In this document: piece by piece, positions 1 through 64,000 of the stretch
How the letters are laid out: every line of letters starts with the position of its first letter
How positions within the stretch are numbered: the first letter of the stretch is position 1
Source: a candidate division Kazan bacterium GW2011_GWA1_50_15
GTDB taxonomy: Bacteria > Patescibacteriota > Kazan-3B-28
Reading direction: 5' to 3'
Assembly (NCBI GenBank): GCA_001029795.1
Contig: CP011216.1
Coordinates: 279,128-343,127, forward strand
Length of the DNA stretch: 64,000 nucleotides
Program-made: the position numbers and the translations under genes
Notes under the pieces: generated by a model
Database searches by the model: none
What the model was told of the DNA's origin: nothing
What the model saw: only the letters and a program-made list of their open reading frames with translations

Positions 1-613
1 TGCGATTGGCTTCGATCACCGCCGCTCCCCGACCCAGGACTGAACCGTTGCCAAAAAAATCTATTAACAATTCACTCTTAACCAGTGAGTGCATTCGGGT
101 GCCGTTATCGATCAGGCGGGTTAGTGACTTATCCTTCTTGATCACGAATAGAGCAGGTTTGTGCCCTCGGCTTAGAACTGCCGCCGCCTCGGCCACGGCC
201 CGGATCATGGTTTGAACATCGCCCACGCTAGCTCGCGGCTGATCGCCAAACGATGGCAGTTTGGGCCCAGTGGTTTCCAGCACACCCTTGATCTCTGGGG
301 CGTAGAGAGCGGCGATGGCCAACAGCGCCACAACAGTCAGACTACTGGTAACAATAAAGAGAGCCCACAACCCAAGAGTGCGAGCAAGTAGAGCTAGTAA
401 TAGTAGAAAGAGAATTTTCGGGAAGATCTTGATCAGGTCGCTCCGACGGAGACGGCGATAGAGCCACCACAGCAACCCAAAAACCAAGAGGATGTCGATC
501 AGCCCCCAGAGGGTAAATTGAGCAGCCGCGCTCTGCCAAAACAACCCCGCGGTACCGGCGGCCGTATCCCAACTGAGCTGGATCTGGTCAATCAACTTCA
601 ACCACAAGTTCAT
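1..613 (-). CDS. cdaA: Diadenylate cyclase CdaA (DAC domain); C-terminus runs off the window start
   Basis: Minus-strand translation from the ATG at 613 (cat 611-613) gives 3 TM helices, then YAPEIKGVLETTGPK and GHKPALFVIKKDK...SELLIDFFGNGSVLGRGAAVI. These match the CdaA linker and DAC core (cf. B. subtilis FQPELRRALEQLGRG and RRIGALLTIERD...SELLINIF). It is absent from the ORF track because it is open to the window edge. Confidence 0.8.
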   Translation of the reverse strand, partial: MNLWLKLIDQIQLSWDTAAGTAGLFWQSAAAQFTLWGLIDILLVFGLLWWLYRRLRRSDLIKIFPKILFLLLLALLARTLGLWALFIVTSSLTVVALLAIAALYAPEIKGVLETTGPKLPSFGDQPRASVGDVQTMIRAVAEAAAVLSRGHKPALFVIKKDKSLTRLIDNGTRMHSLVKSELLIDFFGNGSVLGRGAAVIEANR

Positions 614-687
614 TCACTCTCCCTGTGTTTAACTTATCCTTCGATGCGACTCAGGACTTGTTTATAATACGACAAAAGGCAGGGATT

Positions 688-726
688 GAGAAAAGCCCCT
701 CCCCGATGTGTAGACCAGGGAGGGGC
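688..726 (-). terminator. Stem-loop (9-bp GC stem gcccctccc/gggaggggc) with a 3' U-tract on the minus strand, in the cdaA leader
   Basis: The minus-strand RNA reads gcccctccc-14nt-gggaggggc followed by uuuucuc. It is immediately followed by a TTCTCA-17-TATTAT promoter-like sequence and the cdaA SD GGGAGAG. Confidence 0.4.
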
Positions 727-835
727 GGTGTCAGTTGCCACAGCTGGGACAGCAGTGGCCAACGATACGCCCCGTCAGGGACGCGAAGAACTTGCGCCTC
801 AAGGTGCACCTCCTTGGGGAAAAATGGGTCGAGGT

Positions 836-857
836 CAGAAAAACGGCCTGGAGGCCG
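836..857 (-). terminator. Rho-independent terminator candidate downstream of the 1008-1274 gene
   Basis: The minus-strand RNA reads cggcc-ucca-ggccg followed by uuuuuc. Confidence 0.45.
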
Positions 858-1007
858 TCGCAGTTCCCTACTTTCTAAGTATAACAAAGTCGTCAAGACC
901 CCCAATCTCATCTTATCTGTCATCCTGAACTTGTTTCAGGATCCAGATGCTGGACTAAATTCAGCATGACGGGACTAGAGAGGGACATTGACGATATAAG
1001 AACCAAA

Positions 1008-1274
1008 TTACTTCTTCTTGGAGACCCAGTTGTAGACCCCGGCAAAAATCCAGCCGATGATGTAGCCAAAGACGAAGGCCACAACCAGAAGCCACAGAGC
1101 GGTGCCCCACGAGAACACACCAAAAGTTGTAGGTGCGGTCACCATATGCAGGCCCATCATCCAAGTCGCGAACTGTTGGCCCATACCGCCAGCCAAAATC
1201 AGGACCCAGATGAAGTGCATAACTACGGCAAACCACGCCACTGTTAGAGCGACCTTATGTTGGAATGCTTTCAT
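1008..1274 (-). CDS. Small membrane protein (2 predicted TM helices), unknown function
   Basis: 88-aa ORF that is strongly hydrophobic and ends in a KKK tail. No recognisable family. Confidence 0.55.
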   Translation of the reverse strand: MKAFQHKVALTVAWFAVVMHFIWVLILAGGMGQQFATWMMGLHMVTAPTTFGVFSWGTALWLLVVAFVFGYIIGWIFAGVYNWVSKKK

Positions 1275-1373
1275 AGCTCCCCCGATAAATAATATAACTG
1301 CTTTGATTATACATCAAAAAAGAGCCCTACCTGTATTCTTATCCCCCAGCGTTAAACTAGAACGACTTAACTC

Positions 1374-1407
1374 AAAAAACAGCGCCCGGAGGGATAGCCG
1401 GACGCTG
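1374..1407 (-). terminator. Rho-independent terminator after the 1486-1938 gene
   Basis: The minus-strand RNA reads cagcguccggcuaucccuccgggcgcug followed by uuuuuu. Confidence 0.5.
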
Positions 1408-1485
1408 TTGTTGTGGGGGGATGGTGGGTGGATAATATCTCCAACCCATCATAGCTATCAACAGAATTGATTAGTGCAAGCAGGG

Positions 1486-1938
1486 TCAGGCGTCAGCATG
1501 AACGGTTGTGTCAGAACTCACACCGTGACCAAACCCACCGCCGAAACCACCCACCAAGTAGAGGTACTTAGTGTCGATCCTGTTTTCAACGGCCCACTCC
1601 AGTAGCGCTTGGTGATCGGTTCGCACCCGCAGGTCCAGCTGGGCCTGGCGCTCGTCTGGCGTCATCGTTTGCCACTCAGCCGACTTGGTGAGATCGAAGT
1701 TGGCTTGGGCTTGTGTCCGAAGCTTATCCCTCTCGGTCAAGATGGCTTGCTTCTGGGCCTCGGTCAAATCGCCGCCGGCCACTAGCGCATCCAGTTTTGA
1801 TCCTAGAACGATCTCAACTCTGGCGCCGTGGCTGGTGTCAGCCCCACCTGCCGCCCGGGTGTCGGACGAAACAGTCATTCCGAATGCGGCGAGACCAGTG
1901 AGCGCTATGATCGGGAAGAAAGTAAACAATGTACCCAT
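1486..1938 (-). CDS. Secreted hypothetical protein (N-terminal signal peptide, Gly-rich C-terminus)
   Basis: 150-aa ORF whose N-terminus MGTLFTFFPIIALTGLAAFG looks like a signal peptide. A GGAGGT SD lies upstream. Confidence 0.55.
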   Translation of the reverse strand: MGTLFTFFPIIALTGLAAFGMTVSSDTRAAGGADTSHGARVEIVLGSKLDALVAGGDLTEAQKQAILTERDKLRTQAQANFDLTKSAEWQTMTPDERQAQLDLRVRTDHQALLEWAVENRIDTKYLYLVGGFGGGFGHGVSSDTTVHADA

Positions 1939-2021
1939 TTCGGTTACCTCCGCTTACTGATATGAGCATCGACCCCTGCAAAATTAAGTCCGCAGGGGTG
2001 GTCGCTCACATTACATCCCGA

Positions 2022-2417
2022 TCATTCGCTGGTTTTGCCATCGAACTCTTCCGGCTGGGCTTGAGCGTCCGCCTTGGTTGCCCTCACCGTGCCGTCGATG
2101 TGTTCTGGGGGTGAATAGAGGGTGTAAAGTTTCAAGTCCACTGCTCCGGTATTGATAACATTGTGGTTGGCGCCGGCTGGAATGATGCCTGCGTCGCCGT
2201 CTTTGACCTCGTAGATGTTACCATCAATGACCAACTGCCCGCTCCCCGCCTCAAAGCGAAAGAATTGGTCAATATCGGGATGAACCTCGGCGCCAATTTC
2301 CTCTCCGGGCTTTAAACTCATCAGCACCAGCTGGGTGTGATGGCCGGTATATAAGACCCGCCGAAAGTCGGTGTTTTGAATGGTTAGTTGTTCGATATTG
2401 TCGTAGTATCCCTTCAT
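2022..2417 (-). CDS. Cupin-fold protein
   Basis: 131 aa; G(x)5HxH...E...H-like cupin motifs (GHHTQLVLMSLKPGEEIGAEVHPDIDQFF...GANHNVINTG). Confidence 0.6.
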   Translation of the reverse strand: MKGYYDNIEQLTIQNTDFRRVLYTGHHTQLVLMSLKPGEEIGAEVHPDIDQFFRFEAGSGQLVIDGNIYEVKDGDAGIIPAGANHNVINTGAVDLKLYTLYSPPEHIDGTVRATKADAQAQPEEFDGKTSE

Positions 2418-2463
2418 TACAAAATGATTAGCGGTATGACTTTTTTATTATAGCCCCCGGATA

Positions 2464-2496
2464 AGAAAAAGGGCGGCCGATAAAAATCGGCCGCCC
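2464..2496 (-). terminator. Rho-independent terminator after the 2507-3340 gene
   Basis: gggcggccga-uaaaaa-ucggccgccc hairpin with a U-tract on the minus strand. Confidence 0.6.
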
Positions 2497-2506
2497 GTTG
2501 AATGTA

Positions 2507-3340
2507 CTATCCCAAGTCGGCGCGAGCTAAATCACAGAGCTTGGCCACGCCCGCTAGTAAGGCAAACTCCTGTGGGAAGCAGTCCACGTTGTGGGGGCCT
2601 AGGCAATACCCGTCGTTCGGGTCAACGGGGCCGCCGCCGCCTAGCTCGCAGGCGTTCCCGGGACAACGAAGGTAGACACCGAAGTACTGGCCGAAAGAGC
2701 AGCAACATTCATGGCCTAGCAACTCAAGTTTGCCACCTACCATCCAGCGATACATACTGGCGATGGCCTGCTCGACAATGGGAACCCGCTGGGTTTGGGG
2801 TTGGGCAGCGATCCATCTGGCCAGAGTGGGAGTGATGCTAATGCCCACCCCCAATTCGTTGTAGCCCCCCGTGTAACAGATGTCTTCCACTACGACCAGC
2901 TGTCTGTGGCGACCCTTGGGCTTGGGGATGTTGTCATCGCCCCCTATCAGCCAAAGAGAATTACACAGCCAATTGAGAGTCGTGGCATGAGCCCGTCCCC
3001 GCTCTTTCTCCTGATGCCCGGGTAAGTAAAACCGGCACACCCAGCCCTGCTCGTCATGTTGATAGGAGAAACAGGTATTCTGAAAACCGAATGCCCCGTC
3101 GGTCTCCTTGGGTTCCGTTAACGAGGGTAGCGTAAACTGTTCGGCTATCCTTATCATCTTTTCCCGGTAGAGGTTAGCTGGTGGCTCTGCCTTTTTCTCG
3201 CGCAAGGAACTAACTCGCTTTGTCAGACTACCTACCACTGCCGGCCATATGGTGGGATGAACTGTGACGGCAATAACATTCGGTTCTTCAAAAGACAAAC
3301 CATACCATTCGGGCCTGTCCCAGGCACTGTTCGCGTGCAT
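2507..3340 (-). CDS. Cys-rich hypothetical protein, possibly metal-binding
   Basis: 277 aa; the C-terminal third has HECCCSFG...RCPGNACELGGGGP...YCLGPHNVDC. A GGAGGTG SD is upstream. No family recognised. Confidence 0.55.
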   Translation of the reverse strand: MHANSAWDRPEWYGLSFEEPNVIAVTVHPTIWPAVVGSLTKRVSSLREKKAEPPANLYREKMIRIAEQFTLPSLTEPKETDGAFGFQNTCFSYQHDEQGWVCRFYLPGHQEKERGRAHATTLNWLCNSLWLIGGDDNIPKPKGRHRQLVVVEDICYTGGYNELGVGISITPTLARWIAAQPQTQRVPIVEQAIASMYRWMVGGKLELLGHECCCSFGQYFGVYLRCPGNACELGGGGPVDPNDGYCLGPHNVDCFPQEFALLAGVAKLCDLARADLG

Positions 3341-3409
3341 CTATACACCTCCATACAAATTTTGAAGGGACAGCTTGCCCCCTCCAAGACACCGACATTG
3401 TACCACGGG

Positions 3410-4135
3410 CTACAGACCAGCCAGACGGATAACCAAGAACAGAACGCCGGCACCAAGCAAAGTCATCAGCGTGGTCAAAAACTTCGGATGAGCGTGGTGA
3501 CTCTCGGGGATAAGATCGCTCGCCCCGATGTAGAGAAAGAAGCCGGCAAAGACGGCTAAGATGACACCGAGCAGATGTTCGGGTAGAGCGAAGAACAAAG
3601 TCGATGTGATACCCGCTACCGGCGCGACGGCATCCACCATTAACCACTTGAAAGCCATGCGACTATCTTTGGAGTGCTTCAGTAAAACATTGACCGTGTT
3701 GATGCCATCGGAGAAGTCATGGGTCAAGACCGCCACAGCGACTATCAGCCCGACTGCGGACGAGACCTGAAAGCCGACACCGATAGCCACACCGTCTAAG
3801 AAACTATGCACGGCCAGCGTGCTGCCGCCTAAAATCCCACGTCGAGGAGCCGTATGGCCGTGTTCGTCGCTGTCATGATGATGCAATAACACCCACCGGT
3901 CCAAAACTAAGTAGGTCAAAAACCCTGTGGCGATGAAGGCAGCGATAGCGGAGGTAGAGTAAAACTGCTGACCGAGATCCACGGCCTCGGGGATAAGGTC
4001 AAAGAATGCCACCCCGATAACAGCCCCGGCCGAAAACCCCAAGATGAGATGGAGTTTATCCTTGAACCGCAGTGCCAACCAGCCACCCAGCAGGGTAGCG
4101 GCAAATGCGGCGATGGCGATCAAGATTAACATCAT
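3410..4135 (-). CDS. zupT: ZIP family divalent metal transporter (ZupT-like)
   Basis: 241 aa with a His-rich loop HHHDSDEHGH and HSFLDGVAIG / HDFSDG motifs typical of ZIP/ZupT. Confidence 0.8.
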   Translation of the reverse strand: MMLILIAIAAFAATLLGGWLALRFKDKLHLILGFSAGAVIGVAFFDLIPEAVDLGQQFYSTSAIAAFIATGFLTYLVLDRWVLLHHHDSDEHGHTAPRRGILGGSTLAVHSFLDGVAIGVGFQVSSAVGLIVAVAVLTHDFSDGINTVNVLLKHSKDSRMAFKWLMVDAVAPVAGITSTLFFALPEHLLGVILAVFAGFFLYIGASDLIPESHHAHPKFLTTLMTLLGAGVLFLVIRLAGL

Positions 4136-4158
4136 CGGTACTTAGAACTTATCACATC

Positions 4159-5460
4159 TTATTCGTACCGCAGAGCGTCGATAGGGTTTTTCCGGGCGGC
4201 TCTAACGGCTGGCGAGACACCGGCCAAGAATGCTACCGCGATAATGGCGGCAATAATGCCGGCTATTAGCGTGATCGGGAAAGCCAGTAGGTCGAGCCCG
4301 GGGAAATCCTTCAGAAAACCGTTTGAGGCAATACGATTAATTATCATGGCCGAACCGATGGCCGCGCCGGTACCCAACACACTCCCCCAGAATCCCAAGA
4401 GAGCCGCTTCGGTGCTGAACAGTAAAAATATCCGCGACCCGCTCATGCCCATAGATTTCATCAAGCCGATCTCCTTGGTCCGCTCCTGCACCGCCATTAG
4501 AAGAGTGTTGATGATGCCAAAGGCAGCGGCCAAAAGCGCGATCAGACCGAACATATTGAACACTACCACAATGCCATCCACCACCTGCCTGACGATACCG
4601 ATACGGTCCGACACGGTCTGAGGTAGATAACCCTTATTGGTCAGCCGTTGCTTTAAAGCCGTCAAGTCGTCCGAACTAATGTTTGGGTCAATATGAGCGC
4701 TGGCCGCTGCGTACCGTTTGGCTAGATTCTCTGGTAACCCCTCAGTTTGTAGATTAAATAGTCCTTGGGCAGCGGCTGTGTTAAGGCCCACTCCAGTGGC
4801 CAAAGAGATAAGAGTTTTTTGTTGGACCCCAGCTACCTCCGCATAGACTTCAACTACCTCACCAGTTGGTTTGGTAATCCCGATCATGACCCGGCCACCT
4901 ACTGCCGCATCGTTGTCCGCAAACCCTAGTGAGTTCACAAAACTGACTGGCAGGACCACTTGATAATCCTTGGCGGAGTGGTCGGGCTGACTGCCTGACA
5001 GTAGGTCGAGTTTGGCGCCGCGCGGATAGAGCGAGGCCTGCAGTTGGTATTTGTGATTATTGGGCCCTTCAATATAGTCCGGGGCCACCGAGAAATACGG
5101 CTGGACCTCGGCCAGGTCCGGGTCCTCTTCAAGGATAGCCAGATCATTAGGGGTAAGCATATTAAAAGCCACTCCCGGACCGGCGACGGTGCTGGCCTTC
5201 TGTTTGGACGGGTTGTAGCGTTTGGGCGCTTCGCCAGAGGAGAAACTTTGGCTCTCCTGTTGGGCTTGGATGATAAGCAGGTCTTTGGGTCCGACATTGC
5301 CCAGCTGGCGGTCGATGTAGTCAGAGATACCGGCGCCAACCCCGTTAGTCAAAGTCAGGGTAAAGGTGCCGATAAAGATGGCCAGGATAGTCAGGGCAGT
5401 TCGGGTCTTGTTCCGACCGAGATTGCCGGCGGCCGTTAAAAAGATATCAAATAGTTTCAT
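4159..5460 (-). CDS. ABC transporter permease, FtsX/MacB-like (N-terminal TM, large periplasmic domain, C-terminal 3 TM)
   Basis: 433 aa; the N-terminus LGRNKTRTALTILAIFIGTFTLTLT and the C-terminal FtsX-type TM bundle. It overlaps the upstream ATPase gene by 4 nt. Confidence 0.8.
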   Translation of the reverse strand: MKLFDIFLTAAGNLGRNKTRTALTILAIFIGTFTLTLTNGVGAGISDYIDRQLGNVGPKDLLIIQAQQESQSFSSGEAPKRYNPSKQKASTVAGPGVAFNMLTPNDLAILEEDPDLAEVQPYFSVAPDYIEGPNNHKYQLQASLYPRGAKLDLLSGSQPDHSAKDYQVVLPVSFVNSLGFADNDAAVGGRVMIGITKPTGEVVEVYAEVAGVQQKTLISLATGVGLNTAAAQGLFNLQTEGLPENLAKRYAAASAHIDPNISSDDLTALKQRLTNKGYLPQTVSDRIGIVRQVVDGIVVVFNMFGLIALLAAAFGIINTLLMAVQERTKEIGLMKSMGMSGSRIFLLFSTEAALLGFWGSVLGTGAAIGSAMIINRIASNGFLKDFPGLDLLAFPITLIAGIIAAIIAVAFLAGVSPAVRAARKNPIDALRYE

Positions 5461-6149
5461 TGCGCCACCTCCGGTAGCAGTTGACCGTCACGCATATCCA
5501 GTCGGCGATGGCACCGGCGGGACAGGTCTTCGTCATGAGTAACGATAACCAAAGTAATCCCCTGCTGGTTCAAACTAAACAGCAGGTCTTCGATCAATCG
5601 GCCGGTGGCGCTATCGAGATTGCCCGTCGGTTCATCCGCGAAGATGACCAATGGATTATTGATCAGCGCCCGAGCGATGACTAGCCGCTGTTTTTGGCCG
5701 CCGCTCAAATGATTAGCCCGGGCATTGGCCTTATCCAGTAGTTCAACTGCCCGCAATGCCTCCAGCCCTCTTGTCCGCCGTTCCCGCGCTCCCACGCCAG
5801 CGATCTTGAGCGGCAAAATCACATTTTCCAAAACCGTATTGTCAGCGTTCATAAAAAACTGCTGGAAGACAAACCCAAAATGCTTGTTCCGAAGATTATC
5901 CAATAGACGTGGCTTGGCGCGAGTGATGTCTCGGCCCCCCACCAAGACCGCCCCGTTAGTCGGTTTGTCCAGCGAGGCCAAAATATGCATTAGCGTGGAT
6001 TTGCCGGAACCGCTTTTACCAACAATGGCAATACTCTCCCCGCTGGCGATGCTCAAGGACACGCCTCGAAGGGCCGGGAACGCAAACTCGCCCGTTCCGT
6101 AGATCTTGGTCAGGCCTCTGGCTTCAAGAATGGGAGTGTTGTTGGACAT
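5457..6149 (-). CDS. ABC transporter ATP-binding protein (MacB/LolD-type)
   Basis: 230 aa with Walker A GKSGSGKST, signature LSGGQKQR and Walker B VIFADEPTGNLD. Confidence 0.85.
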   Translation of the reverse strand: MSNNTPILEARGLTKIYGTGEFAFPALRGVSLSIASGESIAIVGKSGSGKSTLMHILASLDKPTNGAVLVGGRDITRAKPRLLDNLRNKHFGFVFQQFFMNADNTVLENVILPLKIAGVGARERRTRGLEALRAVELLDKANARANHLSGGQKQRLVIARALINNPLVIFADEPTGNLDSATGRLIEDLLFSLNQQGITLVIVTHDEDLSRRCHRRLDMRDGQLLPEVAQ

Positions 6150-6267
6150 AAGAGAAAAACCTAATCCGACTAGCGCTGGGAGATACTCCCCCGCTATCCG
6201 TCAACGGCTCCCAGTATAACACAAAAAAGACCTTCTGGGAAAGGGTTTCTAGGAGCTGTGGGGCTAG

Positions 6268-6441
6268 TTAACCGGCCAAGAAACGGAATGCTTGGTAGAC
6301 CAAGAAGGCCGGCCAGACAAGGGCTTTAAGAAAGCCCAGTACTCCGCCCCAAAAAGTGGTGGCAGCACCAATAAAATAGACAGCAGCTCCTATCAGTCCG
6401 AGGCTGTAGACAGCACTGCTGGCATGATGCATCTTTGTCAT
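6268..6441 (-). CDS. Small hydrophobic protein (57 aa), start trimmed to avoid tRNA-Trp
   Basis: The track ORF 6268-6519 overlaps tRNA-Trp. The internal start MTKMHHASS at 6441 gives a 2-TM miniprotein. Confidence 0.35.
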   Translation of the reverse strand: MTKMHHASSAVYSLGLIGAAVYFIGAATTFWGGVLGFLKALVWPAFLVYQAFRFLAG

Positions 6442-6469
6442 AGTTATGTTGGGGAGAGATTGTACGAGT

Positions 6470-6543
6470 TGGCAGGGGCGGCAGGAATCGAACCCGCATT
6501 CTGGATTTTGGAGACCCATGTCCTACCATTGAACGACGCCCCT
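6470..6543 (-). tRNA. tRNA-Trp (anticodon CCA)
   Basis: Manual fold: acceptor AGGGGCG/CGCCCCU, anticodon loop CUCCAAA, T-loop UUCGAUU, discriminator G, CCA encoded. Confidence 0.85.
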
Positions 6544-6653
6544 ATAGGCATAGCATACAGTATGCAGGGGTTAGTATCTAGTCAAGAAACCAGCTTCTGA
6601 CGCTGGTTCCTGATGCTCCCCCGTATTAGATACTAGATACTGAATGCTAGATA

Positions 6654-6836
6654 CTATTTGGTTTCTTTATGCGGAGTGCGTTTCTTGCAGATAGTGCAGA
6701 ACTTGCTCCGCTCCAAACGATCCGGGGTGTTCTTAGGGTTCTTGCGGGTTGAGTAAGACGCCCGTTTGCAGACGGTGCACATCAGCTTGATAATGGGGCG
6801 CTTAACTTTTCTGGTGACTTTGCCTTTTTTGGCCAT
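6654..6836 (-). CDS. rpmG: 50S ribosomal protein L33
   Basis: 60 aa with a CxxC...CxxC Zn-ribbon (CTVCKR...CTICKK), typical of L33. Confidence 0.85.
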
Positions 6837-6894
6837 AGGAGTGGTATATCCTGATCCGCCAGCTGGCGGAAAGTTCAGGATGACAATATGAGGG

Positions 6895-7650
6895 TTATAC
6901 TTTCTTAACCTGCAGGAAGTCCAGTTCTACTGGGGTTTCACGGCCGAAGATAGAGACCAGCACTTTGATCTTGCCGCGCTCTTCATCCACCTCGGAAACC
7001 GTGCCGTCGTAGTTCTTGAAGGGACCGTCGTTGATGTGAACCAAGTCTCCCACCCGCAGGTCGATCTTGTACTTGGGCTCCTCCACCGCCATCCGTTTGA
7101 GGATGGTCTTAATCTCGGTATCGGAGACGGGCACCGGCACTGTACCGGAACCGATGAAGCCGGTAACATTCGGGGTATTGCGGACGACATACCAGCTATC
7201 TTCCGTCACGTTCATATTCACCAGCACATAGCCGGGAAAGATCTTTTTCTCCACGGTCTTGCGCTTGCCAGCCCGGATCTCGATCTGGTTCTCTTTGGGG
7301 ACTAGCACGTCAAAAATCTTATCCTGCATATCCAGGGAAGCGATACGCTGTTTTAAGCTCTCGGCCACCGCATCTTCGTAGCCGGAGTAGGTGTGCAGAA
7401 CATACCATTGGCCCGGCCATTTGGTGCTGGCAGTGGAGGCGTCCACCGCCGGAGCGATGGTCGGCTCGGGAGCGACCTCCTCCTCGTCCTTTTCTAAGGT
7501 ATCTCCTCCGTTCGTCGGAGAATCATTATCAGCGATCTCTTCTGGTCCCGGGGCTGGCGCCGCTTCCTCCATTGGTACTACATCATCCCCTATGACAGGG
7601 GTCGCTGTCTCGTCTGCGGGCTGGATGGGTTCTAACTGATCGTCGTTCAT
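6895..7650 (-). CDS. nusG: Transcription antiterminator NusG with a ~75-aa acidic N-terminal extension
   Basis: The NGN domain ([11 protein letters not shown]) and KOW ([18 protein letters not shown]) are recognisable. The N-terminal 75 aa are D/E/P-rich low complexity. Confidence 0.9.
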
Positions 7651-7658
7651 AAAACTAC

Positions 7659-7919
7659 TTATTGGGCTGGTGTGGTTTGGATGTCCCCAACATTGATGTC
7701 GGGGGCGGTAACGGTTTGGCCGCTGGAGCTTTGCGACAAGGTGGTCAGATATTTAACTCCGGCAGTGAACAGGTAGTCTACGCCGCCGGTAAAGATAGTA
7801 AACAACAACGAGATGCCCAACACGGCCAGCGTCAGGTTTATGACTGTGCGTTGGCTTGGCCAACTGACTTTGCTAAGCTCGGTCCTGGCTTCGTGCAAAA
7901 ATTTGATGATAGGTTTCAT
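7659..7919 (-). CDS. secE: Preprotein translocase subunit SecE
   Basis: 86 aa with a single C-terminal TM helix; it sits immediately upstream of nusG. Confidence 0.8.
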
Positions 7920-8060
7920 CCCAAATCAGAATAATGAATTATGAATAGTGAATTATGGATAAACCGTAAACCACAGAAAAAAGAAAGAGATTCTGAACGA
8001 TTAAGATTGATGCTTCTGATATTAACCATGATTCCTAATTCGTGATTCATGATTCCAGTA

Positions 8061-8474
8061 TTATCGCTTGGAAAACTGCGGCGCACGGCGGGCGCGCTTC
8101 AGACCGAATTTCTTGCGTTCTTTGGCGCGGGCATCGCGGGTTAATAGACCAGCCTTTTTCAAAGAGGTTTTTAGGTCAACGTCGAAAGCGACTAAGGCCC
8201 GAGCTATCCCGTGCCGGACGGCTTCAGCCTGCGCGGCGATGCCGCCGCCCGAAACTCTGGCTGACACATCAAATGATTTTTGCATTCCTGTCAGCTTGAG
8301 CGGTTCGATTACCACCTCGGTCAGATGGGCTGGGTTGAAATAATGATCGCCTTTTTGATTATTAACGACTAATTTACCGTCTTTACCTTTATATAATCTA
8401 ACTCGCGCGGTGGCGGTTTTGCGACGGCCAGTGCCGTAAAAATACTGACCTGTAAATACGTGTGTACTTTCCAT
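8061..8474 (-). CDS. rpsI: 30S ribosomal protein S9
   Basis: [10 protein letters not shown] ... ends in KR. Confidence 0.9.
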
Positions 8475-8476
8475 AG

Positions 8477-8911
8477 TTATAGTTTCACTTGAACCGGCTG
8501 CTGGCCCTCGTGCGGGTGGGCAGCATCTGCGTAGATCTTGAGTCTCCCCAACATTACCTTTCTCAGCTTATTTTTTGGCAACATTCCGGAGACGGCCTGT
8601 CCCAATACCTTGGTTGGCTGTTTGGCCATCATCATCGCAACCGAGCGAGTTTTAAGATGGCCCAAATAACCGGTGTGGTGAGAATAGGTTTTGTCGCTAG
8701 TTTTCTTACCGCTGAACTTGACTGCTTGGGCATTGATCACCACCACGTTAGTCTTGGCATCCACCGCTGAATTGTACTGGGGTTGGTCCTTGCCCATCAA
8801 TAGTTTGGCAATGGCGGTAGCCACTCGCCCCACGATCTGACCATCGGCGTCGACTAACAGCCAACGCTCTGGTAGCAAGGGAGATGAGATGTGGGGAGTT
8901 GATTTATACAT
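8477..8911 (-). CDS. rplM: 50S ribosomal protein L13
   Basis: [25 protein letters not shown] motif. Confidence 0.9.
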
Positions 8912-8913
8912 AG

Positions 8914-9267
8914 CTAGACGAATTCAATGATGGCCACCGGAGCGGCATCGCCAGCCCGAAAGCCTTTCTTGACTACCCGGACATAGCCACCGACCCGATC
9001 TTTGTAGCGAGGAGCTAAAACCTGAGTCATCTTTTTGACCACGATTTGATTATTGTACAACTCCTTCAGCAACCGCTGTTTGGCCGCTAGGCTACCCAAT
9101 TTAGCAGTGGTCATTAGTTTTTCAATATGAGGCTTCAGGGTTTTCGCTTTAGCCTCCGTAGTTTCGATCCGCTCGTGCAGGATGAGGGCAGTTAGAAGAC
9201 TGCGCACCAAAGCTGTGCGCTGACGCCTTACCCGACCTAGTTTTCTGCCTGCTACGCGGTGTCTCAT
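8914..9267 (-). CDS. rplQ: 50S ribosomal protein L17
   Basis: MRHRVAGRKLGR...LLTALILHERIETT. Confidence 0.9.
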   Translation of the reverse strand: MRHRVAGRKLGRVRRQRTALVRSLLTALILHERIETTEAKAKTLKPHIEKLMTTAKLGSLAAKQRLLKELYNNQIVVKKMTQVLAPRYKDRVGGYVRVVKKGFRAGDAAPVAIIEFV

Positions 9268-9270
9268 GGT

Positions 9271-10215
9271 TTATTCTTCAGAATTACTAGATGCATCGAA
9301 GTGCAAACCAAGTTCATCTAGTTTAGACATGATCTCGTCCAGAGCTTTAGCCCCTAGACCTTTCAAACCCTGCAGTTTATCTGGGCCAAGCTCTAGAATA
9401 TCACTGATCTTTTTCGCCCCATTGTTGATCAGAGCGTTGGTAGTCCGGATGGACAGGTTGATCTCGTCCACGTTGAAATCGCGGACATCGCCAGTAACGG
9501 CCTCCTGTTCTGTGACTGGCACCTCAACGTCAGACGGCGTGGCCCCAAAAGTACCGAGCTGGTTACTGAGGATTTGGGCGCTTTGCTTAATAGCTTCGTC
9601 CGGGGCCATAGTGCCATCAGTGAGAATGTCGATGGTCAGCTTATCGTAATTAACCATCTCGCCTACCCGGGTCGGCTCCACTTTAAACGCCACTTTTTGT
9701 ACCGGGGAGAAAGCCGCATCAATAGCGATAGTGCCAATAGAGAAACTCTCATCGTCCATCTTCTCGCTCGGCAGGTACCCGCGGCCTGAAGTAACAGTGA
9801 TATCAATATCGAGAGTTGCTTTGTCGGCGAGAGTTGCTATCTCGACTTCAGGGTTAACCAACTCGGCCGAACTGGGTATCTGCAAATCCGCGCCAGTGAT
9901 CGCCCCTGCTTTGGTGGCGTGAAGTTTGACCGATACCGGACCCATCTCGTGCAGTTTAAACCGGAGCTGTTTGAGGTTCAGAATCACTTGCACGGCGTCT
10001 TCTTTCACGCCAGGGATGGGAGAGAACTCGTGGTCTATCCCAGAGATCTTGGCCGCGACGACAGCCACCCCGGGCAAAGAACCCAATAAAATTCTCCGTA
10101 GGGCGTTACCGACCGTGGTGCCGTAGCCTGGGAAAAATGGCTCGACCACAAAGACAGCGCGATTACCGGCTTTTTCTTCTATTTTGATACTTGGCAAGTT
10201 GATGTCGTTCATCAT
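9271..10215 (-). CDS. rpoA: DNA-directed RNA polymerase subunit alpha
   Basis: 314 aa with an N-terminal dimerisation domain and a C-terminal aCTD (NCLKRAGI-like INLSIRTTNALINNGAKKISDI). Confidence 0.9.
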   Translation of the reverse strand: MMNDINLPSIKIEEKAGNRAVFVVEPFFPGYGTTVGNALRRILLGSLPGVAVVAAKISGIDHEFSPIPGVKEDAVQVILNLKQLRFKLHEMGPVSVKLHATKAGAITGADLQIPSSAELVNPEVEIATLADKATLDIDITVTSGRGYLPSEKMDDESFSIGTIAIDAAFSPVQKVAFKVEPTRVGEMVNYDKLTIDILTDGTMAPDEAIKQSAQILSNQLGTFGATPSDVEVPVTEQEAVTGDVRDFNVDEINLSIRTTNALINNGAKKISDILELGPDKLQGLKGLGAKALDEIMSKLDELGLHFDASSNSEE

Positions 10216-10237
10216 AAACAGTTCCCCATAAAAATTA

Positions 10238-10864
10238 TTACTTTGAGTAGAATTCGATTATTAATCTTTCATTGAACGGAACTTCGATCTCGTCACGCGT
10301 GGGTACGGATGTCATTTCAATCTTCAGCTGTTCCGGGTCGACCTTGAGCCAACTGACAGGTTTATTCCCGCGGGCTAGCTCCTGCAGCTTAGTTTTTAGA
10401 GCCGGGCGTGAACTAACTCCCGTAATCACGTCTCCGGGTCGAATATGGATCGAGGGGATATCGACTTTACGGCCGTTAACCGCAAAGTGGCCATGACTGA
10501 CTGCTTGACGAGCCATGGGATGCGAATCGGCAAGACCGGCCCGGTAGACGATATTGTCGAGACGACTTTCAAGACCGGCTAGTAGCGCTATGTCAGTTGA
10601 GTCGGTCTGCCGTTTGCCGGCGGTGTAGTATTTTTTCATCTGCTTCTCGGTCAGATGATAAAAGACTCTGGCCTTCTGCTTCTCTTTGAGCTGTTGACCA
10701 TAACCGGTCGTCCGCGTAAAGGTCCTCTTCTTACCATGAGACCCGGGCGGCTGCTTGCGATGGAGTTTGGTGTATTTAACTCCGACTGCACGATCAGCGC
10801 TCAAGGCGAACTCTTCGCCCAGGCTTCGCACCTTCTTCATGGTTGGTCCAGTATATCTTGCCAT
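10238..10864 (-). CDS. rpsD: 30S ribosomal protein S4
   Basis: MARYTGPTMKKVRSLGE...; S4 domain. Confidence 0.9.
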   Translation of the reverse strand: MARYTGPTMKKVRSLGEEFALSADRAVGVKYTKLHRKQPPGSHGKKRTFTRTTGYGQQLKEKQKARVFYHLTEKQMKKYYTAGKRQTDSTDIALLAGLESRLDNIVYRAGLADSHPMARQAVSHGHFAVNGRKVDIPSIHIRPGDVITGVSSRPALKTKLQELARGNKPVSWLKVDPEQLKIEMTSVPTRDEIEVPFNERLIIEFYSK

Positions 10865-11329
10865 TTAGACTCTCCTTGCTTTACGCGGTCTGGGACCGTT
10901 ATGCGGGATGGGCGTAACATCCTTAATCGTGGTTACCTCTACCCCCGCCTGCGCGATGGAGCGGATAGCCGCGTCTCTGCCAGTTCCAACGCCCTGAACA
11001 AAAATTTGTATCTTCTGCAGTCCCATCCCAACCACTCGATTAATCGCCGCGCTAGCCGCTTTGGACGAGGCAAACGAGGTAGATTTCTTAGAGCCCCTAA
11101 ACCCCTGCTGTCCAGCTGAGCCGGTGGATAGCACCGCACCGGCGCTATCAGTAATAGTAATTAAAGTGTTGTTAAAGGTAGATTTAATGTAAGCTCTGCC
11201 CTCTAATACAGTTCGCTTGACCCGTTTCTTCTTAGGCTTGGCGGCCGCCTTAGCAGCGATGGCTTGCTGCTTGACTTCGGCCTTCTTGCCTTTCTCGGCC
11301 TTCTTTTGTAGACGCTTCTTTCTGCTCAT
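10865..11329 (-). CDS. rpsK: 30S ribosomal protein S11 (Lys-rich N-terminal extension)
   Basis: GRAYIKSTFNNTLITITD...RSIAQAGVEVTTIKDVTPIPHNGPRPRKARR. Confidence 0.9.
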   Translation of the reverse strand: MSRKKRLQKKAEKGKKAEVKQQAIAAKAAAKPKKKRVKRTVLEGRAYIKSTFNNTLITITDSAGAVLSTGSAGQQGFRGSKKSTSFASSKAASAAINRVVGMGLQKIQIFVQGVGTGRDAAIRSIAQAGVEVTTIKDVTPIPHNGPRPRKARRV

Positions 11330-11332
11330 GGT

Positions 11333-11719
11333 TTATGTCTTATCACCCGTCTTCTTGCGGCCACTACCCATTGTGACCCGCTTGCCGCGCTTGGTCCGTG
11401 CGTTAGTCTTGGTCCGTTGACCATGAACGGGGAGTTTTCTGGCATGGCGTTGACCCCGATAGCTGCCGACATCTTTCAGCCGTCTAATATTAGTTGATAC
11501 CTCTCGTCTCAGGTCCCCCTCGACCGTCAGGCGTTTTTCGATCATATCACGCAGTTTAGCCTCCTCCGCTTCAGTCAGATCTTTGACCTTGGTAGTGGGA
11601 GCGATTTTGGTATCACGCAGTACCTGGGCGCTGAGGGACCGACCGATACCATAAATCGCTATCAGCGCGATGTCGATCTTCTTGTTATCATCCAGATTTA
11701 TCCCAGCTAGGCGTATCAT
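11333..11719 (-). CDS. rpsM: 30S ribosomal protein S13
   Basis: MIRLAGINLDDNKKIDIALIAIYGIG. Confidence 0.9.
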   Translation of the reverse strand: MIRLAGINLDDNKKIDIALIAIYGIGRSLSAQVLRDTKIAPTTKVKDLTEAEEAKLRDMIEKRLTVEGDLRREVSTNIRRLKDVGSYRGQRHARKLPVHGQRTKTNARTKRGKRVTMGSGRKKTGDKT

Positions 11720-11721
11720 AT

Positions 11722-11835
11722 CTATCCTTGTCTTTGCTTGTGCTTCTTGTTGGTGCAGATTACCCTAACCACCCCGTCCCGTTTGATCACGCGACATTTT
11801 TTACAGATCGGTTTGACAGAGGCGGCTACCTTCAT
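11722..11835 (-). CDS. rpmJ: 50S ribosomal protein L36 (37 aa; not in the ORF track)
   Basis: Manual translation gives [37 protein letters not shown], the classic L36 Zn-ribbon, between infA and rpsM. Confidence 0.8.
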
Positions 11836-11868
11836 GGGTGGATTAAATTATTTCGAATTATCTAATAT

Positions 11869-12090
11869 TTAGGCTCTGTGCCGGTAAGTGATCCGGCCTT
11901 TCTCTATATCATAGGGGCTCATCTCGACTGACACCTTATCGCCAGGCAGAATCTTGATATAGTGCATTCTCATCTTGCCGGAGATATGCGCCAGGATGGT
12001 GTGGCCGCCCTCAAGCTCCACCTTAAAGGTGGCGTTTGGGAGGGCTTCGACCACGGTCCCCTCAAGTTCAATTACCTGCTTGTCGGCCAT
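11869..12090 (-). CDS. infA: Translation initiation factor IF-1
   Basis: 73 aa S1-like OB fold ([18 protein letters not shown]...[13 protein letters not shown]). Confidence 0.9.
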
Positions 12091-12136
12091 AAAAATTACT
12101 TTGCTATTATTCTATTTTTCGCCTAATTAGTCAAGA

Positions 12137-12898
12137 TTAATGGCTCCCAATGAGCGTTTCCAGGGGGGTAATCACCTCATAGCCAGTGGGGGTTACCAGT
12201 ACCGTATGCTCGAACTCAGCTGCCGGTCGGCCGTCCGCGGTTCGGGTGCTCCAGCCGTCGGCCTCAGTGATCACTTCGTCAGTGCCCAGCCCCGTGATCG
12301 GTTCGATGGCAATAGCCATGGCGGAGGTCAGCGTGGGGTCTTGGCCCCGGTCGACAAAGTTCGGGATCATCGGGCTTTCATGGAGTTTACGACCGACTCC
12401 GTGGCCAACGAACTGACGAAAGATAGTCAGACCGCGAGCGGTCAAAGTTTTCTCGATTGCACGAGAGATGGAGCTAACCTTGGCTCCAGCACGCACTTCA
12501 TTGGTCCCAGCTAGCAGCGCCGCATAGGCACCATCCAACAGCCTGGTAACGGATGGGCTAACTCGTCCCACCGTCCAAGTAACCGCCGCGTCAGTGTGAA
12601 GCCCTTGATAGTACAGACCCATGTCCACGGTGATAATGTCTCCGTCTTTGAGCTGGATATCGCGTGGCAAACAATGAACCACTTGGTCATTAACACAGAG
12701 ACACACTGGCGCCGGATAGCCTTCAAACCCTTGGAATGACGGCAGCCCTCCCTGGCGTTTAGCTTCGGTCTCAGCCAGTTTGGCGAGTAACCGTAAGTTA
12801 GTGCCTGGTTTAATTTCTTGACGCAATCGTTCCAGAACCAGCACTAACCGCCGGCCGCCCTCGCGCAGATAATTGATCTCTTCAGGGGTAAGCGTCAT
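12137..12898 (-). CDS. map: Methionine aminopeptidase type I
   Basis: 253 aa with metal ligands in DGDIITVDMG...HGVGRKLHE...AIEP. Confidence 0.9.
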   Translation of the reverse strand: MTLTPEEINYLREGGRRLVLVLERLRQEIKPGTNLRLLAKLAETEAKRQGGLPSFQGFEGYPAPVCLCVNDQVVHCLPRDIQLKDGDIITVDMGLYYQGLHTDAAVTWTVGRVSPSVTRLLDGAYAALLAGTNEVRAGAKVSSISRAIEKTLTARGLTIFRQFVGHGVGRKLHESPMIPNFVDRGQDPTLTSAMAIAIEPITGLGTDEVITEADGWSTRTADGRPAAEFEHTVLVTPTGYEVITPLETLIGSH

Positions 12899-13470
12899 AG
12901 ATCTAGGGCTTGTTTAATGGCTTTATGCACTGACGATCTTGGTCTATCGCCATCGATTACTTTTAATGAGCGATTCGCCCGATAGTGAGCTAGGAGCTTG
13001 CGTGCCTGCTGATTGAAGATCTGGACGCGCCGATTGATAGTCGTCGGGTTTTGATCGTCTAAGCGATTCTCAAGTTTGGCCCGATGCAGCAGTCTGGCTC
13101 GCATAGCCCTGACTGGGAGTTTCAGATAAACCATCGTTACCCGACGCTTGGATTGCCGCAGCAGTTTGTCTAGTTCGCTGGCCTGGCGCGGGCTACGGGG
13201 GTAGCCGTCGAAGATCACCGGCCGCGCACCAGCCAAACGCAGGTGCTGCCTGGCTATCTGGGTGGTGATACCGATCGGGATCAGTTTGCCGGCGTTCATT
13301 AATGATCTGACTGCCCGCGACTGGGCTGAACGACCGCGGGCTAAACACCTGATCTGGGCTCCCATATCAACATGGTGGGCGCCTAATTTTTTAATTAACA
13401 ACTGGGCTTGCGTTCCTTTGCCGGAACCCGGCCCGCCGTACAGGATAATATCGGAATTAAATTTCGTCAT
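12895..13470 (-). CDS. adk: Adenylate kinase
   Basis: P-loop GGPGSGKGTQA; NMP-binding and LID regions. Confidence 0.85.
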   Translation of the reverse strand: MTKFNSDIILYGGPGSGKGTQAQLLIKKLGAHHVDMGAQIRCLARGRSAQSRAVRSLMNAGKLIPIGITTQIARQHLRLAGARPVIFDGYPRSPRQASELDKLLRQSKRRVTMVYLKLPVRAMRARLLHRAKLENRLDDQNPTTINRRVQIFNQQARKLLAHYRANRSLKVIDGDRPRSSVHKAIKQALDL

Positions 13471-14731
13471 ACTGCTTCATGATCAGTTGAGCTCTGATCT
13501 GACGCATGGTCTCCAACGCTACCGACACGACGATCAGCAGACCGGTTCCACCCAGACTCAATGTGGTAATCCCGGTGGCGGCTTGAGCCAGCAGCGGCAG
13601 GATAGCGATCAGACCCAAAAAGATAGCGCCAGCCAGCGTGATGCGATTGGAGACAAAGGTAAGAAAGTCCACGGTCTGCTTGCCGGGACGGATCCCGGGG
13701 ATGAACCCCCCCGACCGCTGAATGTTTTCAGCGACGTTGTCGGGCCGGAAGATAACCCAGGTATAAAAATAGGTAAAGAAGACCACTAGGACAAAATAAA
13801 GCACTCCATAAAAGAGTTGGTCTTGAAATAGTTTTTGAATAAAGTCAGCCGCTTGTGCGATCCAAGGAGTCCGCGCCGCCGCGAAGAATGAGGCGATCAG
13901 GCCTGGGAAAAGCAGCAGCGACAAGGCAAAGATGATCGGGATGACTCCGGCTTGGTTAACTCGGAGCGGCAAGTGATTGGTCTGACCTGAAAATAACCGG
14001 TTGCCGCCACCGCGCCCAGCGTAGGCGATGGGGATATTGCGCTGCCCCTCGGTGATATAGACCACAAAGTAGATGGTAATAATGGCCAATAACCCAAAGA
14101 TAATGATGTTAACCAATTTCCCCACATCAAATAGCGCAATGGTGCCAGACAGGGCTGACGGCAGAGCTTCTAATATACCCACAAAGATGATCAGTGATAC
14201 CCCGTTGCCGATACCCATCTCGGAGATCAGCTCCCCTAACCACATCAACAGCATGGTCCCGGCGGTGACTACCATTAGAATAGCCATTAGCCGCAAGGGA
14301 GAGATATCGCCTAAAATAGAGACGTCCGAACGCTGTAATAAACTAACCATCCCCCAGGACTGCAGCAGCCCTAATGGGACTGTCAGCAGACGAGTGTACT
14401 GGTTGATCTTGCGCCGGCCGTACTCCCCTTCCTTTTGAAGCGCTTCAATGCTGGGGATAGCCATTGTCATCAACTGCATAATGATCGAAGCGTTGATGTA
14501 GGGCGCCACGCCCATCATAGCGATGGAGAATTTATTGAGAGCACCACCAGAGAACAGATCGACTAGGCCGAGGAACTGGTTACTAGAGAAAACCTGCTGC
14601 AGCGCTTCTAGATTAACACCCGGCATCGGGGTATGGACCACCAGCCGGACGATCACTAGTAGAAGCAGCGTCATCAAGATCCGATTCCGCAGATCCTTAT
14701 GTTTCCAGATGTGAGTAATGGTAGCTAACAT
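13457..14731 (-). CDS. secY: Preprotein translocase subunit SecY
   Basis: 424 aa with 10 TM helices, in the conserved position after rplO. Confidence 0.9.
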   Translation of the reverse strand: MLATITHIWKHKDLRNRILMTLLLLVIVRLVVHTPMPGVNLEALQQVFSSNQFLGLVDLFSGGALNKFSIAMMGVAPYINASIIMQLMTMAIPSIEALQKEGEYGRRKINQYTRLLTVPLGLLQSWGMVSLLQRSDVSILGDISPLRLMAILMVVTAGTMLLMWLGELISEMGIGNGVSLIIFVGILEALPSALSGTIALFDVGKLVNIIIFGLLAIITIYFVVYITEGQRNIPIAYAGRGGGNRLFSGQTNHLPLRVNQAGVIPIIFALSLLLFPGLIASFFAAARTPWIAQAADFIQKLFQDQLFYGVLYFVLVVFFTYFYTWVIFRPDNVAENIQRSGGFIPGIRPGKQTVDFLTFVSNRITLAGAIFLGLIAILPLLAQAATGITTLSLGGTGLLIVVSVALETMRQIRAQLIMKQYDEI

Positions 14732-14732
14732 A

Positions 14733-15182
14733 TTACTGAATGATCTCCACTTTCCCGCCAGCCGCTTCGATCTGTTTGCGGGCGGATGCGGATATAAAAT
14801 GCGTTTGAACAGTAAGATTGGCTTGCGCTTCGCCTTCGCCGAGTACCTTAACTTTGGTCCCGGATAAAACCAAGCCCCTTTGTTTTAATCCTTCAAGACT
14901 AATCTGACCATCTACAGCATAACGCTTTAGATCTTTTAAGTTCAGCCTAAAGACACTAAATTTGCGGTTAGCCCGAAAACCTTTCTTCTTGGCAATGCGC
15001 TGCACCAGCGGCATCTGACCGCCTTCGAACTTAGCTGAGAGCTTTTTGCCGGTACGCGCCTTCTGGCCCTTAGTCCCCCGGCCTGAGGTACTCCCCCGTC
15101 CAGCACTGTCGCCGCGGCCAGAGCGGGCTTTGGTTTTATATCGGCCGCTGCCAACTATATTGTGTAGATTAGTCTCGTTCAT
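14733..15182 (-). CDS. rplO: 50S ribosomal protein L15
   Basis: Gly/Arg-rich N-terminus (GRGDSAGRGSTSGRGTKGQKAR). Confidence 0.9.
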   Translation of the reverse strand: MNETNLHNIVGSGRYKTKARSGRGDSAGRGSTSGRGTKGQKARTGKKLSAKFEGGQMPLVQRIAKKKGFRANRKFSVFRLNLKDLKRYAVDGQISLEGLKQRGLVLSGTKVKVLGEGEAQANLTVQTHFISASARKQIEAAGGKVEIIQ

Positions 15183-15751
15183 GATGGTGATTCCGCTTTA
15201 GATTTGCCGGCTGGCCGGGCCACACCTCGGCTTTCCCAGATAGCTTGCGGGGATGTGATACGGCCGAGAGCGTCAACCGTGGCAACAATATTACTGATTT
15301 TGTTGCTCGAGCCTAGCATTTTAGCTACCGCATCCTTCACTCCTGCCAGATCCAAAACGATCCGAACCGGGCCTCCCGCGATCAACCCAGTCCCAGGCTG
15401 GGCAGGCTTGATCAACACTTGGGCGCTCTTATGTACGGCCATTATTTGATATGGCAGGGTACCTTTTTGAAGGTAGACCGCTTTAACATCTTTCTTGGCG
15501 TCAGTAACTGCTTTAGCGACGGCGGTGGTCACGTCTGCTGCTTTGCCTAAACCATAGGCTACCCGGCCCTGTTTATCGCCGATCACCACCAGCGCGCGGA
15601 AACGCATGCGTTTGCCGCCCTTAACTACTCGGGTAACCCGATTGATCTCAACTACCCGTTCGTCAAACTCTTTGGGGGCTGAGATCGGCCGCGGCCGGCG
15701 ACCGCCGCGTTGTCCGCCTGACATTGATCTAGTTGAAGAAGTGTTTTCCAT
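15179..15751 (-). CDS. rpsE: 30S ribosomal protein S5 (directly abuts L15; no L30 gene between)
   Basis: INRVTRVVKGGKRMRFRALVVIGD. The stop overlaps the rplO start, leaving no room for rpmD. Confidence 0.9.
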   Translation of the reverse strand: MENTSSTRSMSGGQRGGRRPRPISAPKEFDERVVEINRVTRVVKGGKRMRFRALVVIGDKQGRVAYGLGKAADVTTAVAKAVTDAKKDVKAVYLQKGTLPYQIMAVHKSAQVLIKPAQPGTGLIAGGPVRIVLDLAGVKDAVAKMLGSSNKISNIVATVDALGRITSPQAIWESRGVARPAGKSKAESPS

Positions 15752-15757
15752 ACAAAC

Positions 15758-16105
15758 TTAGAAGCTTAACCCCTGTTCACGGACAGCGTCAGCCAGAGCG
15801 CGCACTCGGCCGTGGTATTGATATGCCCCCCTGTCAAATACAACTTCGGTAATACCAGCCGTTATCGCCAACTTGGCGATATTCTCGCCTACTTGGCGGG
15901 CGGCTTCAGTTTTCGTTTTAGCCTTAGTCTTCAGACTATCGGCGGCGGCTAGCACCTTGCCAGATGCATCGACGATCTGGGCGTAGATCGCTTGGTTGCT
16001 GCGGAATATCGACAGCCGAGGCCGAGCCGCGCGCGAACCGATCCGCGCCCTGGTCCGGGCCTTACGCCAGTGCCGCCTTTGAATAGTTTGTCGTTGTTCG
16101 TTCAT
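15758..16105 (-). CDS. rplR: 50S ribosomal protein L18
   Basis: RLSIFRSNQAIYAQIVD...GRVRALADAVREQGLSF. Confidence 0.9.
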   Translation of the reverse strand: MNEQRQTIQRRHWRKARTRARIGSRAARPRLSIFRSNQAIYAQIVDASGKVLAAADSLKTKAKTKTEAARQVGENIAKLAITAGITEVVFDRGAYQYHGRVRALADAVREQGLSF

Positions 16106-16120
16106 AGTCGATTATCTCAA

Positions 16121-16666
16121 TTAACTCGACGCGGTCTTGGCGGCTTTCCCAGCTTTGCGCCGGACCATCTCATCGCTGTAGCGAATACCTTTCCCTTTGT
16201 ATGGTTCCGGCTTTTTCACGGCTCTGATCAATGCAGCCATATGCCCGACTCTTTGCTTGTCGATCCCCGAGATGATCAGTTGATTCTTGTCTTGCTTGAC
16301 CTCAACCCCGTCAATGATATCGAGAACAACTGGGTGAGAGAAACCCACATTGAGTACGATCTGGCTGCCCCGGACTTCCGCTTTGAAGCCAACCCCAGTG
16401 ATCTCCAGCGTGCGGCTAAACCCATCAGTTACCCCTCGTAGATTGTTAGCCAGCAACGAACGGACGAGACCATGGAGCGAGCGAGTGGGCTTATCGTCGC
16501 TCAGACGCTTGACCAATAGCTCAGCGTCTTTTTGCTCAACCGTGATCCTATCCGGGATAGCGATGGATAGTTCGCCCTTACTTCCCTTAATAATAACCTG
16601 ACCGCCACTGATGGCAGCTTGGGTTCCACTAGGAAGACTAATTGGCATTTTACCGATCTTAGACAT
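16121..16666 (-). CDS. rplF: 50S ribosomal protein L6
   Basis: MSKIGKMPISLPSG...two L6 alpha/beta repeats. Confidence 0.9.
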   Translation of the reverse strand: MSKIGKMPISLPSGTQAAISGGQVIIKGSKGELSIAIPDRITVEQKDAELLVKRLSDDKPTRSLHGLVRSLLANNLRGVTDGFSRTLEITGVGFKAEVRGSQIVLNVGFSHPVVLDIIDGVEVKQDKNQLIISGIDKQRVGHMAALIRAVKKPEPYKGKGIRYSDEMVRRKAGKAAKTASS

Positions 16667-16669
16667 AAA

Positions 16670-17071
16670 TTACCAAACTTTAAATAAGACTTCACCGCCT
16701 AAATTTGCCCGTCTGGCTTGGGTGTCGGTCATGATCCCCTGGGAGGTGGATACCACCATCACCCCTACTCCGCCCAGGACCCGATGTAGCCGGTTTACGG
16801 GAGTGTAGACGCGCTGACCGGGCCGGCTCATACGTTCGAGTCCGCGGACCACGGGGCGGCCGTTAGTATATTTCAAAACAATCTTGATCTGCTCGAACTG
16901 ACCAGTTTTGCTGGGGATAGTAGCGACCTCACTAACGTAACCGCTAGTATGCAATAGCCTAGCTATCTCCCACTTGATCCGCGAATACGGCACCAGCACA
17001 AAATCTTTCCGCACACTAAGCCCGTTGCGCACTCTGGTCAATAAGTCTGAAATTGGATCGGTCATCGTCAT
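16670..17071 (-). CDS. rpsH: 30S ribosomal protein S8
   Basis: MTDPISDLLTRVRNG. Confidence 0.9.
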   Translation of the reverse strand: MTMTDPISDLLTRVRNGLSVRKDFVLVPYSRIKWEIARLLHTSGYVSEVATIPSKTGQFEQIKIVLKYTNGRPVVRGLERMSRPGQRVYTPVNRLHRVLGGVGVMVVSTSQGIMTDTQARRANLGGEVLFKVW

Positions 17072-17092
17072 AGTTATTGATTGGTTAACATC

Positions 17093-17278
17093 CTACCAAC
17101 TCGCTTTTTTAATTCCTGGGAGTTTACCTGTCCGAGCTAGTTCCCTAAAACAGATCCGGCAAATCCCGAAATCTCTTAAAAAACCATGTCGCCGGCCACA
17201 AATCGAGCACCGGTTCATCTGGCGGGTGCTGAACTTGGGTTTCTGCTGAGCCTTATTAACTAATGCTTTTCTTGCCAT
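17093..17278 (-). CDS. rpsZ: 30S ribosomal protein S14 type Z (Zn-binding, 61 aa)
   Basis: [23 protein letters not shown], a C4 Zn-ribbon. Confidence 0.9.
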
Positions 17279-17283
17279 ATGAT

Positions 17284-17844
17284 CTAAATCCTTTCACCTT
17301 TGCCTGGAACGTTAGCTTGAAATGGGAAACCTAATGCGCGGAGCAGATGTCGGGTCTGGTCTTGGTTTTTGGCGGTAGTAACTATTGATATCTCTAGACT
17401 AAATACCTTGTCGATATTCTCAAAAACGATCTCTGGGAAGACGACGTGTTCGGTCAACCCAAGAGTGTAGCCACCCCGACCATCAAATCCCGCCGACGGA
17501 TTTAAGCCCTGGAAATCTCTTACTCGCGGCAGAGCGACCTGAACTAATTTATCCAGAAAGTCATGCATTCTGCCCCCGCGCAAGGTAATCTTGACCCCGA
17601 CCGGATCGCCTTCGCGGACTTTGAATCCAGCAATTGACTGCTTAGCTTTGGTGATCACGGGCAGCTGACCAGTAATCCGCTTTAGTTCGTCGGCGATGGC
17701 CCCGATCGCTTTGGTGTCACCGGCTAGCTTCCCAACCCCAACATTCACTACCACCTTCATGATCTTCGGAACAGCCGAAACCGACTTGAGTCCAAGCTCA
17801 GTTTTTAGAGTGGGCAGTAGATTTTGGTAGTTACTTTTTGACAT
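17284..17844 (-). CDS. rplE: 50S ribosomal protein L5 (start placed at MSKSNYQ to clear rplX)
   Basis: The track ORF runs to 17877. The internal Met at 17844 gives a canonical L5 N-terminus ([15 protein letters not shown]) without overlapping rplX. Confidence 0.85.
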
Positions 17845-18154
17845 CTTCGATGATAGCCTTACAAACCCTACAGACACGCTTTTTAACCTCCCCTATCCGA
17901 TGATACCCGACGCGGGTTGGGTGATTGCAGCTGGGGCAGATCAACATAACGCTCTCGACCGGCATCGCAGCCACCACTTCAACGATCCCGCCGGGCTGAC
18001 GATTCTGCCCGCCGCGACGCTGATGCCGCTTATGGATGTTCACACCCTCAACCTTCACCTTGCCTAACTGGTGGTCGGCTGACGCCACATGCCCGCTCTT
18101 GCCGCGGTCACGTCCTTTAATGACTAATACTTTGTCGCCTTTTTTAACCTTCAT
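17831..18154 (-). CDS. rplX: 50S ribosomal protein L24 with a C-terminal CxxC...CxxC zinc-ribbon extension
   Basis: KOW core MKVKKGDKVLVIKGRDRGKSG, then the extension LICPSCNHPTRVGYHRIGEVKKRVCRVCKAI. Confidence 0.9.
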   Translation of the reverse strand: MKVKKGDKVLVIKGRDRGKSGHVASADHQLGKVKVEGVNIHKRHQRRGGQNRQPGGIVEVVAAMPVESVMLICPSCNHPTRVGYHRIGEVKKRVCRVCKAIIEDVKK

Positions 18155-18165
18155 TACAATACCTC

Positions 18166-18270
18166 TGGTGAATTATCTCGAGAGGGCAACCAAGAGTTTC
18201 CCTCTCGACGCTCGTCGGCGAAGCCAAGTTCGTCAGCTGACGAACTAAGCTCACTGCTCTCCCTTCCTCG
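18166..18270. repeat. Copy C of a ~95-nt hairpin-rich structured repeat (inverted relative to copies A/B), in the rplX-rplN spacer
   Basis: ctcgagagggcaaccaagagtttccctctcgacgctcgtcggcgaagccaag...aagctcactgctctccc aligns with the reverse complement of 28020-28120 and 52990-53095, with compensatory changes. Confidence 0.7.
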
Positions 18271-18309
18271 GATTGTTGGATATTGATTGTTCATAGGGGT
18301 ATTAAACAT

Positions 18310-18678
18310 TTATAAAACTTCAGGCGCTAGTGACACTATCTTCATAAAGTTGCGGTCGCGCAGTTCGCGAGCGACGGGACCAAATACCCGAGTGCCGCGG
18401 GGTTGCTTGCTAGCATCAACTATCACAATGGCGTTCTCATCGAACCGGATCCAACTGCCGTCGGGCCGGTGGGTGGCTCTGACCGTTCTTACCACCACGC
18501 CTTTGATTATTTCTTTCTTCTTCACTACACCGGTCGGTGAGGCCACTTTAACGGCGCACACCACAATGTCACCCAAACCGGCGTACCGGCGGCGGCTGCC
18601 GCCGAGCACCTTAATGCATCTAACCGCTTTGGCGCCAGTGTTGTCCGCTACTCTTAAATTAGTGCCAGCTTGAATCAT
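18310..18678 (-). CDS. rplN: 50S ribosomal protein L14
   Basis: [17 protein letters not shown]. Confidence 0.9.
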
Positions 18679-18684
18679 AACAAT

Positions 18685-18957
18685 TTAATCTATGGAAACC
18701 TCTGGTGACTTAGATGTTATTTGGATGATCTCCCAATGTTTAGTTTTACTGATCGGCCTAGTTTCGCCGATTACTACAGTATCCCCCGCCTTGACGGCGT
18801 CGGCTTGATCGTGGGCCGCAAACCGCTTCGTCTGCCGGATACGTTTCTTATATAAAGGATGTGGCACATAAGTATCCACCCGCACAATGACGGTCTGTTT
18901 TCCGGCCCGACTGATGGCGACACCGGTTTTCTGTTGTCGATACGATTGTTTATTCAT
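18685..18957 (-). CDS. rpsQ: 30S ribosomal protein S17
   Basis: GKQTVIVRVDTYVPHPLYKKRIRQTKRFAAHD. Confidence 0.9.
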   Translation of the reverse strand: MNKQSYRQQKTGVAISRAGKQTVIVRVDTYVPHPLYKKRIRQTKRFAAHDQADAVKAGDTVVIGETRPISKTKHWEIIQITSKSPEVSID

Positions 18958-19177
18958 GAGGTTGGATACTGGCTAAGATAACTTTTTCTTGCTGTACAGT
19001 TTTAAGCCTGGCTAGTTCTTGCTTGGTTTTGCGGATCAGCGCGTGGTTGGTTAGTTTGCGGATAGCAAGTTCGGCCTGAAGCTCCTGCAACCGATGTCTG
19101 GTCTCGGCTATCTTTTTCACCAACGCCTCTGCGTCCAGTTTACGATAATCTTGGATGATGATCTGCGACTTGGCCAT
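18950..19177 (-). CDS. rpmC: 50S ribosomal protein L29
   Basis: 75-aa all-helical protein; LRKLTNHALIRKTKQELARLKT. Confidence 0.85.
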   Translation of the reverse strand: MAKSQIIIQDYRKLDAEALVKKIAETRHRLQELQAELAIRKLTNHALIRKTKQELARLKTVQQEKVILASIQPHE

Positions 19178-19590
19178 TATCCTTCTCCTTTAGTGATAAC
19201 TTTAGTCTTCACCGGCAGTTTGTAACCGGCTAACCGCAAGGCTTTGGTGGCGACATTGGCTGGCACCCCGTCCATCTCGAACATGACCGTACCTGGTTTC
19301 ACCGTGGCTACATAGTGGCTAACCGCGCCCTTACCGCCGCCCATCCGAGTTTCGTTCGGGGTAGCTGTAACGGCTTGATGCGGGAAGATCCGGATCCAGA
19401 CCCGCCCTTCGCGTTTAATAAAGTGCGTGATGGCACGCCTAGCCGCCTCAATCTGCCGCGAGGTAATCCAGTTGGCATCCAGGGACTTAAGACCATATTT
19501 ACCAAAGCTAACCAAATTAGTCCGGGTCGCCACGCCCCCGCGTTTGCCTCGATGCTGTTTTCTGAATTTAACTTTCTTAGGTAGTAGCAT
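19177..19590 (-). CDS. rplP: 50S ribosomal protein L16
   Basis: MLLPKKVKFRKQHRGKRGG. Confidence 0.9.
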   Translation of the reverse strand: MLLPKKVKFRKQHRGKRGGVATRTNLVSFGKYGLKSLDANWITSRQIEAARRAITHFIKREGRVWIRIFPHQAVTATPNETRMGGGKGAVSHYVATVKPGTVMFEMDGVPANVATKALRLAGYKLPVKTKVITKGEG

Positions 19591-19595
19591 AACGA

Positions 19596-20243
19596 TTATC
19601 CGTTGGTTGGTTGATCAGTCGCGGTTGATTCCTGATTTAAGATCCAAACCTTAATCCCGATCGTCCCGTACGTGGTATAGGCAACCCGAAAAGCGTATTC
19701 AATCGGCTGCTTGATAGTATGCAAAGGTACTTTGCCAAAACTGAGCATTTCTGTCCGGGCGATTTCAGCGCCGTTCAACCGGCCCGCGACCACAATCCGG
19801 ACACCCTGCACTCTGGCTTGCTTAGCGGCGTCAACCGCCTGCTTGATCACGCGACGAAATGGGATGCGCCGCTCGATCTGCTCAGCGATATTGGTAGCGA
19901 CTATCGCCGCGTTACTTTCTGGATTACGTACCTCTTGAATATTTACTTCAACCGTCGTCTTGGTCAGCTTGACCACTTCTTTTTTGAAAGTCTCCACCCC
20001 GGCTCCGCCCCGACCAATAATCACGCCTGGTCTAGAAGAATGAATGGTGACGGTCGTAGCGTTGGCAAATCTCTCGATCTCCACATCGGCGATCGCTGCC
20101 TTTTTGAACTTGGCGAAGGCCAACTTTCTGATCTGGTAGTCTTCGACCAACCACTTAGCGTATTTGCGCGTATCAAACCAGCGCGACTGCCATTTTGCAC
20201 TCGTGCCCAAGCGGAAGAGTTGTGGATGGATCTTTTGTCCCAT
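19596..20243 (-). CDS. rpsC: 30S ribosomal protein S3 (start placed at MGQKIHP)
   Basis: The track ORF starts at 20378 and would overlap rplV. The conserved S3 N-terminus MGQKIHP begins at 20243 (cat 20241-20243). Confidence 0.85.
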   Translation of the reverse strand: MGQKIHPQLFRLGTSAKWQSRWFDTRKYAKWLVEDYQIRKLAFAKFKKAAIADVEIERFANATTVTIHSSRPGVIIGRGGAGVETFKKEVVKLTKTTVEVNIQEVRNPESNAAIVATNIAEQIERRIPFRRVIKQAVDAAKQARVQGVRIVVAGRLNGAEIARTEMLSFGKVPLHTIKQPIEYAFRVAYTTYGTIGIKVWILNQESTATDQPTNG

Positions 20244-20247
20244 AGGA

Positions 20248-20775
20248 TTATTTGTTAGTCGTCCGGGGAGTAAATATTTTACCCAGACCGCGTCGACCGG
20301 CGGCCGATCTGCCCTTATCCGGCAGCTGGTTAAACCCGGCTGGGCTGGCCTTAGGAGTCGGCTCAGCGGTAGAGGCAACTTCCGTAGGCTGGGCTGGCTT
20401 AGCCGTAGGCGGCTGGACGACTGGTTTCTTGACCCGGCTAGGCTTGATCTCGGTTAGAACGACTTTCAGATGCGCGGTCCGCTTTAACAGTTTATCTGAC
20501 CCGCCGTGAGAACGGAACCAGTATCGCTTATAAACCGATCCAGCGTCGACCGTCAGATGTTCTATCTTGAGATTGTCTTCTTTTAGGTTGTAGTTATTCA
20601 CAGCGTTCTGGATAGCTGATCGGATAACCTTGGACAGCAAGACGGCTGATTTACTCTGATGATACCGTAACCGCTCAACCGCGGCCTTAGCCGGTAGGCT
20701 CCGCAAAATATTGGCCAGTGGCCGAATTTTTTTCGGGCTCATCCGAACAGATTTAGCTGTAGCTTGGATCTCCAT
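20248..20775 (-). CDS. rplV: 50S ribosomal protein L22 with a Pro/Ala/Lys-rich C-terminal extension
   Basis: L22 core (SPKKIRPLANILRSLPAKAAVERLRY) plus a ~60-aa low-complexity tail. Confidence 0.9.
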   Translation of the reverse strand: MEIQATAKSVRMSPKKIRPLANILRSLPAKAAVERLRYHQSKSAVLLSKVIRSAIQNAVNNYNLKEDNLKIEHLTVDAGSVYKRYWFRSHGGSDKLLKRTAHLKVVLTEIKPSRVKKPVVQPPTAKPAQPTEVASTAEPTPKASPAGFNQLPDKGRSAAGRRGLGKIFTPRTTNK

Positions 20776-20777
20776 AT

Positions 20778-21122
20778 CTATTTCTTCTTTTTACTTGCCG
20801 GTCCGGCTGGTTTAGCAGCGGCTGGAGCTGGCGCAGCGGTTGCGGTCTTGGCCTGTTCTTTGGCCATCTTCCCGCCGTGGCTGCGGAACTTCCGAGTGTG
20901 AGCGAATTCGCCCAGCTTATGCCCGACCATATTTTCCGTAATGTAGACCGCGATGTGCTCTTTGCCGTTATGAACGCCGATCGTGAGACCAACCATCTCG
21001 GGAGAGATACTGCTGGCTCGGCTCCAAGTTTTGATACTCTTAGCCCCGCTGGCTTTGGCTGCCATCACATGCTTCATCAGGCGCTCATCAATATAGGGAC
21101 CTTTAATGCTTGATCGACTCAT
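20778..21122 (-). CDS. rpsS: 30S ribosomal protein S19 with an Ala/Pro/Lys-rich C-terminal tail (start at [10 protein letters not shown])
   Basis: Canonical S19 N-terminus [12 protein letters not shown]...; the track ORF start at 21167 would overlap rplB. Confidence 0.85.
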
Positions 21123-21126
21123 AGGA

Positions 21127-21981
21127 TTACTTCTTTCTGCCCTTCTTGCGCGGACGCGGTTTAACAATAAGTTTGTTACTCGATTTCTTGCGATCGCGGG
21201 TCTTATAGCCGAGGGCTGGTTTGCCGGTGGGGGTTTTAGGATGTTTCATACCGATCGAGGACCCGCCCTCGCCTCCGCCGTGGGGATGGTCAACTGGGTT
21301 TTTAGCTTTACCCCGGACCCGCGGCCGGCGGCCCATCAGCCGATGGCGGCCAGCTTTACCGATCTTAATATTCATATGTTCGCCATTTGAAACCGCTCCG
21401 ATACTAGCGTAAGCTGTCGCGGGTATCCGGCGCACCTCCCCGGATGGTAGTTTTAAAAGCGCGTAGCCGCTGTCCAGCCCCATCATGGTAGCGCTCGAAC
21501 CAGCGGAGCGGACGATCTGACCGCCCTTGCCAGGGACTAGCTCAACATTATGCACGGTTACCCCGGCTGGCATGGCCGCGAGCTGCATGCGATTGCCCAG
21601 CTTGATCTTGGCGGTTGAGTTAGTAATGACCCGGTCGCCCACTTTGAGACCTTCGGGAGCCAACATGTAGGCCTGCTCGCCATCGCTAAAGATGACATGA
21701 GCGATAAAGGCGGTCCGTCTTGGGTCATAGGCGATCGCTCTCACCGTCGCGGGGATGCCGAACTTTTTCTGATGCAGATCAACTGTGCGCATCAGCTGCT
21801 TGGCGCCGCCGCCGCGCCGCTGCGAGGTGATCACCCCCCGGCTGTTGCGGCCGCTGCCTCGTTTAGCTCCTCGCACTAATCCTTTGACTGGGCGATGCTT
21901 ACTGGTTAAAACTTCTCGGTAGACAAGAACTCGCATACCGCGCTGGCCGGGCGTAACTGGTTTTAATAGACGAACTGTCAT
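21127..21981 (-). CDS. rplB: 50S ribosomal protein L2
   Basis: 284 aa; [16 protein letters not shown]...HPHGGGEG. Confidence 0.9.
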
Positions 21982-22266
21982 TTATTTATTCTCCTCAAAT
22001 AGAGCGATCCGATCTCCGGATTTCAGCGTCACCACGGCCTTCTTGCGGTCTGATCGTTTAGCTAGCACTCGCCGGAATCGTTTGAGTTTACCGCGCTGAT
22101 TAATTATCCGCACATCTTCAACGGTCACCTTAAATAATTTAGCGATAGCGTCGGCGATCAGGGGCTTACTGGCGCTTTTATCCACAACGAATGTATATTT
22201 GTTGACCGTACCTTGCGAGATACTTTTTTCCGAAATAACCGGTCGATGAATGAGTGTCTTAGCCAT
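21982..22266 (-). CDS. rplW: 50S ribosomal protein L23
   Basis: 94 aa; the position and composition fit L23. Confidence 0.85.
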   Translation of the reverse strand: MAKTLIHRPVISEKSISQGTVNKYTFVVDKSASKPLIADAIAKLFKVTVEDVRIINQRGKLKRFRRVLAKRSDRKKAVVTLKSGDRIALFEENK

Positions 22267-22894
22267 GTGATCTATTTATTCTCCGTAAAAGCTGCTGTTT
22301 ACCTTCACCAACTAAGACTATCGACTGAGCGGACAGAATATTTAAAGCGGTAACTCGAGCGGCTGAGACCACCCATACATTTGGCAGATTGCGCAGTGCC
22401 CGCGCTGCTCCTAAGTCCGACACGATCAGGAGCGCGCGTCTAAGAGCGTCCAGTTCAGGGACTTGTCTTGCGGCATCAGCGGTCTTGTTGATCCCGGCTG
22501 GCAAGTCCATCTGGTAGATAGCACCGGCCTGAGCTTTTGCGAGCAGAGCACCTTGAAACGCTTGGTATTTGGTCTTAGCTGGCATCCGTTGATAAAAGTT
22601 ACGTTCCTTGCTGGGACCAAAGATAACTCCGCCACCCCGCCACAGTGGAGTCCGGCTCGACCCGACTCGGGCCCGGCCAGTACCCTTCTGACGCCACGGC
22701 TTGCGCCCGCCGCCACTTACTTCACCCCGCGTCTTAGTGTGAGCCGGAGATTGGCGTTGGTTGCTTTGGTAGGCCAATATCACCTGGCGCAGCGCTGGGT
22801 GATTTAGTTTGGCTTCGTTCAGCGACAGATCGGCCGGGGTTTGGACGACCAAGACGCTAGCGGGTTGAGTTGTGGAGGGGTTAGCTTTAGCCAT
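22259..22894 (-). CDS. rplD: 50S ribosomal protein L4
   Basis: 211 aa; GGGRKPWRQKGTGRAR motif. Confidence 0.9.
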   Translation of the reverse strand: MAKANPSTTQPASVLVVQTPADLSLNEAKLNHPALRQVILAYQSNQRQSPAHTKTRGEVSGGGRKPWRQKGTGRARVGSSRTPLWRGGGVIFGPSKERNFYQRMPAKTKYQAFQGALLAKAQAGAIYQMDLPAGINKTADAARQVPELDALRRALLIVSDLGAARALRNLPNVWVVSAARVTALNILSAQSIVLVGEGKQQLLRRINRSHG

Positions 22895-23468
22895 GTTTGC
22901 GGATCGCGACTAGACCTTGGCGGGTGCCAGGAACGGCGCCAGTCACAGCTACGAGATTATTTTTAGGATCAACGGCAACTACCTCAAGGTTGCGAACAGT
23001 AACCTGCACGGCTCCCATATGCCCGGACATCCGGCGGCCCTTAGCCACCCTGGGCATCCCCATATCCCCAATAGAACCGGGCGCGCGATGATGGTCGTGT
23101 CCATGCGTCATGGGACCGCGATGAAACTTGTGCCGCTTAACGGTACCGGCAAATCCACGTCCCTTGCTAGTAGCGGTCACGTAGACCTTGTCACCGACCG
23201 TAAATATATCGGCTGTTACCCGTTGGCCAGCCTGATACTCACCCTCGGGGTAAGTAAATTCACCAATGCGCCGCATTCTGGGTTTGCCGCCGCGGGCTGG
23301 CTTGGCGTTGGGCAGACCTAGCTGGATCGCCGAATAACCGTCCTTGTCAGCGGTTTTAATTTGGGTGATGACGTTGGGTTCCGCCCGCAGGATGGTGATA
23401 GCCTTGGCTTTACCGTCTGGCCGGATCATCTGCGTCATCAAAAGTTTTTGAGCGAACATACCTGACAT
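22887..23468 (-). CDS. rplC: 50S ribosomal protein L3
   Basis: 193 aa; FTVGDKVYVTATSKGRGFAGTVKRHKF. Confidence 0.9.
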   Translation of the reverse strand: MSGMFAQKLLMTQMIRPDGKAKAITILRAEPNVITQIKTADKDGYSAIQLGLPNAKPARGGKPRMRRIGEFTYPEGEYQAGQRVTADIFTVGDKVYVTATSKGRGFAGTVKRHKFHRGPMTHGHDHHRAPGSIGDMGMPRVAKGRRMSGHMGAVQVTVRNLEVVAVDPKNNLVAVTGAVPGTRQGLVAIRKHG

Positions 23469-23558
23469 ACTGAAACAATTACTTCTGGCCTCATTAAGGG
23501 GAGGTTCCAGAGGTTAATTAGTAACTAAATTGGTAGGTAATCCCTCGGTAAGCTCGGG

Positions 23559-23918
23559 TCACATCTTCACTTCGATACTCACTCCGGCTGGCAGACTAAG
23601 ATTAGTCAGTGAGTCGATGGTTTTTGGAGTAGGATCCACGATCTCGATCAACCGCTTGTGGATCCTCATCTCGAACTGATCGCGGGAATCTTTATGCACG
23701 AATGTTGATTTCAGAACTGTGTAGATCTTTTTTTCTGTAGGGAGCGGCACTGGGCCCAACACGACCGCGCCAGTCCGCTCAGCAGTTTCAATAATGAGAC
23801 GGGTTGAACGGTCTAAAATCCGATGGTCATACGCTTTCAACCGGATACGAATCCGCTGTTTGGCGTCTTTGGCCTTGTCGGTCTTTTTCTGGCTAGTAGT
23901 TTTAGAGTCTTGTGCCAT
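23559..23918 (-). CDS. rpsJ: 30S ribosomal protein S10
   Basis: [15 protein letters not shown]... Confidence 0.9.
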
Positions 23919-23965
23919 CGGCTGTCAAACAACAACTTTACTTGAACCTATATGAAGGTTTTGAA

Positions 23966-24001
23966 CTCCCCCACCTGCCATTCGATAACAAGGTGGGGGA
24001 G
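23966..24001 (-). promoter_or_regulatory. 11-bp GC hairpin between tuf and rpsJ (partial terminator/attenuator candidate)
   Basis: cucccccaccu-13nt-aggugggggag followed by uucaaaacc on the minus-strand RNA; it lacks a strong U-tract. Confidence 0.35.
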
Positions 24002-24018
24002 ATTTTCTCATTTGTTCA

Positions 24019-25206
<1,188 letters not shown>

Positions 25207-25296
25207 ACAGGTTCCTCTTTGCTTAGGTGATTATTAGGTATAAAGTGATACTTTTAGAAAATACACAAAAAGGAGAGGTAATGCAAGGGTTTTCCC

Positions 25297-25332
25297 ACAA
25301 AAAAGCCCCCAAAGGTATAGACCAGGGGGCTT
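25297..25332 (-). terminator. Rho-independent terminator after the 25354-25785 gene
   Basis: The minus-strand RNA reads aagcccccuggucuauaccuuugggggcuu followed by uuuuugug. Confidence 0.6.
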
Positions 25333-25353
25333 AAGGTGTTGAGGACGATAACA

Positions 25354-25785
25354 TCAGTCATCTCGCAAGTCGTTCAGGTATTTCTGGCTGAAGTGTTCTG
25401 GGTGCGCCTTAGCGTGCCAGGACTCTCCCATCTTCCAGACGACCAAACACGTTAGGCCGGTCAGGGTCATGCCCAGGAGTTGATATGGCCAATCTGCCCA
25501 GGGTACCGGGGCAAAAATGAGGGGGACGGCTGTACCCCCTCCCAGCCGTTCGAGTTCTGAGGGAGTGAGAGTATTGCTGGCCCATGCGATCAGAAGCCAC
25601 AGCCCCCAGCCCGAGAACATTAGCTTCCAGGCCGCGCTATTCCAGAACCCGGCCAGGGTCATAGAGCAGAAAGCCAGGATGATGTAGGTCCCGATGATCG
25701 AGACCCATACCCACGGGATAACCCTAAAAGCCAGAATTGCCCAAACGATCAGGCCAGCGCCGACTAAAATCCGCTTAAGGTTCAA
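25354..25785 (-). CDS. Integral membrane protein (4 TM), unknown function, between fusA and tuf
   Basis: 143-aa hydrophobic ORF with no recognisable family. Confidence 0.55.
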   Translation of the reverse strand: MNLKRILVGAGLIVWAILAFRVIPWVWVSIIGTYIILAFCSMTLAGFWNSAAWKLMFSGWGLWLLIAWASNTLTPSELERLGGGTAVPLIFAPVPWADWPYQLLGMTLTGLTCLVVWKMGESWHAKAHPEHFSQKYLNDLRDD

Positions 25786-25854
25786 GGCAGTTTACCTCCT
25801 TTAAAGGTTGCCTAAAATCGCCCCCAGCATAGGTCATCTGGGGGTTCCAGTCAA

Positions 25855-25885
25855 GCAAAAAATCCGCCTCTGAGGCGGATTTCTC
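25855..25885 (-). terminator. Rho-independent terminator downstream of fusA
   Basis: The minus-strand RNA reads aauccgccucagaggcggauu followed by uuuuugc. Confidence 0.65.
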
Positions 25886-25896
25886 TCTTCACCTTT

Positions 25897-25925
25897 ATTA
25901 TACCACTAAATCGCTTTGGTGTCAA
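25897..25925 (-). promoter_or_regulatory. Perfect-consensus sigma70-type promoter TTGACA-17-TATAAT on the minus strand
   Basis: Revcomp of 25920-25925 is TTGACA and of 25897-25902 is TATAAT, with a 17-nt spacer. It lies between the fusA stop and the terminator hairpin. Confidence 0.5.
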
Positions 25926-25934
25926 TTAAGGGGA

Positions 25935-28016
25935 CTACTTTCCACCCATCCGTTTGGCGATCAGCTCGATCTGAATGTTGGCCGGCACCTTCTCGTACTG
26001 GGCGAACTCCATCGTATAGGAAGCCCGGCCCTGCGACATTGACCGCAAGTTAGTGGCGTAACCAAACATCTCCCCTAACGGCACATAGGCCCGAATAACT
26101 TTGGCGTTGCCCCGCTCGGTCATCCCTTCGATGCGGCCGCGCTTAGAGTTCAAGTCCCCCATCACATCACCGGCAAAGTCTTCAGGAGTAACCACTTCCA
26201 CGCGCATAATGGGTTCCAGTAAGGCCGGGTTGCCTTTTTTGACACCCTCCTGCAGAGCCATGCTGCCCGCAATTTGGAAGGCCATCTCGTTGGAGTCAAC
26301 TTCATGGAACGAACCGTCGAACAAGGTCGCTGAGATATCCACTACCGGATAGCCAGCAATAACCCCCCGGCTCATAGCCGCTTCGATGCCTTTCTGGACT
26401 GGCGCAATGAACTCTTTGGGGATAGTCCCGCCAACGATCTTATTAACGAACTCAAATCCGCCATCTAGTTTGGGCGCGAAGCGGACTACCGCGTGGCCGT
26501 ACTGGCCCCGGCCGCCAGTCTGTTTGATGTATTTGGCTTCGGCGACGGCTTCTTGCGTGATAGTTTCGCGGTAGGCCACCTGGGGTTTGCCGATGTTGGC
26601 CTCTACCTTAAACTCGCGCTTCATCCGGTCGACAATAATATCCAGATGCAGTTCGCCCATCCCCTCAATGATGGTTTGGCTGCTCTCGGCATCGGTGTGG
26701 ACTTTAAAAGTTGGGTCCTCTTCGGCTAGCTTGGCCAGAGCCAGACCCATCTTTTCTTGATCGGCTTTTGATTTCGGCTCCACCGCAATAGAAATAACTG
26801 GTTCGGGGAACTCGATCGATTCCAAGATGACCGGATGAGCTTCGTCACACAGGGTATCACCCGTCGTCACGTTCTTTAGCCCCACAATAGCACCAATTTC
26901 TCCAGAGAAAATTTCGTCAACCTCCTCGCGATGGTTGCTGTGCATCCGAAGGATCCGGCTTACCCGTTCTTTAGTGTCCTTGCTTGCGTTCAGCACATAA
27001 GACCCAGATCTCAATTTGCCGGAGTAAACCCTGAAGTAGATCAGTTTACCGACAAAGGGGTCAGTGGCGATCTTGAAGGCTAACGCGGCGAACGGCTCTT
27101 CGTCGCTGGCGTGGCGCACCAATTTGTCCTCGGTGCCAGGTTTCAGTCCTTCAACCGGCGGGATATCTAAGGGGCTAGGCAGATAGCTAACCACTGCGTC
27201 CAATAGTTTCTGCACGCCCTTGTTCTTGAGGGCTGAACCGCACAATACCGGCACAAATTTGTTGGCGATGACCGCCACGCGAATAGCCCGCCTGATCTCG
27301 TCTTCGGTTAGGGCTTGGTCAGCTAAAAACTTTTCCAAAAGCTTGTCTTCGGTCTCGGCCACTTTTTCTAGGAGCTGATGGCGGTACTCTTTGGCCTGGG
27401 CCTGCATATCCTCCGGGATGTCTGTTTCGGTGATCTCTTTCCCCATATCATCTTCGAAGATATAAGCCCGTTCCGTGATAAGATCGACAACGCCCTTGAA
27501 GGTCTCGGCCGCACCGATAGGCAACTGTACCGCGACGGCGTTAGCGCCCAGACGATCGATGATAGTTTTAAAACAAAAATAAAAGTCGGCGCCCATCCGG
27601 TCCATCTTATTAACAAAACAGATACGGGGGACATGATACTTCTCGGCTTGGCGCCAAACGGTCTCGCTCTGCGGCTCCACGCCGGCTACGCCGTCGAAGA
27701 CCACGACACCGCCATCCAAAACACGGAGACTGCGCTCCACCTCAACAGTGAAGTCCACATGTCCAGGAGTATCGATGATGTTGATGCGGGTATCGTCCCA
27801 AAAACAAGTGGTGGCAGCGCTCGTTATGGTAATGCCCCGCTCGCGTTCCTGCTCCATCCAGTCCATTACCGCTTCACCTTCGTGCACTTCGCCTATCTTG
27901 TAGGTCTTACCCGTGTAGTACAAAATCCGCTCGGTAACGGTGGTCTTGCCAGCGTCGATATGAGCGATAATGCCGATGTTCCTGGTTTTGTCGAGCGAAT
28001 ACTGCCGTTCAGTCAT
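25935..28016 (-). CDS. fusA: Elongation factor G
   Basis: 693 aa; [21 protein letters not shown]; domains II-V. Confidence 0.95.
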
Positions 28017-28019
28017 AGT

Positions 28020-28120
28020 GTTTTAATTAGGTGAAAAGGAGAGTAGCGAGCTTGGTTTTGGCTTGCCAAAACTCGGCTTCGCCGACGAACGTCGAGAGGG
28101 AACCCACTGGTGCCCTCTCG
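28020..28120. repeat. Copy A of the ~95-nt hairpin-rich structured repeat, in the rpsG-fusA spacer
   Basis: aggagagtagcgagcttg-[gttttgg ctt ccaaaac]-[cggc ttc gccg]-acgaacgtcgagaggg-loop-ccctctcgagatgttaaaa. It has the same architecture as 52990-53095 and is the inverse of 18166-18270. Confidence 0.7.
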
Positions 28121-28125
28121 AGATG

Positions 28126-28599
28126 TTAAAACCGAGCGAAGTGGGCGAAGGCCTGGTTGGCCTCGGCCATCCGATGTGTTTCTTCTTTTTTCTTCACAGC
28201 GTCACCGGTGTTATTAAAAGCGTCGATAAACTCCTGAGCTAATTTTTCAGCCATTGGTTTGCCTTTTTTCTTGCGTGCCACACTCACCAGCCACTGGAAC
28301 GCCAGTGCGACCCGACGCTCACCAGAGACCTCGGTCGGGATCTGAAGGTTAGAACCGCCCATCCGGCGGGATTTTAGCTGGACTGAGGGAGACACATTGC
28401 GCACCACCGCTTCAAACACTTCAACCGGGTCCTTACCGGTTTTCTGAGCAGCCGTCTGTAGAGCTGAATACACCGTTCTCTCGGCAACGGTTTTCTTGCC
28501 ATTCAACATGATCTTATTAATAAACCGACCGATCATAACATGGCCGTATTTCCGGTCCGGTTCGTGGGTTTTGCGTAAAGTGATCTTTTTTCTGGGCAT
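28126..28599 (-). CDS. rpsG: 30S ribosomal protein S7
   Basis: MPRKKITLRKTHEPDRKYGH... ; S7 fold. Confidence 0.9.
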   Translation of the reverse strand: MPRKKITLRKTHEPDRKYGHVMIGRFINKIMLNGKKTVAERTVYSALQTAAQKTGKDPVEVFEAVVRNVSPSVQLKSRRMGGSNLQIPTEVSGERRVALAFQWLVSVARKKKGKPMAEKLAQEFIDAFNNTGDAVKKKEETHRMAEANQAFAHFARF

Positions 28600-28610
28600 A
28601 GATGAACTAA

Positions 28611-29060
28611 TTAACCGCTGATGGCCGCGGCCGTTGCCGTGGTGGCGCCACTCTTCTTGGTTCCGTATTTGCTTCGGCCTTGTTTGCGATTAGTGGTACC
28701 CGCTGTATCCAAATGCCCCCGTACGATATGGTAGCGAACGCCGGGGAGATCTTTGACCCGGCCGCCTCGGATCATAACGATCGAGTGCTCCTGCAAGTTA
28801 TGGCCGATCCCCGGGATGTAAGCCGTTACCTCCATCCGATTAGTCAACCGCACCCGAGCGATCTTCCGCAGAGCGGAGTTAGGCTTTTTGGGAGTGGTCG
28901 TAGTTACCTTAACACAGACCCCCCGCTTGAACGGGGAACCTTTTGGCAGTTTGACCGGCCGCATCTTCAGAGTATTAAACCGCCGCTGCAGGGCCGGCGA
29001 CTTGCTTTTCTTGGCCGCTACTGTCCGCTTCTTCCTAAGTAATTGATTGATCGTTGGCAC
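28611..29060 (-). CDS. rpsL: 30S ribosomal protein S12 (short N-terminal insertion and Ala/Thr-rich C-terminal tail)
   Basis: [18 protein letters not shown]...[30 protein letters not shown]. Confidence 0.9.
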
Positions 29061-29080
29061 AGAAGTCAGTTTAGAGGAAG

Positions 29081-32000
29081 TTAATCAGCTTTGTCAATCA
29101 GATGAGCGGGGTGATGGCGGAAGCCAGTCCCAGCTGGGATCAGCCGGCCAACGATAACGTTCTCTTTCAAACCCTTCAGATAGTCTACCTTACCGAGCAC
29201 GGCCGCGTTGACCAACACCCGGGTCGTCTCTTGGAATGAAGCCGCCGAAAGGAAACTTTCAGTATTAAGGGCTGCCTTGGACACACCCAAAAGAAGATGG
29301 TCGGCTAGAGGCGGTTGCTTGCCTTTAGCCACCAATGTGGCCGCGAATCGTTCGAACTTCAACCGGTCGATGATCTCACCCAGCATAAACTCACTGTCCC
29401 CTTCGCGCTCGATCCTGACCTTAGAAAACATTTGGCGGACTACCGCCTCGACATGTTTATCGTTAATGTTCTGGCCTTGAAGCGAATATATTTTCTGGAT
29501 CTCATCGATCACATAACGTTGGGTCGCCTCCAGACCTTTCAGCTTCATTAGATCGCGCAGATTCAGCTGACCTTCAGTGATCTGCTGGCCCCGAGTGACC
29601 TTGTCTCCGTCCTGAATTCGCAGGAATGTCCGATGACCAAGCGGGTACTCGTAGGCTTCTTTTTTGCGATACGCTATTCCAAGGGTTAGGTGATCCAGTG
29701 TAACTGTTCCGCTAGCCGGGGCCTTGACCTCTTCCTGGTCGGATGTATAGAGCGGGTCGCCTTTTTTGATCTTGTCGCCGGCTTTTACTAGCGGTTTGTC
29801 GTCGGCTGACAATGTAATCTCCCAGCGAGCTTCTTCTTCGGTCTGCAGACGGAGGAACTTTTTGTTCCCTACTTCCATGATATTGGCCAATCCGTCCGCT
29901 GGCGCCATAATCGCTTCCGCTTTGGGAATGCGGGCCTCGAACAGCTCTTCTACCCGCGGGAGACCTTGGGTGATATCAGCCGCTGAAGCCACCCCGCCAG
30001 TGTGGAAGGTTTTCATAGTTAACTGAGTGCCTGGCTCACCAATACTTTGGGCCGCGACAATCCCTACCGCTTCACCCATCTCAACTAACCGTCCCGTGGC
30101 TAGATCTTTGCCATAGCAGTGCTGGCAGACTCCCCATTCTGATTCACAGGTGATCATTGATCTTACTTTCACAGTGGGCACGTTAGTCTCGGCGATGGCT
30201 CGCCCTAAATCTTCAGTAATGTAGTCGTTAGCCGAAGCGACAAGCTTGCCCTTAGCGTCTTTGACGTCCTCAGCCAGGAACCGGCCATCGATCCGTTTGG
30301 CGAACGGGTCGCCCAACATATCGTCAGTGTTGGCGTAGATGGTTACTCCTCGAGTCGTATGACAGTCTTCTTTGGCTACCACGATGTCTTGACACACATC
30401 AACTAACCGCCGAGTTAGATAACCAGCGTCCGAGGTGCGTAGAGCTGTGTCGGACAGACCCTTTCTGGCACCGTGAGTGGAGAGGAAGTATTCGAGAGAG
30501 TTCAACCCCTCTTTGTAGTTAGATTTAACCGGCAGCTCAATAATCTGACCGGCTGGGTTGACTTTCACTCCAACGATCCCAACCGTCTGGTTGAGTTGTT
30601 CTAGGCTACCACGGGCACCAGAGGAAACCATCATGGTAATGGGGCTGAGCGGCCGCGAGGCGGTTTGAACCTTCAAGAGCATTTCGATCTCATGTTTAGT
30701 CTTGCCCCACAAATTAGTAACTAACCGCCGCCGTTCATCGGCAGTGATCAGACCCTCTTTGAACTGGCTCTTAATATTTTCAACTTTAGCATCCGTATTA
30801 CTGATCAAGCTCCCCTTCTCGGTCGGGACATCCAGGTCGCCAACACTAAAGGTAGCACCAGACAATGTAGCGTAGCGGAAACCGAGATCCTTGATACTGT
30901 TTACGAGCCTGACCGACGCTTCGTCGCCCAAAAGCTTGTAGCAGTCGTTAATCACTCGCTTAAGGGCTTTTTTATCGATCACCTCATTGACATAGCCCAG
31001 GACTTCGGGGATAGGTTCGTTGAAGATCAACCGGCCCAATGTGGTGTCTACCATCTTACCTAACAGCGGGACCTTGAGCGCCGTGTGCAGCCCAATGGCG
31101 CCAGCTTCGTAAGCTAGTTTAGCCTCGTCGATATCCCGGCAGATATATGATTTGGCGTTCCCAGCCGTTGGCGCAATAGTCAGATAATACACTCCCAAGA
31201 CGATGTCTTGGTCTGGCAACACGATGGGGTCGCCAGTGGCTGGCTTGAGAAGATTCTTAGTCGAGAGCATGATCTCCCGAGCCTCGAGCTGGGCTTGGGC
31301 AGAGAGAGGTAGATGGATAGCCATCTGATCTCCGTCGAAGTCGGCGTTGAAGGCGGTACAGGTCAATGGGTGCAGCTGAATAGCGTTACCTTCAACTAAA
31401 ATTGGCTGGAAGGCCTGGATACCAAGCCGGTGCAAAGTTGGCGCCCGGTTTAAGAGAACGTGATGCTTGCTAACCACTTCTTCGAGCGCGTCCCAGACCT
31501 CGTCGATCTCTTTTTCCACCATTTTGCCGGCGGTTTTGACGTTGTGAACCAAACCGTCACGCAGCAAGACCGAGATCACAAACGGCTTGAACAGCTCGAG
31601 GGCTATCGATTTAGGTACGCCGCATTCGTCTAACCTTAAGTTAGGACCGACCACGATGACCGATCGGCCGGAGTAGTCCACCCGTTTACCCAATAGATTT
31701 TGGCGGAAACGACCTTGTTTCCCCTTGAGTAAGTCACTCAGGGATTTCAGTTTGCGCTTAGCTGTAGCCGTAGTGGAGGTCTCCCGGGCTGTAATATCAA
31801 ACAATGAATCGACTGCCTCCTGCAGCATGCGCTTTTCGTTTCTAGTGATCACTTCCGGCGCGTCGATCTCGATCAGTTTCTTTAATCGGTTGTTGCGATT
31901 GATCACCCGACGGTAGAGATCGTTGAGATCCGAAGTGGCAAATCGGCCGCCGTCCAGCTGCACCATTGGCCGCAGGTCAGGCGGGATAACTGGCAGAGTG

Positions 32001-32872
32001 GTGATCAGCATCCAAGATGGGTGCAGACCAGCCTTAATAAATCCTTCCAAAAGCTTAAATCGTTTTTGTAGACGCTTATATTTCTGACCAGCCGCGGCCT
32101 TGAGCTGGGCTTTGATCTGCTTTACCTCATCCTCTAGATCCATATCTTTGATCATCTGGTAGACCGCCTCCGCGCCGATACTAGCCCTGAACACCTGACC
32201 GTACTTCAATGACAGATTACGGTACTCGTGTTCGGAAACGATCTTCTTGAGATGGAGTTCTTTAACCTCAGCTACCGCGGTTTGATAGGCGACCTTCAGC
32301 TTGGCCAACCGTTCCTCTAACTCGGCCTCGCCGGATCCGGTCTGTTTAATATCGTTCTTGATGTTCTTAACGTGCGACTTGTACTCCTGCTCCAACTGTT
32401 CTTGCGCATTCTTGCGCGCGTCTTCATCGATATGAGTAATGATGTAAGCCGCAAAATAAATGACCTGCTCCAAGCGTTTGGCTGGGACGTTTAGGGCCAA
32501 CCCTAGTCTGGAGGGCGTACCTTTCAGATACCAAATATGGCTGACCGGCGTCGCGAGCTGAATATGGCCCATGCGTTCACGCCGCACCACAGCGCGAGTA
32601 ACTTCAACTCCGCACTTGTCACAGACGATGCCCTTATAGCGGATCTTTTTGTACTTGCCACAGTAGCATTCCCAATCTTTAGTCGGTCCGAAGATGCGTT
32701 CGTCGAATAGACCATCTTTTTCCGGCCGCAGGGTCCGATAGTTGATAGTCTCCGGTTTGGTGATCTCGCCATGAGACCAAGCCAACATCTGTTCAGGCGA
32801 GGCGACTCCAATTCTGACCGCTAAAAAGTCAGCTTGGTCGGCGTGGGAATGGGTTGATTCGGTAGTACGCAT
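29081..32872 (-). CDS. rpoC: DNA-directed RNA polymerase subunit beta'
   Basis: 1263 aa; Zn-binding CxxC motifs near the N-terminus and the catalytic NADFDGDQM. Confidence 0.95.
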
Positions 32873-32879
32873 AGAAATC

Positions 32880-35800
32880 TTATTTATGCTTCGCTCTGGG
32901 CGTGATTTTATTAGCGCTGATCCCGACCTCCCCGATCGGCCGGCTCAGCTCTTCGGCCGAGTTAAGCACCTGAACGTTAAGGCCAAGACCTTGCAGCTCT
33001 TTGACGATAACGTTGAAGGCTTCGGGAGTTTGGGGTTTCTGGATCTCTTCACCCTTAATGATCGCTTCGTAGGTTCGCGACCGGCCCTGAACATCGTCAG
33101 ATTTAATAGTCAACATCTCTTCTAGAGTATGAGCCGCCCCGTATCCCTCCAACGCCCAGACCTCCATCTCTCCAAATCGCTGGCCCCCGAGTTGAGCCTT
33201 ACCCCCTAGCGGCTGCTGGGTGACGAGAGCGTAGGGTCCAATGGAACGAGCGTGGATCTTGTCGTCGACCATATGAATTAATTTCATCATATAGGTGACC
33301 CCGACTGTGGTTTCCTGGCCGAAGGATTGGCCGGACCGGCCATCGTAAAGCTGGGTCTTACCACTCTGGGGCAGGTTGGCCGCAGCCAACTCTTCTGTGA
33401 TCCCTTCCATATCAGTTCCTTCGAAGACTGGGTTAATCGCATTAAACTTTAAACTTCCAGCTGCCCAACCCAAATGGGTTTCTAGGATCTGACCTAGGTT
33501 CATCCGAGCGATCACTCCCAACGGGTTTAAGATGATATCCATCGGCGTGCCGTCTTCCATGAACGGCATGTCGGCCTGCGGCACTACCTGGGCGATAACA
33601 CCCTTGTTCCCGTGACGGCCAGCCAGTTTGTCACCGACCGAGATCTTGCGCATTTGGGCAATAAAGACGTATATCTTCTTCAACACCCCTACTTCTAATT
33701 TATCGCCCTTACTAGAATCAAATATTTTAACGCCAATCACTTTGCCGTAGCCGCCGTGCGGCATCCTGAGCGAGGTGTCTTTGACGTCTTTGACCTTTTC
33801 ACCAAAGATGGCGCGCAGCAGTCTCTCCTCGGCAGTGAGTTCAGTTTCACCCTTGGGCGTGATCTTGCCGACCAATATATCCCCGCCCTTAACTTTGGCA
33901 CCGATCCGAATGATCCCGTCTTCATCAAGGTCGGCCACAGCATCCTCACCAACGTTGGGAATATCTCGGGTAGTAATCTCTGGACCTAGTTTGGAGTCGC
34001 GGACGTCGACCTCCTCTCGTTTAATATGGATAGAGGTAAAGACGTCGTCTTTCACCAACCGATCCGAGATAACGATAGCATCCTGATAGTTGGCACCGCC
34101 CCACGGCATAAAAGCCACCAGAACGTTGCGGCCTAGGGCCAAGTGCCCGTCTTTGATGGCCGGCCCGTCGCAGAGCGGCTGGCCTTTTTTCACTTTTTGC
34201 CCCACCGACACGATCGGGTTCTGATTGAGGTTAGTCTCATGGTTGGAACGAACGAACTTCGTTAACAAGAACGTAATAGTATTCCGTTTCCCTTCCGGCT
34301 GGAACTCGATCCTGGCGCTGTCAACGTATTTGATCGTCCCCGCTTCCGGTGCGGTGATGACCCAGCCAGAACCTAGCGCGGCGTCATACTCCATCCCAGT
34401 ACCAACTATCGGCACCTGGGGTTTAACTAACGGCACAGCCTGGCGCTGCATATTCGAACCCATTAACGCCCGTTTGGCGTCGTCGTGCTCCACGAACGGA
34501 ATCAGGGCGGTCGTAACGCTCACGATCTGTTTGGGCGAGACGTCGGCATAGCTAACCCGACCGATCGAAACAGTGCTAGGCTCGCCTGACTGCCTGGCGG
34601 GAACTTGGGCGGACAGAACTTGGCCATGCGTATCAATTGGGATGTTGGCCTGCGCGATAGTTAGCTCCTCTTCGACATGCGCGTCTAGATATTCAACTTG
34701 ATTAGTAATAAAGGTTCTGACCGATAACTCCTCGATGTCTTTAAGGCGAACCAACCGGTCAGCCAGCGCCTCGTCGATGATCGTACCGGCCGGCGCGATA
34801 ATGTTGCGGCTTTTAGGGTCCACTATATCCTTATACAGGGTCCGGCCGACGCCGGCCTTCCCATCGTTAGGAACAACTGAAACGATCTTGCGGTAAGGGG
34901 TTTCAATAAAACCGTAGTCGTTAATGTTGGCGTAGGTAGCCAGATGACCGACCAGACCGATGTTTTGGCCCTCGGGGGTCTGGATGGGACAGATCCGACC
35001 ATAGTGGCTGGTGTGCACATCGCGAACATCAAATCCGGCCCGTTCGCGCGACAGACCGCCTGGCCCCATGGCGCTTAACCGCCGCTTATGTTCTAGTTCG
35101 GCCAAGGGATTGGTTTGATCCATGAACTGACTCAACTGCGACGAACCAAAAAACTCCTGCATGATCGCTGAAACGGGACGAGCGTTGATGAGTTGCGCCG
35201 GGGTGATGGTATTAATATCAGAGACACTCATTCGGTCTTTGACTATTCGCTCAACCCTCAAAAGACCTGTGCGGAATTTCATCTGCATCAGTTCGCCCAC
35301 CGCGCGCACGCGGCGATTTTTCAAATGGTCAACATCATCCGCTGCCCCGCCGCCGTTATCTAACCGGATGATCTCCCGGATGATCGAGATTAAGTCTTCT
35401 CGGGTCAATACACGATGTGATCTGTCATTCTTAGTCGCCAATTTCAACCGTTTGTTCAACTTGTACCGCCCCACCGCCCCCAAGTCATAACGACGAAAAT
35501 TCTGGAAGGTATTCACGAACAGCGTCCGGGCATTATCGACAGTAGCTAGATCTCCTGGCCGGATCTTTTTGTAGACCTCCAACAGAGCCTGGTCAGCCGA
35601 CTTGGCGGGATCCTTCTCGATAGTAGTTTTAATAAAGCTCATCTTGGGATCGTTATCTATGTCCGCGAACGCCTCGATGAGCTCTGAATCGCTACCCATG
35701 CCAAAAGCCCTGAGTAGAGTAGTAACAAAGGTCTTGCGCTTTCTGTCGATCTTGACCGATATCACACCCTTGCTGTTGGTCTCAATCTCAAGCCAAGCTC

Positions 35801-36317
35801 CCCGCTCGGGGATGATCTTCACACCGTACTGACCATGGCGCAACCCTTCTTCGCGAGTAAATAGCACACCGGACGAACGGACTAGCTGAGAGACGATGAC
35901 CCGTTCCACCCCATTGATCACGAATGTGCCCGAACCGGTCATCACTGGGATGTCACCCAAGAACACTTCTTGTTCTTTGATCTCTCCGGTATTCTTGTTC
36001 ACCAGCCGCAGTTTGACTCTAAGACTAGCTTCGAACGTAGTGTATTGATCGCGCGCCTGCTCTTCGGTGTATTTAGGTTCCTCTAAATAGTAATCGACAA
36101 AGTGTAGCTCTAAGTTCTTTCCGGTCAGGTCCTCGATCGGGCTGATCTCGTCAAAAAGATCCCTGAGACCTTCGCGCAGGAAGTGATCATAGGAACGACG
36201 TTGAAGACTGTTGAGTTCAGGAAGAGGATGAACTTTTTTGGGATCCGCATACCATTTATCTTGGTATCGTTCATTCTCAGTAATTAAAATGTGGGGCTCG
36301 AGGGCTTTTTTTGACAT
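32880..36317 (-). CDS. rpoB: DNA-directed RNA polymerase subunit beta
   Basis: 1145 aa; conserved beta-subunit blocks (GEMEVWALEGYGAAHTL etc.). Confidence 0.95.
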   Translation of the reverse strand: MSKKALEPHILITENERYQDKWYADPKKVHPLPELNSLQRRSYDHFLREGLRDLFDEISPIEDLTGKNLELHFVDYYLEEPKYTEEQARDQYTTFEASLRVKLRLVNKNTGEIKEQEVFLGDIPVMTGSGTFVINGVERVIVSQLVRSSGVLFTREEGLRHGQYGVKIIPERGAWLEIETNSKGVISVKIDRKRKTFVTTLLRAFGMGSDSELIEAFADIDNDPKMSFIKTTIEKDPAKSADQALLEVYKKIRPGDLATVDNARTLFVNTFQNFRRYDLGAVGRYKLNKRLKLATKNDRSHRVLTREDLISIIREIIRLDNGGGAADDVDHLKNRRVRAVGELMQMKFRTGLLRVERIVKDRMSVSDINTITPAQLINARPVSAIMQEFFGSSQLSQFMDQTNPLAELEHKRRLSAMGPGGLSRERAGFDVRDVHTSHYGRICPIQTPEGQNIGLVGHLATYANINDYGFIETPYRKIVSVVPNDGKAGVGRTLYKDIVDPKSRNIIAPAGTIIDEALADRLVRLKDIEELSVRTFITNQVEYLDAHVEEELTIAQANIPIDTHGQVLSAQVPARQSGEPSTVSIGRVSYADVSPKQIVSVTTALIPFVEHDDAKRALMGSNMQRQAVPLVKPQVPIVGTGMEYDAALGSGWVITAPEAGTIKYVDSARIEFQPEGKRNTITFLLTKFVRSNHETNLNQNPIVSVGQKVKKGQPLCDGPAIKDGHLALGRNVLVAFMPWGGANYQDAIVISDRLVKDDVFTSIHIKREEVDVRDSKLGPEITTRDIPNVGEDAVADLDEDGIIRIGAKVKGGDILVGKITPKGETELTAEERLLRAIFGEKVKDVKDTSLRMPHGGYGKVIGVKIFDSSKGDKLEVGVLKKIYVFIAQMRKISVGDKLAGRHGNKGVIAQVVPQADMPFMEDGTPMDIILNPLGVIARMNLGQILETHLGWAAGSLKFNAINPVFEGTDMEGITEELAAANLPQSGKTQLYDGRSGQSFGQETTVGVTYMMKLIHMVDDKIHARSIGPYALVTQQPLGGKAQLGGQRFGEMEVWALEGYGAAHTLEEMLTIKSDDVQGRSRTYEAIIKGEEIQKPQTPEAFNVIVKELQGLGLNVQVLNSAEELSRPIGEVGISANKITPRAKHK

Positions 36318-36443
36318 AAAAATCTCTCTTTTTGAAAAGCTACCTTATCAAAAAGTCGGGCTGAGACCTGCTTTTAACGCGGGGTCATAATGAGACAGTA
36401 GCGAAAATTAACGAAACCGTCAAGGCTAACAAAAACTCTCTCC

Positions 36444-36472
36444 ATTATAGGTAGACAAAAAGTGGTCTGCAA
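36444..36472 (-). promoter_or_regulatory. sigma70-type promoter TTGCAG-17-TATAAT upstream of rpoB
   Basis: Revcomp of 36467-36472 is TTGCAG and of 36444-36449 is TATAAT, spacer 17. This gives a ~120-nt leader to the rpoB ATG at 36317. Confidence 0.55.
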
Positions 36473-36480
36473 GCCTTTTT

Positions 36481-37302
36481 TTATTGAATAATTTGAAAAG
36501 TCTGGGTCCGGGCGGTGACTCCCCCTGCCCTCACCGTCACCTCGAATGTGCCGACTGGCCAGAGTTTGTCGCTCCAGAAGCGACCAAATCGTTCACGGGG
36601 CAGAGTGAACATCAGGGGGTCGGTCCCGGTTGGCACAGTGGTAAATGTAGTGATAATCTGGTCGCTTTTAACGTATCGAACGCTAGTCTGGATCGTCACA
36701 CCAGATAGGGTAGTGTCCAGCCCAACTTGGATGTAGATCGTATTAGTGGACCGGCCAAAACTTAAGCGAGACTCCCCTAACCGCCCCTGGTCGGCACTAT
36801 CTGAAAAAGTAATGCTTTTGACGGTATGTTGGGCCCGCAGCTGCTCAGCTTCAGCGTCGCTTACCACCTGGAAGAATACTGTTTTGGCAAGTTTACCGTT
36901 TAACCAGACTTCTGCTCGGTACTCGCCCATATCCCAGCTGACACCGGGCCGTTCTAGCCTGGAGGCTAGCGAACTAAGACTTTTGCTGCTATCAAAGTCA
37001 AATCGGTTACTGTCGCCATGACGGCCGTCAAAATCCTCGCTAGCTAACAGCTGATTAGGCAGCTTAAACCACCGCACCCTGATCTGAGTGGATGACATTG
37101 GGTTAGATACCGCGGCCGCTAAGTATATGACTGGTACGCTAGTCGGTACCTCAACGAGCCGACTAACTGGTTCGTTGGTCAAACTCACCTCGCCGGCGAT
37201 CATGGCCGAGTCGACCTGAGGGCTCAGTTCACTAGAACAAGCCACTGCCGACAGCGCCACGAATACTATTCCCCCAAATAGTCCCAGGCGGTTGTGGCTC
37301 AT
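36481..37302 (-). CDS. Lipoprotein, unknown function (lipobox VAC)
   Basis: 273 aa; signal peptide FVALSAVAC|S; Ser/Thr-rich beta-type sequence. Confidence 0.6.
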   Translation of the reverse strand: MSHNRLGLFGGIVFVALSAVACSSELSPQVDSAMIAGEVSLTNEPVSRLVEVPTSVPVIYLAAAVSNPMSSTQIRVRWFKLPNQLLASEDFDGRHGDSNRFDFDSSKSLSSLASRLERPGVSWDMGEYRAEVWLNGKLAKTVFFQVVSDAEAEQLRAQHTVKSITFSDSADQGRLGESRLSFGRSTNTIYIQVGLDTTLSGVTIQTSVRYVKSDQIITTFTTVPTGTDPLMFTLPRERFGRFWSDKLWPVGTFEVTVRAGGVTARTQTFQIIQ

Positions 37303-38183
37303 AGGTTCATCGACCGCAAAATTTTAATTCGTTCTTCGATCGGCGGGTGGGTGGAGTAAAGCGTACCTAAACTGCGATTAAGCTGCGGGAATGGATTGGC
37401 GATAAAAAGATGGGCGGTGGCTCGATTAGCCGATCGCATCCCGGATGCGTAAGTGGCGATCTTTTCGAGCGCGCGCGCTAATCCTTCGGGATAACGGGTT
37501 AACATCGCCCCCGAGGCATCGGCCAAAAATTCTCGTTTGCGCGAAACTGCCAAGGCTAGCAGACGTGCGAACAATGGGGCGAGCAGGGCTAACACGATCC
37601 CAATTACAACTAAGATACCGCTGCTGTCTCGATCGTTACCATTGCGATACCATCGGGCCCGCACGAACCAATCGGTTAATAAAGTAATGATCCCGACCAG
37701 AGTGACGGCGATGGTTGAGAGTAAGATATCCCAGTTACGTACATGGGACAGTTCGTGGGCCAACACCCCTTCTAGCTCAACCTTGTCCAATTTTTCAATG
37801 AGACCCGTGGTTAGGGCGATGCTGGCATGTCGAGGATCGCGGCCGGTCGCAAAAGCGTTAAGCGCTTGGTCATCGATAATGTATATCTTCGGCATCGGAA
37901 CACCAGCGGTGATACTGAGATTCTCAACTAGATGTGAAATCTTCTTCTCCTGCAAAGATCCATCCGTCCGCAGGGGCCTAGCTCGTGACGCAGCCAGCGC
38001 TAATTTGTCGCTGTTAAAGTAGCTGACCCAACTCATCACCACGCTAAATCCTACCGCCCAGATAAGAATGGTGCTGCTTTGGTAGACCAGCGAAAACACA
38101 TACCCAAGGCCAATGACCAGCACCAAGAATATGAAGATCAAAAAGGCGGTCCGACGCTGGTTGGCGATAATCTCCCGATACAT
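37299..38183 (-). CDS. htpX: M48 family Zn metalloprotease HtpX-like
   Basis: 294 aa; N-terminal TM helices and HELSH (HExxH) with a downstream E ligand. Confidence 0.85.
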   Translation of the reverse strand: MYREIIANQRRTAFLIFIFLVLVIGLGYVFSLVYQSSTILIWAVGFSVVMSWVSYFNSDKLALAASRARPLRTDGSLQEKKISHLVENLSITAGVPMPKIYIIDDQALNAFATGRDPRHASIALTTGLIEKLDKVELEGVLAHELSHVRNWDILLSTIAVTLVGIITLLTDWFVRARWYRNGNDRDSSGILVVIGIVLALLAPLFARLLALAVSRKREFLADASGAMLTRYPEGLARALEKIATYASGMRSANRATAHLFIANPFPQLNRSLGTLYSTHPPIEERIKILRSMNL

Positions 38184-38191
38184 AAATCTAA

Positions 38192-38752
38192 CTAAAACTT
38201 CACCTCCGGGACCGACCTCTCAGCGATATCTTCTAACTCGAACAGATCACGGTGCTTGAAGTTGAACATGTTAGAGAAGATGTTGACCGGAAATATCTCT
38301 CGGCGAGTATTGTAGTCCCGCACGTTGGTGTTGTAGAATCGCCGAGCCGACATAACTTTGTTCTCGGTGTCGGCCAATTCTTCCTGCAGGTCACGGAAGT
38401 TTTCGCTAGCTTTGAGCTCGGGATAGTTCTCCGCTACCGCGAAGACGCTTCTCAAGGCGTGAGTCAGTACATTCTCGGCCGCGGCTTTACCTTTGAGATC
38501 GCCGCGTTCACCCGCGCTAACCGCCTGGGCGCGGGCGACAGTAACTTTCTCAAACAATTCTCGTTCGTGGCTAGCATATCCCTCTACCGCCTTGATTAGA
38601 TTTGGGATCAAATCGTGCCGACGTTTGAGCTGGACATCAATATCGCTGGCAGATTCGTCCACTCGGTTCTTCAGAACCACTAAACCGTTGAACATGCTGA
38701 TCATCCAAACGGCCACGGCGATAATAATTAAAATAATCCAAGTCCACACCAT
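38192..38752 (-). CDS. lemA: LemA family protein
   Basis: 186 aa; N-terminal TM then the LemA core (VDVQLKRRHDLIPNL...RRFYNT). Confidence 0.85.
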   Translation of the reverse strand: MVWTWIILIIIAVAVWMISMFNGLVVLKNRVDESASDIDVQLKRRHDLIPNLIKAVEGYASHERELFEKVTVARAQAVSAGERGDLKGKAAAENVLTHALRSVFAVAENYPELKASENFRDLQEELADTENKVMSARRFYNTNVRDYNTRREIFPVNIFSNMFNFKHRDLFELEDIAERSVPEVKF

Positions 38753-38803
38753 ATTTGCTCCTCTTCAATTTAAGGGTTAAATCCTACCCAGTATACGCTC
38801 CTT

Positions 38804-39379
38804 TTAGGTCCTCGGGAAGGCGAAGGATAGATAAGTAACCTTGGTCAGCTCCGTCCAGGTGAGATGACGAGCCCACGCGTTAGTCCACCAACCATTCTTG
38901 CGCCAGGCTGAATCGGTGGACGAATGATTAACAATTGGAAAGCCCGACCCCAGAAAGTGGCGGAAAGCAACTAAGGCCCGACGCTGATGATACGGCGAGG
39001 TGACCAGGATAATCGAACCGATGCCATGGTCACCGATAAGCGCCCGGACATTTTGGGCGTTACTGATAGTGTCGCGCGCTTCTTCGTCCAAAATTATCTT
39101 GTCGGCTGGGACTCCGGCGGTAATTGCCAATTTACGCATGGCCGCCGCATTGGACGGTCCTTCGTCGCGAGCCGCCCCTGACATAATTAAAAGCGGGGCC
39201 CAGCCAGCCCAATAGAGCTCTACCCCTTCATTCACTCGCTCAGCTGTCTCCCCTCCGCTGATCACCACGATAGCGTCACTAGACCGAAGCTTGTCTTGCG
39301 GCGACAAGTAGAAACCGGCACCGAGCATTAATCCGATGCCGACCAGTATCACCCACCCGATCCTTACAAGATACTTCAC
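38804..39379 (-). CDS. DUF218 (YdcF/ElyC/SanA-like) domain protein
   Basis: 191 aa; AIVVISGGE...LIMSGAA...ILVTSPYHQRRA. Confidence 0.75.
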   Translation of the reverse strand: MKYLVRIGWVILVGIGLMLGAGFYLSPQDKLRSSDAIVVISGGETAERVNEGVELYWAGWAPLLIMSGAARDEGPSNAAAMRKLAITAGVPADKIILDEEARDTISNAQNVRALIGDHGIGSIILVTSPYHQRRALVAFRHFLGSGFPIVNHSSTDSAWRKNGWWTNAWARHLTWTELTKVTYLSFAFPRT

Positions 39380-39783
39380 GGCAGTTGCAGTTCCTGGCCA
39401 ACCGATAGACTATAAGGCGCCTCAAGATGGTTGAGAACGGCCAGATCCTTCCAATCCAACTCTAGAGCGGCAGCAATCCCTGCTAGCGTGTCGCCCTCCC
39501 GGACAGTGTAAGTCCCCGTACTTTGCAGTTTGAGAGTGGACTGATTACCGGCCGAGTCCGTAGCTGTATCGTCTGGATTGGTTGTTACATCGAACTGGTA
39601 TGTACCAGGATTAATCACCCCGATCGGCTTAATGAACATCGTGGCGATCAACCCGCGAAAAGCAAATATTAAAAAGATGGCGCTAAAAAACAACGCGTAC
39701 AGCACGATGATTGAAAATGGGTCCTCCCGAAACCGCTGTTTCAGACGATACCCGTACCGCCGAGTTCTATGCGACATCTCCAT
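39376..39783 (-). CDS. Membrane-anchored LysM domain protein
   Basis: 135 aa; N-terminal TM and a C-terminal LysM (YTVREGDTLAGIAAALELDWKDLAVLNHL...VGQELQLP). Confidence 0.75.
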   Translation of the reverse strand: MEMSHRTRRYGYRLKQRFREDPFSIIVLYALFFSAIFLIFAFRGLIATMFIKPIGVINPGTYQFDVTTNPDDTATDSAGNQSTLKLQSTGTYTVREGDTLAGIAAALELDWKDLAVLNHLEAPYSLSVGQELQLP

Positions 39784-39804
39784 AGGTATATTTTACTATC
39801 TTCT

Positions 39805-39892
39805 GGTGGGCAGGGTGGGATTCGAACCCACAAGCCGTATTACCGGCAAAGGATTTTAAGTCCTTCGTGTATACCGTTCCACCACCTGCCCT
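39805..39892 (-). tRNA. tRNA-Leu (anticodon TAA), class II
   Basis: Manual fold: acceptor GGGCAGG/CCUGCCC, 3-bp D stem, anticodon loop CUUAAAA, long variable arm, T-loop UUCGAAU, CCA encoded. Confidence 0.85.
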
Positions 39893-40050
39893 GATGGGCG
39901 AGAGAGGAAGTGTATCCCCACTGGTGTGGGGCCCCGCCATTCGCCGCTTTACGGTAAACCCAACATATTAATTATACCCTGCTCCGCAGGGAGCGACCCC
40001 ATGCGCGCACCTTAGCTTGCGCCAGCTTCTCCCCAACCATCACCGGCCAT

Positions 40051-40075
40051 AAGAAAAAATCGGACAGGCCCGATT
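40051..40075 (-). terminator. Rho-independent terminator after tRNA-Leu(CAG)
   Basis: The minus-strand RNA reads aaucgg-gccugu-ccgauu followed by uuuuucuu. Confidence 0.55.
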
Positions 40076-40084
40076 CTTTCCTTT

Positions 40085-40170
40085 TGGTGGGCGAGAGAGG
40101 AATCGAACCTCCATGAGATTGCTCTCACTACGACCTGAACGTAGCGCGTCTACCGTTCCGCCACTCGCCC
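40085..40170 (-). tRNA. tRNA-Leu (anticodon CAG), class II
   Basis: Acceptor GGGCGAG/CUCGCCC, anticodon loop UUCAGGU, long variable arm, T-loop UUCGAUU, CCA encoded. Confidence 0.85.
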
Positions 40171-40244
40171 TGGAGGCCCGAGGCGGAATCAAACCGCCGT
40201 ACGGGGTTTTGCAGACCCCTGCCTAATCACTCGGCCATCGGGCC
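40171..40244 (-). tRNA. tRNA-Cys (anticodon GCA), U73 discriminator; directly abuts tRNA-Leu(CAG)
   Basis: Acceptor GGCCCGA/UCGGGCC, anticodon loop CUGCAAA, unusual T-loop UUUGAUU, CCA encoded. Confidence 0.7.
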
Positions 40245-40422
40245 CTCGTCAGGATGGACTCGACTTGACGCTATCCCGCCATCGTCTGCACACGGCGGGA
40301 TGCTTTTGGGTCTCGTCATCCTTCCTCTCAATCCGCCAACTGGCGGACACAAATAGTCGCTTGCACTCCTTAGTCCGCGAATTTGGGTTTGAGATCTAAC
40401 AAATTATTAATCCATTTCGGTC

Positions 40423-40497
40423 TGGAGCGGGTGAGGAGAGTCGAACTCCCGTCTCTACCTTGGCAAGGTAATATAATAACCGTTATACGACACCCGC
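40423..40497 (-). tRNA. tRNA-Gly (anticodon GCC)
   Basis: Acceptor GCGGGUG/CACCCGC, U73, anticodon loop UUGCCAA, T-loop UUCGACU, CCA encoded. Confidence 0.8.
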
Positions 40498-40499
40498 AT

Positions 40500-40574
40500 T
40501 GGTGCCGAGGGACAGAATCGGACTGTCAACACCACGCTCTTCAGGCGCGTGCTCTACCATTGAGCTACCTCGGC
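40500..40574 (-). tRNA. tRNA-Phe (anticodon GAA)
   Basis: Acceptor GCCGAGG/CCUCGGC, D-arm GCUCAAUGGUAGAGC, anticodon loop CUGAAGA, T-loop UCCGAUU, CCA encoded. Confidence 0.8.
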
Positions 40575-40605
40575 CCTACATCAACCATAATATAGTAAGT
40601 TGCTG

Positions 40606-40681
40606 TGGTGGACGATGCAGGATTCGAACCTGCGACACCTCGGATGTAAACCGAGTGCTCTAACCACTGAGCTAATCGTCC
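40606..40681 (-). tRNA. tRNA-Val (anticodon TAC)
   Basis: Acceptor GGACGAU/AUCGUCC, anticodon loop UUUACAU, T-loop UUCGAAU, CCA encoded. Confidence 0.85.
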
Positions 40682-40774
40682 AAATCTTATGCGGGGCAAT
40701 TCCCAACCGAGTGTTCCCCGCCCGACTGAACGATTCCAGTCGTTCGGACGGGTAACCAGCTGAGCTATGTGCCA
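40682..40774 (-). ncRNA. tRNA-like remnant: canonical tRNA 5' acceptor/D-arm (UGGCACAUAGCUCAGCUGGUUA) fused to two stable hairpins, with no T-arm or 3' acceptor
   Basis: It fills exactly the gap between tRNA-Leu(AAG) and tRNA-Val(TAC). The D-stem closing GAGC is replaced by a 12-bp hairpin (ccgacugaacga..ucguucggacgg) and a 6-bp GC hairpin (gcgggg..ccccgc). Confidence 0.4.
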
Positions 40775-40861
40775 TGGTGGACGAGAGAGGACTCGAACCT
40801 CCACGGGTTTTACCCCACAGCGCCCTTAACGCTGCGCGTATACCAATTTCGCCACTCGTCC
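40775..40861 (-). tRNA. tRNA-Leu with the unusual anticodon AAG (A34), class II
   Basis: Acceptor GGACGAG/CUCGUCC, 3-bp D stem, anticodon stem CAGCG/CGCUG with loop UUAAGGG (U33 then AAG, G37), long variable arm, T-loop UUCGAGU, CCA encoded. Confidence 0.7.
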
Positions 40862-42540
40862 TACTTAGTTTTAATATACCATTCCTGAATGTTGGCGAAC
40901 CGATCAGACAAAGATGAGAGATTAATCCGATCAGTTACCCCCTTCACCTTAGCGTCCACTAGATAAACATACCTAGGCTGATAAAGCAAGATGGCCGGCA
41001 CCAGATCGGCGAAAGCGGTCTGGAACTTGTGGTAGTTAGCGATGGTCTGATTCAAACTAGTGCTTACTCTGGCGGTCTCTAATGAGTTATCAATGTCCTT
41101 GTCGAACTCCACGGCTAGAGCTAAACCGGGGTCTTGGATCTGACTACTATGCCAATAGACGTAGGGATCGGAGTCGGTACCCAGGTCTTGACCAAAAATC
41201 AGCACTTCGTAGTCGCGTGGCCGGATCACCTCTTTGATTAGAGTAGCAGCGTCAAGCTGCTCTACCACAACATCAACCCCAATAGCTTTCCAGCTGCGCT
41301 GGAGAGATTCGGCGATCTGTTTGGACTGAGCATCATCGCGAACGACCATCCGAAAGTTTAGGCGAGTCCCGTTCTTGTCCAGGACCCCATCCCCGTCCGC
41401 ATCGACCCAGCCTGCTCGCTTTAAGACTTCGGCGGCCTTGGTAATACTAAAATCATATTTGGCAATATCTGGGTTATGCCCCCAGAAGCCCGGCAGGACC
41501 GGTGAATCAACCCGATCCGCCGCTCCCCCCTCGACCTGGTCGATGATCTGCTGTTTATTGACCGCGTAAGCCAGAGCCTGGCGCACCGTTTTATCTTTGA
41601 TAGCATTGTTGTCGTTCAGCTGGTTAAAGAAGATTGCCTTATACTGTGGCAAAGAATAGATGTAGCGCACATCGTTCGGGGTGAGATCACTGCCACTCGG
41701 GTCAATATCGATAAAACCAGCGGCGCTGACCGTCCGATTTTTGAAAGCGGCCAAGAGGCTCTTTTCGCTATCGAAGAAAAAGAAGACTAAGCGTTCAATG
41801 TAGGGGGCTTGACCGTAGTAGTGCTTGAACCGAGTTAAGGCGACTGACTCTCCGGGGCTATCTTTCTCTAGCCGGTAAGGCCCGGTCCCGATAATCTTGT
41901 CATCACCGTACGTGGTCTTGAACTCAGACACCGGAATGTCGCGGTAGATGTGTTGAGGAATAATAGGCAACGACATATCGTACAGAAAGAAAGCCGACGC
42001 GCTCGGCAATGTGAATCTAACCGTATAGTCATCGATCTTCTCCGCCCCTACCCCAGCAAATCCCGACTTCAACACACCACGATAATCATCGTTCTGCAAA
42101 ACGTTAATGGTGTAGACGACGTCATCGGCCGTAAATATCTCGTCGTCTTGCCAGAGCACATCGCGACGCAAATGGAAGACATAAGTCTTGCCCTGATCGC
42201 TGATATCCCAAGTCTCGGCCAGGTCGGGCAGCACTTCTCGGCCCGGACTGATACGAGTCAAGCCCGAGTAGACTAACCGAACTAGATCGCGATCAACGCT
42301 GTTGGTCTCTGCCAGTAACGGTTGGAGATAGCGCAGGGTACCAACTAGTCCTTCTACCTGTACGCCCCCACTGGTTGGTTGGCGCTCACCTATCCCCCCA
42401 GGATCGGCGGCCATAATGCCGCTCACCGCGATGACAGTAGCTAGACTTAAAAGCACCCAGCGCTCTGAACGACTGAATTTACGGCTCAACCGACCCAACC
42501 ACACGAATAATCGACCCAGAGCGGCCTGTAAACCGGCCAA
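40861..42540 (-). CDS. ABC transporter substrate-binding protein, family 5 (oligopeptide/dipeptide/nickel type)
   Basis: 559 aa; N-terminal signal/TM then an SBP_bac_5 core (LAETWDISDQGKTYVFHLRRDVLWQDDEIFTADDVVYT). Confidence 0.8.
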   Translation of the reverse strand: MAGLQAALGRLFVWLGRLSRKFSRSERWVLLSLATVIAVSGIMAADPGGIGERQPTSGGVQVEGLVGTLRYLQPLLAETNSVDRDLVRLVYSGLTRISPGREVLPDLAETWDISDQGKTYVFHLRRDVLWQDDEIFTADDVVYTINVLQNDDYRGVLKSGFAGVGAEKIDDYTVRFTLPSASAFFLYDMSLPIIPQHIYRDIPVSEFKTTYGDDKIIGTGPYRLEKDSPGESVALTRFKHYYGQAPYIERLVFFFFDSEKSLLAAFKNRTVSAAGFIDIDPSGSDLTPNDVRYIYSLPQYKAIFFNQLNDNNAIKDKTVRQALAYAVNKQQIIDQVEGGAADRVDSPVLPGFWGHNPDIAKYDFSITKAAEVLKRAGWVDADGDGVLDKNGTRLNFRMVVRDDAQSKQIAESLQRSWKAIGVDVVVEQLDAATLIKEVIRPRDYEVLIFGQDLGTDSDPYVYWHSSQIQDPGLALAVEFDKDIDNSLETARVSTSLNQTIANYHKFQTAFADLVPAILLYQPRYVYLVDAKVKGVTDRINLSSLSDRFANIQEWYIKTK

Positions 42541-42625
42541 CCGGATCAGGGCTGGATGGGCGCGGGAAGTTAATTTGGAACGTTGGACGATACGAATGGC
42601 GTTCTCCGATTACCTTTAAGGTGAA

Positions 42626-42847
42626 TTAAAGGAAAAGGACTACAAAAGACAAGAGAACAAAGACGACCGCCAGGCCAATCGTAATCAGATACAAGGTCTT
42701 CTCCGGACCGCGGCGATTGCCGTAGAAAACACCGCTGCCGCCAAAGGTTTCCCCCAGCCCGGTCCCCCGTGACTGCAACAGGACGGCGGCGACAAAGAGG
42801 ACGCCGACCAAAACCTGAATAATAATAAAAATCTTGGCTAGTGACAT
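42626..42847 (-). CDS. secG: Preprotein translocase subunit SecG
   Basis: 73 aa; two TM helices flanking LLQSRGTGLGETFGGSG, which resembles the SecG signature. Confidence 0.7.
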   Translation of the reverse strand: MSLAKIFIIIQVLVGVLFVAAVLLQSRGTGLGETFGGSGVFYGNRRGPEKTLYLITIGLAVVFVLLSFVVLFL

Positions 42848-42916
42848 AGATTTAGGTCTTAGAAGTCCTACTCATTCTAAGGAAAGACCCCCCAAAAGTA
42901 AAGGTATTCTCAAGGG

Positions 42917-42945
42917 CTTTACTTACCAAGTTTTTAGGGTATAAT
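42917..42945 (+). promoter_or_regulatory. Promoter candidate CTTTAC-17-TATAAT, 13 nt upstream of the bactofilin ATG (near-leaderless mRNA)
   Basis: TATAAT at 42940-42945 and a weak -35 at 42917-42922; ATG at 42959 with no SD. Confidence 0.4.
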
Positions 42946-42958
42946 TGGGTAGTTTTCT

Positions 42959-43384
42959 ATGAGTAAAACCAGGGCAGATTTTGCGGACTTTACTAACCCC
43001 GACACTATCGTCGGGGATGGTGTGATGGTGGATGGTACCCTGAAGACTGCGGGCGATATTCAGATCAATGGCCGGTTCAAAGGAAAACTGATCACTGACG
43101 GCGATGTGGTAGTTGGTGAACGAGCCCAGATCTTAGCTAACATCAATGCTCAAAACGTATATGTGGCTGGCGAGGTGGTTGGAAACATTAATGCGCTGGG
43201 CAAGCTAGAGATCATGGAGACCGGTTGCGTGGAGGGTGATGTCAGCAGCTCAGCACTGGCGATCGAGGCCGGCGGTGTGCTTAAGGGCAGCAGCGCCATG
43301 CACGACACCGAGCGAGAGAAACCGCAGGTCACGCCTACTTATGAAGTAGAAAGTTCCAGGGAACCGGTTGGGGTGGACGGATAA
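42959..43384 (+). CDS. Bactofilin (DUF583) polymer-forming cytoskeletal protein
   Basis: 141 aa; repetitive beta-helical G-rich pattern (IVGDGVMVDGTLKTAGDIQINGRFKGKLITDGDVVVGE...). Confidence 0.75.
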   Translation: MSKTRADFADFTNPDTIVGDGVMVDGTLKTAGDIQINGRFKGKLITDGDVVVGERAQILANINAQNVYVAGEVVGNINALGKLEIMETGCVEGDVSSSALAIEAGGVLKGSSAMHDTEREKPQVTPTYEVESSREPVGVDG

Positions 43385-43394
43385 CACTCGATCC

Positions 43395-44195
43395 ATGTAT
43401 CTCTTTCTTATTAATCCAGAAGCAGGTAATAGGAGGTTCGCTCGGGTCGAGCAACAGATGCATCGGCTATTAAAACGGTACGGCGTTAAGTACCGTTTTA
43501 TTATGATCGACAACTTAGATCGGGTAGCTGAACTGATCAAGCAAAACCTGAAAAGTACCGACCATGGTGTAGTGGCCGTTGGCGGCAACGCAACGGTCAA
43601 CGCAGTGATCAACGCGCTGGTTGGCGAGGATGTCCCGGTCGGGATCATCCCGATGAGCAAAACTAACCACCTGGCCTATAGTCTGGGGCTAAAACGTTTG
43701 CCGGCCGCAATCAAAGCCCTAGCCGAACATGATCTTCGGTCTGAGCGTTTAGGCAAGATCGGTCAGCACTACTTCGTCGGCAGTGTCGAAGTAGCCGCTC
43801 GGGCTAGTCTATTGACCCAATATCTCCGCAAAACTAATCCTTGGCTCAAGTTCTTGGGGTTGGCTAAACCCGTTACACCAGAGGATGGAACACCGACTTT
43901 GATCGAGCTGGATGACGAGGTTCAGGTCAAGAGCCGAGCCCATCGGCTTCAGATCCAATTGAACGGAGTAAACAACGACAAGAAGCTTAAACTTACCCTG
44001 TTCGCCTCCCCCAACCCTGACACGGCCAGCATTCTGCACAGTGACGCAGTGGCGATCGAAAGCGATATTAAGATGCCGGTGATCATCGGCAACGAGACGG
44101 TGGCGCACACACCAGTGGAGATTAAGGGACTGACCAAATACGTCCGCTTGATAGTTCCCAAAGAACCCAGATTGACCGCCACGGAGAGCTCATGA
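43395..44195 (+). CDS. Diacylglycerol/lipid kinase catalytic-domain protein (YegS/DagK-like)
   Basis: MYLFLINPEAGN...VAVGGNATVNAVINAL...GIIPMSKTNHLAYSLG. The track ORF start at 43368 overlaps bactofilin, so the start is placed at the Met at 43395. Confidence 0.7.
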   Translation: MYLFLINPEAGNRRFARVEQQMHRLLKRYGVKYRFIMIDNLDRVAELIKQNLKSTDHGVVAVGGNATVNAVINALVGEDVPVGIIPMSKTNHLAYSLGLKRLPAAIKALAEHDLRSERLGKIGQHYFVGSVEVAARASLLTQYLRKTNPWLKFLGLAKPVTPEDGTPTLIELDDEVQVKSRAHRLQIQLNGVNNDKKLKLTLFASPNPDTASILHSDAVAIESDIKMPVIIGNETVAHTPVEIKGLTKYVRLIVPKEPRLTATESS

Positions 44196-44210
44196 TAGCG
44201 TGGAATTAGA

Positions 44211-44750
44211 TTGAGAAGAATATCCAAACCCAGACCGCGTAGTTTTTCCATCCGAATTCGGGCCAATGAATGGATCCGAGTTCCGGAGGTTTTTTTGATC
44301 GATGAGGTTGGTACTGCTCGGGGTGTATTGCCGACCAGTGAGGCATTGAAACTGGCTCGCGCGGCCGAGCTGGACCTAGTGGAGGTCTCCCCTAACGCCA
44401 AACCGCCAGTGGCTAAGATATTAGATCTCGGCAAATATAAGTATGAACAGAGTAAGGCCCAGCAGCGCCAACGGCGCGGACAGAACGATGGAGCCGTCAA
44501 AGAAGTGCGCTTGAGCGTTAAGATCAACGACCACGATCTAGAGGTGAAGGCCAAGCGGGCAGAGAAGTTTTTGGAGGACGGCCACAAGGTCAAGGCTGGG
44601 ATCATGTTCAAGGGTAGAGAGATAGTCCACGCTCACCTGGGTGAGGCTCTGGTCAATCGTTTTATTGACAGGTTGTCAAAGGTGGCTAAAATAGAACAAG
44701 TGCCCACCAGACAAGGTCGGAGCATCCATACGATTTTATCTCCTAAGTAG
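44211..44750 (+). CDS. infC: Translation initiation factor IF-3; the track start is TTG at 44211, with an in-frame AUU at 44205 two codons upstream
   Basis: IRANEWIRVPEVFLIDEVGTARGVL...KEVRLSVKINDHDLEVK...IMFKGREIVH. Confidence 0.85.
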   Translation: MRRISKPRPRSFSIRIRANEWIRVPEVFLIDEVGTARGVLPTSEALKLARAAELDLVEVSPNAKPPVAKILDLGKYKYEQSKAQQRQRRGQNDGAVKEVRLSVKINDHDLEVKAKRAEKFLEDGHKVKAGIMFKGREIVHAHLGEALVNRFIDRLSKVAKIEQVPTRQGRSIHTILSPK

Positions 44751-44945
44751 ATGCCGAAATTAAAGGTTCATCAGGGTACAGCGAAACGGATCCGGATAAC
44801 CAAGAGCGGTAAGTTAAAGCGCCGCCAGGCGATGCAGGCCCACAAACTCACTAAAAAATCTGCCGCCCGCAAACGACGGTTGGCGCGGCCGGCTGATGTT
44901 ACTCGGGCGGACGAGGGTAGAATTAGGCGGCTACTAGGCCGCTAG
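44751..44945 (+). CDS. rpmI: 50S ribosomal protein L35
   Basis: MPKLKVHQGTAKRIRITKSGKLKRR. Confidence 0.9.
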   Translation: MPKLKVHQGTAKRIRITKSGKLKRRQAMQAHKLTKKSAARKRRLARPADVTRADEGRIRRLLGR

Positions 44946-44964
44946 ACAGAAAGGACTCAAACCG

Positions 44965-45309
44965 ATGCGCATAAAAAGAGGGACTACCGTTCGAGCCAAG
45001 CACAGAAAGCTGATCACTTCGGCCAAGGGTTTTCGGACGCTCCGGCGGACTAACGTCAAACGAGCTCGGGAGGCGATCTTAAAGGCAGGCCAGTACGCTT
45101 ATCGTGATCGTCGGAACAAGAAACGCAGCTTTAGATCGCTTTGGATCAATCGGATTAATTCGGCGCTGACGGGGATGGGGATCAAATATAACCGGTTCAT
45201 CAAAACGATGACTGATAAAAGTATCGAACTCGATCGCAAGATCTTAGCCCAACTAGCAGCCCAACACACCGATGTGTTTGAAAAGATAGCCCGAGAGATC
45301 AGCCAATAA
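44965..45309 (+). CDS. rplT: 50S ribosomal protein L20
   Basis: MRIKRGTTVRAKHRKLI...YRDRRNKKRSFRSLWI. Confidence 0.9.
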   Translation: MRIKRGTTVRAKHRKLITSAKGFRTLRRTNVKRAREAILKAGQYAYRDRRNKKRSFRSLWINRINSALTGMGIKYNRFIKTMTDKSIELDRKILAQLAAQHTDVFEKIAREISQ

Positions 45310-45324
45310 ACTAATACAGAAAAA

Positions 45325-45350
45325 GTCCCGCTCAAGTAGCGGGACTTTTA
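45325..45350. terminator. Bidirectional rho-independent terminator (ends infC-rpmI-rplT; also faces the 45366-45719 gene)
   Basis: gtcccgct-caagt-agcgggac flanked by aaaaa / tttta. Confidence 0.7.
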
Positions 45351-45365
45351 GTTGACCGGCCGGAT

Positions 45366-45719
45366 CTATCCAACCCCAACGGCTTCGCGCGGGGTGGGCT
45401 CCAGACAGCCCCATATGCCGGACTGAAAAGCTACGTAGCGTGATGAGTTGGCCGTAACCTGGATGCGATAGAGCCCGTCATCGGACCGGAGTTCGTTCAT
45501 CCGGCGAGACTCTTGAAGCTGCCTCGCTTCGGCCGCCGTCGGGGGCGGGAGTTCAGAGCTAATGGCCGCTAAGGCCTCCGACTTGGACCCCGCCATCACC
45601 ACGAAAGTGCGCCAGGAAAAGTACTCCCCGGCGGGAACGTTCGGCGACACGATCCCTCCATCGTAAGTAAACCGGTCAACTGTGATCACGAACAATGAAA
45701 GAGCAAACGGCATAAGCAA
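45366..45719 (-). CDS. Secreted hypothetical protein
   Basis: 117 aa; N-terminal signal peptide MLMPFALSLFVITV. Confidence 0.5.
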   Translation of the reverse strand: MLMPFALSLFVITVDRFTYDGGIVSPNVPAGEYFSWRTFVVMAGSKSEALAAISSELPPPTAAEARQLQESRRMNELRSDDGLYRIQVTANSSRYVAFQSGIWGCLEPTPREAVGVG

Positions 45720-45771
45720 TACCTCCTTGGGAAATAGCCGCGCTCAGTATGCCGAGTTTCGCTGTCCTAGT

Positions 45772-45812
45772 CAACCAAAACCAGATCCGCCCGGCCGAAG
45801 CCGGGCGGATCT
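45772..45812 (-). terminator. Terminator candidate after the 45829-46227 gene (13-bp GC stem)
   Basis: cagauccgcccgg-cuucgg-ccgggcggaucug followed by guuuugguu on the minus-strand RNA. Confidence 0.55.
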
Positions 45813-45828
45813 GATAATCAATCGCTGT

Positions 45829-46227
45829 CTAGTACATTGGCACGATCGTCTGCCAAAAGAAGATACCCAACAGAATAGCAACAATGCCGGCGAACATGGT
45901 CAGACCGCCCGCTTTGCAGTAGGTTTTCATCATTTTGGTCCCCATCTTTGGCCACCACATTAACCAGACTCCCTTAATGATAGCCGCCCAGCCTAGAAGC
46001 GGCATGACCCAGGCGTAGCCAGCCCAAGTGATGACGTAGCCGGTCCAGGCCAGAATGAGTACGCCAAAGGCTAATACCCACAACCCCCAGCTCCACACGA
46101 GAGCGGTCTCATCAGCAAAGTCGCCAATGACCTGACAGGTACCTTTATTATTGAAGGCAAGGGCAACGCCCAAAACCACTAGCCAGACCGCGAAGATCAT
46201 AGCAATAATTTCTAGAGTGCTTACCAC
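45829..46227 (-). CDS. Integral membrane protein (4 TM), unknown function
   Basis: 132-aa Trp-rich hydrophobic ORF. Confidence 0.55.
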   Translation of the reverse strand: MVSTLEIIAMIFAVWLVVLGVALAFNNKGTCQVIGDFADETALVWSWGLWVLAFGVLILAWTGYVITWAGYAWVMPLLGWAAIIKGVWLMWWPKMGTKMMKTYCKAGGLTMFAGIVAILLGIFFWQTIVPMY

Positions 46228-46238
46228 AGCAACCTCCG

Positions 46239-48296
46239 TCAGTTTACTTGTATAATATCGACCCCGACGCTCAGATCGGCATTTAGCTCCCCATTAAACA
46301 ATGGTTTGGTTTTAGTACCAGCTTCGTCAGCAATACCAAGTGCTGGCGACAGCTTCAGCACACTAACTAGTGTGGTATTGTTGGCTCCTGGCTGTTTCAT
46401 CACATCAAGCTGGTAGTGACTAGTAACTTTGTGAGGCAAACGGTAGTTCACCGTAACGGTCTGGCTCGCACCTGGCTGGGTGGTGAGCCAAAGCCCAAAA
46501 ATGGTTTTATCCCCTTCTTCGATTTGGTCTACCTCGGTGCCATAGTCTTCTCCATCAACCGATATGCGCAGACTACCTTGAGGCACATAGATACGGATGT
46601 AGTCCTTATTGGGACCATCGGGGAAAACATTAACGCCGGTGTGGGTATACTTAAGTTCCACTGACACCGTCACGTCTCCGGTCAGATTCACGTTGGCTGT
46701 GTGATGGATTTCCTCGGCTACTACTTGACTGCTTTTGCGTCCACCGAGATTAGATCTGACCACCGCCAGAAAATCTCCGCCAGTATCGACCGGGACCGTC
46801 CCGGCGACTTGGAGCTGTTCCATCACCGACTGCATTTTAGGACTTCTCATATACAACATCACGTCCTTAGACCCTAACCGAGCCAGGAGGGCCGAACTGA
46901 TCCGCTTCATCTCTTCGCCATTGGCATTTAAGAGTCGGCCTAGAAGTATCGGCGCAAACTCATTTAAGACTTCTTTGGGATTGGCTTTGTCTTTGTCGAT
47001 CAGTTCGATCTGCGCTTGGGTGGCAGTCACAAAGTTATCGGCGGTCAGGGTGAGATCCTTGCCGGCCAAATAGGTTGGTCCAAAGATAGTTAATAAATCT
47101 TTGATCGCCTCGGGATCAATAGCGATAATCCCATCGGCAGTGCCGCCGCCTGCTTCCTCATAGAGCTTTTGGAAAGTTTGAGCCGAGGTCGGGAAATCTA
47201 AGTACCAATTAGCGTCGCGGGTACCGAACGAGGATGTAATGGTCGTAAGCGGCGCCGGCAAAGGCAGTGAGGTGTTGGGGTTTTGACCGTCGATGCGCTG
47301 GGTCATATCGACTAACACGCTTTTGAGTTGACCTTTGTAAACTTCAACCAACATGTAACTCCCAACAAACCCACCGGTAGCTCGGAGTTCGTTATTGTTT
47401 TGATTCAATATCAAATATTGTCTAGGATTATTAAAACCTAGTGCGCCGGGGAGCTCTTTGGCCAGAGTCGCCAGAGTCATAACGGTCGCCTGGAGGGTGG
47501 CAGTTTTAGTTTGAGCGTCGGCGAGCGCTGTGGCATATGCTGGGTCGACTAGGGCTGGGTTAACCGACGCCAACAGAAGATTGGCACGCGAGACTTGGGT
47601 TAACACTCGGTCAAGATTTTGCGAGCTCTTCCCCATCAACCCAACGATCTGAGTTGCTAACTGCTGCGGCTGGTCATTAGCACTCTCTAACCCGTTAAAG
47701 TACTGCCAAGTTGGGGTGAGTGTGTCGACTAGGGTCCGCCCGGCTTGAGCTAGATTATAGCCGCTGTCGATCAGCTTCTGACCAGCGACTACTTTAGAGG
47801 TATCGCTGCCCAACCCAGACAGATAGAGGTTAGTCTGCCCAAGACCGAGAAGTTGTTTTTGGGCTGTGCCAAACAGATTTTCGGCAGCGATGAAGTTGTC
47901 ACGAGCGGCCGAGACATCTTGAGCTAAAACAGCCGCTGAAGCTGCTTCGAGCTTGCTCATCCCCCGACCTGCCAGTTCAGTGATTTGACCCTGGACGCTG
48001 CCCGCTGCTTGAGAGACTAGACCGCCGCCAACGTACAGGGCGATTGCCAGCACCGCTAAGATAGCCAAGCGCAGTCCCATCCACAGCCAAGACAGCGCTG
48101 GGGCCGATACGGCCGCTTCGCCGAAGCTCATGTCGAGCGTGGAGCGGGCGACCTTACGCGTCCGGACCGCCGGGGATAACCCAGGTTCACGAAAGCCCAC
48201 CCCCGAGGCGGTTTTTGGTTTGATGTAATAGTATCGCTTAGTCCCCTTTGGCATGAGCCGCTTGTTCAATGACCGCCAACGTCTGATGGGCAGCAT
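46239..48296 (-). CDS. DUF4012 domain protein (N-terminal TM, large extracytoplasmic domain); start uncertain (alternative Met at 48131)
   Basis: 685 aa; the core RQYLILNQNNNELRATGGFVGSY...DGIIAIDPEAIKDLL is diagnostic of DUF4012, which is often found beside polysaccharide/glycosylation genes. Confidence 0.75.
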   Translation of the reverse strand: MLPIRRWRSLNKRLMPKGTKRYYYIKPKTASGVGFREPGLSPAVRTRKVARSTLDMSFGEAAVSAPALSWLWMGLRLAILAVLAIALYVGGGLVSQAAGSVQGQITELAGRGMSKLEAASAAVLAQDVSAARDNFIAAENLFGTAQKQLLGLGQTNLYLSGLGSDTSKVVAGQKLIDSGYNLAQAGRTLVDTLTPTWQYFNGLESANDQPQQLATQIVGLMGKSSQNLDRVLTQVSRANLLLASVNPALVDPAYATALADAQTKTATLQATVMTLATLAKELPGALGFNNPRQYLILNQNNNELRATGGFVGSYMLVEVYKGQLKSVLVDMTQRIDGQNPNTSLPLPAPLTTITSSFGTRDANWYLDFPTSAQTFQKLYEEAGGGTADGIIAIDPEAIKDLLTIFGPTYLAGKDLTLTADNFVTATQAQIELIDKDKANPKEVLNEFAPILLGRLLNANGEEMKRISSALLARLGSKDVMLYMRSPKMQSVMEQLQVAGTVPVDTGGDFLAVVRSNLGGRKSSQVVAEEIHHTANVNLTGDVTVSVELKYTHTGVNVFPDGPNKDYIRIYVPQGSLRISVDGEDYGTEVDQIEEGDKTIFGLWLTTQPGASQTVTVNYRLPHKVTSHYQLDVMKQPGANNTTLVSVLKLSPALGIADEAGTKTKPLFNGELNADLSVGVDIIQVN

Positions 48297-49419
48297 CTGT
48301 CCAATTGAATTGGCGAGCGCGTAATCTACCGCGTTCGATCAGCCGCTGGCGCAAGATCGGATCGTTTATAATCGTTCGCATATGCTCGGCCAAACCGGCC
48401 ACGTCTGTTGGGGCGATGGTGAGCGCAGCATCTCCCGCCACTTCGGGCAGAGCCGAGACATCGCTGGTAATGACCGGGCAGCCGCTAGCAAAAGCCTCTA
48501 GCACCATTAGGCCGAAACCTTCGTAAAACGAGGGGAAGACCAACGCTGTGGCTGAAGCCAACAGAGCGATCTTTTCAGCCTCACTGACTTGCCCGGTAAA
48601 GACTATCCGTGTCTGCAAACCCAGATCTTGCACAAGTTGATAAAGGTCTGACGAAAGCCAACTTTTACTGCCAGATACTACCAGATTTATTGTATCAGAA
48701 TAACGCTGCTGCAGTTCGTGCATAGCTCGGACTATCAACTGCAGATTTTTACGAGGTTCGACACTGCCGACGTAGTAGAAATAGCGTGCTGGGACCTGGA
48801 ACTTCTCTTGCACTAATGTGACTTGCTGGGGCGTGGGCGGGACAAAATACTCTTCGCCTACTCCTTCATAGACACGAACTATCTTGCCCTCTGGCACGTG
48901 CAATAGACGGACCAGATCTTGTTTAGTAGATTCAGATACAGCAATGACCCTATCCGAGGTGCGCGCCTCGTAAGGATAATTCATCTGCCATTGCCAGATA
49001 CGGGATGAGAGCGGGTAGAACTGGGGGTAGATATAAAATATTAGATCATGAAAGGTCGTTACCTTAGCGCATCGTCTCGAGAGTGGCAGCAACATAGGCG
49101 AAGGCATCCACATGACGTTAAGTCCCCCGCAAACAACGTCTGCCTTGGGCCAATCCAATGGCTTAAAGACCGCGTGCAAGAGGATAGGAAAGTTCACCCA
49201 GCGCAATTTTTTTACCTCCACATTGGCAGCCCGCAGATAGGGCTGCTCGGCCAACAGTTTATCAAGGCGTTGGTCGATATCCTTGTACGATACATAGAAC
49301 AGTACATATGTATTGCGAGTATCGATAGCTAACAAGTGGCGCAAGAGCTGCAGAGTGTACTGTTCAACTCCGCTGATCTTGCCAGTCAGTAAGCCTCTGA
49401 TATCGACTCCGATGCGCAT
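48238..49419 (-). CDS. Glycosyltransferase family 4 (GT-B); start placed at MRIGVDIRG
   Basis: YYVGSVEPRKNL...SFYEGFGLMVLEAFASGCPVITSDVSALPEVAGDAA. The track ORF (to 49491) would overlap the upstream GT4 gene by 62 nt. Confidence 0.8.
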   Translation of the reverse strand: MRIGVDIRGLLTGKISGVEQYTLQLLRHLLAIDTRNTYVLFYVSYKDIDQRLDKLLAEQPYLRAANVEVKKLRWVNFPILLHAVFKPLDWPKADVVCGGLNVMWMPSPMLLPLSRRCAKVTTFHDLIFYIYPQFYPLSSRIWQWQMNYPYEARTSDRVIAVSESTKQDLVRLLHVPEGKIVRVYEGVGEEYFVPPTPQQVTLVQEKFQVPARYFYYVGSVEPRKNLQLIVRAMHELQQRYSDTINLVVSGSKSWLSSDLYQLVQDLGLQTRIVFTGQVSEAEKIALLASATALVFPSFYEGFGLMVLEAFASGCPVITSDVSALPEVAGDAALTIAPTDVAGLAEHMRTIINDPILRQRLIERGRLRARQFNWTDAAHQTLAVIEQAAHAKGD

Positions 49420-49429
49420 ACGTGGTGAA

Positions 49430-50584
49430 TTATGAATTAGGGGTTGGGGCTGACAGTCGGGACAGATGTTCGGCCCATTGGGTTTCGACAAATTCCCGTA
49501 TCTGCCGTTGGAAGTGAGCCTGGTCGAATTGCTCGGCGTGAGCCCGGATTATGGATGGCGAGAAACTCACTAGCTCGAACCGACGGACAGCGTCCGCTAA
49601 CGAGCCTGGGGACTGTTCAGAGAAGAAGATGCCGGTCTGGCCTTCTACTACAGTTTCCAGCGCCCCGCCCGCTCGGTAGGCTATCACTGGCTTACCGGCG
49701 GCCATGGCCTCCAGGGGGACAATACCGAAGTCCTCTTCCTGCGGGAACAACACAGCCTTGCATCGCAGAAACTGCTGGGCGGTCTCTTCGTCTGACAACC
49801 GACCCAAAAATTCAGTCTTGGGAGAGCGGGCTAGTTTTTTGAGGCGGGCTATCTCCGGCCCTTCGCCGATAATCTTCAGCGGCAGTCCCAATCCATTGAA
49901 TGCCTGCACCGCGATATCGGTGCGCTTGTATCCGATCTGCCGGCCGACTACGAGATAAAAATCACCGGGGGTACTTTCACCTTGGAATCTAGCAAAGTCT
50001 ACCGGCGGGTAGATAACCGTGGATTCGCGCTCATAGTATTTTTTTATCCGTCCGGCAGTATTTTTTGAGTTAGCTACGAATACGTCCACTCGGTCAGCGG
50101 CAACTCGGTCCCAGATGCGTAAGCGATGCACCAGCGAGGGCATAGCCAATTTTATTAATGGGTCTAGAACCCCTAACTGCTTTTGGCGCAGATATTCATG
50201 GTAGTGACTCCAATAGTAGCGAGTGGGGGTGTGACAGTAGCAGATATGAAGGGTTTCTGGCTTAGTCAAAATCCCCTTAGCCTCGGCGTGGGCCGAGGAG
50301 GTCACTAGGTCGTAGCCGTCTAGGTTAAACGATTCGAACACGGCCGGCCGAATGGCCGGAAAGAGTTGCTGTTTGTAGCGGAGGGGTGACTTTTGCAGAT
50401 AACTCGTAATGACCCGCCGGCCGCGGAGCTCCGGAAAGGCCTCGGCCTTAAACACTGATGTAAAGATATCGGCCCTAGGGAAAATTTCGGCAAAGTTTAA
50501 AATGACGCGTTCGGCCCCGCCTCGACTGGTCAGCCAGTCGGCCACGATCGCTACCCTTAATTCGTCAAATTGTTTCATCCCCAT
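49430..50584 (-). CDS. Glycosyltransferase family 4 (GT-B)
   Basis: 384 aa; EDFGIVPLEAMAAGKPVIAYRAGGALETV with the E-x7-E motif. Confidence 0.8.
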   Translation of the reverse strand: MGMKQFDELRVAIVADWLTSRGGAERVILNFAEIFPRADIFTSVFKAEAFPELRGRRVITSYLQKSPLRYKQQLFPAIRPAVFESFNLDGYDLVTSSAHAEAKGILTKPETLHICYCHTPTRYYWSHYHEYLRQKQLGVLDPLIKLAMPSLVHRLRIWDRVAADRVDVFVANSKNTAGRIKKYYERESTVIYPPVDFARFQGESTPGDFYLVVGRQIGYKRTDIAVQAFNGLGLPLKIIGEGPEIARLKKLARSPKTEFLGRLSDEETAQQFLRCKAVLFPQEEDFGIVPLEAMAAGKPVIAYRAGGALETVVEGQTGIFFSEQSPGSLADAVRRFELVSFSPSIIRAHAEQFDQAHFQRQIREFVETQWAEHLSRLSAPTPNS

Positions 50585-50621
50585 TCTCCATCATTCATGA
50601 TTCATCATTCATAATTCGTGC

Positions 50622-52001
50622 TTAATAGCTCCCCTTCCGGGTTAAGACCGCGCCGATGGTCTGCAGGATAATTTTAATATCAAGAAGTGGCGACCAGTGT
50701 TCAATGTAGAAAGTATCGAGCCCCACATACTCGTCGAACGAGATATCGCTCCGACCGGAGACCTGCCACGGGCCGGTCAGACCGGGCTTAACCAATAACC
50801 GGCGGCGGGCGGCATCACTATACTCTGCCACTTCGTTGGGTAGCGCCGGCCGGGGACCGACCAAGCTCATCTCGCCTTTCAACACATTAAACAACTGGGG
50901 CAGTTCATCTAAGCTGGTTTTACGAATAAACTTACCCACGCGGGTTATCCGCGGGTCATCTTTGAGTTTAAATAACGGGCCATCCGCCTCGTTGCGTTCC
51001 CTAAGTTCCTCCAGCATCCGCTCGGCCCGCTCGCCTCCCAGCCCCGGACTCATCTCGCTGTACATCGATCGAAACTTATAAAAAGTGAACGGTTCGCCCA
51101 ATTCGCCAATCCGCTTCTGGGCATAGATCACTGGGCCTTTCGAATCCAGTTTAATAGCAACAGCGACCACCGCCATTACCGGCAGAGCCACGACCATTCC
51201 GATACATGTAGCCCCGATATCAAATAAACGCTTTGCTACCCTCCCCCAGCCAGAGAGCGGAGTAGGTGAAAGTTCGATAATGGGATAGCCTACCAATGTG
51301 TCCACCGTGATGTGGGAGGTGTAGAGACCAGTCAAGCTTGGCACATACTGCAGAGTCACATCGTGGTCCTCACACCAGCGAATGAATTTTAACATCTGTT
51401 CGCCGGTAAGTTCATGGCCGATAATGACGCGATCAGGCCGATGCTGGGCCAAGACCGAGAGGTCCAGCTCGGCCATCACTCCAACTAGTTTCTGCCCCGG
51501 CTGCGCGGATCTGACTTGGCCGCCCAAATCATCAGCCATCTTCCCGCTAGCGATCAGGGCAACTCGCTCAACACCAGTGCCGGCGTACTGCAGCCACTGT
51601 TTGAAGTAGTTGACTATGGCTCGGCCTAGAAGTACGAACACTACACTAAACACCCAGAAGTAGGTCACGATCAGGCGCGAGAAGAAACTGGTCTTGGCGA
51701 TAAATAAACCGATAACAAAAACGGCCAATGCCACCGAAGTGGCGATCAAGACCTTCCCGGCCAGCTCCCAAGGGTTCCTAAACCCGCGGAATCGGTACAA
51801 CCCAAACCCAAAGAACGACACTAGCCAGAGAGGGGCCAACTCCATCACCAACCGGAGGTAGTCCGGAAATGGCAGAATATAGATGATAGGCACAAATTGC
51901 CACTGGAGCCGGAGCCAGTAGGCGCCAACAAAAGTCAGTACCACCATGACATAATCGAGCGGTACCAATAGCAGGGTGAAAAATTGATTGAATCGTCTCA
52001 T
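50622..52001 (-). CDS. Polyprenyl-phosphate sugar phosphotransferase (WbaP/PssY-type bacterial sugar transferase); start placed at MRRFNQ to clear tRNA-Val
   Basis: C-terminal catalytic domain ...YKFRSM...DELPQLFNVLKGEMSLVGPRP...KPGLTGPWQVSGRSD. The track ORF (to 52073) overlaps the tRNA. Confidence 0.85.
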   Translation of the reverse strand: MRRFNQFFTLLLVPLDYVMVVLTFVGAYWLRLQWQFVPIIYILPFPDYLRLVMELAPLWLVSFFGFGLYRFRGFRNPWELAGKVLIATSVALAVFVIGLFIAKTSFFSRLIVTYFWVFSVVFVLLGRAIVNYFKQWLQYAGTGVERVALIASGKMADDLGGQVRSAQPGQKLVGVMAELDLSVLAQHRPDRVIIGHELTGEQMLKFIRWCEDHDVTLQYVPSLTGLYTSHITVDTLVGYPIIELSPTPLSGWGRVAKRLFDIGATCIGMVVALPVMAVVAVAIKLDSKGPVIYAQKRIGELGEPFTFYKFRSMYSEMSPGLGGERAERMLEELRERNEADGPLFKLKDDPRITRVGKFIRKTSLDELPQLFNVLKGEMSLVGPRPALPNEVAEYSDAARRRLLVKPGLTGPWQVSGRSDISFDEYVGLDTFYIEHWSPLLDIKIILQTIGAVLTRKGSY

Positions 52002-52028
52002 AAAATCTAAGCCCCCAGACCGGCTCTC

Positions 52029-52105
52029 TGGTGGGCTCGCCCAGATTCGAACTGGGGACCTTCCCCACGTCAAGGGAACGCTCTAACCAACTGAGCTACG
52101 AGCCC
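52029..52105 (-). tRNA. tRNA-Val (anticodon GAC)
   Basis: Acceptor GGGCUCG/CGAGCCC, D-arm GCUCAGUUGGUUAGAGC, anticodon loop UUGACGU, T-loop UUCGAAU, CCA encoded. Confidence 0.85.
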
Positions 52106-52120
52106 CGAACAGGGCTTATT

Positions 52121-52756
52121 TTACTGGGATTCGCCCAACACTTCAAGGATGCGCGCCCGGACCGTCTCCAGGGCATCCTGGAGAGCGTCGCGGCTGCCGT
52201 TGTTGTTGATGATCAAGTCGGCTTCATCTTTACCCGGTTCGACATACTTATCGTGCATCGGCTGGGCCGAAGTCAGGTACTGATTCAACGATTCTTGGAA
52301 ACTCCGGTCGCGTTCGCCCACATCCCGTTCCAGCCGGCGGGCTAGTCGGATATCGCCATCTACTTCCACAAACAGGGTCAGATCCAAGAGGTTAGCCACC
52401 CGCTTGTCGGTCAGGATAAGGATTCCCTCTACAATAATGACTGGTTTAGGTTCAACATACACGGTCATTGGTTTGCGAGTGTGGGTCTCAAAGTCGTACT
52501 GGGGCATGTTGATGGGCCGGCCGGCCTTTAGATCGGTCAGATGCTCAAAAAACAACTCCTCGTCGATGGCTTGGGGTTCGTCATAGTTTAAGTCCTTGCG
52601 ACTCTCAAGTGGGATATTGCCGCGGTCTTTATAGTAGTTGTCGTGCGAAAAGATGAGGACTTTGGCCGGATCGGACTTCTGCAATTCTTGGGCGATGTAG
52701 GTTTTGCCTGAGCCAGTGCCACCGGCGATACCGATCAAAAAAGGTGATTTTTCCAT
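52121..52756 (-). CDS. udk: Uridine kinase
   Basis: 211 aa; P-loop GIAGGTGSGKT, then LIFSHDNYYKD...YDEPQAID...VIIVEGIL. Confidence 0.8.
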   Translation of the reverse strand: MEKSPFLIGIAGGTGSGKTYIAQELQKSDPAKVLIFSHDNYYKDRGNIPLESRKDLNYDEPQAIDEELFFEHLTDLKAGRPINMPQYDFETHTRKPMTVYVEPKPVIIVEGILILTDKRVANLLDLTLFVEVDGDIRLARRLERDVGERDRSFQESLNQYLTSAQPMHDKYVEPGKDEADLIINNNGSRDALQDALETVRARILEVLGESQ

Positions 52757-52813
52757 AGACCCATTATGCCACAGTTCACCTTGACTGGGGCGGATAAATT
52801 AGTTATATTGGCT

Positions 52814-53352
52814 CTGCTCTTTGCCAGTGTGCGATTGCCTCTCCCCAGTTTTGGGGAAGGGAGGAAAGTCCGGACACCACCCTGGAACAGAAAAGTCGCT
52901 AACGGCGACCCCTCGATGTATTTCGGGGAGGGAAAGTGTCACAGAGACAATACTAAACTTTCTTGAGAGGCATCTTATGGTTTTCTCTTAGCAGGGAAGG
53001 AGAGCAGCGAGCTTGTCCTAACTCTGTCAGGATGGGCTTTTGCCCACGAGTGTCGAGAGGAAACCGTAGGTTGCCTCTCGAGATTGTTAAAAGGTGAAAA
53101 GCGGTAGGGTGTTGAAATGTTGGAAAGCGGGCCAATCCCGCCAACCGGCCTCCAAGCTACCTACCGGGCTCCGTCGCGAGACGGATGTTCTGGTAAACCC
53201 TTTTCGGTGCAAGTTGGGCTGGACCGTTCATATCAATTGGTTTGTTCCGGGCAAGGTATGAAGGGGCCCCAACGCTTGATCCTGTCAGCAATGGCAGGGC
53301 TAGATAGATAATCGCTAAAACAGAATCCGGCTTACAGCTGGCAAAGAGCATT
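52814..53352 (+). ncRNA. rnpB: RNase P RNA (bacterial type A-like) with ~150 nt of extra sequence in the specificity domain
   Basis: P4 5' strand GGAGGAAAGUCCGG (52850-52870) and P4 3' strand ACAGAAUCCGGCUUA (53320-53335). P1 gcucuuugccag/cuggcaaagagc closes the molecule. A GGUGAAAAGCGGUAGGG block follows the repeat. The track ORFs across it look spurious. Confidence 0.8.
52990..53095. repeat. Copy B of the ~95-nt hairpin-rich structured repeat, embedded inside rnpB
   Basis: aggagagcagcgagcttg-[tcct..agga]-[gggc tttt gccc]-acgagtgtcgagagg-loop-cctctcgagattgttaaaa. It is collinear with 28020-28120 and carries paired (compensatory) substitutions in every stem. Confidence 0.7.
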
Positions 53353-53427
53353 GAAGAATGTCTGTGTGTAATGTTAATACCGCCACTATTCACGACCGTG
53401 AACAGTGGCAATATTAGTGTGCCCCGA

Positions 53428-53916
53428 TTAACGAACGAGGCGACCGATATAAAGAGAGACGAAGTCCCCCACCTGATGATAGCCAATCAACCACTCGATC
53501 CAGTCCTCACACTGATACTGGCTGACCCAGACACTCTGCTGATGCCGTTTGAATCCAAGCAGTTTGATGTGGTACCTAAATCTGTCTCGCAGTTTCCGAC
53601 GCGATTCGGGGATATCAAAAACCAAAATTCGTGTGTTGCCGTCCGTGGCTTTGACCAGACGCAGGACTGGCAACAATCGTACCGCGCCCAAATCTGTCAG
53701 ATAATACTTATCCTTGCCTCGTCTCTCCAACTCGCCTTCGTGAACCAAGCTGTTGATTATTTTCTGAACAACGACAGGTCTCAGCTGAAACATTCCTTTG
53801 TACCGCGCCATTAATGGAATGGCGGCTAATTCAATCAGCTGGGCACCAGCGTACTTCAAAGAACGGAGGACGGCCCGCCGGATGATGATTCGTTTGGTGT
53901 TGGTCAGCTTTGGCAT
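53428..53916 (-). CDS. Putative transcriptional regulator: N-terminal winged-helix plus C-terminal Cas2/VapD/PaaX-C-like ferredoxin-fold domain
   Basis: 162 aa; wHTH-like LRSLKYAGAQLIELAAIPLMARYK...VQKIINSLVHEGELERRG. The C-terminus RILVFDIPESRRKLRDRFRYHIKLLGFKRHQQSVWVSQY recalls the Cas2 beta-alpha-beta pattern. No cas genes or CRISPR array nearby. Confidence 0.4.
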   Translation of the reverse strand: MPKLTNTKRIIIRRAVLRSLKYAGAQLIELAAIPLMARYKGMFQLRPVVVQKIINSLVHEGELERRGKDKYYLTDLGAVRLLPVLRLVKATDGNTRILVFDIPESRRKLRDRFRYHIKLLGFKRHQQSVWVSQYQCEDWIEWLIGYHQVGDFVSLYIGRLVR

Positions 53917-54038
53917 ATGATATTGTCAAAATCAACGGCCGTGAGGGGTGACAATAACATTCTAGTTCGTTTCTTGTTTAGCTCCAATCCCATTTGCCGG
54001 TCAAGGGACAGAACCAGGAGTATCTTTGCGTCCCCTTA

Positions 54039-54058
54039 TCCGCTCGCAGAGCGGTTTT
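54039..54058 (+). terminator. Plus-strand terminator-like hairpin in the divergent spacer upstream of the large lipoprotein gene
   Basis: ccgctc-gca-gagcgg followed by ttttt; a TGGACA-17-TATGGT promoter-like sequence follows at ~54066-54094. Confidence 0.35.
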
Positions 54059-54130
54059 TGGGTGGACAGGCACCTCGTTTTATGCTATGGTGAGCGTGGT
54101 TCTTTGATAATTTAATCTCTCAAAAAGGAT

Positions 54131-56569
54131 GTGGTAAAAATGAGGTTTGCCCTCTTGGTAGTCATTCTTTTGGTGGGCTGCCAGAGTGGCGGCCCCAAAG
54201 TTGCCGGTGCGCCATCGAAAATTGTCGATGGTGATTTGGTCGCCTCGCTCACCCAGCAGTTCTGGGCGGAGCGGGAGAGAATCATCTCTGGCGGCATCCA
54301 ACCGCCACCGGGAGCCGACCAAGTAACTGATTTGGTTTGTGACGGCACAACTCTGACTTGGTCCTATGTTAATCTTGGTGACTACAACCAAGACGGCGAG
54401 GCAGGTATCGCCGACCTTACTTCCATCGCCCTGCATTTTGGGCACAAGCAGGATCCGGCATTCCCGGACTTGCTGGACGAGGTCATCGACGGCGATAAAA
54501 GTACAGAGGTCGGCGTTTCTGACATTACTCCTATCGCTCTGAACTATTTGGCGACCGTTGCCAGATATTCCATACAGGGGGCTAACGCTCCCGATGGAAG
54601 TTTTGGCGAGGTCGGCAGTATCAGCCGTTCGGCCGGCAGTGGGTTAGGTCGGTTGCAGTTTGTAGCCGAACTCCCTGTTACCGAACTGTTGTTCTTCCGG
54701 ATAGTTCCGGTCGACGGTGGCGGCTCGCTCGGAGCCCCGTCCAATGTAGTGGCGGGACCGAACGCTAGGCCAGTCATTACTACGATCTATGTGGAGCCGA
54801 CCGAGACCTACACCGGCCAGCCGGTCACTTTCTCAGCTGAAGTTAGCGGCACAGAGCCGTTCTTCTACGGCTGGGATTTTGCCGGAGCAACTAATCCTCT
54901 GTCCTCCGCCGAAACCTCCCCTACGGTCACCATTACCGCCGGGGTCGGTATCTACAATGCTACCCTCACAGTCGCCAACGAATATGGCGAAAGCGAGTTC
55001 GGATTTCCCATTGATGTGCGGATGCCCGTCCCGCCTGACATTGTTGAAATTATACCGACATCGGGCGTGGCAGGGACACAGATAACATTCCAGGCCACCA
55101 TAACGGGTGAACCAGCCCCCGCTTATGCGTGGGATTTTGGTGGAGCGGCTATCCCTAATATCTCTGCGGATATATTCCCAACCGTAACCCTGTCCGCGAC
55201 CGACGATTATACGGTGTCACTCACGGTTACCAATTTGGCCGGAGAGGGTAGCTTACAATTGCCGTTCGTCGTCGTTCCCCCGCCACAGCCGCCGGTCATT
55301 TCCGGCGTGACAGCGCCGAACGGTATTGTTGGCACCAACGCAAGTTTCAGCGCGACGGTGAGCGGCGACGAACCCCTCACCTACGCTTGGGATTTTGGTG
55401 GCGGCGGGCTACCCAATACCTCCGCTGACACTGACCCGGTTATAACTTGCGAGACGGTCGGCAATTTCAACTGCCATCTTGAGGTTAGTAACGCGGTTGG
55501 CACGGATGGATATAATTTCTTCTGGGAAGTCCGTGGGGGGACTTGGAATGCGGTGTCTTTAGGAGCGATCGGACGCGGCACCGCACCGATCATTGCCTAC
55601 GGTTACCCGGCCGTGGCCTACACTGATGGGCAAACCACCGAAGTCAAATTCGTTCGAGCAACCGATCCATTCGGCGACGCTTGGGGAACAGCTACCACCG
55701 TCGCCAATTGGGGCAGTGGTCTGTCGGCTGTGGCGGTTAACGGTCATCCAGCCATTGCTTTCTACGCTGATGATGCTTTGCATTATATTAGGGCGTTGGA
55801 TGCGGAGGGCAGTAGTTGGCCACTCACCGACATTGTCGTTGACAGCGGCGGTTGGCTATTATTGCCTTCACTCATAGTCGTCAATGGCAATCCGGCCGTG
55901 GCGTATTATGACTACGCCAATGAGCGAGTCAAATACGCTCGAGCCGCTGACGGTGACGGTGACACTTGGGGTTCACCCCAAGTCATCGACGATGGGCTTG
56001 GTATCTACGGCGGCCAACCGACGCTGGCAATGGTTAATGGCCAGCCAGCCATCGCCTACGCCGATTACACTGCGGGGGTGCTACAGTTCGTGCGCTCGAT
56101 TGACGCGTACGGCGACAACTGGAACGCTCCCCTCGCACTGGACGGTGAGGGCTACTCTCCTCGCATCGCCACAGTGAACGGCCAGCCAGCCGTTAGTTAC
56201 ATTACCGGTAGCGGAGCATTGAAACTCATCCGCTCGATCGATGTGGATGGACAGAACTGGGGTCCATCGACCGAAGTGGTGGCGGCTCCCGGCGGCGAGT
56301 GGGTGTTGGGCAAGCACTCACTAGCTATTATCGCCGGCCGGCCGGCCATTGCCTACGCCATGAACACGACCGGAACCCCGCAGGAACGGGATATTCGGTA
56401 CATCCGGGCGTCAAACACCGAGGGCACCGACTGGAGCGAAACAGCAAGTCAGCTGTGGCCGCTTGGTGGATTTGAGCCGGGATTGGCCAGTATCGGCGGC
56501 CGGCCAATGGTCACTTTTTCCATCCCCGGGCCGGGAGTCGAACCCTTGTTCGTCGCGCACCTCGAATAA
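54131..56569 (+). CDS. Large surface lipoprotein: dockerin-like Ca-binding repeats + 3-4 PKD-like domains + C-terminal BNR/Asp-box beta-propeller
   Basis: 812 aa; lipobox LLVGC. Dockerin-like GDYNQDGEAGIADLTSIAL and DGDKSTEVGVSDITPIAL. Three ~85-aa repeats carry WDFGG/YAWDFGG (PKD signature). The C-terminal half has 6-7 repeats of NGxPAxAY...IR..D..G..W (DGDGDTWGSP, DAYGDNWNAP, DVDGQNWGPS). Confidence 0.7.
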   Translation: MVKMRFALLVVILLVGCQSGGPKVAGAPSKIVDGDLVASLTQQFWAERERIISGGIQPPPGADQVTDLVCDGTTLTWSYVNLGDYNQDGEAGIADLTSIALHFGHKQDPAFPDLLDEVIDGDKSTEVGVSDITPIALNYLATVARYSIQGANAPDGSFGEVGSISRSAGSGLGRLQFVAELPVTELLFFRIVPVDGGGSLGAPSNVVAGPNARPVITTIYVEPTETYTGQPVTFSAEVSGTEPFFYGWDFAGATNPLSSAETSPTVTITAGVGIYNATLTVANEYGESEFGFPIDVRMPVPPDIVEIIPTSGVAGTQITFQATITGEPAPAYAWDFGGAAIPNISADIFPTVTLSATDDYTVSLTVTNLAGEGSLQLPFVVVPPPQPPVISGVTAPNGIVGTNASFSATVSGDEPLTYAWDFGGGGLPNTSADTDPVITCETVGNFNCHLEVSNAVGTDGYNFFWEVRGGTWNAVSLGAIGRGTAPIIAYGYPAVAYTDGQTTEVKFVRATDPFGDAWGTATTVANWGSGLSAVAVNGHPAIAFYADDALHYIRALDAEGSSWPLTDIVVDSGGWLLLPSLIVVNGNPAVAYYDYANERVKYARAADGDGDTWGSPQVIDDGLGIYGGQPTLAMVNGQPAIAYADYTAGVLQFVRSIDAYGDNWNAPLALDGEGYSPRIATVNGQPAVSYITGSGALKLIRSIDVDGQNWGPSTEVVAAPGGEWVLGKHSLAIIAGRPAIAYAMNTTGTPQERDIRYIRASNTEGTDWSETASQLWPLGGFEPGLASIGGRPMVTFSIPGPGVEPLFVAHLE

Positions 56570-56572
56570 CTT

Positions 56573-56616
56573 AAAACCGTCCCGCCATCACTTGTGTATG
56601 GCGGGACGGTTTTTTC
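56573..56616. terminator. Bidirectional rho-independent terminator between convergent surface-protein genes
   Basis: aaaa-ccgtcccgcca-tcacttgtgta-tggcgggacgg-tttttt. Confidence 0.75.
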
Positions 56617-56635
56617 TTGTGAACAACTTGAAATT

Positions 56636-59600
56636 TTAAATAATGGTGATAGTCAGGGTACCACTGTAGTCGCCCACCGTGCGGGACTCGAGATCAGCTA
56701 GGTCAATGGTCGGTAAGAAATAGAAACCGCCCTTGCCGTTGATATAGGTACTACCCGGACCGGTATAGGCGTTCCTGTCAGCATCCAGCGTGGCGCCAGT
56801 TTGGCCGGTCATATCGGTTTTGCTGGATGCGAATGAGCCGTTTAATACTGTAGTCGTTGATTTCCAAGTAATGTCGGTACCGGGGATGGTGTCGCCGCCA
56901 CCGCTTTTCGGCATCGACATTGAGCCGACCGATACAGTGTAACTGGTTTGATTGCCTCGTTTATCCCAGAAGACAAATTCCTCGCCAGCCTCGAAGGGAT
57001 AACTTAGTGTCCCCCCACCGCCCTTGGTGTAAGCCCCTAAATAAACATCGGCCGGGGCGGTAGCCATCTCCAGATCGGTGGCCGCCGAGGTGGTCAGCGC
57101 TGGATAACTATTGTTCGAATCCTTTGACACTGTCGCCCAACTGCCACCGGCCGCGGCGCTGTTTTCCATATATTGCAGACGGAAATAATAGGTAGTACCG
57201 GGCGCGACTATCACGCCGGGATTACGTTGGATAGTAAACTCGTGTTCGTAGTTGGTCGAGGCCGCCGGGTCAAAGGTACTTCCCGACCCAGCCCCGGTGC
57301 CGGAATCCTCATTGTGCCGCCCGGCCGTGGGCGAGTTGTTAGTCAGCCGGACATTGACGATGGCGTCGTCATCGGTCACGTTGGCTCCATTGTAGTAGCG
57401 CCAGGCTACCGTGTTCCCGCCCTGCGCCTCGACATCGGTGGCACCAGTAAAGCTGGTTGAGGTATCGAACTGGAGTTTGTATTTCACATCCGTCGCACCC
57501 ACGCCGTTGGCTTCGCCCACCACAACCCGTAGTTTGATGGCATTCCCCGGGTAAACAATGCGAGTGCTGCTGGGTGGGGTGCTGGTCGAATCATTGTCTT
57601 CATCGCTCAAGGCATCTCCGGTTGTCGTCTCGCCGCCATTAGTGGTATTGGGGTCGGCCACATCTTCGGCGTCGAACCAACGCCAGTTTTTGGAGCCGGG
57701 TTTGTAGGGCTTGCTTTTAGCGATGACCGTGTCAACATAGGTCGGTAAATTATCAGTGTCGGCAATGGTGACCGGCGCGCTGTGTGTATGGTCGTCCACC
57801 GCTATAGTCACGCCGGGCGGCGGGGCGGGCATATCGAAACCGGCCGATGACGAAGCGCCCCCGGTCGTAATATCGGAAACCGTGTGGCTATGCGAACTAG
57901 CCCCGCCCGAGCCGTCGGCGGTATACGATGATTGAGCCTCTAGATACCGGCGGTTGAAAGTCTGCGAGCTGCCGGAACTTACCGTCCAAGCGCTCCCGGG
58001 GTCGGCCGTGAACATCGCTACCAGATTAGCCGGGATAGCACCCGTGCTATCCTTTTTGCCCATGATCACCTCAACATGAATCGGTACATGGTTACCGGTG
58101 GTCGAAGTGCCGCTACCGGTATGATTATGGGCGGCGGCGGCTCCAGTAAAAGGCGGTCCGGTTGTACCGCCCACGGCACCGCCGGATGTGACTGTGCCAC
58201 CAGTGAGCGTGATGTCGTGATCGTGGGCAGTGTTTGACCCGCCGGTGGTTTCCCCATCCGGCCCGCCCCGAACAAAAGTATTATCCTGTGCCGAGTATCG
58301 TGTCCAGCCAGTTGGGACAGTAGCATCGAACATGGCAATGATGTTTTGCGGTAGCGTGCTGGGCATCCCGCTGTCGTACTGGACTACCTGTAATTCGCGG
58401 TAAGACGGTAACAAACTCTTAGATGAGGCTGTGGCACTCCAACTGTGCGTGTGTTGATCGCCGGCCACTGTGGTGCCCGATTGGGAGATGCTCAAAGACA
58501 AATTGTCAGTAATCGTCCCTGGCGTGGCGGTGGGGGTATGGGTATCGGCTCCGCCCCACGGACCGTAAGCTGAATTGCCTCGCGGGAATTTTTGGTAAAA
58601 GATATCGGTCGCGTCATTGGAAACCGAGCTCCACCCCGCTGGCATCGTGATCAATGTCCCATCCCAAAACAACATCATTCTAACCTCGGCGATATCCAGA
58701 GCCGACGTGTCGGTGAAATTGACTCCCAGCATATCGGCGTTGGCGCTATCATACCAGGTAGCAAATATCTTATACGGCGTAACGCTCCCGGCTCGAACAT
58801 AGATATAGTTGCCAGCGGAACTGCTGACCGGTCCCTGCTCGCTCCCCCAGGTTGAGCCGCCAGTGGTGGATTTTTTGTAATAGACACTCATCGAGCTGGC
58901 TACCGTACCGCGCAAATAAAAGGCGTAAAGATCGCCATTCTGCTGGTCGATGGCCACAGCGCCACCAAGTCCGGCAGTACCGATGTCGGTGTAGACATTT
59001 GTGTTGGTACTCCAACTCCTACCCGACTCGTCGTACCAATAGGTTTCAATGTCCCCGCCACTAGTGGCCGGATCGTTATTGCCCACCACATAGATGTCGC
59101 CGGTATTTTTGTTTAGTGCCCCGCCCCAGGCCACATCGTAGGTGGTGTGATAGGCAAAACTACTATCGATGGTGGTCCAACTCCCGTCCCAGGTTGGCGC
59201 GCTAGCATCGTAGACCATCGAGACTAGATCGGTGGCGCTGGTATCGTGAACCACTATCATCACATCTCCGCCAGACAGCGGGAAGATCTGCCCGTGGTCG
59301 ATGCCGCCAGCCATAGAAAAGCCGGTATCGCTCCAACTACTGCCACCAACGTCGGCTGCCGAGTAAACTTTGTAGCTGGCCGTGGCATCGCCCCAGAACC
59401 ACAGTGCATACAATTTGTTGTCGGTAGACTTGATAATCGAGGGCGATCCGCCCGAGGCATAGACCATGTCAACCGTGTTGTCGCCTATCTTGGTCCAGGT
59501 CGTGCCGGTGGGTGAGAGAGTGTCGCTAGCAGTATCTAGCCGCTTGAAATAGACATCGTCATCGTTCGTACCCGCCGTTTCGTGGGCCACCATATAGATA

Positions 59601-59974
59601 TAAGTGCCGCTGGTGTCCCCCGGCGTCCACTGGTCGTACCAGACGGCAATGTCCATCCAATCTTGGTCAGTCCCTAGCTCCACCTCTCCGCCCCAACTGG
59701 CGCCACTATTGGTGGTTTTTTTGTAAGCGGGCGTATCGGTGGTGTCATCAATATAAAAAGCGTAGCCGGTAGTATCGGACACCCAGACCACCGATGGGCT
59801 GGGACCGTACTGGCCAGTCAGATTGAATAGATCGCCGTTGATGGTGATTTGGGTGGCTTGGGCTGGCAGGACATTGAATCGCAGAGGGGCGAATTGAAAC
59901 CCGCCAAACACCATAACTACCGTCAAGACAACGGTCATCAATCGCCCGATTGTACCTATCCATCTCCTCTTCAT
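56636..59974 (-). CDS. Giant secreted protein: N-terminal BNR/Asp-box beta-propeller, central Gly/Thr-rich region with repeated His-x-His motifs, C-terminal Ig/FN3-like beta domains
   Basis: 1112 aa; signal peptide. Asp-boxes TTNSGASWGG, SAADVGGSSWSD, STTGGSTWGS. HxH repeats AHDHDITLTGG, AAHNHTGSG, NHVPIHVEV, SSHSHTVSD, DDHTHSAPV. Confidence 0.7.
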   Translation of the reverse strand: MKRRWIGTIGRLMTVVLTVVMVFGGFQFAPLRFNVLPAQATQITINGDLFNLTGQYGPSPSVVWVSDTTGYAFYIDDTTDTPAYKKTTNSGASWGGEVELGTDQDWMDIAVWYDQWTPGDTSGTYIYMVAHETAGTNDDDVYFKRLDTASDTLSPTGTTWTKIGDNTVDMVYASGGSPSIIKSTDNKLYALWFWGDATASYKVYSAADVGGSSWSDTGFSMAGGIDHGQIFPLSGGDVMIVVHDTSATDLVSMVYDASAPTWDGSWTTIDSSFAYHTTYDVAWGGALNKNTGDIYVVGNNDPATSGGDIETYWYDESGRSWSTNTNVYTDIGTAGLGGAVAIDQQNGDLYAFYLRGTVASSMSVYYKKSTTGGSTWGSEQGPVSSSAGNYIYVRAGSVTPYKIFATWYDSANADMLGVNFTDTSALDIAEVRMMLFWDGTLITMPAGWSSVSNDATDIFYQKFPRGNSAYGPWGGADTHTPTATPGTITDNLSLSISQSGTTVAGDQHTHSWSATASSKSLLPSYRELQVVQYDSGMPSTLPQNIIAMFDATVPTGWTRYSAQDNTFVRGGPDGETTGGSNTAHDHDITLTGGTVTSGGAVGGTTGPPFTGAAAAHNHTGSGTSTTGNHVPIHVEVIMGKKDSTGAIPANLVAMFTADPGSAWTVSSGSSQTFNRRYLEAQSSYTADGSGGASSHSHTVSDITTGGASSSAGFDMPAPPPGVTIAVDDHTHSAPVTIADTDNLPTYVDTVIAKSKPYKPGSKNWRWFDAEDVADPNTTNGGETTTGDALSDEDNDSTSTPPSSTRIVYPGNAIKLRVVVGEANGVGATDVKYKLQFDTSTSFTGATDVEAQGGNTVAWRYYNGANVTDDDAIVNVRLTNNSPTAGRHNEDSGTGAGSGSTFDPAASTNYEHEFTIQRNPGVIVAPGTTYYFRLQYMENSAAAGGSWATVSKDSNNSYPALTTSAATDLEMATAPADVYLGAYTKGGGGTLSYPFEAGEEFVFWDKRGNQTSYTVSVGSMSMPKSGGGDTIPGTDITWKSTTTVLNGSFASSKTDMTGQTGATLDADRNAYTGPGSTYINGKGGFYFLPTIDLADLESRTVGDYSGTLTITII

Positions 59975-60039
59975 GCTAAATATTTATGCTTATTGCCTGA
60001 GTCCGCCAGCCGGCGGATCGAAGGCCTACCACAACTTAT

Positions 60040-60064
60040 CACTTGTCACTTGTCACTTGTCACT
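60040..60064. repeat. Heptamer tandem repeat (CACTTGT)x3.5
   Basis: cacttgtcacttgtcacttgtcact in the spacer between 60074-61294 and the giant protein gene. Confidence 0.8.
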
Positions 60065-60073
60065 ATCTGCCAT

Positions 60074-61294
60074 TCACTTCCTCCCTCCCGGCCGATACAG
60101 CGAAGTTCTGCCAGAAACTAGATACCGCCACCATGCCGGCATGGGTTCGCGTCGTCGTTTTTCGGATAATTCACTCGGCGACAACAACCCCACCGGAATA
60201 AACAACTTATCTCCTGCGTTAATGGCGTGCGGCCAAGTTAACTGATTAAACCGGATCAGCTGTTGCGGCAGAACATTGGTATGCTCCGCAATGTGCATTA
60301 CCGTCTCGCCTTTTTGGACAGTGTGCGTAATTGTCTTCAGGCGATACTTCCGTCGGTCCAGCCACCACACCCACCAGCGGTACTTCAGCCAAGCCAGCCC
60401 CAACCCTAAGAGCCACCAGCCAAGATATTTGGTTCCCACCCAAAAGCTAAATTTATATTCGAACCGTTCGTCCGGCAATTTTTTGACCGTACCGTCTAGT
60501 TGCACTTCGTCCACTGTCCAAGTGTGAGCTACAACCGCAATCCGGTAGTAGCCGAATTTGGGCGCTGGTCTATCCCACACTTTGGTAATGTTCATCACAC
60601 TCCCCGGCAGATAGGTACCATTCTCATTCATCTCTTCGGTACGACTGCCGAATATGCCCTGCAGTTTAATATCCAGCGCTGGCTCAATGTTGATATTGCT
60701 CTCGTTCTTGGCGGTGATGTTAAAAGTTAGTCCGCTTTTGTCAATTTTGTAATCAACTTTATCAAAACTAAGTTTGCGGGTTATCTCCCCCGGCACGGTG
60801 ATATATACCCGAGCCCCGACTCGGATCTGGAAATTGATGTTGCCGCCGGCTTGACCGCCCGCTCTTTCATAAATCACAATCCCACCACTGTGCTGACCCG
60901 GCCCGGTGTCCCCCGGCACGGTAATAGTAAAGGGGACCTCGGCGCTGGTATTCGGCGCCAGTATCAAGTTAGTTTGCTCTAATTTAATCCAGCTCCCCAC
61001 CTCCCGATTATCGGCGGCGGTTTTCACCAGTGTATATCCGCCCTCGGTGGTATTGACGGCATCAAGCGCTTCCACAACCACGGATTTAGTTCTGGGAGAA
61101 TTATTATTAATAACTAATGTGTCGGTCGTACTCTCTCCCGGCCGGAGAGTATGGACAAACCAACTCCGGGGTGGCTGGCCCTCCACTGGCTTAGGGATAA
61201 CCCCCACCCCACCGGTTTGGGCCAACGCAAAAATTGGCAGCCACCATGCTGCCAAAACTGCCGACAGAGCCATTCCGATCACAGGTTTAGTCAT
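60074..61294 (-). CDS. Surface protein paralog 1: signal peptide - ~300-aa beta-rich domain (DUF916-like) - TM helix - one C-terminal LysM
   Basis: 406 aa; SP MALSAVLAAWWLPIFALAQT, ...PRSWFVHTLRPGESTTDTLVINNNS..., TM WWLLGLGLAWLKYRWWVWW, LysM HTVQKGETVMHIAEHTNVLPQQLIRFNQL...GDKLFIPV. Confidence 0.65.
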   Translation of the reverse strand: MTKPVIGMALSAVLAAWWLPIFALAQTGGVGVIPKPVEGQPPRSWFVHTLRPGESTTDTLVINNNSPRTKSVVVEALDAVNTTEGGYTLVKTAADNREVGSWIKLEQTNLILAPNTSAEVPFTITVPGDTGPGQHSGGIVIYERAGGQAGGNINFQIRVGARVYITVPGEITRKLSFDKVDYKIDKSGLTFNITAKNESNINIEPALDIKLQGIFGSRTEEMNENGTYLPGSVMNITKVWDRPAPKFGYYRIAVVAHTWTVDEVQLDGTVKKLPDERFEYKFSFWVGTKYLGWWLLGLGLAWLKYRWWVWWLDRRKYRLKTITHTVQKGETVMHIAEHTNVLPQQLIRFNQLTWPHAINAGDKLFIPVGLLSPSELSEKRRREPMPAWWRYLVSGRTSLYRPGGRK

Positions 61295-62769
61295 CGCTTC
61301 CGTTGGCGCTTATTGGATTTGGGCGGGATTTTAATTTGCTGGCCCGGCCGCAACTTATACGGCGGCTTAATTCTGTTGTATTCGGCCAGCGCGGTCATCG
61401 GCACACCGGCAAAATCAGCTACATCCCCTAAAGTGTCTCCAGTTTCAGCGATTAATACCGTGGGCTTAGCTGAACCCCCGGAACGACCGGGTTTGCCTAG
61501 TGTATCCACCATCGCATGGGATGTGCGCCGACGGAAGAGGTGCCCAACAATACTCAACGCAAATTCCTTATCCGAGAACATCTCCCGCTGTTTGACGGTC
61601 CATTCGGCCCCGCGATGATATCCAATCGGCACCAACAGTACATCCCCAGTTTTAAGTTCGTAAGGCCATTTCAGCAGATTGAACTTAGCCAATACCCGCG
61701 CATCCACTCCCAATTTGTTAGCCACCTTCATCAAGGTATCGCCGCTGACCACTTTGTACATCTCGGTCTTCACCCGCAAGCGCCGCATAATAATGGTGTA
61801 CAGCCACACCGATCGGATAAGATAGAGCACCAGTACGACCAGCAGAATGGTCATCAGCTCGCGCCACGGCCAGAGCCAGAAAATGTAGGTTTGCTTAATA
61901 ATCTCATCCGGCAACATTGTCTTGGTGCCGTCTTTGTTAAACTGCTCCTTCTCGCCCGTGTGGATGTCGAACTCAGCTTTGAATCTCCCAAAATAAGCTG
62001 CCCGCTTCATCCATTTTACATCCACATTCTTGGTCTCACCGCGGGAGACGGCGGTGGTCTGAACGGCCTCTTGTTTACCGACACTACCAAATATCCCCCG
62101 TATGGTGGTATCAATGATTGGAGCGATGGCTACGTTGCCATGGTTAGAGACATTAAAGGTAAGGAATAGCGCTCGCCGATTGCCGTAGTCAATCCGGTGA
62201 GTGATTTTATTGATCTGCAGATCGCGATTGATCTCACCCGGCACATTTACTACTAGCATTGCACCGATATGCACTCGCACCTTTACTCCTCCACCCTTGG
62301 TCTCGCTCGGCGGGGACTTTTCTTGGATGAAGATACCGCCGACATGCTCCCCTACATTGGCAGTTGATGGAATTTTTAAAGTCAGCCCGATCTGAACCGC
62401 GCTATGGGGGGCTAGGGACACTTCACTACGGTCCAACTCTAGCCAATAGCCCGGCTCGGGTTTTTCTGGCGTGTCGGCTCCGGCTTTGACAATATTATCT
62501 TCCTCATCAACCGTATAGCCGGACGGGAAGATCAGGACGGTGGCGGCCTCGTCTTTATTGTTATTAATGATCATCTGGTCTCGCACCTCGGTGCCTTCAG
62601 CCGCGGTATAGATGAACCAACTTCTGGCCTTACCTTCTTTGTCTGGTACCGGAAAGATGGACAGCCCACCTACACCCAAAGCGTTGGCTGATGACGCACC
62701 CACAAACAGGCCCAAATTCAGGGCCAATAGCCACCAACCGAATTTCTGCTTCAATCGTAAACCGGCCAT
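61291..62769 (-). CDS. Surface protein paralog 2: signal peptide - DUF916-like domain - TM helix - two C-terminal LysM domains
   Basis: 492 aa; same architecture as 60074-61294 (ARSWFIYTAAEGTEVRDQMIINNNK...), TM LMTILLVVLVLYLI, LysM1 YKVVSGDTLMKVANKLGVD, LysM2 VLIAETGDTLGDVADFAGV. Confidence 0.65.
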   Translation of the reverse strand: MAGLRLKQKFGWWLLALNLGLFVGASSANALGVGGLSIFPVPDKEGKARSWFIYTAAEGTEVRDQMIINNNKDEAATVLIFPSGYTVDEEDNIVKAGADTPEKPEPGYWLELDRSEVSLAPHSAVQIGLTLKIPSTANVGEHVGGIFIQEKSPPSETKGGGVKVRVHIGAMLVVNVPGEINRDLQINKITHRIDYGNRRALFLTFNVSNHGNVAIAPIIDTTIRGIFGSVGKQEAVQTTAVSRGETKNVDVKWMKRAAYFGRFKAEFDIHTGEKEQFNKDGTKTMLPDEIIKQTYIFWLWPWRELMTILLVVLVLYLIRSVWLYTIIMRRLRVKTEMYKVVSGDTLMKVANKLGVDARVLAKFNLLKWPYELKTGDVLLVPIGYHRGAEWTVKQREMFSDKEFALSIVGHLFRRRTSHAMVDTLGKPGRSGGSAKPTVLIAETGDTLGDVADFAGVPMTALAEYNRIKPPYKLRPGQQIKIPPKSNKRQRKR

Positions 62770-62778
62770 GCGGACCAG

Positions 62779-62805
62779 ATTATATTTTTACCTTTTCATT
62801 TTCAA
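62779..62805 (-). promoter_or_regulatory. Promoter candidate TTGAAA-15-TATAAT directly upstream of the paralog-2 ATG (leaderless)
   Basis: Revcomp of 62779-62784 is TATAAT, 8 nt before the start codon at 62769, with no SD. The 15-nt spacer is short. Confidence 0.35.
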
Positions 62806-62822
62806 CTAATTAACCGCTATTT

Positions 62823-63989
62823 TCAAGATGATACTTTGCGCCAGACCACGGCCAGCGCGTCACTGTAGACCGCCTCCCAGCCACCACTGTCATTCAGATA
62901 TTTATTCAGCGGTCGCCCGCTGCCGGTGAAGACAGTATCAACCTGCCATTTTGCCAATGTCACCAATGAGGTTTCGGCGTCATTGATATTACTGATGTTT
63001 TTGAACTCATCAAAGATTTTAACTGTAGGTGTCGTCCAGATGGCCATGCGCCCGTCAATGAATACTTGCCTCTCCGGCAACTGCCAGACCAAATAGCCGC
63101 CCCAATTGTATTCGTTGTACATCCGCTCTCCTCCGGGATGCTCTTTCAGATACTGGACAGCGTCATAAGGGTAGCCGTAGGATCGGCCATACACCGCCGG
63201 ATCAAACATCACCGGCGAAAGTCGCGCCCACTGCCATGCCCCCACTCCACCGACCACCAGCACCAGTCCCAGTACCCCGACCGTGGTCTGGAGGAGCTTT
63301 GGCATACCGTGCCTGAGCACCCCGTCCAGTTGTTCGGCCAAAAGCGGCATCGCGGCGATCGCGAAAAGGGGCAGATGGCGCCAAGCGGTTGTACTGATAA
63401 AAAATACCGTAATGGCCAACACCAGCTTGGTCAGATCGAACTTCCAATGATTCGCCCATAGCAACCCCAGCAACAGAATAACTACTAGTACTACATTGTA
63501 ACTACCGACATTGGTCAAACTCAGCGGTAGCCATTCGGAGATATTGGCCAATACATCTTTGTCGGTGAAGGTCTGCCATAGCTCCAGATAGACCCGCCAG
63601 CCATTGGGGTTAAATAAAGTAGCTACCACACTCACGATCGCCACCCCGGCCAATTGCCACAGTTGGCGCCAATTGAGTAGTTCGACAGATAAACGGGTTG
63701 GCTTTTTACCCCGTAAGATGTGCCGCAGTACCTCTCCCGCCCAGAAAATTCCGATAATCAAAAAGCCGGCCGAGAATCCGCCGTGCAGGTTTGCCCATGC
63801 TGCAAAAATTAGCGGGAGCCAGTAAATTAATTTACTGACGGGTTGGCGGCGCCAAGTGAACAGAAGATAGAGTACCCCTACCAACCCCAACAAGGTGAAC
63901 ATTTGCGGCCGCACCCCCACCACGAACCACGACACCAAGAATCCAGCCAGTGCGACAATAATTCGAATTAGCGGCGAGGTCTTCACCAC
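62823..63989 (-). CDS. Polytopic membrane protein, GT-C-like (PMT/ArnT/DUF2079-type) glycosyltransferase candidate; N-terminus may continue beyond the window
   Basis: 388 aa (in window); 8+ TM helices then a soluble C-terminal domain (YGYPYDAVQYLKEHPGGERMYNEYNWGGYLVW). Confidence 0.55.
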   Translation of the reverse strand: MVKTSPLIRIIVALAGFLVSWFVVGVRPQMFTLLGLVGVLYLLFTWRRQPVSKLIYWLPLIFAAWANLHGGFSAGFLIIGIFWAGEVLRHILRGKKPTRLSVELLNWRQLWQLAGVAIVSVVATLFNPNGWRVYLELWQTFTDKDVLANISEWLPLSLTNVGSYNVVLVVILLLGLLWANHWKFDLTKLVLAITVFFISTTAWRHLPLFAIAAMPLLAEQLDGVLRHGMPKLLQTTVGVLGLVLVVGGVGAWQWARLSPVMFDPAVYGRSYGYPYDAVQYLKEHPGGERMYNEYNWGGYLVWQLPERQVFIDGRMAIWTTPTVKIFDEFKNISNINDAETSLVTLAKWQVDTVFTGSGRPLNKYLNDSGGWEAVYSDALAVVWRKVSS

Positions 63990-64000
63990 ACCGGCCGCCA

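Follow-up and report, generated by a model that had tools for sequence, protein, structure and literature searches.

What is the hairpin-rich segment of about 95 nt that recurs in the rpsG-fusA spacer, in the rplN-rplX spacer and inside rnpB of a bacterium whose group, the CPR or Patescibacteria, has very small, streamlined genomes? The window, that is, the whole 64-kb stretch of DNA that was analysed, comes from a groundwater-derived candidate division Kazan bacterium (Patescibacteria/CPR). We searched it with a covariance model (CM) built on 14 family members, with all filters off. Three full copies, A, B and C, stand at 82-92 bits, and the next-best matches in the window, at 18 bits or below, are the third hairpin of the element (hp3) in reverse reading. 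Likewise, pattern counts find the hp3 pattern GTCGAGAGG-N-CCTCTCGA three times in the window against 0.00 expected, and the 5' block GGAGAGYAGYGAGCTT has three exact occurrences there, with 0 mismatches. The 8 kb to the left of the window contain no further copy by CM, which gives three copies per 72 kb in this genome. Copies, parts and flanking genes lie as follows.

17831-18154, minus strand: rplX, flanking copy C
18310-18678, minus strand: rplN, flanking copy C
18176-18270, minus strand: copy C, full element, in the rplN-rplX spacer; CM 88.1 bits
18268-18257, minus strand: tail of copy C
18254-18250 with 18214-18210, minus strand: helix P1 of copy C
18246-18227, minus strand: hairpin hp1 of copy C
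18226-18216, minus strand: hairpin hp2 of copy C
18208-18178, minus strand: hairpin hp3 of copy C
25935-28016, minus strand: fusA, flanking copy A (open reading frames and Pfam)
28126-28599, minus strand: rpsG, flanking copy A (open reading frames and Pfam)
28030-28123, plus strand: copy A, full element, in the rpsG-fusA spacer; CM 92.1 bits
28033-28043, plus strand: purine tail of copy A, GAAAAGGAGAG, then UAG at 28044-28046
28046-28050 with 28086-28090, plus strand: helix P1 of copy A (region 28046-28090), with tandem G.A in the middle
28054-28072, plus strand: hairpin hp1 of copy A, inside P1
28074-28084, plus strand: hairpin hp2 of copy A, inside P1
28092-28121, plus strand: hairpin hp3 of copy A, UCGAGAGGGAAC-CCACUGG-UGCCCUCUCGA
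52819-53350, plus strand: rnpB, type A bacterial RNase P RNA; RF00010, 173.6 bits, E 2.6e-54
52961-52989, plus strand: 5' extension of copy B, a degenerate inverted hp3 copy, UCUUGAGAGGCAUCUUAUGGUUUUCUCUU
52991-53083, plus strand: copy B, full element, in rnpB helix P12; CM 82.4 bits
52994-53004, plus strand: tail of copy B
53007-53011 with 53047-53051, plus strand: helix P1 of copy B
53015-53032, plus strand: hairpin hp1 of copy B
53034-53045, plus strand: hairpin hp2 of copy B
53053-53081, plus strand: hairpin hp3 of copy B

A sequence-only reading of this DNA had proposed three copies of about 95 nt close to these positions. CM, sequence and pattern counts all find them, and open reading frames, Pfam and Rfam agree with the contexts it gave (rpsG-fusA, rplX-rplN and inside rnpB). 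Copy A is antisense to host transcription, and copies B and C are sense. The hp3 of copy A ends 2 nt from the rpsG stop codon (28126-28128), and 21 nt separate copy C from the rplX start codon downstream of it. A trailing GUUAAAA, earlier counted as part of the scaffold, does not belong to it: the motif is absent from copy C and from the relatives, and it stems from the rpsG stop codon region in copy A and from native rnpB sequence in copy B.

Read 5' to 3' on its '+' strand, the unit consists of a purine tail (~11 nt), GYAG, helix P1 with one or two variable hairpins, a G, hp3 and GA. The tail consensus is UAAAGGAAGGAGAG, or GGGAGGGAGAG in Kazan-type copies, and is followed by C/U-A-G; hp3 has the consensus UCGAGAGGAAACC, a loop and GGUUUCCUCUCGA, followed by GA. 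P1 is 5-6 bp long. In the window copies it joins G-Y-G-A-R with Y-G-A-R-C through tandem G.A pairs, and at least 10 different Watson-Crick helices occupy the position, such as GUGCGG/CCGCAC, GGUGC/GCACC, GACCG/CGGUC and GGAUAG/CUAUCC. The conserved 5' block had been recognised in the initial reading; the helix P1 that encloses both variable hairpins had been missed. The interior varies by subfamily: the window, Kazan and Saccharibacteria type has a three-way junction with two hairpins, the Gottesmanbacteria type one hairpin after a GUUUUC bulge, and the minimal copy (L054) a bare 5-bp hairpin.

The hairpins and the compensatory stem differences between the window copies are as had been described from the letters, and the selection on RNA structure then deduced from them is upheld by covariation across 27 members. 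In an unfitted MAFFT alignment of the 14 two-hairpin copies, 83.6% of cells are paired and 19 of 29 pairs have changed on both sides, against 8.9 +/- 1.7 in shuffles (0 of 500 reach the observed value) and 5-9 in slid controls. A model-fitted alignment of all 27 copies, which leans towards the model, has 91.1% of cells paired and 21 of 29 pairs changed on both sides (shuffles 12.8 +/- 1.7, with 0 of 500 reaching the observed value; slid controls 4-12). The 27 copies reach a covariation score of 0.315, whereas shuffles give 0.114 and slid controls 0.045-0.098, and covariation is present in five helices.

Several other structures were tried and dropped. A small GAGC/GCUU hairpin proposed by RNAalifold gave way to P1, which covaries. 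A K-turn in P1 was rejected: Kazan-type copies do have the tandem G.A pairs, but there is no 3-nt bulge and the site is Watson-Crick in other subfamilies. A hammerhead or other self-cleaving ribozyme has no Rfam signal, and a small open reading frame inside the element is contradicted by frames that differ among copies and by an early stop in copy B.

The three window segments are members of an undescribed CPR family of interspersed structured elements of 65-100 nt. One genome per species was scanned for the hp3 pattern, and the loci were then searched by nhmmer and CM. The CM search proposed at the outset singles out only the three window copies in the window and recovers 24 more members elsewhere, 27 distinct full-length members in all; full-length CM scores are 82-98 bits against a background of 23 bits or less. 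The MAGs that carry them are labelled Kazan, Saccharibacteria, Gottesmanbacteria, Levybacteria or unclassified Patescibacteria; two are labelled otherwise. All nhmmer and CM matches fall in MAGs that are labelled CPR or are demonstrably CPR-like, except one copy in a Bacillota-labelled MAG (L054). The Gammaproteobacteria-labelled MAG counts as CPR-like because its S9 is 73% identical to that of a Gottesmanbacteria MAG, with the same gene order.

Sequence conservation of hp3 and tail extends over MAGs that carry the labels of different CPR phyla. The dispersal in both orientations that the window had suggested is borne out across these lineages: the two orientations are about equally common, and nearly all copies are intergenic or in rnpB, the sole doubtful exception among clear cases being L013b. 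Two loci hold tail-to-tail inverted doublets, L040 (6918-6998 minus, 7041-7121 plus) and L084 (4815-4895 minus, 4909-4992 plus), and each doublet joins one main-type and one variant-type unit.

As the first reading had surmised, the element matches no known family. At the gathering threshold, Rfam 15 matches only rnpB and tRNAs in the window and 18 related loci, and a permissive Rfam scan of copy C returns only chance miRNA and snoRNA matches (E at least 0.6). BLAST against phages and plasmids and a pattern scan of IMG/VR viral contigs give no match. The literature searches that we ran turned up no account of the element, nor any of the non-coding content of CPR genomes.

Tail and hp3 are tied by a further relation. 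Read 3' to 5' from CAG, the tail equals the purine arm of hp3 read 5' to 3' from GUC, and this mirror match holds at 7-8 of 8 positions in 24 of 28 copies (at 7 of 8 in copy A). Five arm variants, GAGAGGAA, GAGAGGGA, GAGAGGGG, GAGGAAAA and GAGGGAAA, each come with an identical mirrored tail, and arm GAGGGAGG pairs up with tail GAGGGUGG. Furthermore, a single arm position distinguishes the otherwise near-identical copies L040b and L084a, together with the tail position that mirrors it. When tails were permuted among the 14 distinct combinations, the observed score was reached 3 times in 100,000 (p ~3e-5). Watson-Crick pairing of the tail with the 3' (pyrimidine) arm of hp3 was rejected as the cause of the similarity, as it offers 5 bp in most copies and is unconserved. 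Replication errors would be expected to leave inverted or direct repeats, not mirror repeats. In sequence, the mirror covariation is the signature of a candidate intrastrand triple helix, which requires just such a mirror repeat of a purine strand beside its duplex.

Intrastrand triplex classes combine a purine strand, a complementary pyrimidine strand and a third block that mirrors the purine strand (PMC4666352). All three blocks of such an ITxF are present in the element; the tail-hp3 spacer is 25-50 nt of structured sequence, not the 1-6-nt loop of the ITxF definition. In the terminology of that paper, the '+' strand fits class I (purine motif: G.G-C, A.A-T) and the complementary strand class III (pyrimidine motif: C+.G-C, U.A-U). 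The modelled topology fits a candidate triplex, for P1 would put the 3' end of the tail beside the 5' end of the arm, so that the tail could fold back antiparallel along hp3. According to one account, purine-motif triplexes do not form in RNA (PMC4666352); a '+'-strand triplex, if real, would then need DNA, or else the pyrimidine motif of the complementary strand would be the one that forms.

Dispersed bacterial repeats with three purine/pyrimidine blocks on one strand that can form an intrastrand triplex are known as BoxC, PIT and TM (Hoyne 2000; Holder 2015, PMC4666352). The block order of the element is that of class I on one strand (reverse-Hoogsteen block, purine block, pyrimidine block) and that of class III on the other. 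Their sequences are unrelated to it, and their third block lies a 1-6-nt loop away, whereas the element places a structured domain of 25-50 nt in between. For the earlier triplex repeats (BoxC/PIT) the evidence is mainly composition and in vitro work; in the element it includes co-variation of mirrored positions, not composition alone. Through its mirror covariation the element is a candidate case in which biological selection for an intrastrand triple helix can be put to a direct test, and the signature would be remarkable if confirmed experimentally. In the triple-helix RNA stability elements (ENE with an A-rich tract; MALAT1 and PAN) a hairpin clamps a distal single strand in its major groove, as the candidate fold of the element would. 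These use U.A-U triples and a 3' A-rich tail, whereas the candidate triples of the element are G.G-C/A.A-U or C+.G-C/U.A-U.

The fold has a preferred strand. P1 and hp3 on the '+' strand contain 15 G.U against 6 A.C, MFE structures have about three times as many G.U pairs on the '+' strand as on the '-' strand, and in 20 of 27 copies the '+' strand has the more stable fold. Copies lying antisense to their operon (A, L248a, L248b and L016) show the bias as well, and upstream of A and C, in the orientation of the element, there is no promoter-like (sigma-70-like) site. Thus, the fold is not shaped by host mRNA and is a property of the element's own strand. Such a bias fits a single-stranded DNA intermediate or element-specific transcription. 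An intrinsic terminator was rejected, as no U tract follows hp3 and canonical terminators exist nearby; elsewhere in these genomes, canonical promoters and terminators are readily recognised. The tail often follows A/T-rich stretches (TAAA, TATAAAT).

Comparison with relatives shows turnover of individual copies. The S7 protein of the window is 82% identical to that of Kazan bacterium RIFCSPHIGHO2_01_FULL_44_14 (Kazan 44_14). The rpsG-fusA site is filled in these two genomes and empty in L251, L254, L255 and L256; in L251 the spacer holds an unrelated 70-nt sequence, and the window, Kazan 44_14 and L251 are about equidistant. In three relatives besides L251 the rpsG-fusA spacer measures 9-71 nt and lacks the element. 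Likewise, the rpsJ-rplC spacer has a copy only in Kazan 44_14 and is an empty 90 nt in the window, and the rplN-rplX spacer, the site of copy C, measures 5 nt and 0 nt in two relatives. The element can serve as a marker by which to trace past insertion and recombination in uncultured lineages. No target-site duplication is seen when filled and empty sites are compared, at a divergence of the flanks too great for base-level resolution. Terminal inverted repeats are absent: GAGAG is all that the 5' end UAAAGGAAGGAGAG has in common with the 3' end in reverse complement, UCUCGAGAGG. Neither the 30 window ORFs scanned nor 72 kb of this genome contain a transposase or RAYT. In ~100 kb of Kazan sequence no near-identical paralogues are seen that would point to recent bursts, and this speaks against recent activity.

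The copy that is shared at rpsG-fusA is strongly conserved. Between the window and Kazan 44_14, 83 of 86 core positions are identical (96.5%), the junctions differ by a few bases, and identity drops to 20-30% in the rest of the spacer, immediately outside the element. Fourfold degenerate sites in six flanking genes are 35-50% identical, that is, saturated. This leaves two explanations: strong purifying selection on every base of the shared copy, or two recent insertions of the same variant at the same spot. In two Gottesmanbacteria-like genomes, the trmH-rpsI copies keep their fold through compensatory changes.

Placement is also uneven. In a context-blind pattern scan, 7 of 17 loci adjoin genes for ribosomal proteins or elongation factors (nusG-rplK, rplK-rplA, downstream of rplL, downstream of rpsI twice, downstream of tsf and upstream of rplN), a strong enrichment for which a rough binomial estimate would give p ~1e-4 to 1e-3 if fewer than 1 in 10 spacers were of this kind by chance. 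Other neighbours are folD, ftsH, dprA/topA and ABC transporter genes. The copies fill their spacers: where they are antisense, hp3 borders directly on the upstream stop codon, and where they are sense, it ends 5-21 nt before the next start codon (rplX, rplN, rplK, rplA). About half of the copies are antisense to co-directional flanking genes (A, L248a/b, L010, L016, L095, L256). The near-invariant shared copy and the enrichment by translation genes argue for a function at the level of the host rather than selfish spread. An element found in several lineages, seated in the most highly expressed operons and in RNase P RNA, and near-invariant in the face of saturated silent sites, is probably not junk.

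Copy B forms a long insertion in the P12 hairpin of rnpB, as placed by the Rfam alignment. Its 5' extension is the reverse complement of hp3 but for six C-to-U changes, at which pairing persists as G.U, and it pairs with 53053-53083 in a helix of ~29 bp that closes the whole 123-nt insert (52961-53083) and extends P12. The fold of the insert has a free energy of -69.6 kcal/mol (z -6.8). Four related rnpB genes show one minimal P12, one different P12 extension, the P12 copy of the window and a copy in the P19 region (L259). The L259 copy lies near the 3' end of its gene and is sense, like that of the window. Both inserts are one composite, a degenerate inverted hp3 copy and then a full unit, and an alignment of the two with their flanks is 83% identical overall. 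The composite could be derived from a tail-to-tail doublet by internal deletion. CPR RNase P RNAs carry unexplained large helix extensions, with no dispersed element reported (PMC8172020). It is their extended helices that make these RNAs hard to detect, and some of them at least are explained by the element. STRR repeats are lodged in rnpB P12 of heterocystous cyanobacteria (Vioque 1997, as cited in PMC2858038). They are like the element in being genome-wide repeats in P12 of an intact rnpB, and differ in being heptamer tandem repeats with no folded module.

Our preferred reading, which we hold with evenly balanced confidence, is a REP/BIME (REPIN)-like interspersed element of mobile origin that has a folded single-strand intermediate and is now constrained. 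The tail-bearing strand would be the one selected to fold, and in an intrastrand triplex its tail could be the third strand, antiparallel on the purine arm of hp3 in G.G-C and A.A-U/T triples. Folded single-stranded DNA may be the active form, recognised by a trans-acting enzyme that could be RAYT/HUH-like or other. Very short spacers would have received units, or tail-to-tail doublets and their derivatives, flush with stop or start codons, and so would the terminal loops of peripheral helices in rnpB. Being self-contained, the fold may have let the unit be tolerated at insertion sites and co-transcribed with its host. Insertion would be occasional and followed by retention and constraint at highly expressed loci, and copies that have been kept may benefit the host, for instance by punctuating highly expressed operons with stable structures. 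No simple model by itself accounts for all the observations. The diverged paralogues and the near-invariant shared copy contradict a transposon that is purely selfish and recently active.

The likeness to the RAYT-mobilised REP/BIME/REPIN sequences of proteobacteria is broad. Both are short extragenic structured repeats in both orientations, in spacers after stop codons or between cistrons, as single units or inverted doublets of two subtypes; in both, one folded strand is, or in the element would be, recognised, and copies persist at orthologous sites. A conserved G-Y-A-G stands before a hairpin in the element, and the GT[A/G]G of REP elements is a possible counterpart. The differences are as clear. 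REPs are single palindromes of 20-40 nt and species-specific, whereas the element has three to four helices over 65-100 nt and motifs conserved across MAGs labelled as different CPR phyla, together with a mirror purine tail, a site in a structural RNA gene and no RAYT in 72 kb. The features without a REP counterpart are the conserved multi-helix fold and the mirror tail, the latter closest to BoxC/PIT.

Two other classes of repeat are more distant. MITEs (Correia/NEMIS, RUP, ERIC) are likewise non-autonomous, shorter than 200 bp, form RNA hairpins and are co-transcribed with their neighbours. Of the mobile or palindromic module envisaged from the window, the REP/BIME-like part stands and the strict MITE falls, as terminal inverted repeats are lacking and a target-site duplication is not discernible between the diverged flanks; nor was a related IS found among the 30 window ORFs scanned or in the phage, plasmid and viral collections. 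Rickettsia palindromic elements (RPE) are small hairpin repeats in a reduced genome that insert into genes, with one lodged within the Rickettsia tmRNA gene (PMC1458961). They belong to another lineage, have another sequence and are best known in-frame in protein genes, whereas the element is, apart from the doubtful L013b, intergenic or in rnpB.

A bolder reading makes the fold itself the point, and we put it forward tentatively. An eight-layer triplex, of the purine motif or, on the other strand, of the pyrimidine motif, held in register by the two- or three-way junction and conserved in several CPR lineages, would be the recognition structure of a novel single-stranded DNA machinery, or else an RNA stability or processing module. 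The machinery would be single-strand-specific and of a new kind of transposition or recombination; the RNA module would be one for the CPR translation apparatus.

The element may instead be a host-functional RNA module whose mobility is incidental: a platform that binds an abundant CPR protein, or a stabilising or processing signal, recruited to transcripts for translation (ribosomal protein operons, elongation factor genes, RNase P RNA) and maintained by purifying selection. We think this rather unlikely as the whole explanation, and it and the REP-like reading are not mutually exclusive. It draws support from the shared copy, whose 96.5% identity at saturated synonymous divergence collapses outside the core, from the compensatory changes at trmH-rpsI, from the 7 of 17 loci beside ribosomal protein or elongation factor genes and the two sense copies in rnpB genes, and from hp3 and tail sequences conserved across differently labelled CPR phyla. 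However, about half of the copies are antisense and yet keep the G.U bias of the tail strand, so that an RNA function common to all copies would presuppose antisense transcripts, and A and C offer no promoter for these; close relatives, moreover, do without the element at the same sites.

Multicopy genes for a trans-acting sRNA of ~90 nt, each with its own promoter, are improbable. The strand bias is indeed the same whatever the orientation of the neighbours, and A/T-rich stretches often precede the tail, but no sigma-70-like promoter lies upstream of A or C, no terminator follows hp3, and the copies sit flush with coding sequences and inside rnpB helices.

A cis-regulatory leader or attenuator of ribosomal protein operons, such as an autoregulatory site for a ribosomal protein, is very improbable. 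Sense copies do lie 5-21 nt upstream of rplX, rplN, rplK and rplA. Yet copies are antisense in other ribosomal protein spacers, lie beside folD, ftsH, dprA/topA and ABC transporter genes and in rnpB, and are missing from the same spacers of close relatives; there is no fixed sense orientation upstream of one gene class. The regulatory or processing motif considered at first is accordingly disfavoured as a gene-specific leader by both orientations, the many unrelated loci and the rnpB site.

Finally, short blocks alone are unspecific, and a metagenome scan with the two-block pattern GAGAGYAG-N-GTCGAGAGG returned 120 loci that were all chance matches, but a chance likeness of the copies through low-complexity CTCTCGAG or GAGAG strings is refuted by CM scores far above background and by covariation in five helices.

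Features that may be composite, recombinant or related forms of the element lie at these places:

L248:15180-15330, rpsJ-rplC spacer of Kazan 44_14 with the element
L245:1637-1900, mosaic region of a contig
L075:7470-7600, pair of short hairpins

The rpsJ-rplC spacer of Kazan 44_14 carries a ~70-nt tandem duplication at the tail side of the element. The duplication holds a truncated second tail-like block, GGUGGAGUGGGGAGCAGGCGG, which resembles the L013b/L256 subfamily, and in this genome the copy between rpsG and fusA is similarly extended. Together the tail-side extensions of both copies suggest nested or composite forms of the element. The rpsG-fusA spacer that is 'empty' in a relative (L251:2610-2679, and L252) contains short TAGAC/GTCTA repeat blocks, which form a hairpin (ACCAATAGAC…GTCTATTGGT) different from the element.

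Contig L245 is a mosaic: its sequence is identical to the window genome save for a patch of ~270 bp, where it is instead identical to that of Kazan 44_14. This patch begins within the element and extends as far as the conserved 5' portion of fusA. The mosaic reflects either recombination between co-occurring lineages, with the breakpoint falling inside the element, or chimeric assembly.

At L075, a short hairpin, GGGAGGAAACCGUAGGUUUCGUCCC, shares its inner stem and its loop with hp3, the conserved hairpin at the 3' end of the element. It occurs twice, with ~80 nt between the occurrences and a tRNA gene nearby, and may be a mini-element related to the dispersed element.

Two copies overlap, or appear to overlap, an ORF:

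L013:6833-6932, minus strand, diverged copy of the element
L054:1585-1660, minus strand, minimal copy upstream of rplN

On the strand opposite the diverged copy runs a 302-aa ORF, whose N-terminus, judged by eye, is SPFH/band-7-like and whose 3' end contains the entire copy. The ORF reads through the copy and stops at the end of the element. Either the insertion is in frame and RPE-like, or the ORF has been lengthened by chance. At the minimal copy, the stop codon of the upstream ORF, presumably rpsQ, is apparently the UAG of the element's GAGAG-UAG, in which case the purine tail would belong to the coding sequence at this locus.

The RNase P RNA gene of a Kazan relative holds a second kind of insert:

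L259:3206-3937, minus strand, rnpB, 732 nt

This insert of ~85 nt (…GGAACCAUCAAAUCUCAAAAUCCAAAUCCCAAACCGAUUAU…) is unrelated to the element near the 3' end of the gene and occurs twice, in a helix after P9/P10 and in P12. It is a further repeat family colonising RNase P RNA.

Three other features were recorded in the window:

23469-23558, minus strand, rpsJ-rplC spacer with a conserved hairpin
25354-25785, minus strand, 143-aa ORF between fusA and tuf
39807-40861, minus strand, cluster of seven tRNA genes

The hairpin (…CCUCCCCUUAAUGAGG…AGAAG, loop CUUAAUG) lies ~20 nt upstream of rplC and is common to the window, L248, L254 and L256. It has no match in Rfam and could be a ribosomal protein leader that has not been described before. 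The 143-aa ORF, with no match in Pfam, is preceded by a canonical promoter of its own (TTGAC…TATAAT) and flanked by terminators on either side, and its position is kept in Kazan relatives (125-143 aa). The tRNA cluster is located directly upstream of an SBP_bac_5 gene.

Follow-up and report, generated by a model that had tools for sequence, protein, structure and literature searches.

The closest described counterparts of the locus analysed here are the WxL (Csc) clusters of Lactobacillales and Bacillales, which combine a small and a large WxL protein with a WxL-interacting protein (WxLIP) of DUF916-DUF3324-TMH architecture (PMC10599100, PMC9772566 and PMC1534035; PDB 9i1y/9i25). The WxLIP has been proposed to complete the WxL sandwich by a donated strand (PMC10599100), and more than 91% of known WxL proteins are found in Firmicutes (PMC9772566). 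Our window, a stretch of 64,000 nucleotides, belongs to the candidate division Kazan bacterium GW2011_GWA1_50_15, a member of the CPR, in keeping with the reduced-genome episymbiotic lineage guessed at in a sequence-only reading of this DNA. That reading had joined four ORFs (A to D) into one attachment block; ORF calls place all four where it had put them, but while B, C and D lie in one display cassette, A falls outside it. We consider it likely that B, C and D, with a conserved polytopic membrane protein of about 497 aa (M497), are the downstream half of an operon-like WxL-type cassette for non-covalent display of proteins with variable binding heads. Kinship with the WxL clusters of these two orders is the best explanation of this cassette.

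As in those clusters, the same three protein classes occur together: a WxLIP that bears a signal peptide and has one TM helix besides its two Ig-like domains; a small protein that is essentially a WxL-type domain alone; and a large protein joining a WxL-type C terminus to variable N-terminal binding domains. Matches were obtained both in sequence (Pfam, PDB profile) and in fold. Unlike the mostly Firmicute systems, however, the Kazan cassette comes from the CPR, and in its WxLIP the TM helix is followed by one or two LysM domains and a polybasic tail; neither PMC10599100 nor PMC9772566 mentions LysM in its WxL descriptions. A GT-C gene and M497 are fixed in the Kazan cluster, no LPXTG protein was noted in the gene lists of the Kazan loci, the literal W-x-L motifs are degenerate, and the Pfam HBD (DUF3324) model matches no member of the WxLIP-TM-LysM family.

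Layout and conservation of the cassette

Cassette mapping with local HMMs covered 18 loci, and about 16 Kazan-clade loci besides that of the window carry the cassette; the relatives comprised metagenome-derived loci and 12 loci from a genome collection in which each species is represented by one genome. In every mapped locus with enough flank, the genes follow one another on a single strand in the order small WxL-like (one or two), GT-C, M497, WxLIP-TM-LysM (one or two) and large WxL-like-ended protein(s). B, C, D and M497 form the 3' part of this collinear cassette (Table 1), and the cassette extends past the end of the window, taking in the remainder of M497, the GT-C and the small WxL-like genes. 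The genes are closely packed in the window, with 53 nt between M497 and D, a 4-nt overlap between D and C, and 99 nt between C and B. Among the relatives found, the cassette is universal and single-copy, and it is syntenic, adjoining tRNA-synthetase and other core genes. The Kazan-type locus also falls within the published definition of a WxL cluster, that is, at least one WxLIP and at least two WxL proteins within 4 genes (PMC10599100).

Table 1. Positions of genes, domains and signals in the window
Feature	Position	Strand	Remarks
Polysaccharide locus	46239-52001		Bac_transf, two GT4 and DUF4012 genes
Terminator-like hairpin	54040-54054		upstream of gene A
Promoter-like site	54063-54091		upstream of gene A
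Gene A	54131-56569	+	812 aa; ORF call
A EF-hand-like loop 1	54380-54415		DYNQDGEAGIAD
A EF-hand-like loop 2	54488-54523		DGDKSTEVGVSD
A PKD/Ig domains	about 54764-55510
A propeller	55538-56566		Asp-box-like motifs in aa 510-760
Gene B	56636-59974	-	1112 aa; ORF call
B WxL-like C-terminal wall anchor	56639-57097	-	aa 960-1112
B middle domain	57140-57709	-	aa 756-945; precedes anchor
B HxH3 module	57710-58687	-	aa 430-755; three tandem ~108-aa repeats
B propeller head, BNR_2-type (sialidase-like)	58703-59839	-	aa 46-424; ~380-aa N-terminal domain
Gene C	60074-61294	-	406 aa; ORF call
C LysM	60194-60325	-
C TM	60344-60433	-
C Ig2	60437-60820	-
C PGBD	60872-61165	-
Gene D	61291-62769	-	492 aa; ORF call
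D LysM2	61324-61464	-	followed by polybasic tail
D LysM1	61624-61764	-
D TM	61789-61857	-
D PGBD	62323-62634	-
M497, 3' part	62823-64000 (ORF 62823-63989)	-	388 codons; gene runs past window end

M497 (full gene at 5623-7116 of locus L001) occupies an identical position in every complete locus examined and has an invariant DPDxGWH loop. The sequence-only reading had taken its ORF in the window for a GT-C-like glycosyltransferase, a call that found no support: this ORF matched nothing in Pfam, NCBIfam or the PDB, and its profile showed no similarity to that of the locus' real GT-C (hhalign 3.7%). The Pfam-recognisable GT-C, which is PMT_2/TMEM260-like, lies one gene beyond M497, outside the window, and is present in every complete cassette. 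This recalls the three-component GtrA/GtrB/GT-C systems of extracytoplasmic glycosylation and the PMT/TMEM260 protein O-mannosyltransferases, as does a methyltransferase-GtrA-GT2 trio that comes after the cassette in loci L004, L009 and L010; the Kazan genome, however, does not have its GtrA/GT2 genes adjacent. The GT-C, and possibly M497, would probably glycosylate the displayed proteins or the wall.

The WxL-like anchor and its probable interacting proteins

The sequence-only reading had described C and D as tandem paralogs with a DUF916-like ectodomain, one TM helix and one or two LysM domains, and this description holds. They share 28% identity, and each has a signal peptide and a single TM helix. 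In Pfam, the DUF916/WxLIP_PGBD model (PF06030) scored 33.6 bits in C, above the cut-off of 27.3, and 24.6 bits in D, below it, whereas LysM was matched by one domain in C (32.9 bits) and two stretches in D (68.8 bits). Across the WxLIP-TM-LysM family, 17 of 18 members match PF06030 (best 4.5e-12), and the family profile matches EfmWxLIP1 in the PDB (E 6e-7). The AF2 model of C (pLDDT 81) gave as its best Foldseek matches in the PDB 9i25_C and 9i1y, both E. faecium WxLIP (E 2e-14), with about 270 aligned columns over both Ig domains, on targets of 251-267 residues. The second Ig domain of the C/D family is a prediction from fold.

The next-best PDB matches of C were chaperone-usher chaperones (FimC, Caf1M, CfaA), which have the same two-Ig-domain fold, and the strand donation proposed for WxLIP (PMC10599100) resembles donor-strand complementation. 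The Kazan cassette, however, contains no usher or pilin genes, and C is membrane-anchored rather than soluble in a periplasm; the likeness is one of fold only. The LysM domains and polybasic tail follow the single TM helix, and the positive-inside rule predicts that they lie on the cytoplasmic side, a placement for which the Firmicute WxL model does not account.

The C terminus of gene B scored 16 bits against Pfam WxL (E 0.011-0.012), under the cut-off of 25, and Kazan B lacks both literal Trp-x-Leu motifs, reading DKRGNQTSYTV where orthologs have D-x-R-G...G-W-[TS]-L. When the large-protein C termini were aligned by hhalign with small CPR proteins bearing PF13731, however, the match was 97.5% (E 8e-12, 138 columns). 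A search with the anchor profile recovered 54 small CPR proteins, 13 of which carry PF13731 and some of which NCBI names 'WxL domain-containing protein'. Against Pfam WxL, the small protein encoded at ortholog locus L004 reached 28.1 bits, with the cut-off at 25; those of the Kazan locus itself had no Pfam match at all. At the level of sequence profiles, these comparisons show the C terminus of gene B to be homologous to Pfam-WxL-positive CPR proteins.

By analogy with 9i25_C, whose title reads 'WxLIP ... bound to long WxL', C and D would act as WxL-interacting proteins, each held in the membrane by one helix and exposing two Ig-like domains. They may bind the WxL-like domains of B and of the upstream-encoded small proteins and so stabilise these domains, and such physical binding would hold B at the cell wall non-covalently.

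The variable head of gene B

Gene B is identical (100%) to a GenBank hypothetical protein of Kazan bacterium GW2011_GWA1_50_15, whose annotated start is 12 codons downstream, and its full-length orthologs share 38-50% identity. Local HMMs resolve it into a signal/anchor, a BNR-type propeller, an HxH triple repeat (HxH3), a middle domain and the WxL-like anchor. The middle domain, which we read as beta-rich, has no Pfam match; it always precedes the anchor, both in B-type and in several other large cassette proteins, and L006 (1035 aa), L007 (937 aa), L013, L016 and L017 have it together with the WxL-like domain. An adhesin locus had been expected to vary among relatives, and across the mapped loci the anchor is constant while the heads on it differ, being BNR plus HxH3, HxH3 alone or unrelated. 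As relatives retain the anchor but exchange the head, the surface to be bound, be it a host cell, a glycan or a particle, is most likely set by the head. B would project this head outward, and the cassette may thereby contact a host; we know of no host of Kazan bacteria.

Of the propeller and the HxH region that the sequence-only reading noted in this 1112-aa protein, the HxH region proved real and the propeller is supported through homologous units. The propeller, with four Asp-box-like motifs (aa 87, 152, 206 and 369), gave no direct Pfam or PDB sequence match but is homologous to units in P0007, P0011, P0016 and P0031 (E 1e-46 to 1e-88) that bear Pfam BNR_2 matches, and such units often occur in 2-3 tandem copies in the relatives' proteins. 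These BNR_2 relatives would also suit a sialidase-like glycosidase, in which case the extracellular complex would serve a metabolically poor cell by capturing polysaccharide and breaking it down. The csc/WxL clusters of L. plantarum were themselves first proposed as carbohydrate-utilisation complexes (PMC1534035), and ordinary hydrolases were the outcome named beforehand as refuting an attachment role. Nevertheless, no glycoside-hydrolase family was matched in Pfam, NCBIfam or the PDB, the cassette contains no transporter or sugar-catabolic gene, and several relatives lack the propeller and keep the remainder. The unit is also triplicated in relatives, which by our reasoning suits lectin-like modules over enzymes, and we consider glycan harvesting very unlikely.

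In the HxH3 module, each repeat has two H-x-H positions by consensus, of which five are intact in gene B and one is a degenerate HTP. A query with B aa 425-1112 found matches in 557 representative clusters, and the repeats occur as arrays of three (n=151) or six (n=5). The AF2 model (pLDDT 83, pTM 0.78) matched Pas28/Pas29 of phage phiAsp2 in BFVD (E 2e-14 / 1e-12), followed by E values of 7.6e-3 for a tail-collar protein and 0.029 for a tail fibre. The annotation of Pas29 describes it as receptor-recognising and as having HXHY motifs, and the PHROG families that match Pas28/29 are those of tail and tail-collar-fibre proteins. By fold, phage tail proteins are the closest, and the weak PDB sequence matches were all tail fibres (9qgo, 7z47, T4 gp37). 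The repeat matched no Pfam family, Collar included, and gave no significant PDB match; neither Foldseek against the PDB nor tblastn against phage genomes found anything, so the phage link stands on matches between predicted structures and on profile scores that are weak.

Like T4 gp37/gp12, R-pyocin fibres and Pas28/Pas29, HxH3 places H-x-H in beta-strands, and its units start with 'I-x-M-F...P-x-G-W' and end with 'P-P-Y', resembling tail-collar-type proteins. In phage fibres, three chains supply H-x-H to octahedral Fe sites (PMC11705849), whereas HxH3, like Pas28/29, has its three units in one polypeptide and belongs to a cellular protein that is secreted and carries a wall anchor. We infer that HxH3 is a single-chain pseudo-trimer of the phage tail-collar/tail-fibre type, in which the H-x-H motifs probably chelate metal ions. 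This same likeness could mean that B is a degenerate tail-fibre gene in a phage-derived block. That is extremely improbable given that the block holds no other phage gene, that B bears a signal sequence and the wall anchor, that synteny beside core genes extends through the 12 genome-collection and the metagenome-derived loci, and that the GC content of 52-58% is near the window average.

The B-type proteins might instead form a coat of abundant S-layer-like envelope proteins, held by WxL and WxLIP and O-glycosylated by the GT-C, with head variation reflecting antigenic or phage-escape pressure rather than host specificity. Thr, Gly and Ser make up 35% of B, which has no Cys, a composition typical of S-layer glycoproteins. 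The universal, single-copy presence of the cassette amid housekeeping genes in the relatives found and the constant co-encoding of a protein-O-mannosyltransferase-like GT-C also fit a coat. However, wherever they have been characterised, propeller and tail-fibre-type modules are binding modules; the WxL proteins of Firmicutes, both small and large, act as adhesins rather than lattice formers (PMC10599100); and no lattice-forming domain was recognised. We consider this view unlikely. It is compatible with the adhesin reading.

Genes beside the cassette

Dedicated surface attachment or host-interaction machinery had been proposed for the whole block. A display module with variable heads bears this out, but the functional unit was misdrawn, and the WxL anchor, the WxLIP fold and the phage tail-fibre-like triple repeat were missed. 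Gene A had been read as a lipoprotein with a dockerin-like pair, PKD repeats and an Asp-box propeller. In agreement with this it has a lipobox (LLVGC), three matches to PKD (PF00801, E 4e-20 in Pfam) and six evenly spaced Asp-box-like motifs, although its propeller has no direct Pfam or PDB sequence match. The dockerin, however, had no Pfam match even at E<=10, and the two EF-hand-like loops, each followed by a similar helix, suggest it weakly, at motif level. We exclude A from the unit because it lies on the opposite strand, has its own promoter- and terminator-like signals and, by local HMM mapping, lacks a homolog in each of 17 related loci. Its membership of an attachment unit is thereby largely refuted, and A is an unrelated, strain-specific neighbour, convergent with B across a gap of 66 nt.

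A single attachment machine made of A to D, the membrane protein and the polysaccharide locus therefore seems to us highly doubtful. All the products are secreted or membrane proteins, and the polysaccharide genes are real and stay beside the cassette in the closest relatives, but A is convergent, separately signalled and peculiar to the Kazan genome. The polysaccharide locus and the cassette are separated by RNase P RNA, tRNA-Val and genes for uridine kinase and a PaaX_M-like protein. The suggested link to that locus stands as a neighbourhood kept in the closest relatives and nothing beyond; in more distant relatives with the cassette, the methyltransferase-GtrA-GT2 trio takes its place.

Gene order and boundaries of the cassette

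The block of large surface proteins picked out in the sequence-only reading is largely real, and the cassette to which three of its four genes belong is probably a WxL/WxLIP display cluster (WxLIP, WxL-interacting protein) outside the Firmicutes. The source genome is a CPR/Patescibacteria bin with a contig of ~0.6 Mb. All four ORFs of the block, named A to D here, were found as that reading had described them, with the same coordinates, strands and lengths, and the gene order of the window recurs identically in GCA_001004375.1. The large displayed protein B is 100% identical to VE98_C0001G0358 of Kazan bacterium GW2011_GWA1_50_15; an exact-sequence look-up of B with its mechanical start codon gave no match, and the GenBank start lies 12 codons downstream.

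Features of the cassette and of the interval that separates it from the polysaccharide genes
Feature	Position	Strand	Length	Remarks
A	54131-56569	+	812 aa	
B	56636-59974	-	1112 aa	
C	60074-61294	-	406 aa	
D	61291-62769	-	492 aa	
M497	62823 to beyond window end	-		3' part within window
PaaX_M/Cas2-like gene	53428-53916	-	162 aa	E 5.6e-15; between cassette and polysaccharide genes
RNase P RNA	52819-53350	+		bacterial class A model; between cassette and polysaccharide genes
Uridine kinase gene	52121-52756			between cassette and polysaccharide genes
tRNA-Val(GAC)	52029-52105	-		between cassette and polysaccharide genes

The proposal that A to D form one unit fails for A, because this gene is convergent with B (66 nt lie between them), has signals of its own (a promoter-like site, with a terminator-like hairpin upstream) and has no homolog in any other mapped locus. 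The remaining genes follow one another on the minus strand in the order M497, D, C and B, with a 53-nt gap, a 4-nt overlap and a 99-nt gap between them, and a promoter/terminator scan inside the cassette was uninformative. The 99-nt C-B spacer (59975-60073, minus strand) carries a short tandem repeat upstream of B, three to four copies of GTGACAA, which could be a regulatory or slippage-prone element. A is a lipoprotein with a lipobox, as had been supposed, and its PKD repeats were recognized in three stretches (PF00801, 72.1 bits, E 4e-20, cut-off 23.5). It also has two EF-hand-like loops 36 residues apart, with a similar helix after each, and six Asp-box-like motifs 45-58 residues apart with no Pfam propeller match; the Pfam dockerin and BNR models did not match A even at E<=10.

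The ORF at the window edge (62823-63989), previously called GT-C-like, gave no Pfam, NCBIfam or PDB match by sequence or profile. It is the 3' part of M497, a conserved polytopic membrane protein of ~497 aa whose profile found nothing in the PDB and whose hhalign comparison with the PMT_2 GT-C of the same locus gave 3.7%. With its invariant DPDxGWH loop, M497 may yet be a GT-C. The GT-C that Pfam does recognize (PMT_2/TMEM260-like) is the next gene after M497, outside the window.

Loci for comparison were gathered from contigs encoding B and D orthologs and from a scan with the D-family alignment, one genome per species; 12 loci came from the scan, and their labels are Kazan, Patescibacteria, "Saccharibacteria" or just bacterium. 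Eighteen loci were mapped with local HMMs, and in every one with enough flank the cassette is collinear, with one or two small proteins of ~195-215 aa, a PMT_2-type GT-C, M497, one or two D/C-type proteins, and at least one large protein, all of the large proteins ending in the same ~150-aa C-terminal domain. What was a block of "hypothetical proteins" is now a defined five-component cassette; the earlier idea of an attachment module had the right general sense, but its boundaries and components were wrong. In the Kazan genome two small WxL-like genes come first, followed by the GT-C, M497, D, C and B; the small genes are beyond the window. These two form a near-identical tandem pair upstream of the GT-C (2507-3148 and 3353-3982 of the Kazan locus, L001); two copies are also present in L021, and most relatives have one.

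WxLIP-type proteins C and D and the WxL-like domains

The DUF916-like ectodomain, single TM helix and LysM domains (one in C, two in D) attributed earlier to C and D were confirmed by Pfam and by the structural model of C. WxLIP_PGBD (PF06030) passes in C (33.6 bits, cut-off 27.3), scores below cut-off in D (24.6 bits), and matches 17 of the 18 D/C-family members, with a best value of 4.5e-12. The family profile finds the solved Enterococcus faecium WxLIP (PDB EfmWxLIP1) with E 6e-7. When the AF2 model of C (pLDDT 81) was compared with the PDB, the top three matches were 9i25_C ("WxLIP from Enterococcus faecium locus A bound to long WxL") and 9i1y, likewise a WxLIP, with E 2e-14 and a TM-score on target of 0.61-0.63. 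Since these alignments span ~270 columns on two-domain targets of 251-267 residues, both Ig-like domains are matched. By fold, C has a second Ig-like domain (HBD), which packs against the PGBD, and then a single TM helix (aa 288-317); Pfam PF11797 matched no member of the D/C family. The core of the cassette therefore has a solved structural homolog in the E. faecium WxLIP. The next-best PDB matches of the C model were the chaperone-usher pilus chaperones CfaA, Caf1M, FimC and DraB, a likeness that echoes the strand donation proposed to occur from WxLIP to WxL.

LysM (PF01476) is above threshold in both proteins (C, 32.9 bits; D, 68.8 bits over two copies; cut-off 20.9), and the D/C-family profile (A1) matches PDB LysM proteins. 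The published WxLIP architecture (DUF916-DUF3324-TMH) ends at the TM helix, which is at or near the C terminus, whereas the D/C family is an extended variant in which 72-258 more residues, with one or two LysM domains and a basic tail, come after the helix. Members of the D/C family are built in the order signal peptide, ectodomain, one TM and LysM, the LysM domain(s) and a strongly basic tail coming after the single helix in 18 of 18. The part after the helix has a net charge of +15 to +35 in all 17 members whose TM was found by a simple scan; the W-rich helix of C itself scored below the threshold of that scan. In all but two members, where the flanks are equal, the helix has more positive charge on its C-terminal than on its N-terminal side, and no second hydrophobic segment was found in D/C-family members. 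Because of the position after the helix, the positive charge and the lack of a second hydrophobic segment, standard topology rules place LysM in the cytoplasm, and the LysM domains of C and D are accordingly predicted, from sequence, to be cytoplasmic. Bacterial LysM domains are usually extracytoplasmic and bind peptidoglycan. Cytoplasmic LysM domains may have another ligand, the helix may leave the cell's own membrane, or the protein may be processed at a conserved FWxxPW motif just before the helix. Hassan et al. argue that the WxLIP helix does not stay in its own membrane (PMC10599100), and LysM after the TM helix is a topological oddity that bears on where this helix is located.

The C-terminal domain of B matched Pfam WxL (PF13731) weakly, with 16 bits and E 0.011, below the cut-off of 25. 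The orthologous small protein of L004 matched the same region of the model and passes with 28.1 bits, and the Kazan small proteins gave no Pfam WxL match. A profile of the C-terminal domain retrieved 54 small CPR proteins, of which 13 carry PF13731 and some are named "WxL domain-containing protein" by NCBI; Firmicute WxL proteins were beyond the reach of this profile search, owing to a word-index limit. Jackhmmer connects B to the small proteins, and hhalign of the large-protein C-termini against Pfam-WxL-positive CPR small proteins gave 97.5% (E 8e-12, 138 columns). At the profile level the C terminus of B thus appears homologous to WxL domains by way of these Pfam-positive CPR proteins. The dual Trp-x-Leu motif is absent in Kazan B, where the two sites read ...DKRGNQTSYTV... 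and ...GDYSGTLTITII; orthologs of B retain the first motif as D-x-R-G...G-W-[TS]-L, which has decayed in Kazan B, and the distal motif is without Trp throughout. Dynein, the sole PDB profile match of the WxL-like alignment, was rejected as spurious.

Hassan et al. 2023 (PMC10599100) define a WxL cluster by the presence of one or more WxLIPs and two or more WxL proteins in a stretch of four genes, typically with one small and one large WxL protein, and the Kazan cassette falls under this definition only if WxL-like domains are counted as WxL. Compared with the WxL/WxLIP clusters of Firmicutes, it adds LysM, GT-C, M497 and a putative fused tail-fibre-type head. More than 91% of WxL proteins reportedly belong to Firmicutes, and Bacilli make up 99% of that share (PMC9772566); the cassette extends the WxL system well beyond this class. 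NCBI annotation already gives single proteins the label "WxL domain-containing" or "LysM". Our literature search returned no paper tying WxL or tail-collar domains to CPR and no description of the cassette, the triple-repeat HxH module or the LysM topology.

Putative propeller and HxH module of the large proteins

B as a whole has no Pfam or NCBIfam match, and its first ~420 residues are common to more than 100 proteins. In other proteins, Pfam BNR_2 falls within units homologous to B aa 35-420, B itself having no direct match, and the unit is often present as two or three tandem copies. Many proteins of 1200-1600 aa (P0007, P0011, P0014, P0016, P0023 and P0031) carry two or three tandem B-type BNR propellers, and P0034 joins a B-type propeller directly to a WxL domain that Pfam can detect (E 9.5e-5).

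Three repeats of ~108 aa make up the HxH module (B aa ~430-755), with the consensus ..iP.gmIa.FD..pPsGWt..S.....F.RG...Yg.tGG..THTHt...(~25)...HTHt.....nlPpY..v...k. Histidine is near-invariant at both positions of each repeat; repeat 1 of Kazan B has H-T-P, an HxH motif short of one histidine. When B aa 425-1112 was searched exhaustively, 557 representative clusters matched, most of them only over the ~320-aa HxH block, and the block occurs inside proteins of up to 6807 aa. The 149 retrieved proteins with the repeat hold 151 arrays of three and five of six (156 of 162 arrays), and the six exceptional arrays are in fragments or a decayed gene. The triple-repeat module is widespread and lies outside Pfam coverage, with only noise returned by Pfam for single repeats. 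DUF7483, matched by a 1031-aa neighbour of B in L006, was discarded as its identity; that protein is without the HxH3 profile of the module.

The AF2 model of the module is compact (pLDDT 83, pTM 0.78). Its best fold matches in BFVD were two proteins of the Actinoplanes phage phiAsp2, Pas28 (E 2e-14) and Pas29 (E 1e-12), at a TM-score on query of 0.58, with further matches to a "phage tail collar domain" protein (E 7.6e-3) and an Aeromonas phage tail fibre (E 0.029). The Pas28 and Pas29 genes come after the putative major tail protein in the phiAsp2 genome, the annotation of Pas29 gives a possible role in receptor recognition and mentions HXHY motifs, and both proteins have three repeats laid out as in the HxH module. 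PHROG assigns both to a "tail protein" family, and Pas28 also matches "tail collar fiber protein". The weak PDB sequence matches of the HxH profiles are all tail fibres (9qgo, E 0.028; 7z47, E 0.11; T4 gp37, 2xgf, E 1.8). Neither the module nor its single repeats matched Pfam Collar (PF07484) or the PHROG tail-fibre families, tblastn of the module against 50,697 phage records gave no match, and Foldseek against the PDB found nothing at E <= 0.001. In trimeric fibres, H-x-H motifs from three chains form octahedral iron sites (PMC11705849). Whereas phage fibres of this kind are built from three chains, we infer that the HxH module may have the same tail-fibre-type structure with the three chains fused into one and with two His layers. 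A miss in the PDB fold search is expected if one chain here equals three chains there, and it is also a weak point of this assignment.

The N-termini of the large proteins differ by locus. The B type combines a putative BNR propeller, the HxH module and a middle domain; L010, L013, L016, L017 and L021 have the module and middle domain without the propeller, and other heads are found in the second gene of L006 and in L007, L020, L023 and L024. One relative (L009/L018) has a cassette that seems to have decayed or been misassembled: its large gene is in pieces, the HxH part and the WxL-like part being in different frames, and neither the small WxL gene nor the GT-C is present upstream. This contig (contig_123241) is labelled 'uncultured Bacteroidetes bacterium', probably wrongly, as the locus is CPR-type. 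On the question of whether the block is conserved or variable among relatives, the 18 loci give a clear division between anchor and head: cassette order and anchor are kept, and the head varies between species. An anchor kept and a head swapped across species is the pattern expected of a specificity determinant.

Proposed function and neighbouring genes

We know of no cultured member of the Kazan group, and to our knowledge little is known of how CPR/Patescibacteria attach to partners or surfaces beyond a few cultured Saccharibacteria. If the Enterococcus system is a guide, C and D would be membrane proteins that expose both Ig domains to the outside, and there they would bind the WxL-like domains of B and of the small proteins and so fix B at the wall; the propeller and tail-fibre-like module of B would then face outward and bind the target. 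A bolder reading, which we consider unlikely, makes the cassette the host-recognition apparatus of Kazan-clade episymbionts, with swappable heads of the phage receptor-binding type on a WxL/WxLIP platform. The head would be a tail-fibre trimer fused in one chain and clamped by metal at its H-x-H layers, and the platform would have LysM attached to it across the membrane, a coupling that no described WxL system has. LysM in the cytoplasm would then form a new link between a surface complex and the machinery of cell-wall precursors or division; alternatively, LysM would be in the envelope of the partner cell and grip host peptidoglycan.

The always-linked GT-C suggests glycosylation of the Thr/Ser/Gly-rich, Cys-free proteins, or of the wall. 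This composition and the universality of the cassette would also fit B as a glycosylated surface coat and not an adhesin, a reading compatible with our data that does not itself exclude binding. The original csc idea of a glycan-harvesting complex is weakened, as the cassette is without any hydrolase signature and some relatives are without the propeller, and a prophage remnant is excluded by context. The head of B and the ectodomains of C and D are concrete reagents, and predictions on binding and localisation follow from the proposed display of B.

As to the suggested link to the upstream polysaccharide locus, the polysaccharide genes adjoin the cassette in the closest relatives alone; more distant relatives have other neighbours, and four features intervene in the Kazan genome. 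In the more distant L004, L009 and L010/L011, a methyltransferase-GtrA-GT2 trio comes directly after the large WxL-like gene and would supply the lipid-linked sugar donor to the cassette GT-C; the trio is not adjacent to the cassette in the Kazan GWA1 genome. The PaaX_M/Cas2-like gene occupies the same cassette-flanking position in the relatives L007 and L008. The RNase P RNA match (173.6 bits) is 532 nt long whereas its model has 367 positions, so that large insertions are implied. The tRNA-Val gene extends into the 5' end of the Bac_transf ORF as mechanically called (50622-52073, minus strand, TTG start), so the true start of this ORF must be further downstream; its length is 459 aa in GenBank/ENA against 483 as called. 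A small minus-strand ORF elsewhere in the window (39379-39792, up to 138 aa between stops), adjoining the tRNA cluster at 39.8-40.9 kb, also has a C-terminal LysM.

Follow-up and report, generated by a model that had tools for sequence, protein, structure and literature searches.

A conserved triplet of HxH modules in a large predicted surface protein of a candidate division Kazan bacterium, a candidate single-chain counterpart of phage fibre tips

The window, the whole stretch of 64,000 nucleotides analysed here, comes from the candidate division Kazan bacterium GW2011_GWA1_50_15 (contig CP011216.1). It contains a large ORF at 56636-59974, encoding 1112 amino acids as the preliminary description had stated. 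Coding is on the minus strand; plus-strand coding at 56636-59974 was rejected because the translation is riddled with stops. The ORF, its parts and the genes upstream of it are as follows, with positions counted from the first letter of the window.

56636..59974, minus strand: whole ORF, 1112 aa plus stop, from the first ATG of the stop-to-stop segment 56639-59983
59855..59974, minus strand: residues 1-40, putative signal peptide or membrane anchor at the N-terminus (MKRRW...VLPAQA), read from the sequence
58691..59854, minus strand: residues 41-428, divergent BNR-like, probable beta-propeller domain, from homologues with BNR models
57680..58690, minus strand: residues 429-765, HxH triplet block of three contiguous modules, from conservation and AlphaFold2
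58349..58690, minus strand: module 1, residues 429-542; rung 1 decayed, H479-T-P481 (58532-58540); rung 2 H508-T-H510 (58445-58453)
58031..58348, minus strand: module 2, residues 543-648; rung 1 H584-D-H586 (58217-58225); rung 2 H616-N-H618 (58121-58129)
57680..58030, minus strand: module 3, residues 649-765; rung 1 H695-S-H697 (57884-57892); rung 2 H729-T-H731 (57782-57790)
57095..57679, minus strand: residues 766-960, beta-rich domain beginning with a 'WRWF' motif, from sequence
56639..57094, minus strand: residues 961-1112, probable WxL-like cell-wall-association domain with the C-terminal end ...GDYSGTLTITII, from BLASTP matches
60074-61294 and 61291-62769, minus strand: two upstream genes with a WxL-interacting-protein PG-binding domain and LysM (Pfam PF06030 and PF01476)
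62823..63989, minus strand: 388-aa ORF without family assignment (no Pfam or NCBIfam match), co-conserved with the operon

Searches of the whole protein against Pfam and PHROGs at E<=1, and against NCBIfam, gave no match to any domain or region. A basic and hydrophobic N-terminus like that of residues 1-40 was found in 40 of the 40 family members surveyed. The HxH triplet block is central in the protein; C-terminal to it come another beta-rich domain and the probable wall-association domain. In many family members, the triplet is likewise followed by a W-R-W/F-R-F-Y-like start.

Five true HxH motifs are present, at residues 508 (HTH), 584 (HDH), 616 (HNH), 695 (HSH) and 729 (HTH), against an expectation of 0.30 (P ~5e-5, 20,000 composition-preserving shuffles). 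The preliminary description had also listed five, of which four were correct; the remaining one, 'NHVPIHVEV', is an HxxxH (His629/His633) at the non-conserved 'LPPY' site of module 2, and the HTH at 508 had been missed. Comparison with homologues revealed a sixth, decayed motif, H479-T-P481, and HxP proved to be a recurring rung-1 variant in slots M1 and M3. The segment had been described as G/T/S-rich, and it is (T 14%, G 12%, S 11%), but it is not special in this, since the whole protein is rich in these residues too. The range of ~560-760 put forward earlier cuts off module 1; the true unit is 429-765.

The His residues of the motifs are strongly conserved. In every slot, each of the four motif columns is occupied by His in 89-100% of cases among 489 modules, for 12 His positions per triplet. 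Rung 2 keeps 6/6 His in 147 of 163 triplets. In rung 1, fewer than five of the six His is rare, and single His losses are seen in ~38% of triplets. A test for correlated His loss, as a sign of cooperation between modules, was negative, the losses being independent between modules, and the result favours neither side. It is this conservation, rather than the shuffle test, that is strong evidence that the HxH motifs matter.

The block of ~335 aa (429-765) is made of three contiguous modules of ~110 aa, each with two HxH 'rungs' ~29 residues apart. An exhaustive search with the module profile found 2,535 protein clusters (50% identity), the best 150 of which were listed for inspection. Exactly three modules were found in 166 of the 196 proteins examined and six in 26, i.e., 3 or 6 in 192 of 196. 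Within a triplet, the modules are separated by a median of 0 aa. Closed repeats, unlike open ones, are recognised by a fixed copy number, and the fixed module number of 3 or 6 therefore points to a closed triplet unit. For 145 of 150 modules, the nearest neighbour among other proteins is a module in the same slot; identity is 35.4% between modules of the same slot in other proteins versus 30.4% between other slots of the same protein, and each slot has its own consensus motif signature. Triplet organisation, conservation and slot identity are direct observations, and the three modules are probably the product of an ancient triplication with retained slot identity. The inter-rung loop is variable, with an entropy of 3.3 bits versus 1.7-2.3 in the core; the loop also has low pLDDT. 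The family is concentrated in CPR bacteria, in surface proteins that are secreted and often giant, and one member is present in a cultivated Geobacter isolate (L043). Geobacter sp. AOG1 and cultivated Saccharibacteria are among the tractable carriers.

AlphaFold2, run on 344 residues as a monomer, predicted a single all-beta unit with the same strand order in all three modules (pTM 0.84; pLDDT 87.8 with 64 sequences versus 39.5 with 7). The pTM of 0.84 over 344 residues suggests that the modules have a fixed arrangement relative to each other. When the block model was used in Foldseek searches, the only significant structural matches were Pas28 and Pas29 of Actinoplanes phage phiAsp2 (E 1.9e-13 and 3.2e-12, TMq 0.61 and 0.55), which covered the whole model; a weak match was to a 'Phage tail collar domain containing protein' (TMq 0.32, probability 0.28). 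In the model, then, the block is a confidently predicted single unit with structural similarity to phage tail proteins.

Sequence searches for phage relatives were also done. The module HMM matches Pas28 and Pas29 (E 6e-8 and 1e-14), each of which has 12 HxH in three groups of four. The profile of phrog_5795 ('tail protein'), to which Pas28 and Pas29 belong, was not matched by the Kazan protein or by the four cellular members tested, and tblastn of the block against 50,697 sequenced phages gave no match. At the BLAST level, the Pas29 triplet found only phiAsp2 among the same 50,697 phages. Related triplet proteins are encoded on IMG/VR contigs, and the versions on viral contigs lie within tail-fibre clusters. 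Fourteen IMG/VR loci matching one module were considered as single-module homotrimeric intermediates and rejected, all being divergent triplets. None of four queries (the block, the module profile, the N-terminal domain and the Pas29 triplet) had a significant match among PDB sequences; no gp37 entry appeared when all PDB chain sequences were searched with the block and module profile by phmmer and hmmsearch at E<=10.

More distant connections lead to homotrimeric phage fibres. In Pas28, residues 1007-1130 (module 3) match a stretch of phrog_1800 ('tail collar fiber protein') that is also matched by residues 336-525 of T4 gp12, from its Zn-binding C-terminal domain. The Kazan protein matched neither Pfam Collar (PF07484) nor a tail-collar PHROG at E<=1, so its link to gp12 is transitive only, via Pas28. 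HHalign of the 489-module profile with gp12 331-527 gave a weak match (probability 9.6%, E 0.0033) in which four motif blocks are co-linear. With the short tail fibre of Kuravirus SU10, HHalign gave suggestive matches only (probability 27-52%, E 1.4e-4 to 6.6e-4, 90-95 columns), with both rungs and LPPY in register. The SU10-type fibre matches PF21939 (Gp10_C) at E 6e-9, and the Kazan protein does not match this family. Because the direct HHalign probabilities to SU10 and gp12 are below 55%, we claim membership in neither family.

The N-terminal domain (41-428) had been described as a sialidase-type Asp-box propeller. It has degenerate G-x-[ST]-W motifs at residues 91, 157, 211, 318 and 373 and no strict Asp-box, and it matched nothing in Pfam, NCBIfam or the PDB sequences. 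Among its 65 homologues, at least 11 carry PF13088 BNR_2 and two carry PF15892 BNR_4 (the BNR_2 match of P0176 is below the gathering score). The BNR label is thus supported transitively, because N-terminal homologues carry PF13088 or PF15892. The further suggestion of a sialidase head on a fibre gains weakly from the same homology, but the block sits mid-protein with two further domains C-terminal to it.

At the other end, the C-terminus matches that of P0001 ('GWTL...GNYTGTLTFTVI') by BLASTP with E 2e-6, strongly matches the protein of locus L006, and weakly matches the tail of P0176, which itself has a borderline match to the WxL family PF13731 (E 9.5e-5, below cut-off). The Kazan C-terminus gave no Pfam match when compared with PF13731, the W of the WxL motif being replaced ('YTV', 'LTITII'). 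The two upstream PF06030/LysM proteins are probable wall-anchoring partners. Homologues of them adjoin the triplet genes in L005, L006 and L024 (E<=1e-68) and, with weaker matches, in L008, L009 and L015. The 388-aa ORF has homologues (E ~2e-87) in L005 and L024, where they lie upstream of the triplet gene; the C-terminus has no similarity to this ORF (62823-63989). The gene context is one of surface display.

We favour, with somewhat better than even confidence, the explanation that the block is a single-chain pseudo-trimer of the phage fibre-tip fold with two metal sites, carried on the wall of this Kazan (CPR) bacterium by a surface recognition or adhesion protein. Each module would correspond to a single chain of a homotrimeric fibre-tip or receptor-binding domain from phages, of the gp12 type or of Gp10_C tips such as that of SU10. 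We infer a pseudo-threefold geometry, with the three modules packed around the axis. Rung 2 (His508/510, 616/618 and 729/731) would hold one buried metal ion in octahedral coordination, and rung 1 (His479, 584/586 and 695/697, five ligands in the Kazan protein) may hold a second. By analogy the metals would be Zn2+ or Fe2+, and they would staple the fold, making the block a rigid knob for binding. The hypervariable inter-rung loops, of 24-39 residues, would form an exposed specificity surface. The secreted protein would be held on the cell wall through its WxL-like C-terminus and the adjacent WxLIP/LysM proteins, and the HxH block and BNR-like domain together may serve in surface recognition or adhesion.

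The preliminary description had proposed a gp37-like homotrimeric needle with serially stacked HxH, in which each metal would be bound by the same HxH of three chains. It is true that the HxH-metal sites of known phage fibres are inter-chain (PMC3004832; PMC11705849), and that the fold has phage tail relatives. A module number of 3 or 6 in 192 of 196 proteins, along with slot-specific divergence, would nevertheless be needless if the symmetry came from three chains. Further, the block, with two HxH per module and three modules in one chain, folds confidently as a single chain in AlphaFold2, its partner domains (BNR-like, Ig/fn3/PKD-type and WxL-like) are not characteristically trimeric, and gp37 is absent from the PDB sequence-search matches. 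We consider the serial needle quite improbable. The opposite arrangement is one of beads on a string, in which the modules are independent and the two HxH of each pair into a 4-His site (e.g., for tetrahedral Zn or Cu), for three sites per block. Exactly two HxH per module, ~29 residues apart, would suit such sites, as would the independence of His losses between modules. Independent domains, however, would have no need of a copy number fixed at three, of zero-length linkers or of slot identity, and the pTM of 0.84 over 344 residues suggests a fixed arrangement between modules. In addition, the aligned homologue gp12 has a single HxH per chain, so that its site is necessarily inter-chain. Separate sites in each module are, in our judgement, unlikely.

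The other alternatives concern the role of the His residues. HxH occurs within several catalytic metal motifs, and the gene neighbourhood is that of the cell envelope, so the block might be an enzyme, either a metallo-hydrolase or an oxidase, with cell-wall or glycan substrates, working beside the BNR-like domain. Against this, the invariant columns include no conserved acidic or other catalytic partner residue, the twelve His form a threefold-repeated pattern, and there is no enzyme-family similarity in Pfam, NCBIfam or the PDB, the only relatives being phage tail proteins. Given the lack of catalytic-family similarity and of conserved acidic partners, the enzyme reading was rejected, and a catalytic centre seems very improbable. 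Alternatively, the conserved His might have a non-metal role, as a buried His ladder, hydrogen-bond network or pH switch in a pseudo-trimeric beta fold. Metal binding by the block is an inference, and the tolerance of single rung-1 His losses in ~38% of triplets would be in keeping with such a role. But HxH triplets bind an axial metal in gp12, gp37 and the P2 spike apex, the structurally characterised relatives cited here, and the near-complete retention of 5-6 of six His per rung fits sets of ligands. We hold a non-metal role to be distinctly unlikely.

If the block is a single-chain pseudo-trimer with metal sites, it is a natural example of a homotrimeric viral fold turned into an asymmetric single-chain scaffold. 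HxH metal sites of homotrimeric phage fibres were already known; the obligate intrachain triplication of an HxH fibre-tip module appears undescribed. So do the size of the family, which numbers 2,535 clusters (50% identity) and includes, in the Kazan protein, a member that no model of Pfam, NCBIfam or PHROGs matches, and the concentration of the triplet in secreted CPR surface proteins. The triplet block is also a concrete candidate for the means by which episymbiotic ultrasmall bacteria recognise surfaces. A wider and more speculative proposal, which we consider possible but doubtful, is that ultrasmall CPR/Patescibacteria, many of which are attached to other cells, display a metal-stapled single-chain phage receptor-binding tip. 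Fusion of the three chains would have freed their faces to diverge, the hypervariable inter-rung loops would determine recognition of host cell or substrate, and phage-type recognition might have been adopted, or shared, as a cellular attachment device across thousands of lineages. Because the ~335-aa unit is predicted to fold as a monomer, it should lend itself to expression and study much more readily than an intertwined trimer would, and the member in the cultured Geobacter isolate makes experiments feasible.

Among the closest known systems are Pas28 and Pas29, which like the Kazan block are single-chain triplets of HxH modules. Their modules have four HxH (three at 7-residue spacing plus one) versus two in the Kazan protein, and identity is ~20%. 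T4 gp12 (tail collar plus 'knitted' trimeric metal-binding fold; phrog_1800/phrog_910) and the module share an order of motifs, i.e., hydrophobic strand, P-x-x-W, F-x-R-G, T-G-G, HxH and terminal hydrophobic strand. On the threefold axis of gp12, Zn is held in octahedral coordination by His445 and His447 of the three chains (PMC3004832), and we confirmed the HxH at residue 445 in the gp12 sequence. gp12, however, forms a homotrimer whose chains carry one HxH apiece and a long insertion after P-x-x-W, whereas the Kazan protein joins three diverged modules, each with two HxH, in a single chain and is a cellular surface protein rather than part of a virion. For the homotrimeric SU10 short tail fibre, Fe2+ has been proposed to stabilise the fibre (PMC9509320). 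SU10 gp16 (PDB 7z47 chain I; PF21939) and the receptor-binding protein of JUB59, with which it was compared, have two HxH pairs ~35 residues apart followed by a C-terminal L-P-P-[FY] strand, and the inter-rung segment is the variable part of both the SU10 fibre and the Kazan-type module. SU10 gp16 has one module per chain of a homotrimer, versus three per chain in the Kazan protein. In the needle of the T4 long tail fibre protein gp37, seven Fe2+ are bound by HxH whose His side chains point toward the fibre axis (PMC11705849). gp37 is likewise a homotrimer, and its many (~7) HxH run serially along an elongated needle, in contrast to the compact intrachain triplet with two rungs. The earlier link between these HxH motifs and the metal sites of phage fibre tips is nonetheless supported, by the phage tail relatives found with Foldseek, the phrog_1800 region shared by Pas28 and gp12, and the SU10-like two-rung layout.

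The ORF at 56636-59974 lies on the minus strand and encodes a product of 1112 aa, here called the triplet protein; plus-strand translation of the same interval gave stops throughout. The N-terminus is basic, then hydrophobic, and ends in AQA, and is probably a signal peptide. True HxH motifs are found at residues 508, 584, 616, 695 and 729. Composition-preserving shuffles of the protein, which contains 19 His, gave a mean of 0.30 HxH, with five or more in 5 of 100,000 shuffles. The HxH motifs reported in the preliminary description were thus largely real and far above chance: four of its five examples were correct, but NHVPIHVEV is an HxxxH, and the HTH at 508 had been overlooked. No part of the protein was recognized by Pfam or PHROGs (E ≤ 1) or by NCBIfam (E ≤ 0.01). 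A collection of 15 billion proteins includes neighbours such as AKM84816.1 but not this exact 1112-aa sequence, and the public annotation of the ORF may have a different start codon or a split gene.

Rather than being scattered, the motifs belong to residues 429-765, the triplet block, which consists of three contiguous modules of ~110 aa, each with two HxH motifs (rungs 1 and 2), in the pattern I-A-x-F-D ... P-x-G-W ... F-x-R-G ... T-G-G-x-x-[HxH] ... ~29 residues ... [HxH] ... L-P-P-Y-x-x-V-I. The first of the six HxH has decayed to H479-T-P481 (58532-58540, minus strand). All six HxH are present in the corresponding block of the six closest homologues, which are ~500 aa long, share 35-41% identity with the triplet protein and have other flanking domains. 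A W-R-W-[FY] / F-R-[FW]-Y motif opens a domain that often directly follows the triplet, here (57095-57679, minus strand) and in many members; this domain, unassigned by any library searched, may be a fixed partner of the triplet.

AlphaFold2 gave a pLDDT of 39.5 for the block with 7 sequences and, with 64 sequences, a confident all-beta model (pLDDT 87.8, pTM 0.84, 231 of 344 residues at ≥90) in which strand order is identical across the three modules. Because the pTM of 0.84 spans the whole block, the model indicates that the modules are held in a fixed mutual arrangement rather than as beads on a string. The key geometric prediction is that the three HxH of one rung would converge on one point. 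The loop between the rungs has the lowest model confidence and is also the most variable segment (24-39 aa; 3.3 bits vs 1.7-2.3).

An exhaustive search of 1.84 billion cluster representatives with a profile built from 21 single modules gave 2,535 matching proteins at E ≤ 1e-3, 1,045 at ≤1e-10 and 429 at ≤1e-30. A pool of 196 proteins was assembled from the best 150 of the 2,535, the six close homologues, the triplet protein and 40 genomic loci. Exactly three modules were present in 166 of these and six in 26, the other four being fragments or having modules split by insertions. The linker within a triplet has a median of 0 aa, and a spacer (median 181 aa) usually separates two triplets of one protein, though they are adjacent in at least one. 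Every slot has its own signature, and the nearest module in another protein occupied the same slot in 145 of 150 cases; therefore the triplication is ancient, and the evolutionary unit is the triplet, not the module. The block was not covered by any Pfam model in the 64 members scanned, and this large family is absent from the domain libraries searched. Nor was a description of the triplet unit found in the libraries or the searchable literature, although one may exist elsewhere. Partner domains are of extracellular types (DUF2341, Ig-like, fn3, LamG, PEGA, CARDB). Among the aligned members, one matches Pfam Gp53-like_C, a putative tail fibre C-terminal domain (E 5e-8), and one matches YmaF (E 5e-7). 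A 1,564-aa member with one N-terminal triplet is encoded by Geobacter sp. AOG1 (NZ_BLIZ01000001.1, 5869-10560), with which locus L030 was grouped; this cultivated isolate offers an experimentally tractable family member outside the CPR.

His conservation was tallied over 163 clean triplets: whichever the slot, each of the four motif columns holds His in 89-100% of modules. All six rung 2 His are present in 147 of these triplets, and none of the 163 has fewer than five; at rung 1, three motifs are intact in 101 triplets, one is broken in 55 and two in 7. The broken motifs listed almost always keep one of the two His, so that a rung is seldom below five of six. A recurrent HxP variant of rung 1 occurs in slots M1 and M3, never in slot 2, and the triplet protein has an M1 case; the pattern suggests a tolerated, asymmetric five-His form of the outer site. 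Were each rung a single six-His site, breaks might be expected to cluster in one rung of a given triplet. There was no such clustering: 7 same-rung pairs were found vs 9.4 ± 2.6 expected (P 0.87). The losses are compatible with a site tolerating one missing ligand and are not proof of cooperation between modules.

The window, with rpoB and EF-G, is chromosomal and from a CPR lineage, candidate division Kazan-3B-28, and the triplet gene has the following neighbours.

60074-62769, minus strand: two genes for proteins with a WxL-interacting-protein peptidoglycan-binding domain (WxLIP_PGBD) and LysM, directly upstream
Upstream, minus strand: a 388-aa ORF without family assignment
54131-56569, plus strand: an 812-aa PKD and Ig-like protein, immediately downstream and convergent
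46239-52073, minus strand: an envelope-polysaccharide cluster (DUF4012 protein, two GT4 glycosyltransferases, Bac_transf sugar transferase), a few kb downstream

The operon of the 388-aa ORF, WxLIP_PGBD-LysM protein(s) and triplet protein (upstream part 60074-63989, minus strand) recurs in at least three further Patescibacteria genomes (L005, L006, L024), which suggests a CPR counterpart of Firmicutes WxL/csc surface-complex loci. The 812-aa protein is probably another surface protein, and the polysaccharide cluster possibly belongs to the same cell-surface region. Proteins of ~1,230-1,270 aa with two triplets, six modules in all, and a conserved xYxTxxxFxAxxxY-type C-terminus were seen in four MAGs, L008, L009 and L015 labelled Saccharibacteria and L007 labelled only 'bacterium'; the Saccharibacteria proteins are flanked by WxLIP relatives. 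Elsewhere the triplet gene is grouped with SipW-like and TasA/camelysin-like genes. It follows SipW-like signal peptidase (Peptidase_S26) and TasA/camelysin-like (Peptidase_M73) genes in L001 (136-3685), L002 (1494-4273) and L011 (595-7254). At their N-termini these proteins have an F-x-D-x-E-x-S motif, which suggests that they are exported or assembled with a fibre system of the TasA type. All 40 genomic members begin with a signal or TM segment, and many are longer than 3,000 aa. The last ~110 aa of the triplet protein resemble the WxL-like C-terminus of the family protein P0001 (E 2e-6). The N-terminal domain, proposed earlier to be a sialidase-type propeller, is BNR-like only by transitive homology and has no direct library match. 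Given the WxLIP/LysM operon, the WxL-like C-terminus and the signal/TM starts, we infer a wall-associated surface protein with the triplet as a rigid, metal-stapled recognition knob; its context would fit a role in adhesion.

Foldseek of the block model found no match in the PDB. Against predicted viral structures there were two significant whole-length matches, Pas28 (E 2e-13, TMq 0.61) and Pas29 (E 3e-12, TMq 0.55), both encoded in the tail region of Actinoplanes phage phiAsp2; a tail fibre protein and a 'Phage tail collar domain containing protein' matched more weakly (TMq about one third). The module profile matches both Pas proteins, and the 2004 annotation of Pas29 already noted HxH motifs and a possible role in receptor recognition. 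Each has 12 HxH in three groups of four, and hence, like the triplet protein, they are single-chain triplets, but with four rungs instead of two. Triplet proteins matching phrog_5795, the Pas29 family, were also found within tail-fibre clusters on IMG/VR contigs. One 128-kb contig (L055) has a 2,509-aa ORF (400-7929, plus strand), unusually large for a tail-module gene, ahead of the viral triplet gene and, behind it, a strong match to a tail-fibre protein (phrog_6320, E 1e-33).

The module also has links to homotrimeric tips. Pas28 residues 1007-1130, its third module, match phrog_1800 'tail collar fiber protein' at profile positions 388-526, and T4 gp12 residues 336-525 match it at 385-545. 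In gp12, Zn lies on the threefold axis, octahedrally liganded by His445 and His447 of each of three chains (PMC3004832), and the HxH at 445 was confirmed in the sequence. The homotrimeric short tail fibre of SU10 (Pfam Gp10_C) has two His pairs with proposed Fe2+ binding (PMC9509320); their spacing is that of the module, and HHalign, at a probability of only 27-52%, matched the two rungs and the LPPY strand to those of the module in register. The case for homology between a single module and a single chain of a homotrimeric tip is thus well motivated but transitive; membership of the triplet protein in the Collar or Gp10_C families is not claimed. By analogy with these tips, the metal-binding element of the preliminary description appears right in spirit, as does its likeness to a phage fibre. 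The homotrimeric, gp37-like needle it envisaged is the wrong architecture: the triplet block is instead a probable intrachain pseudo-trimer.
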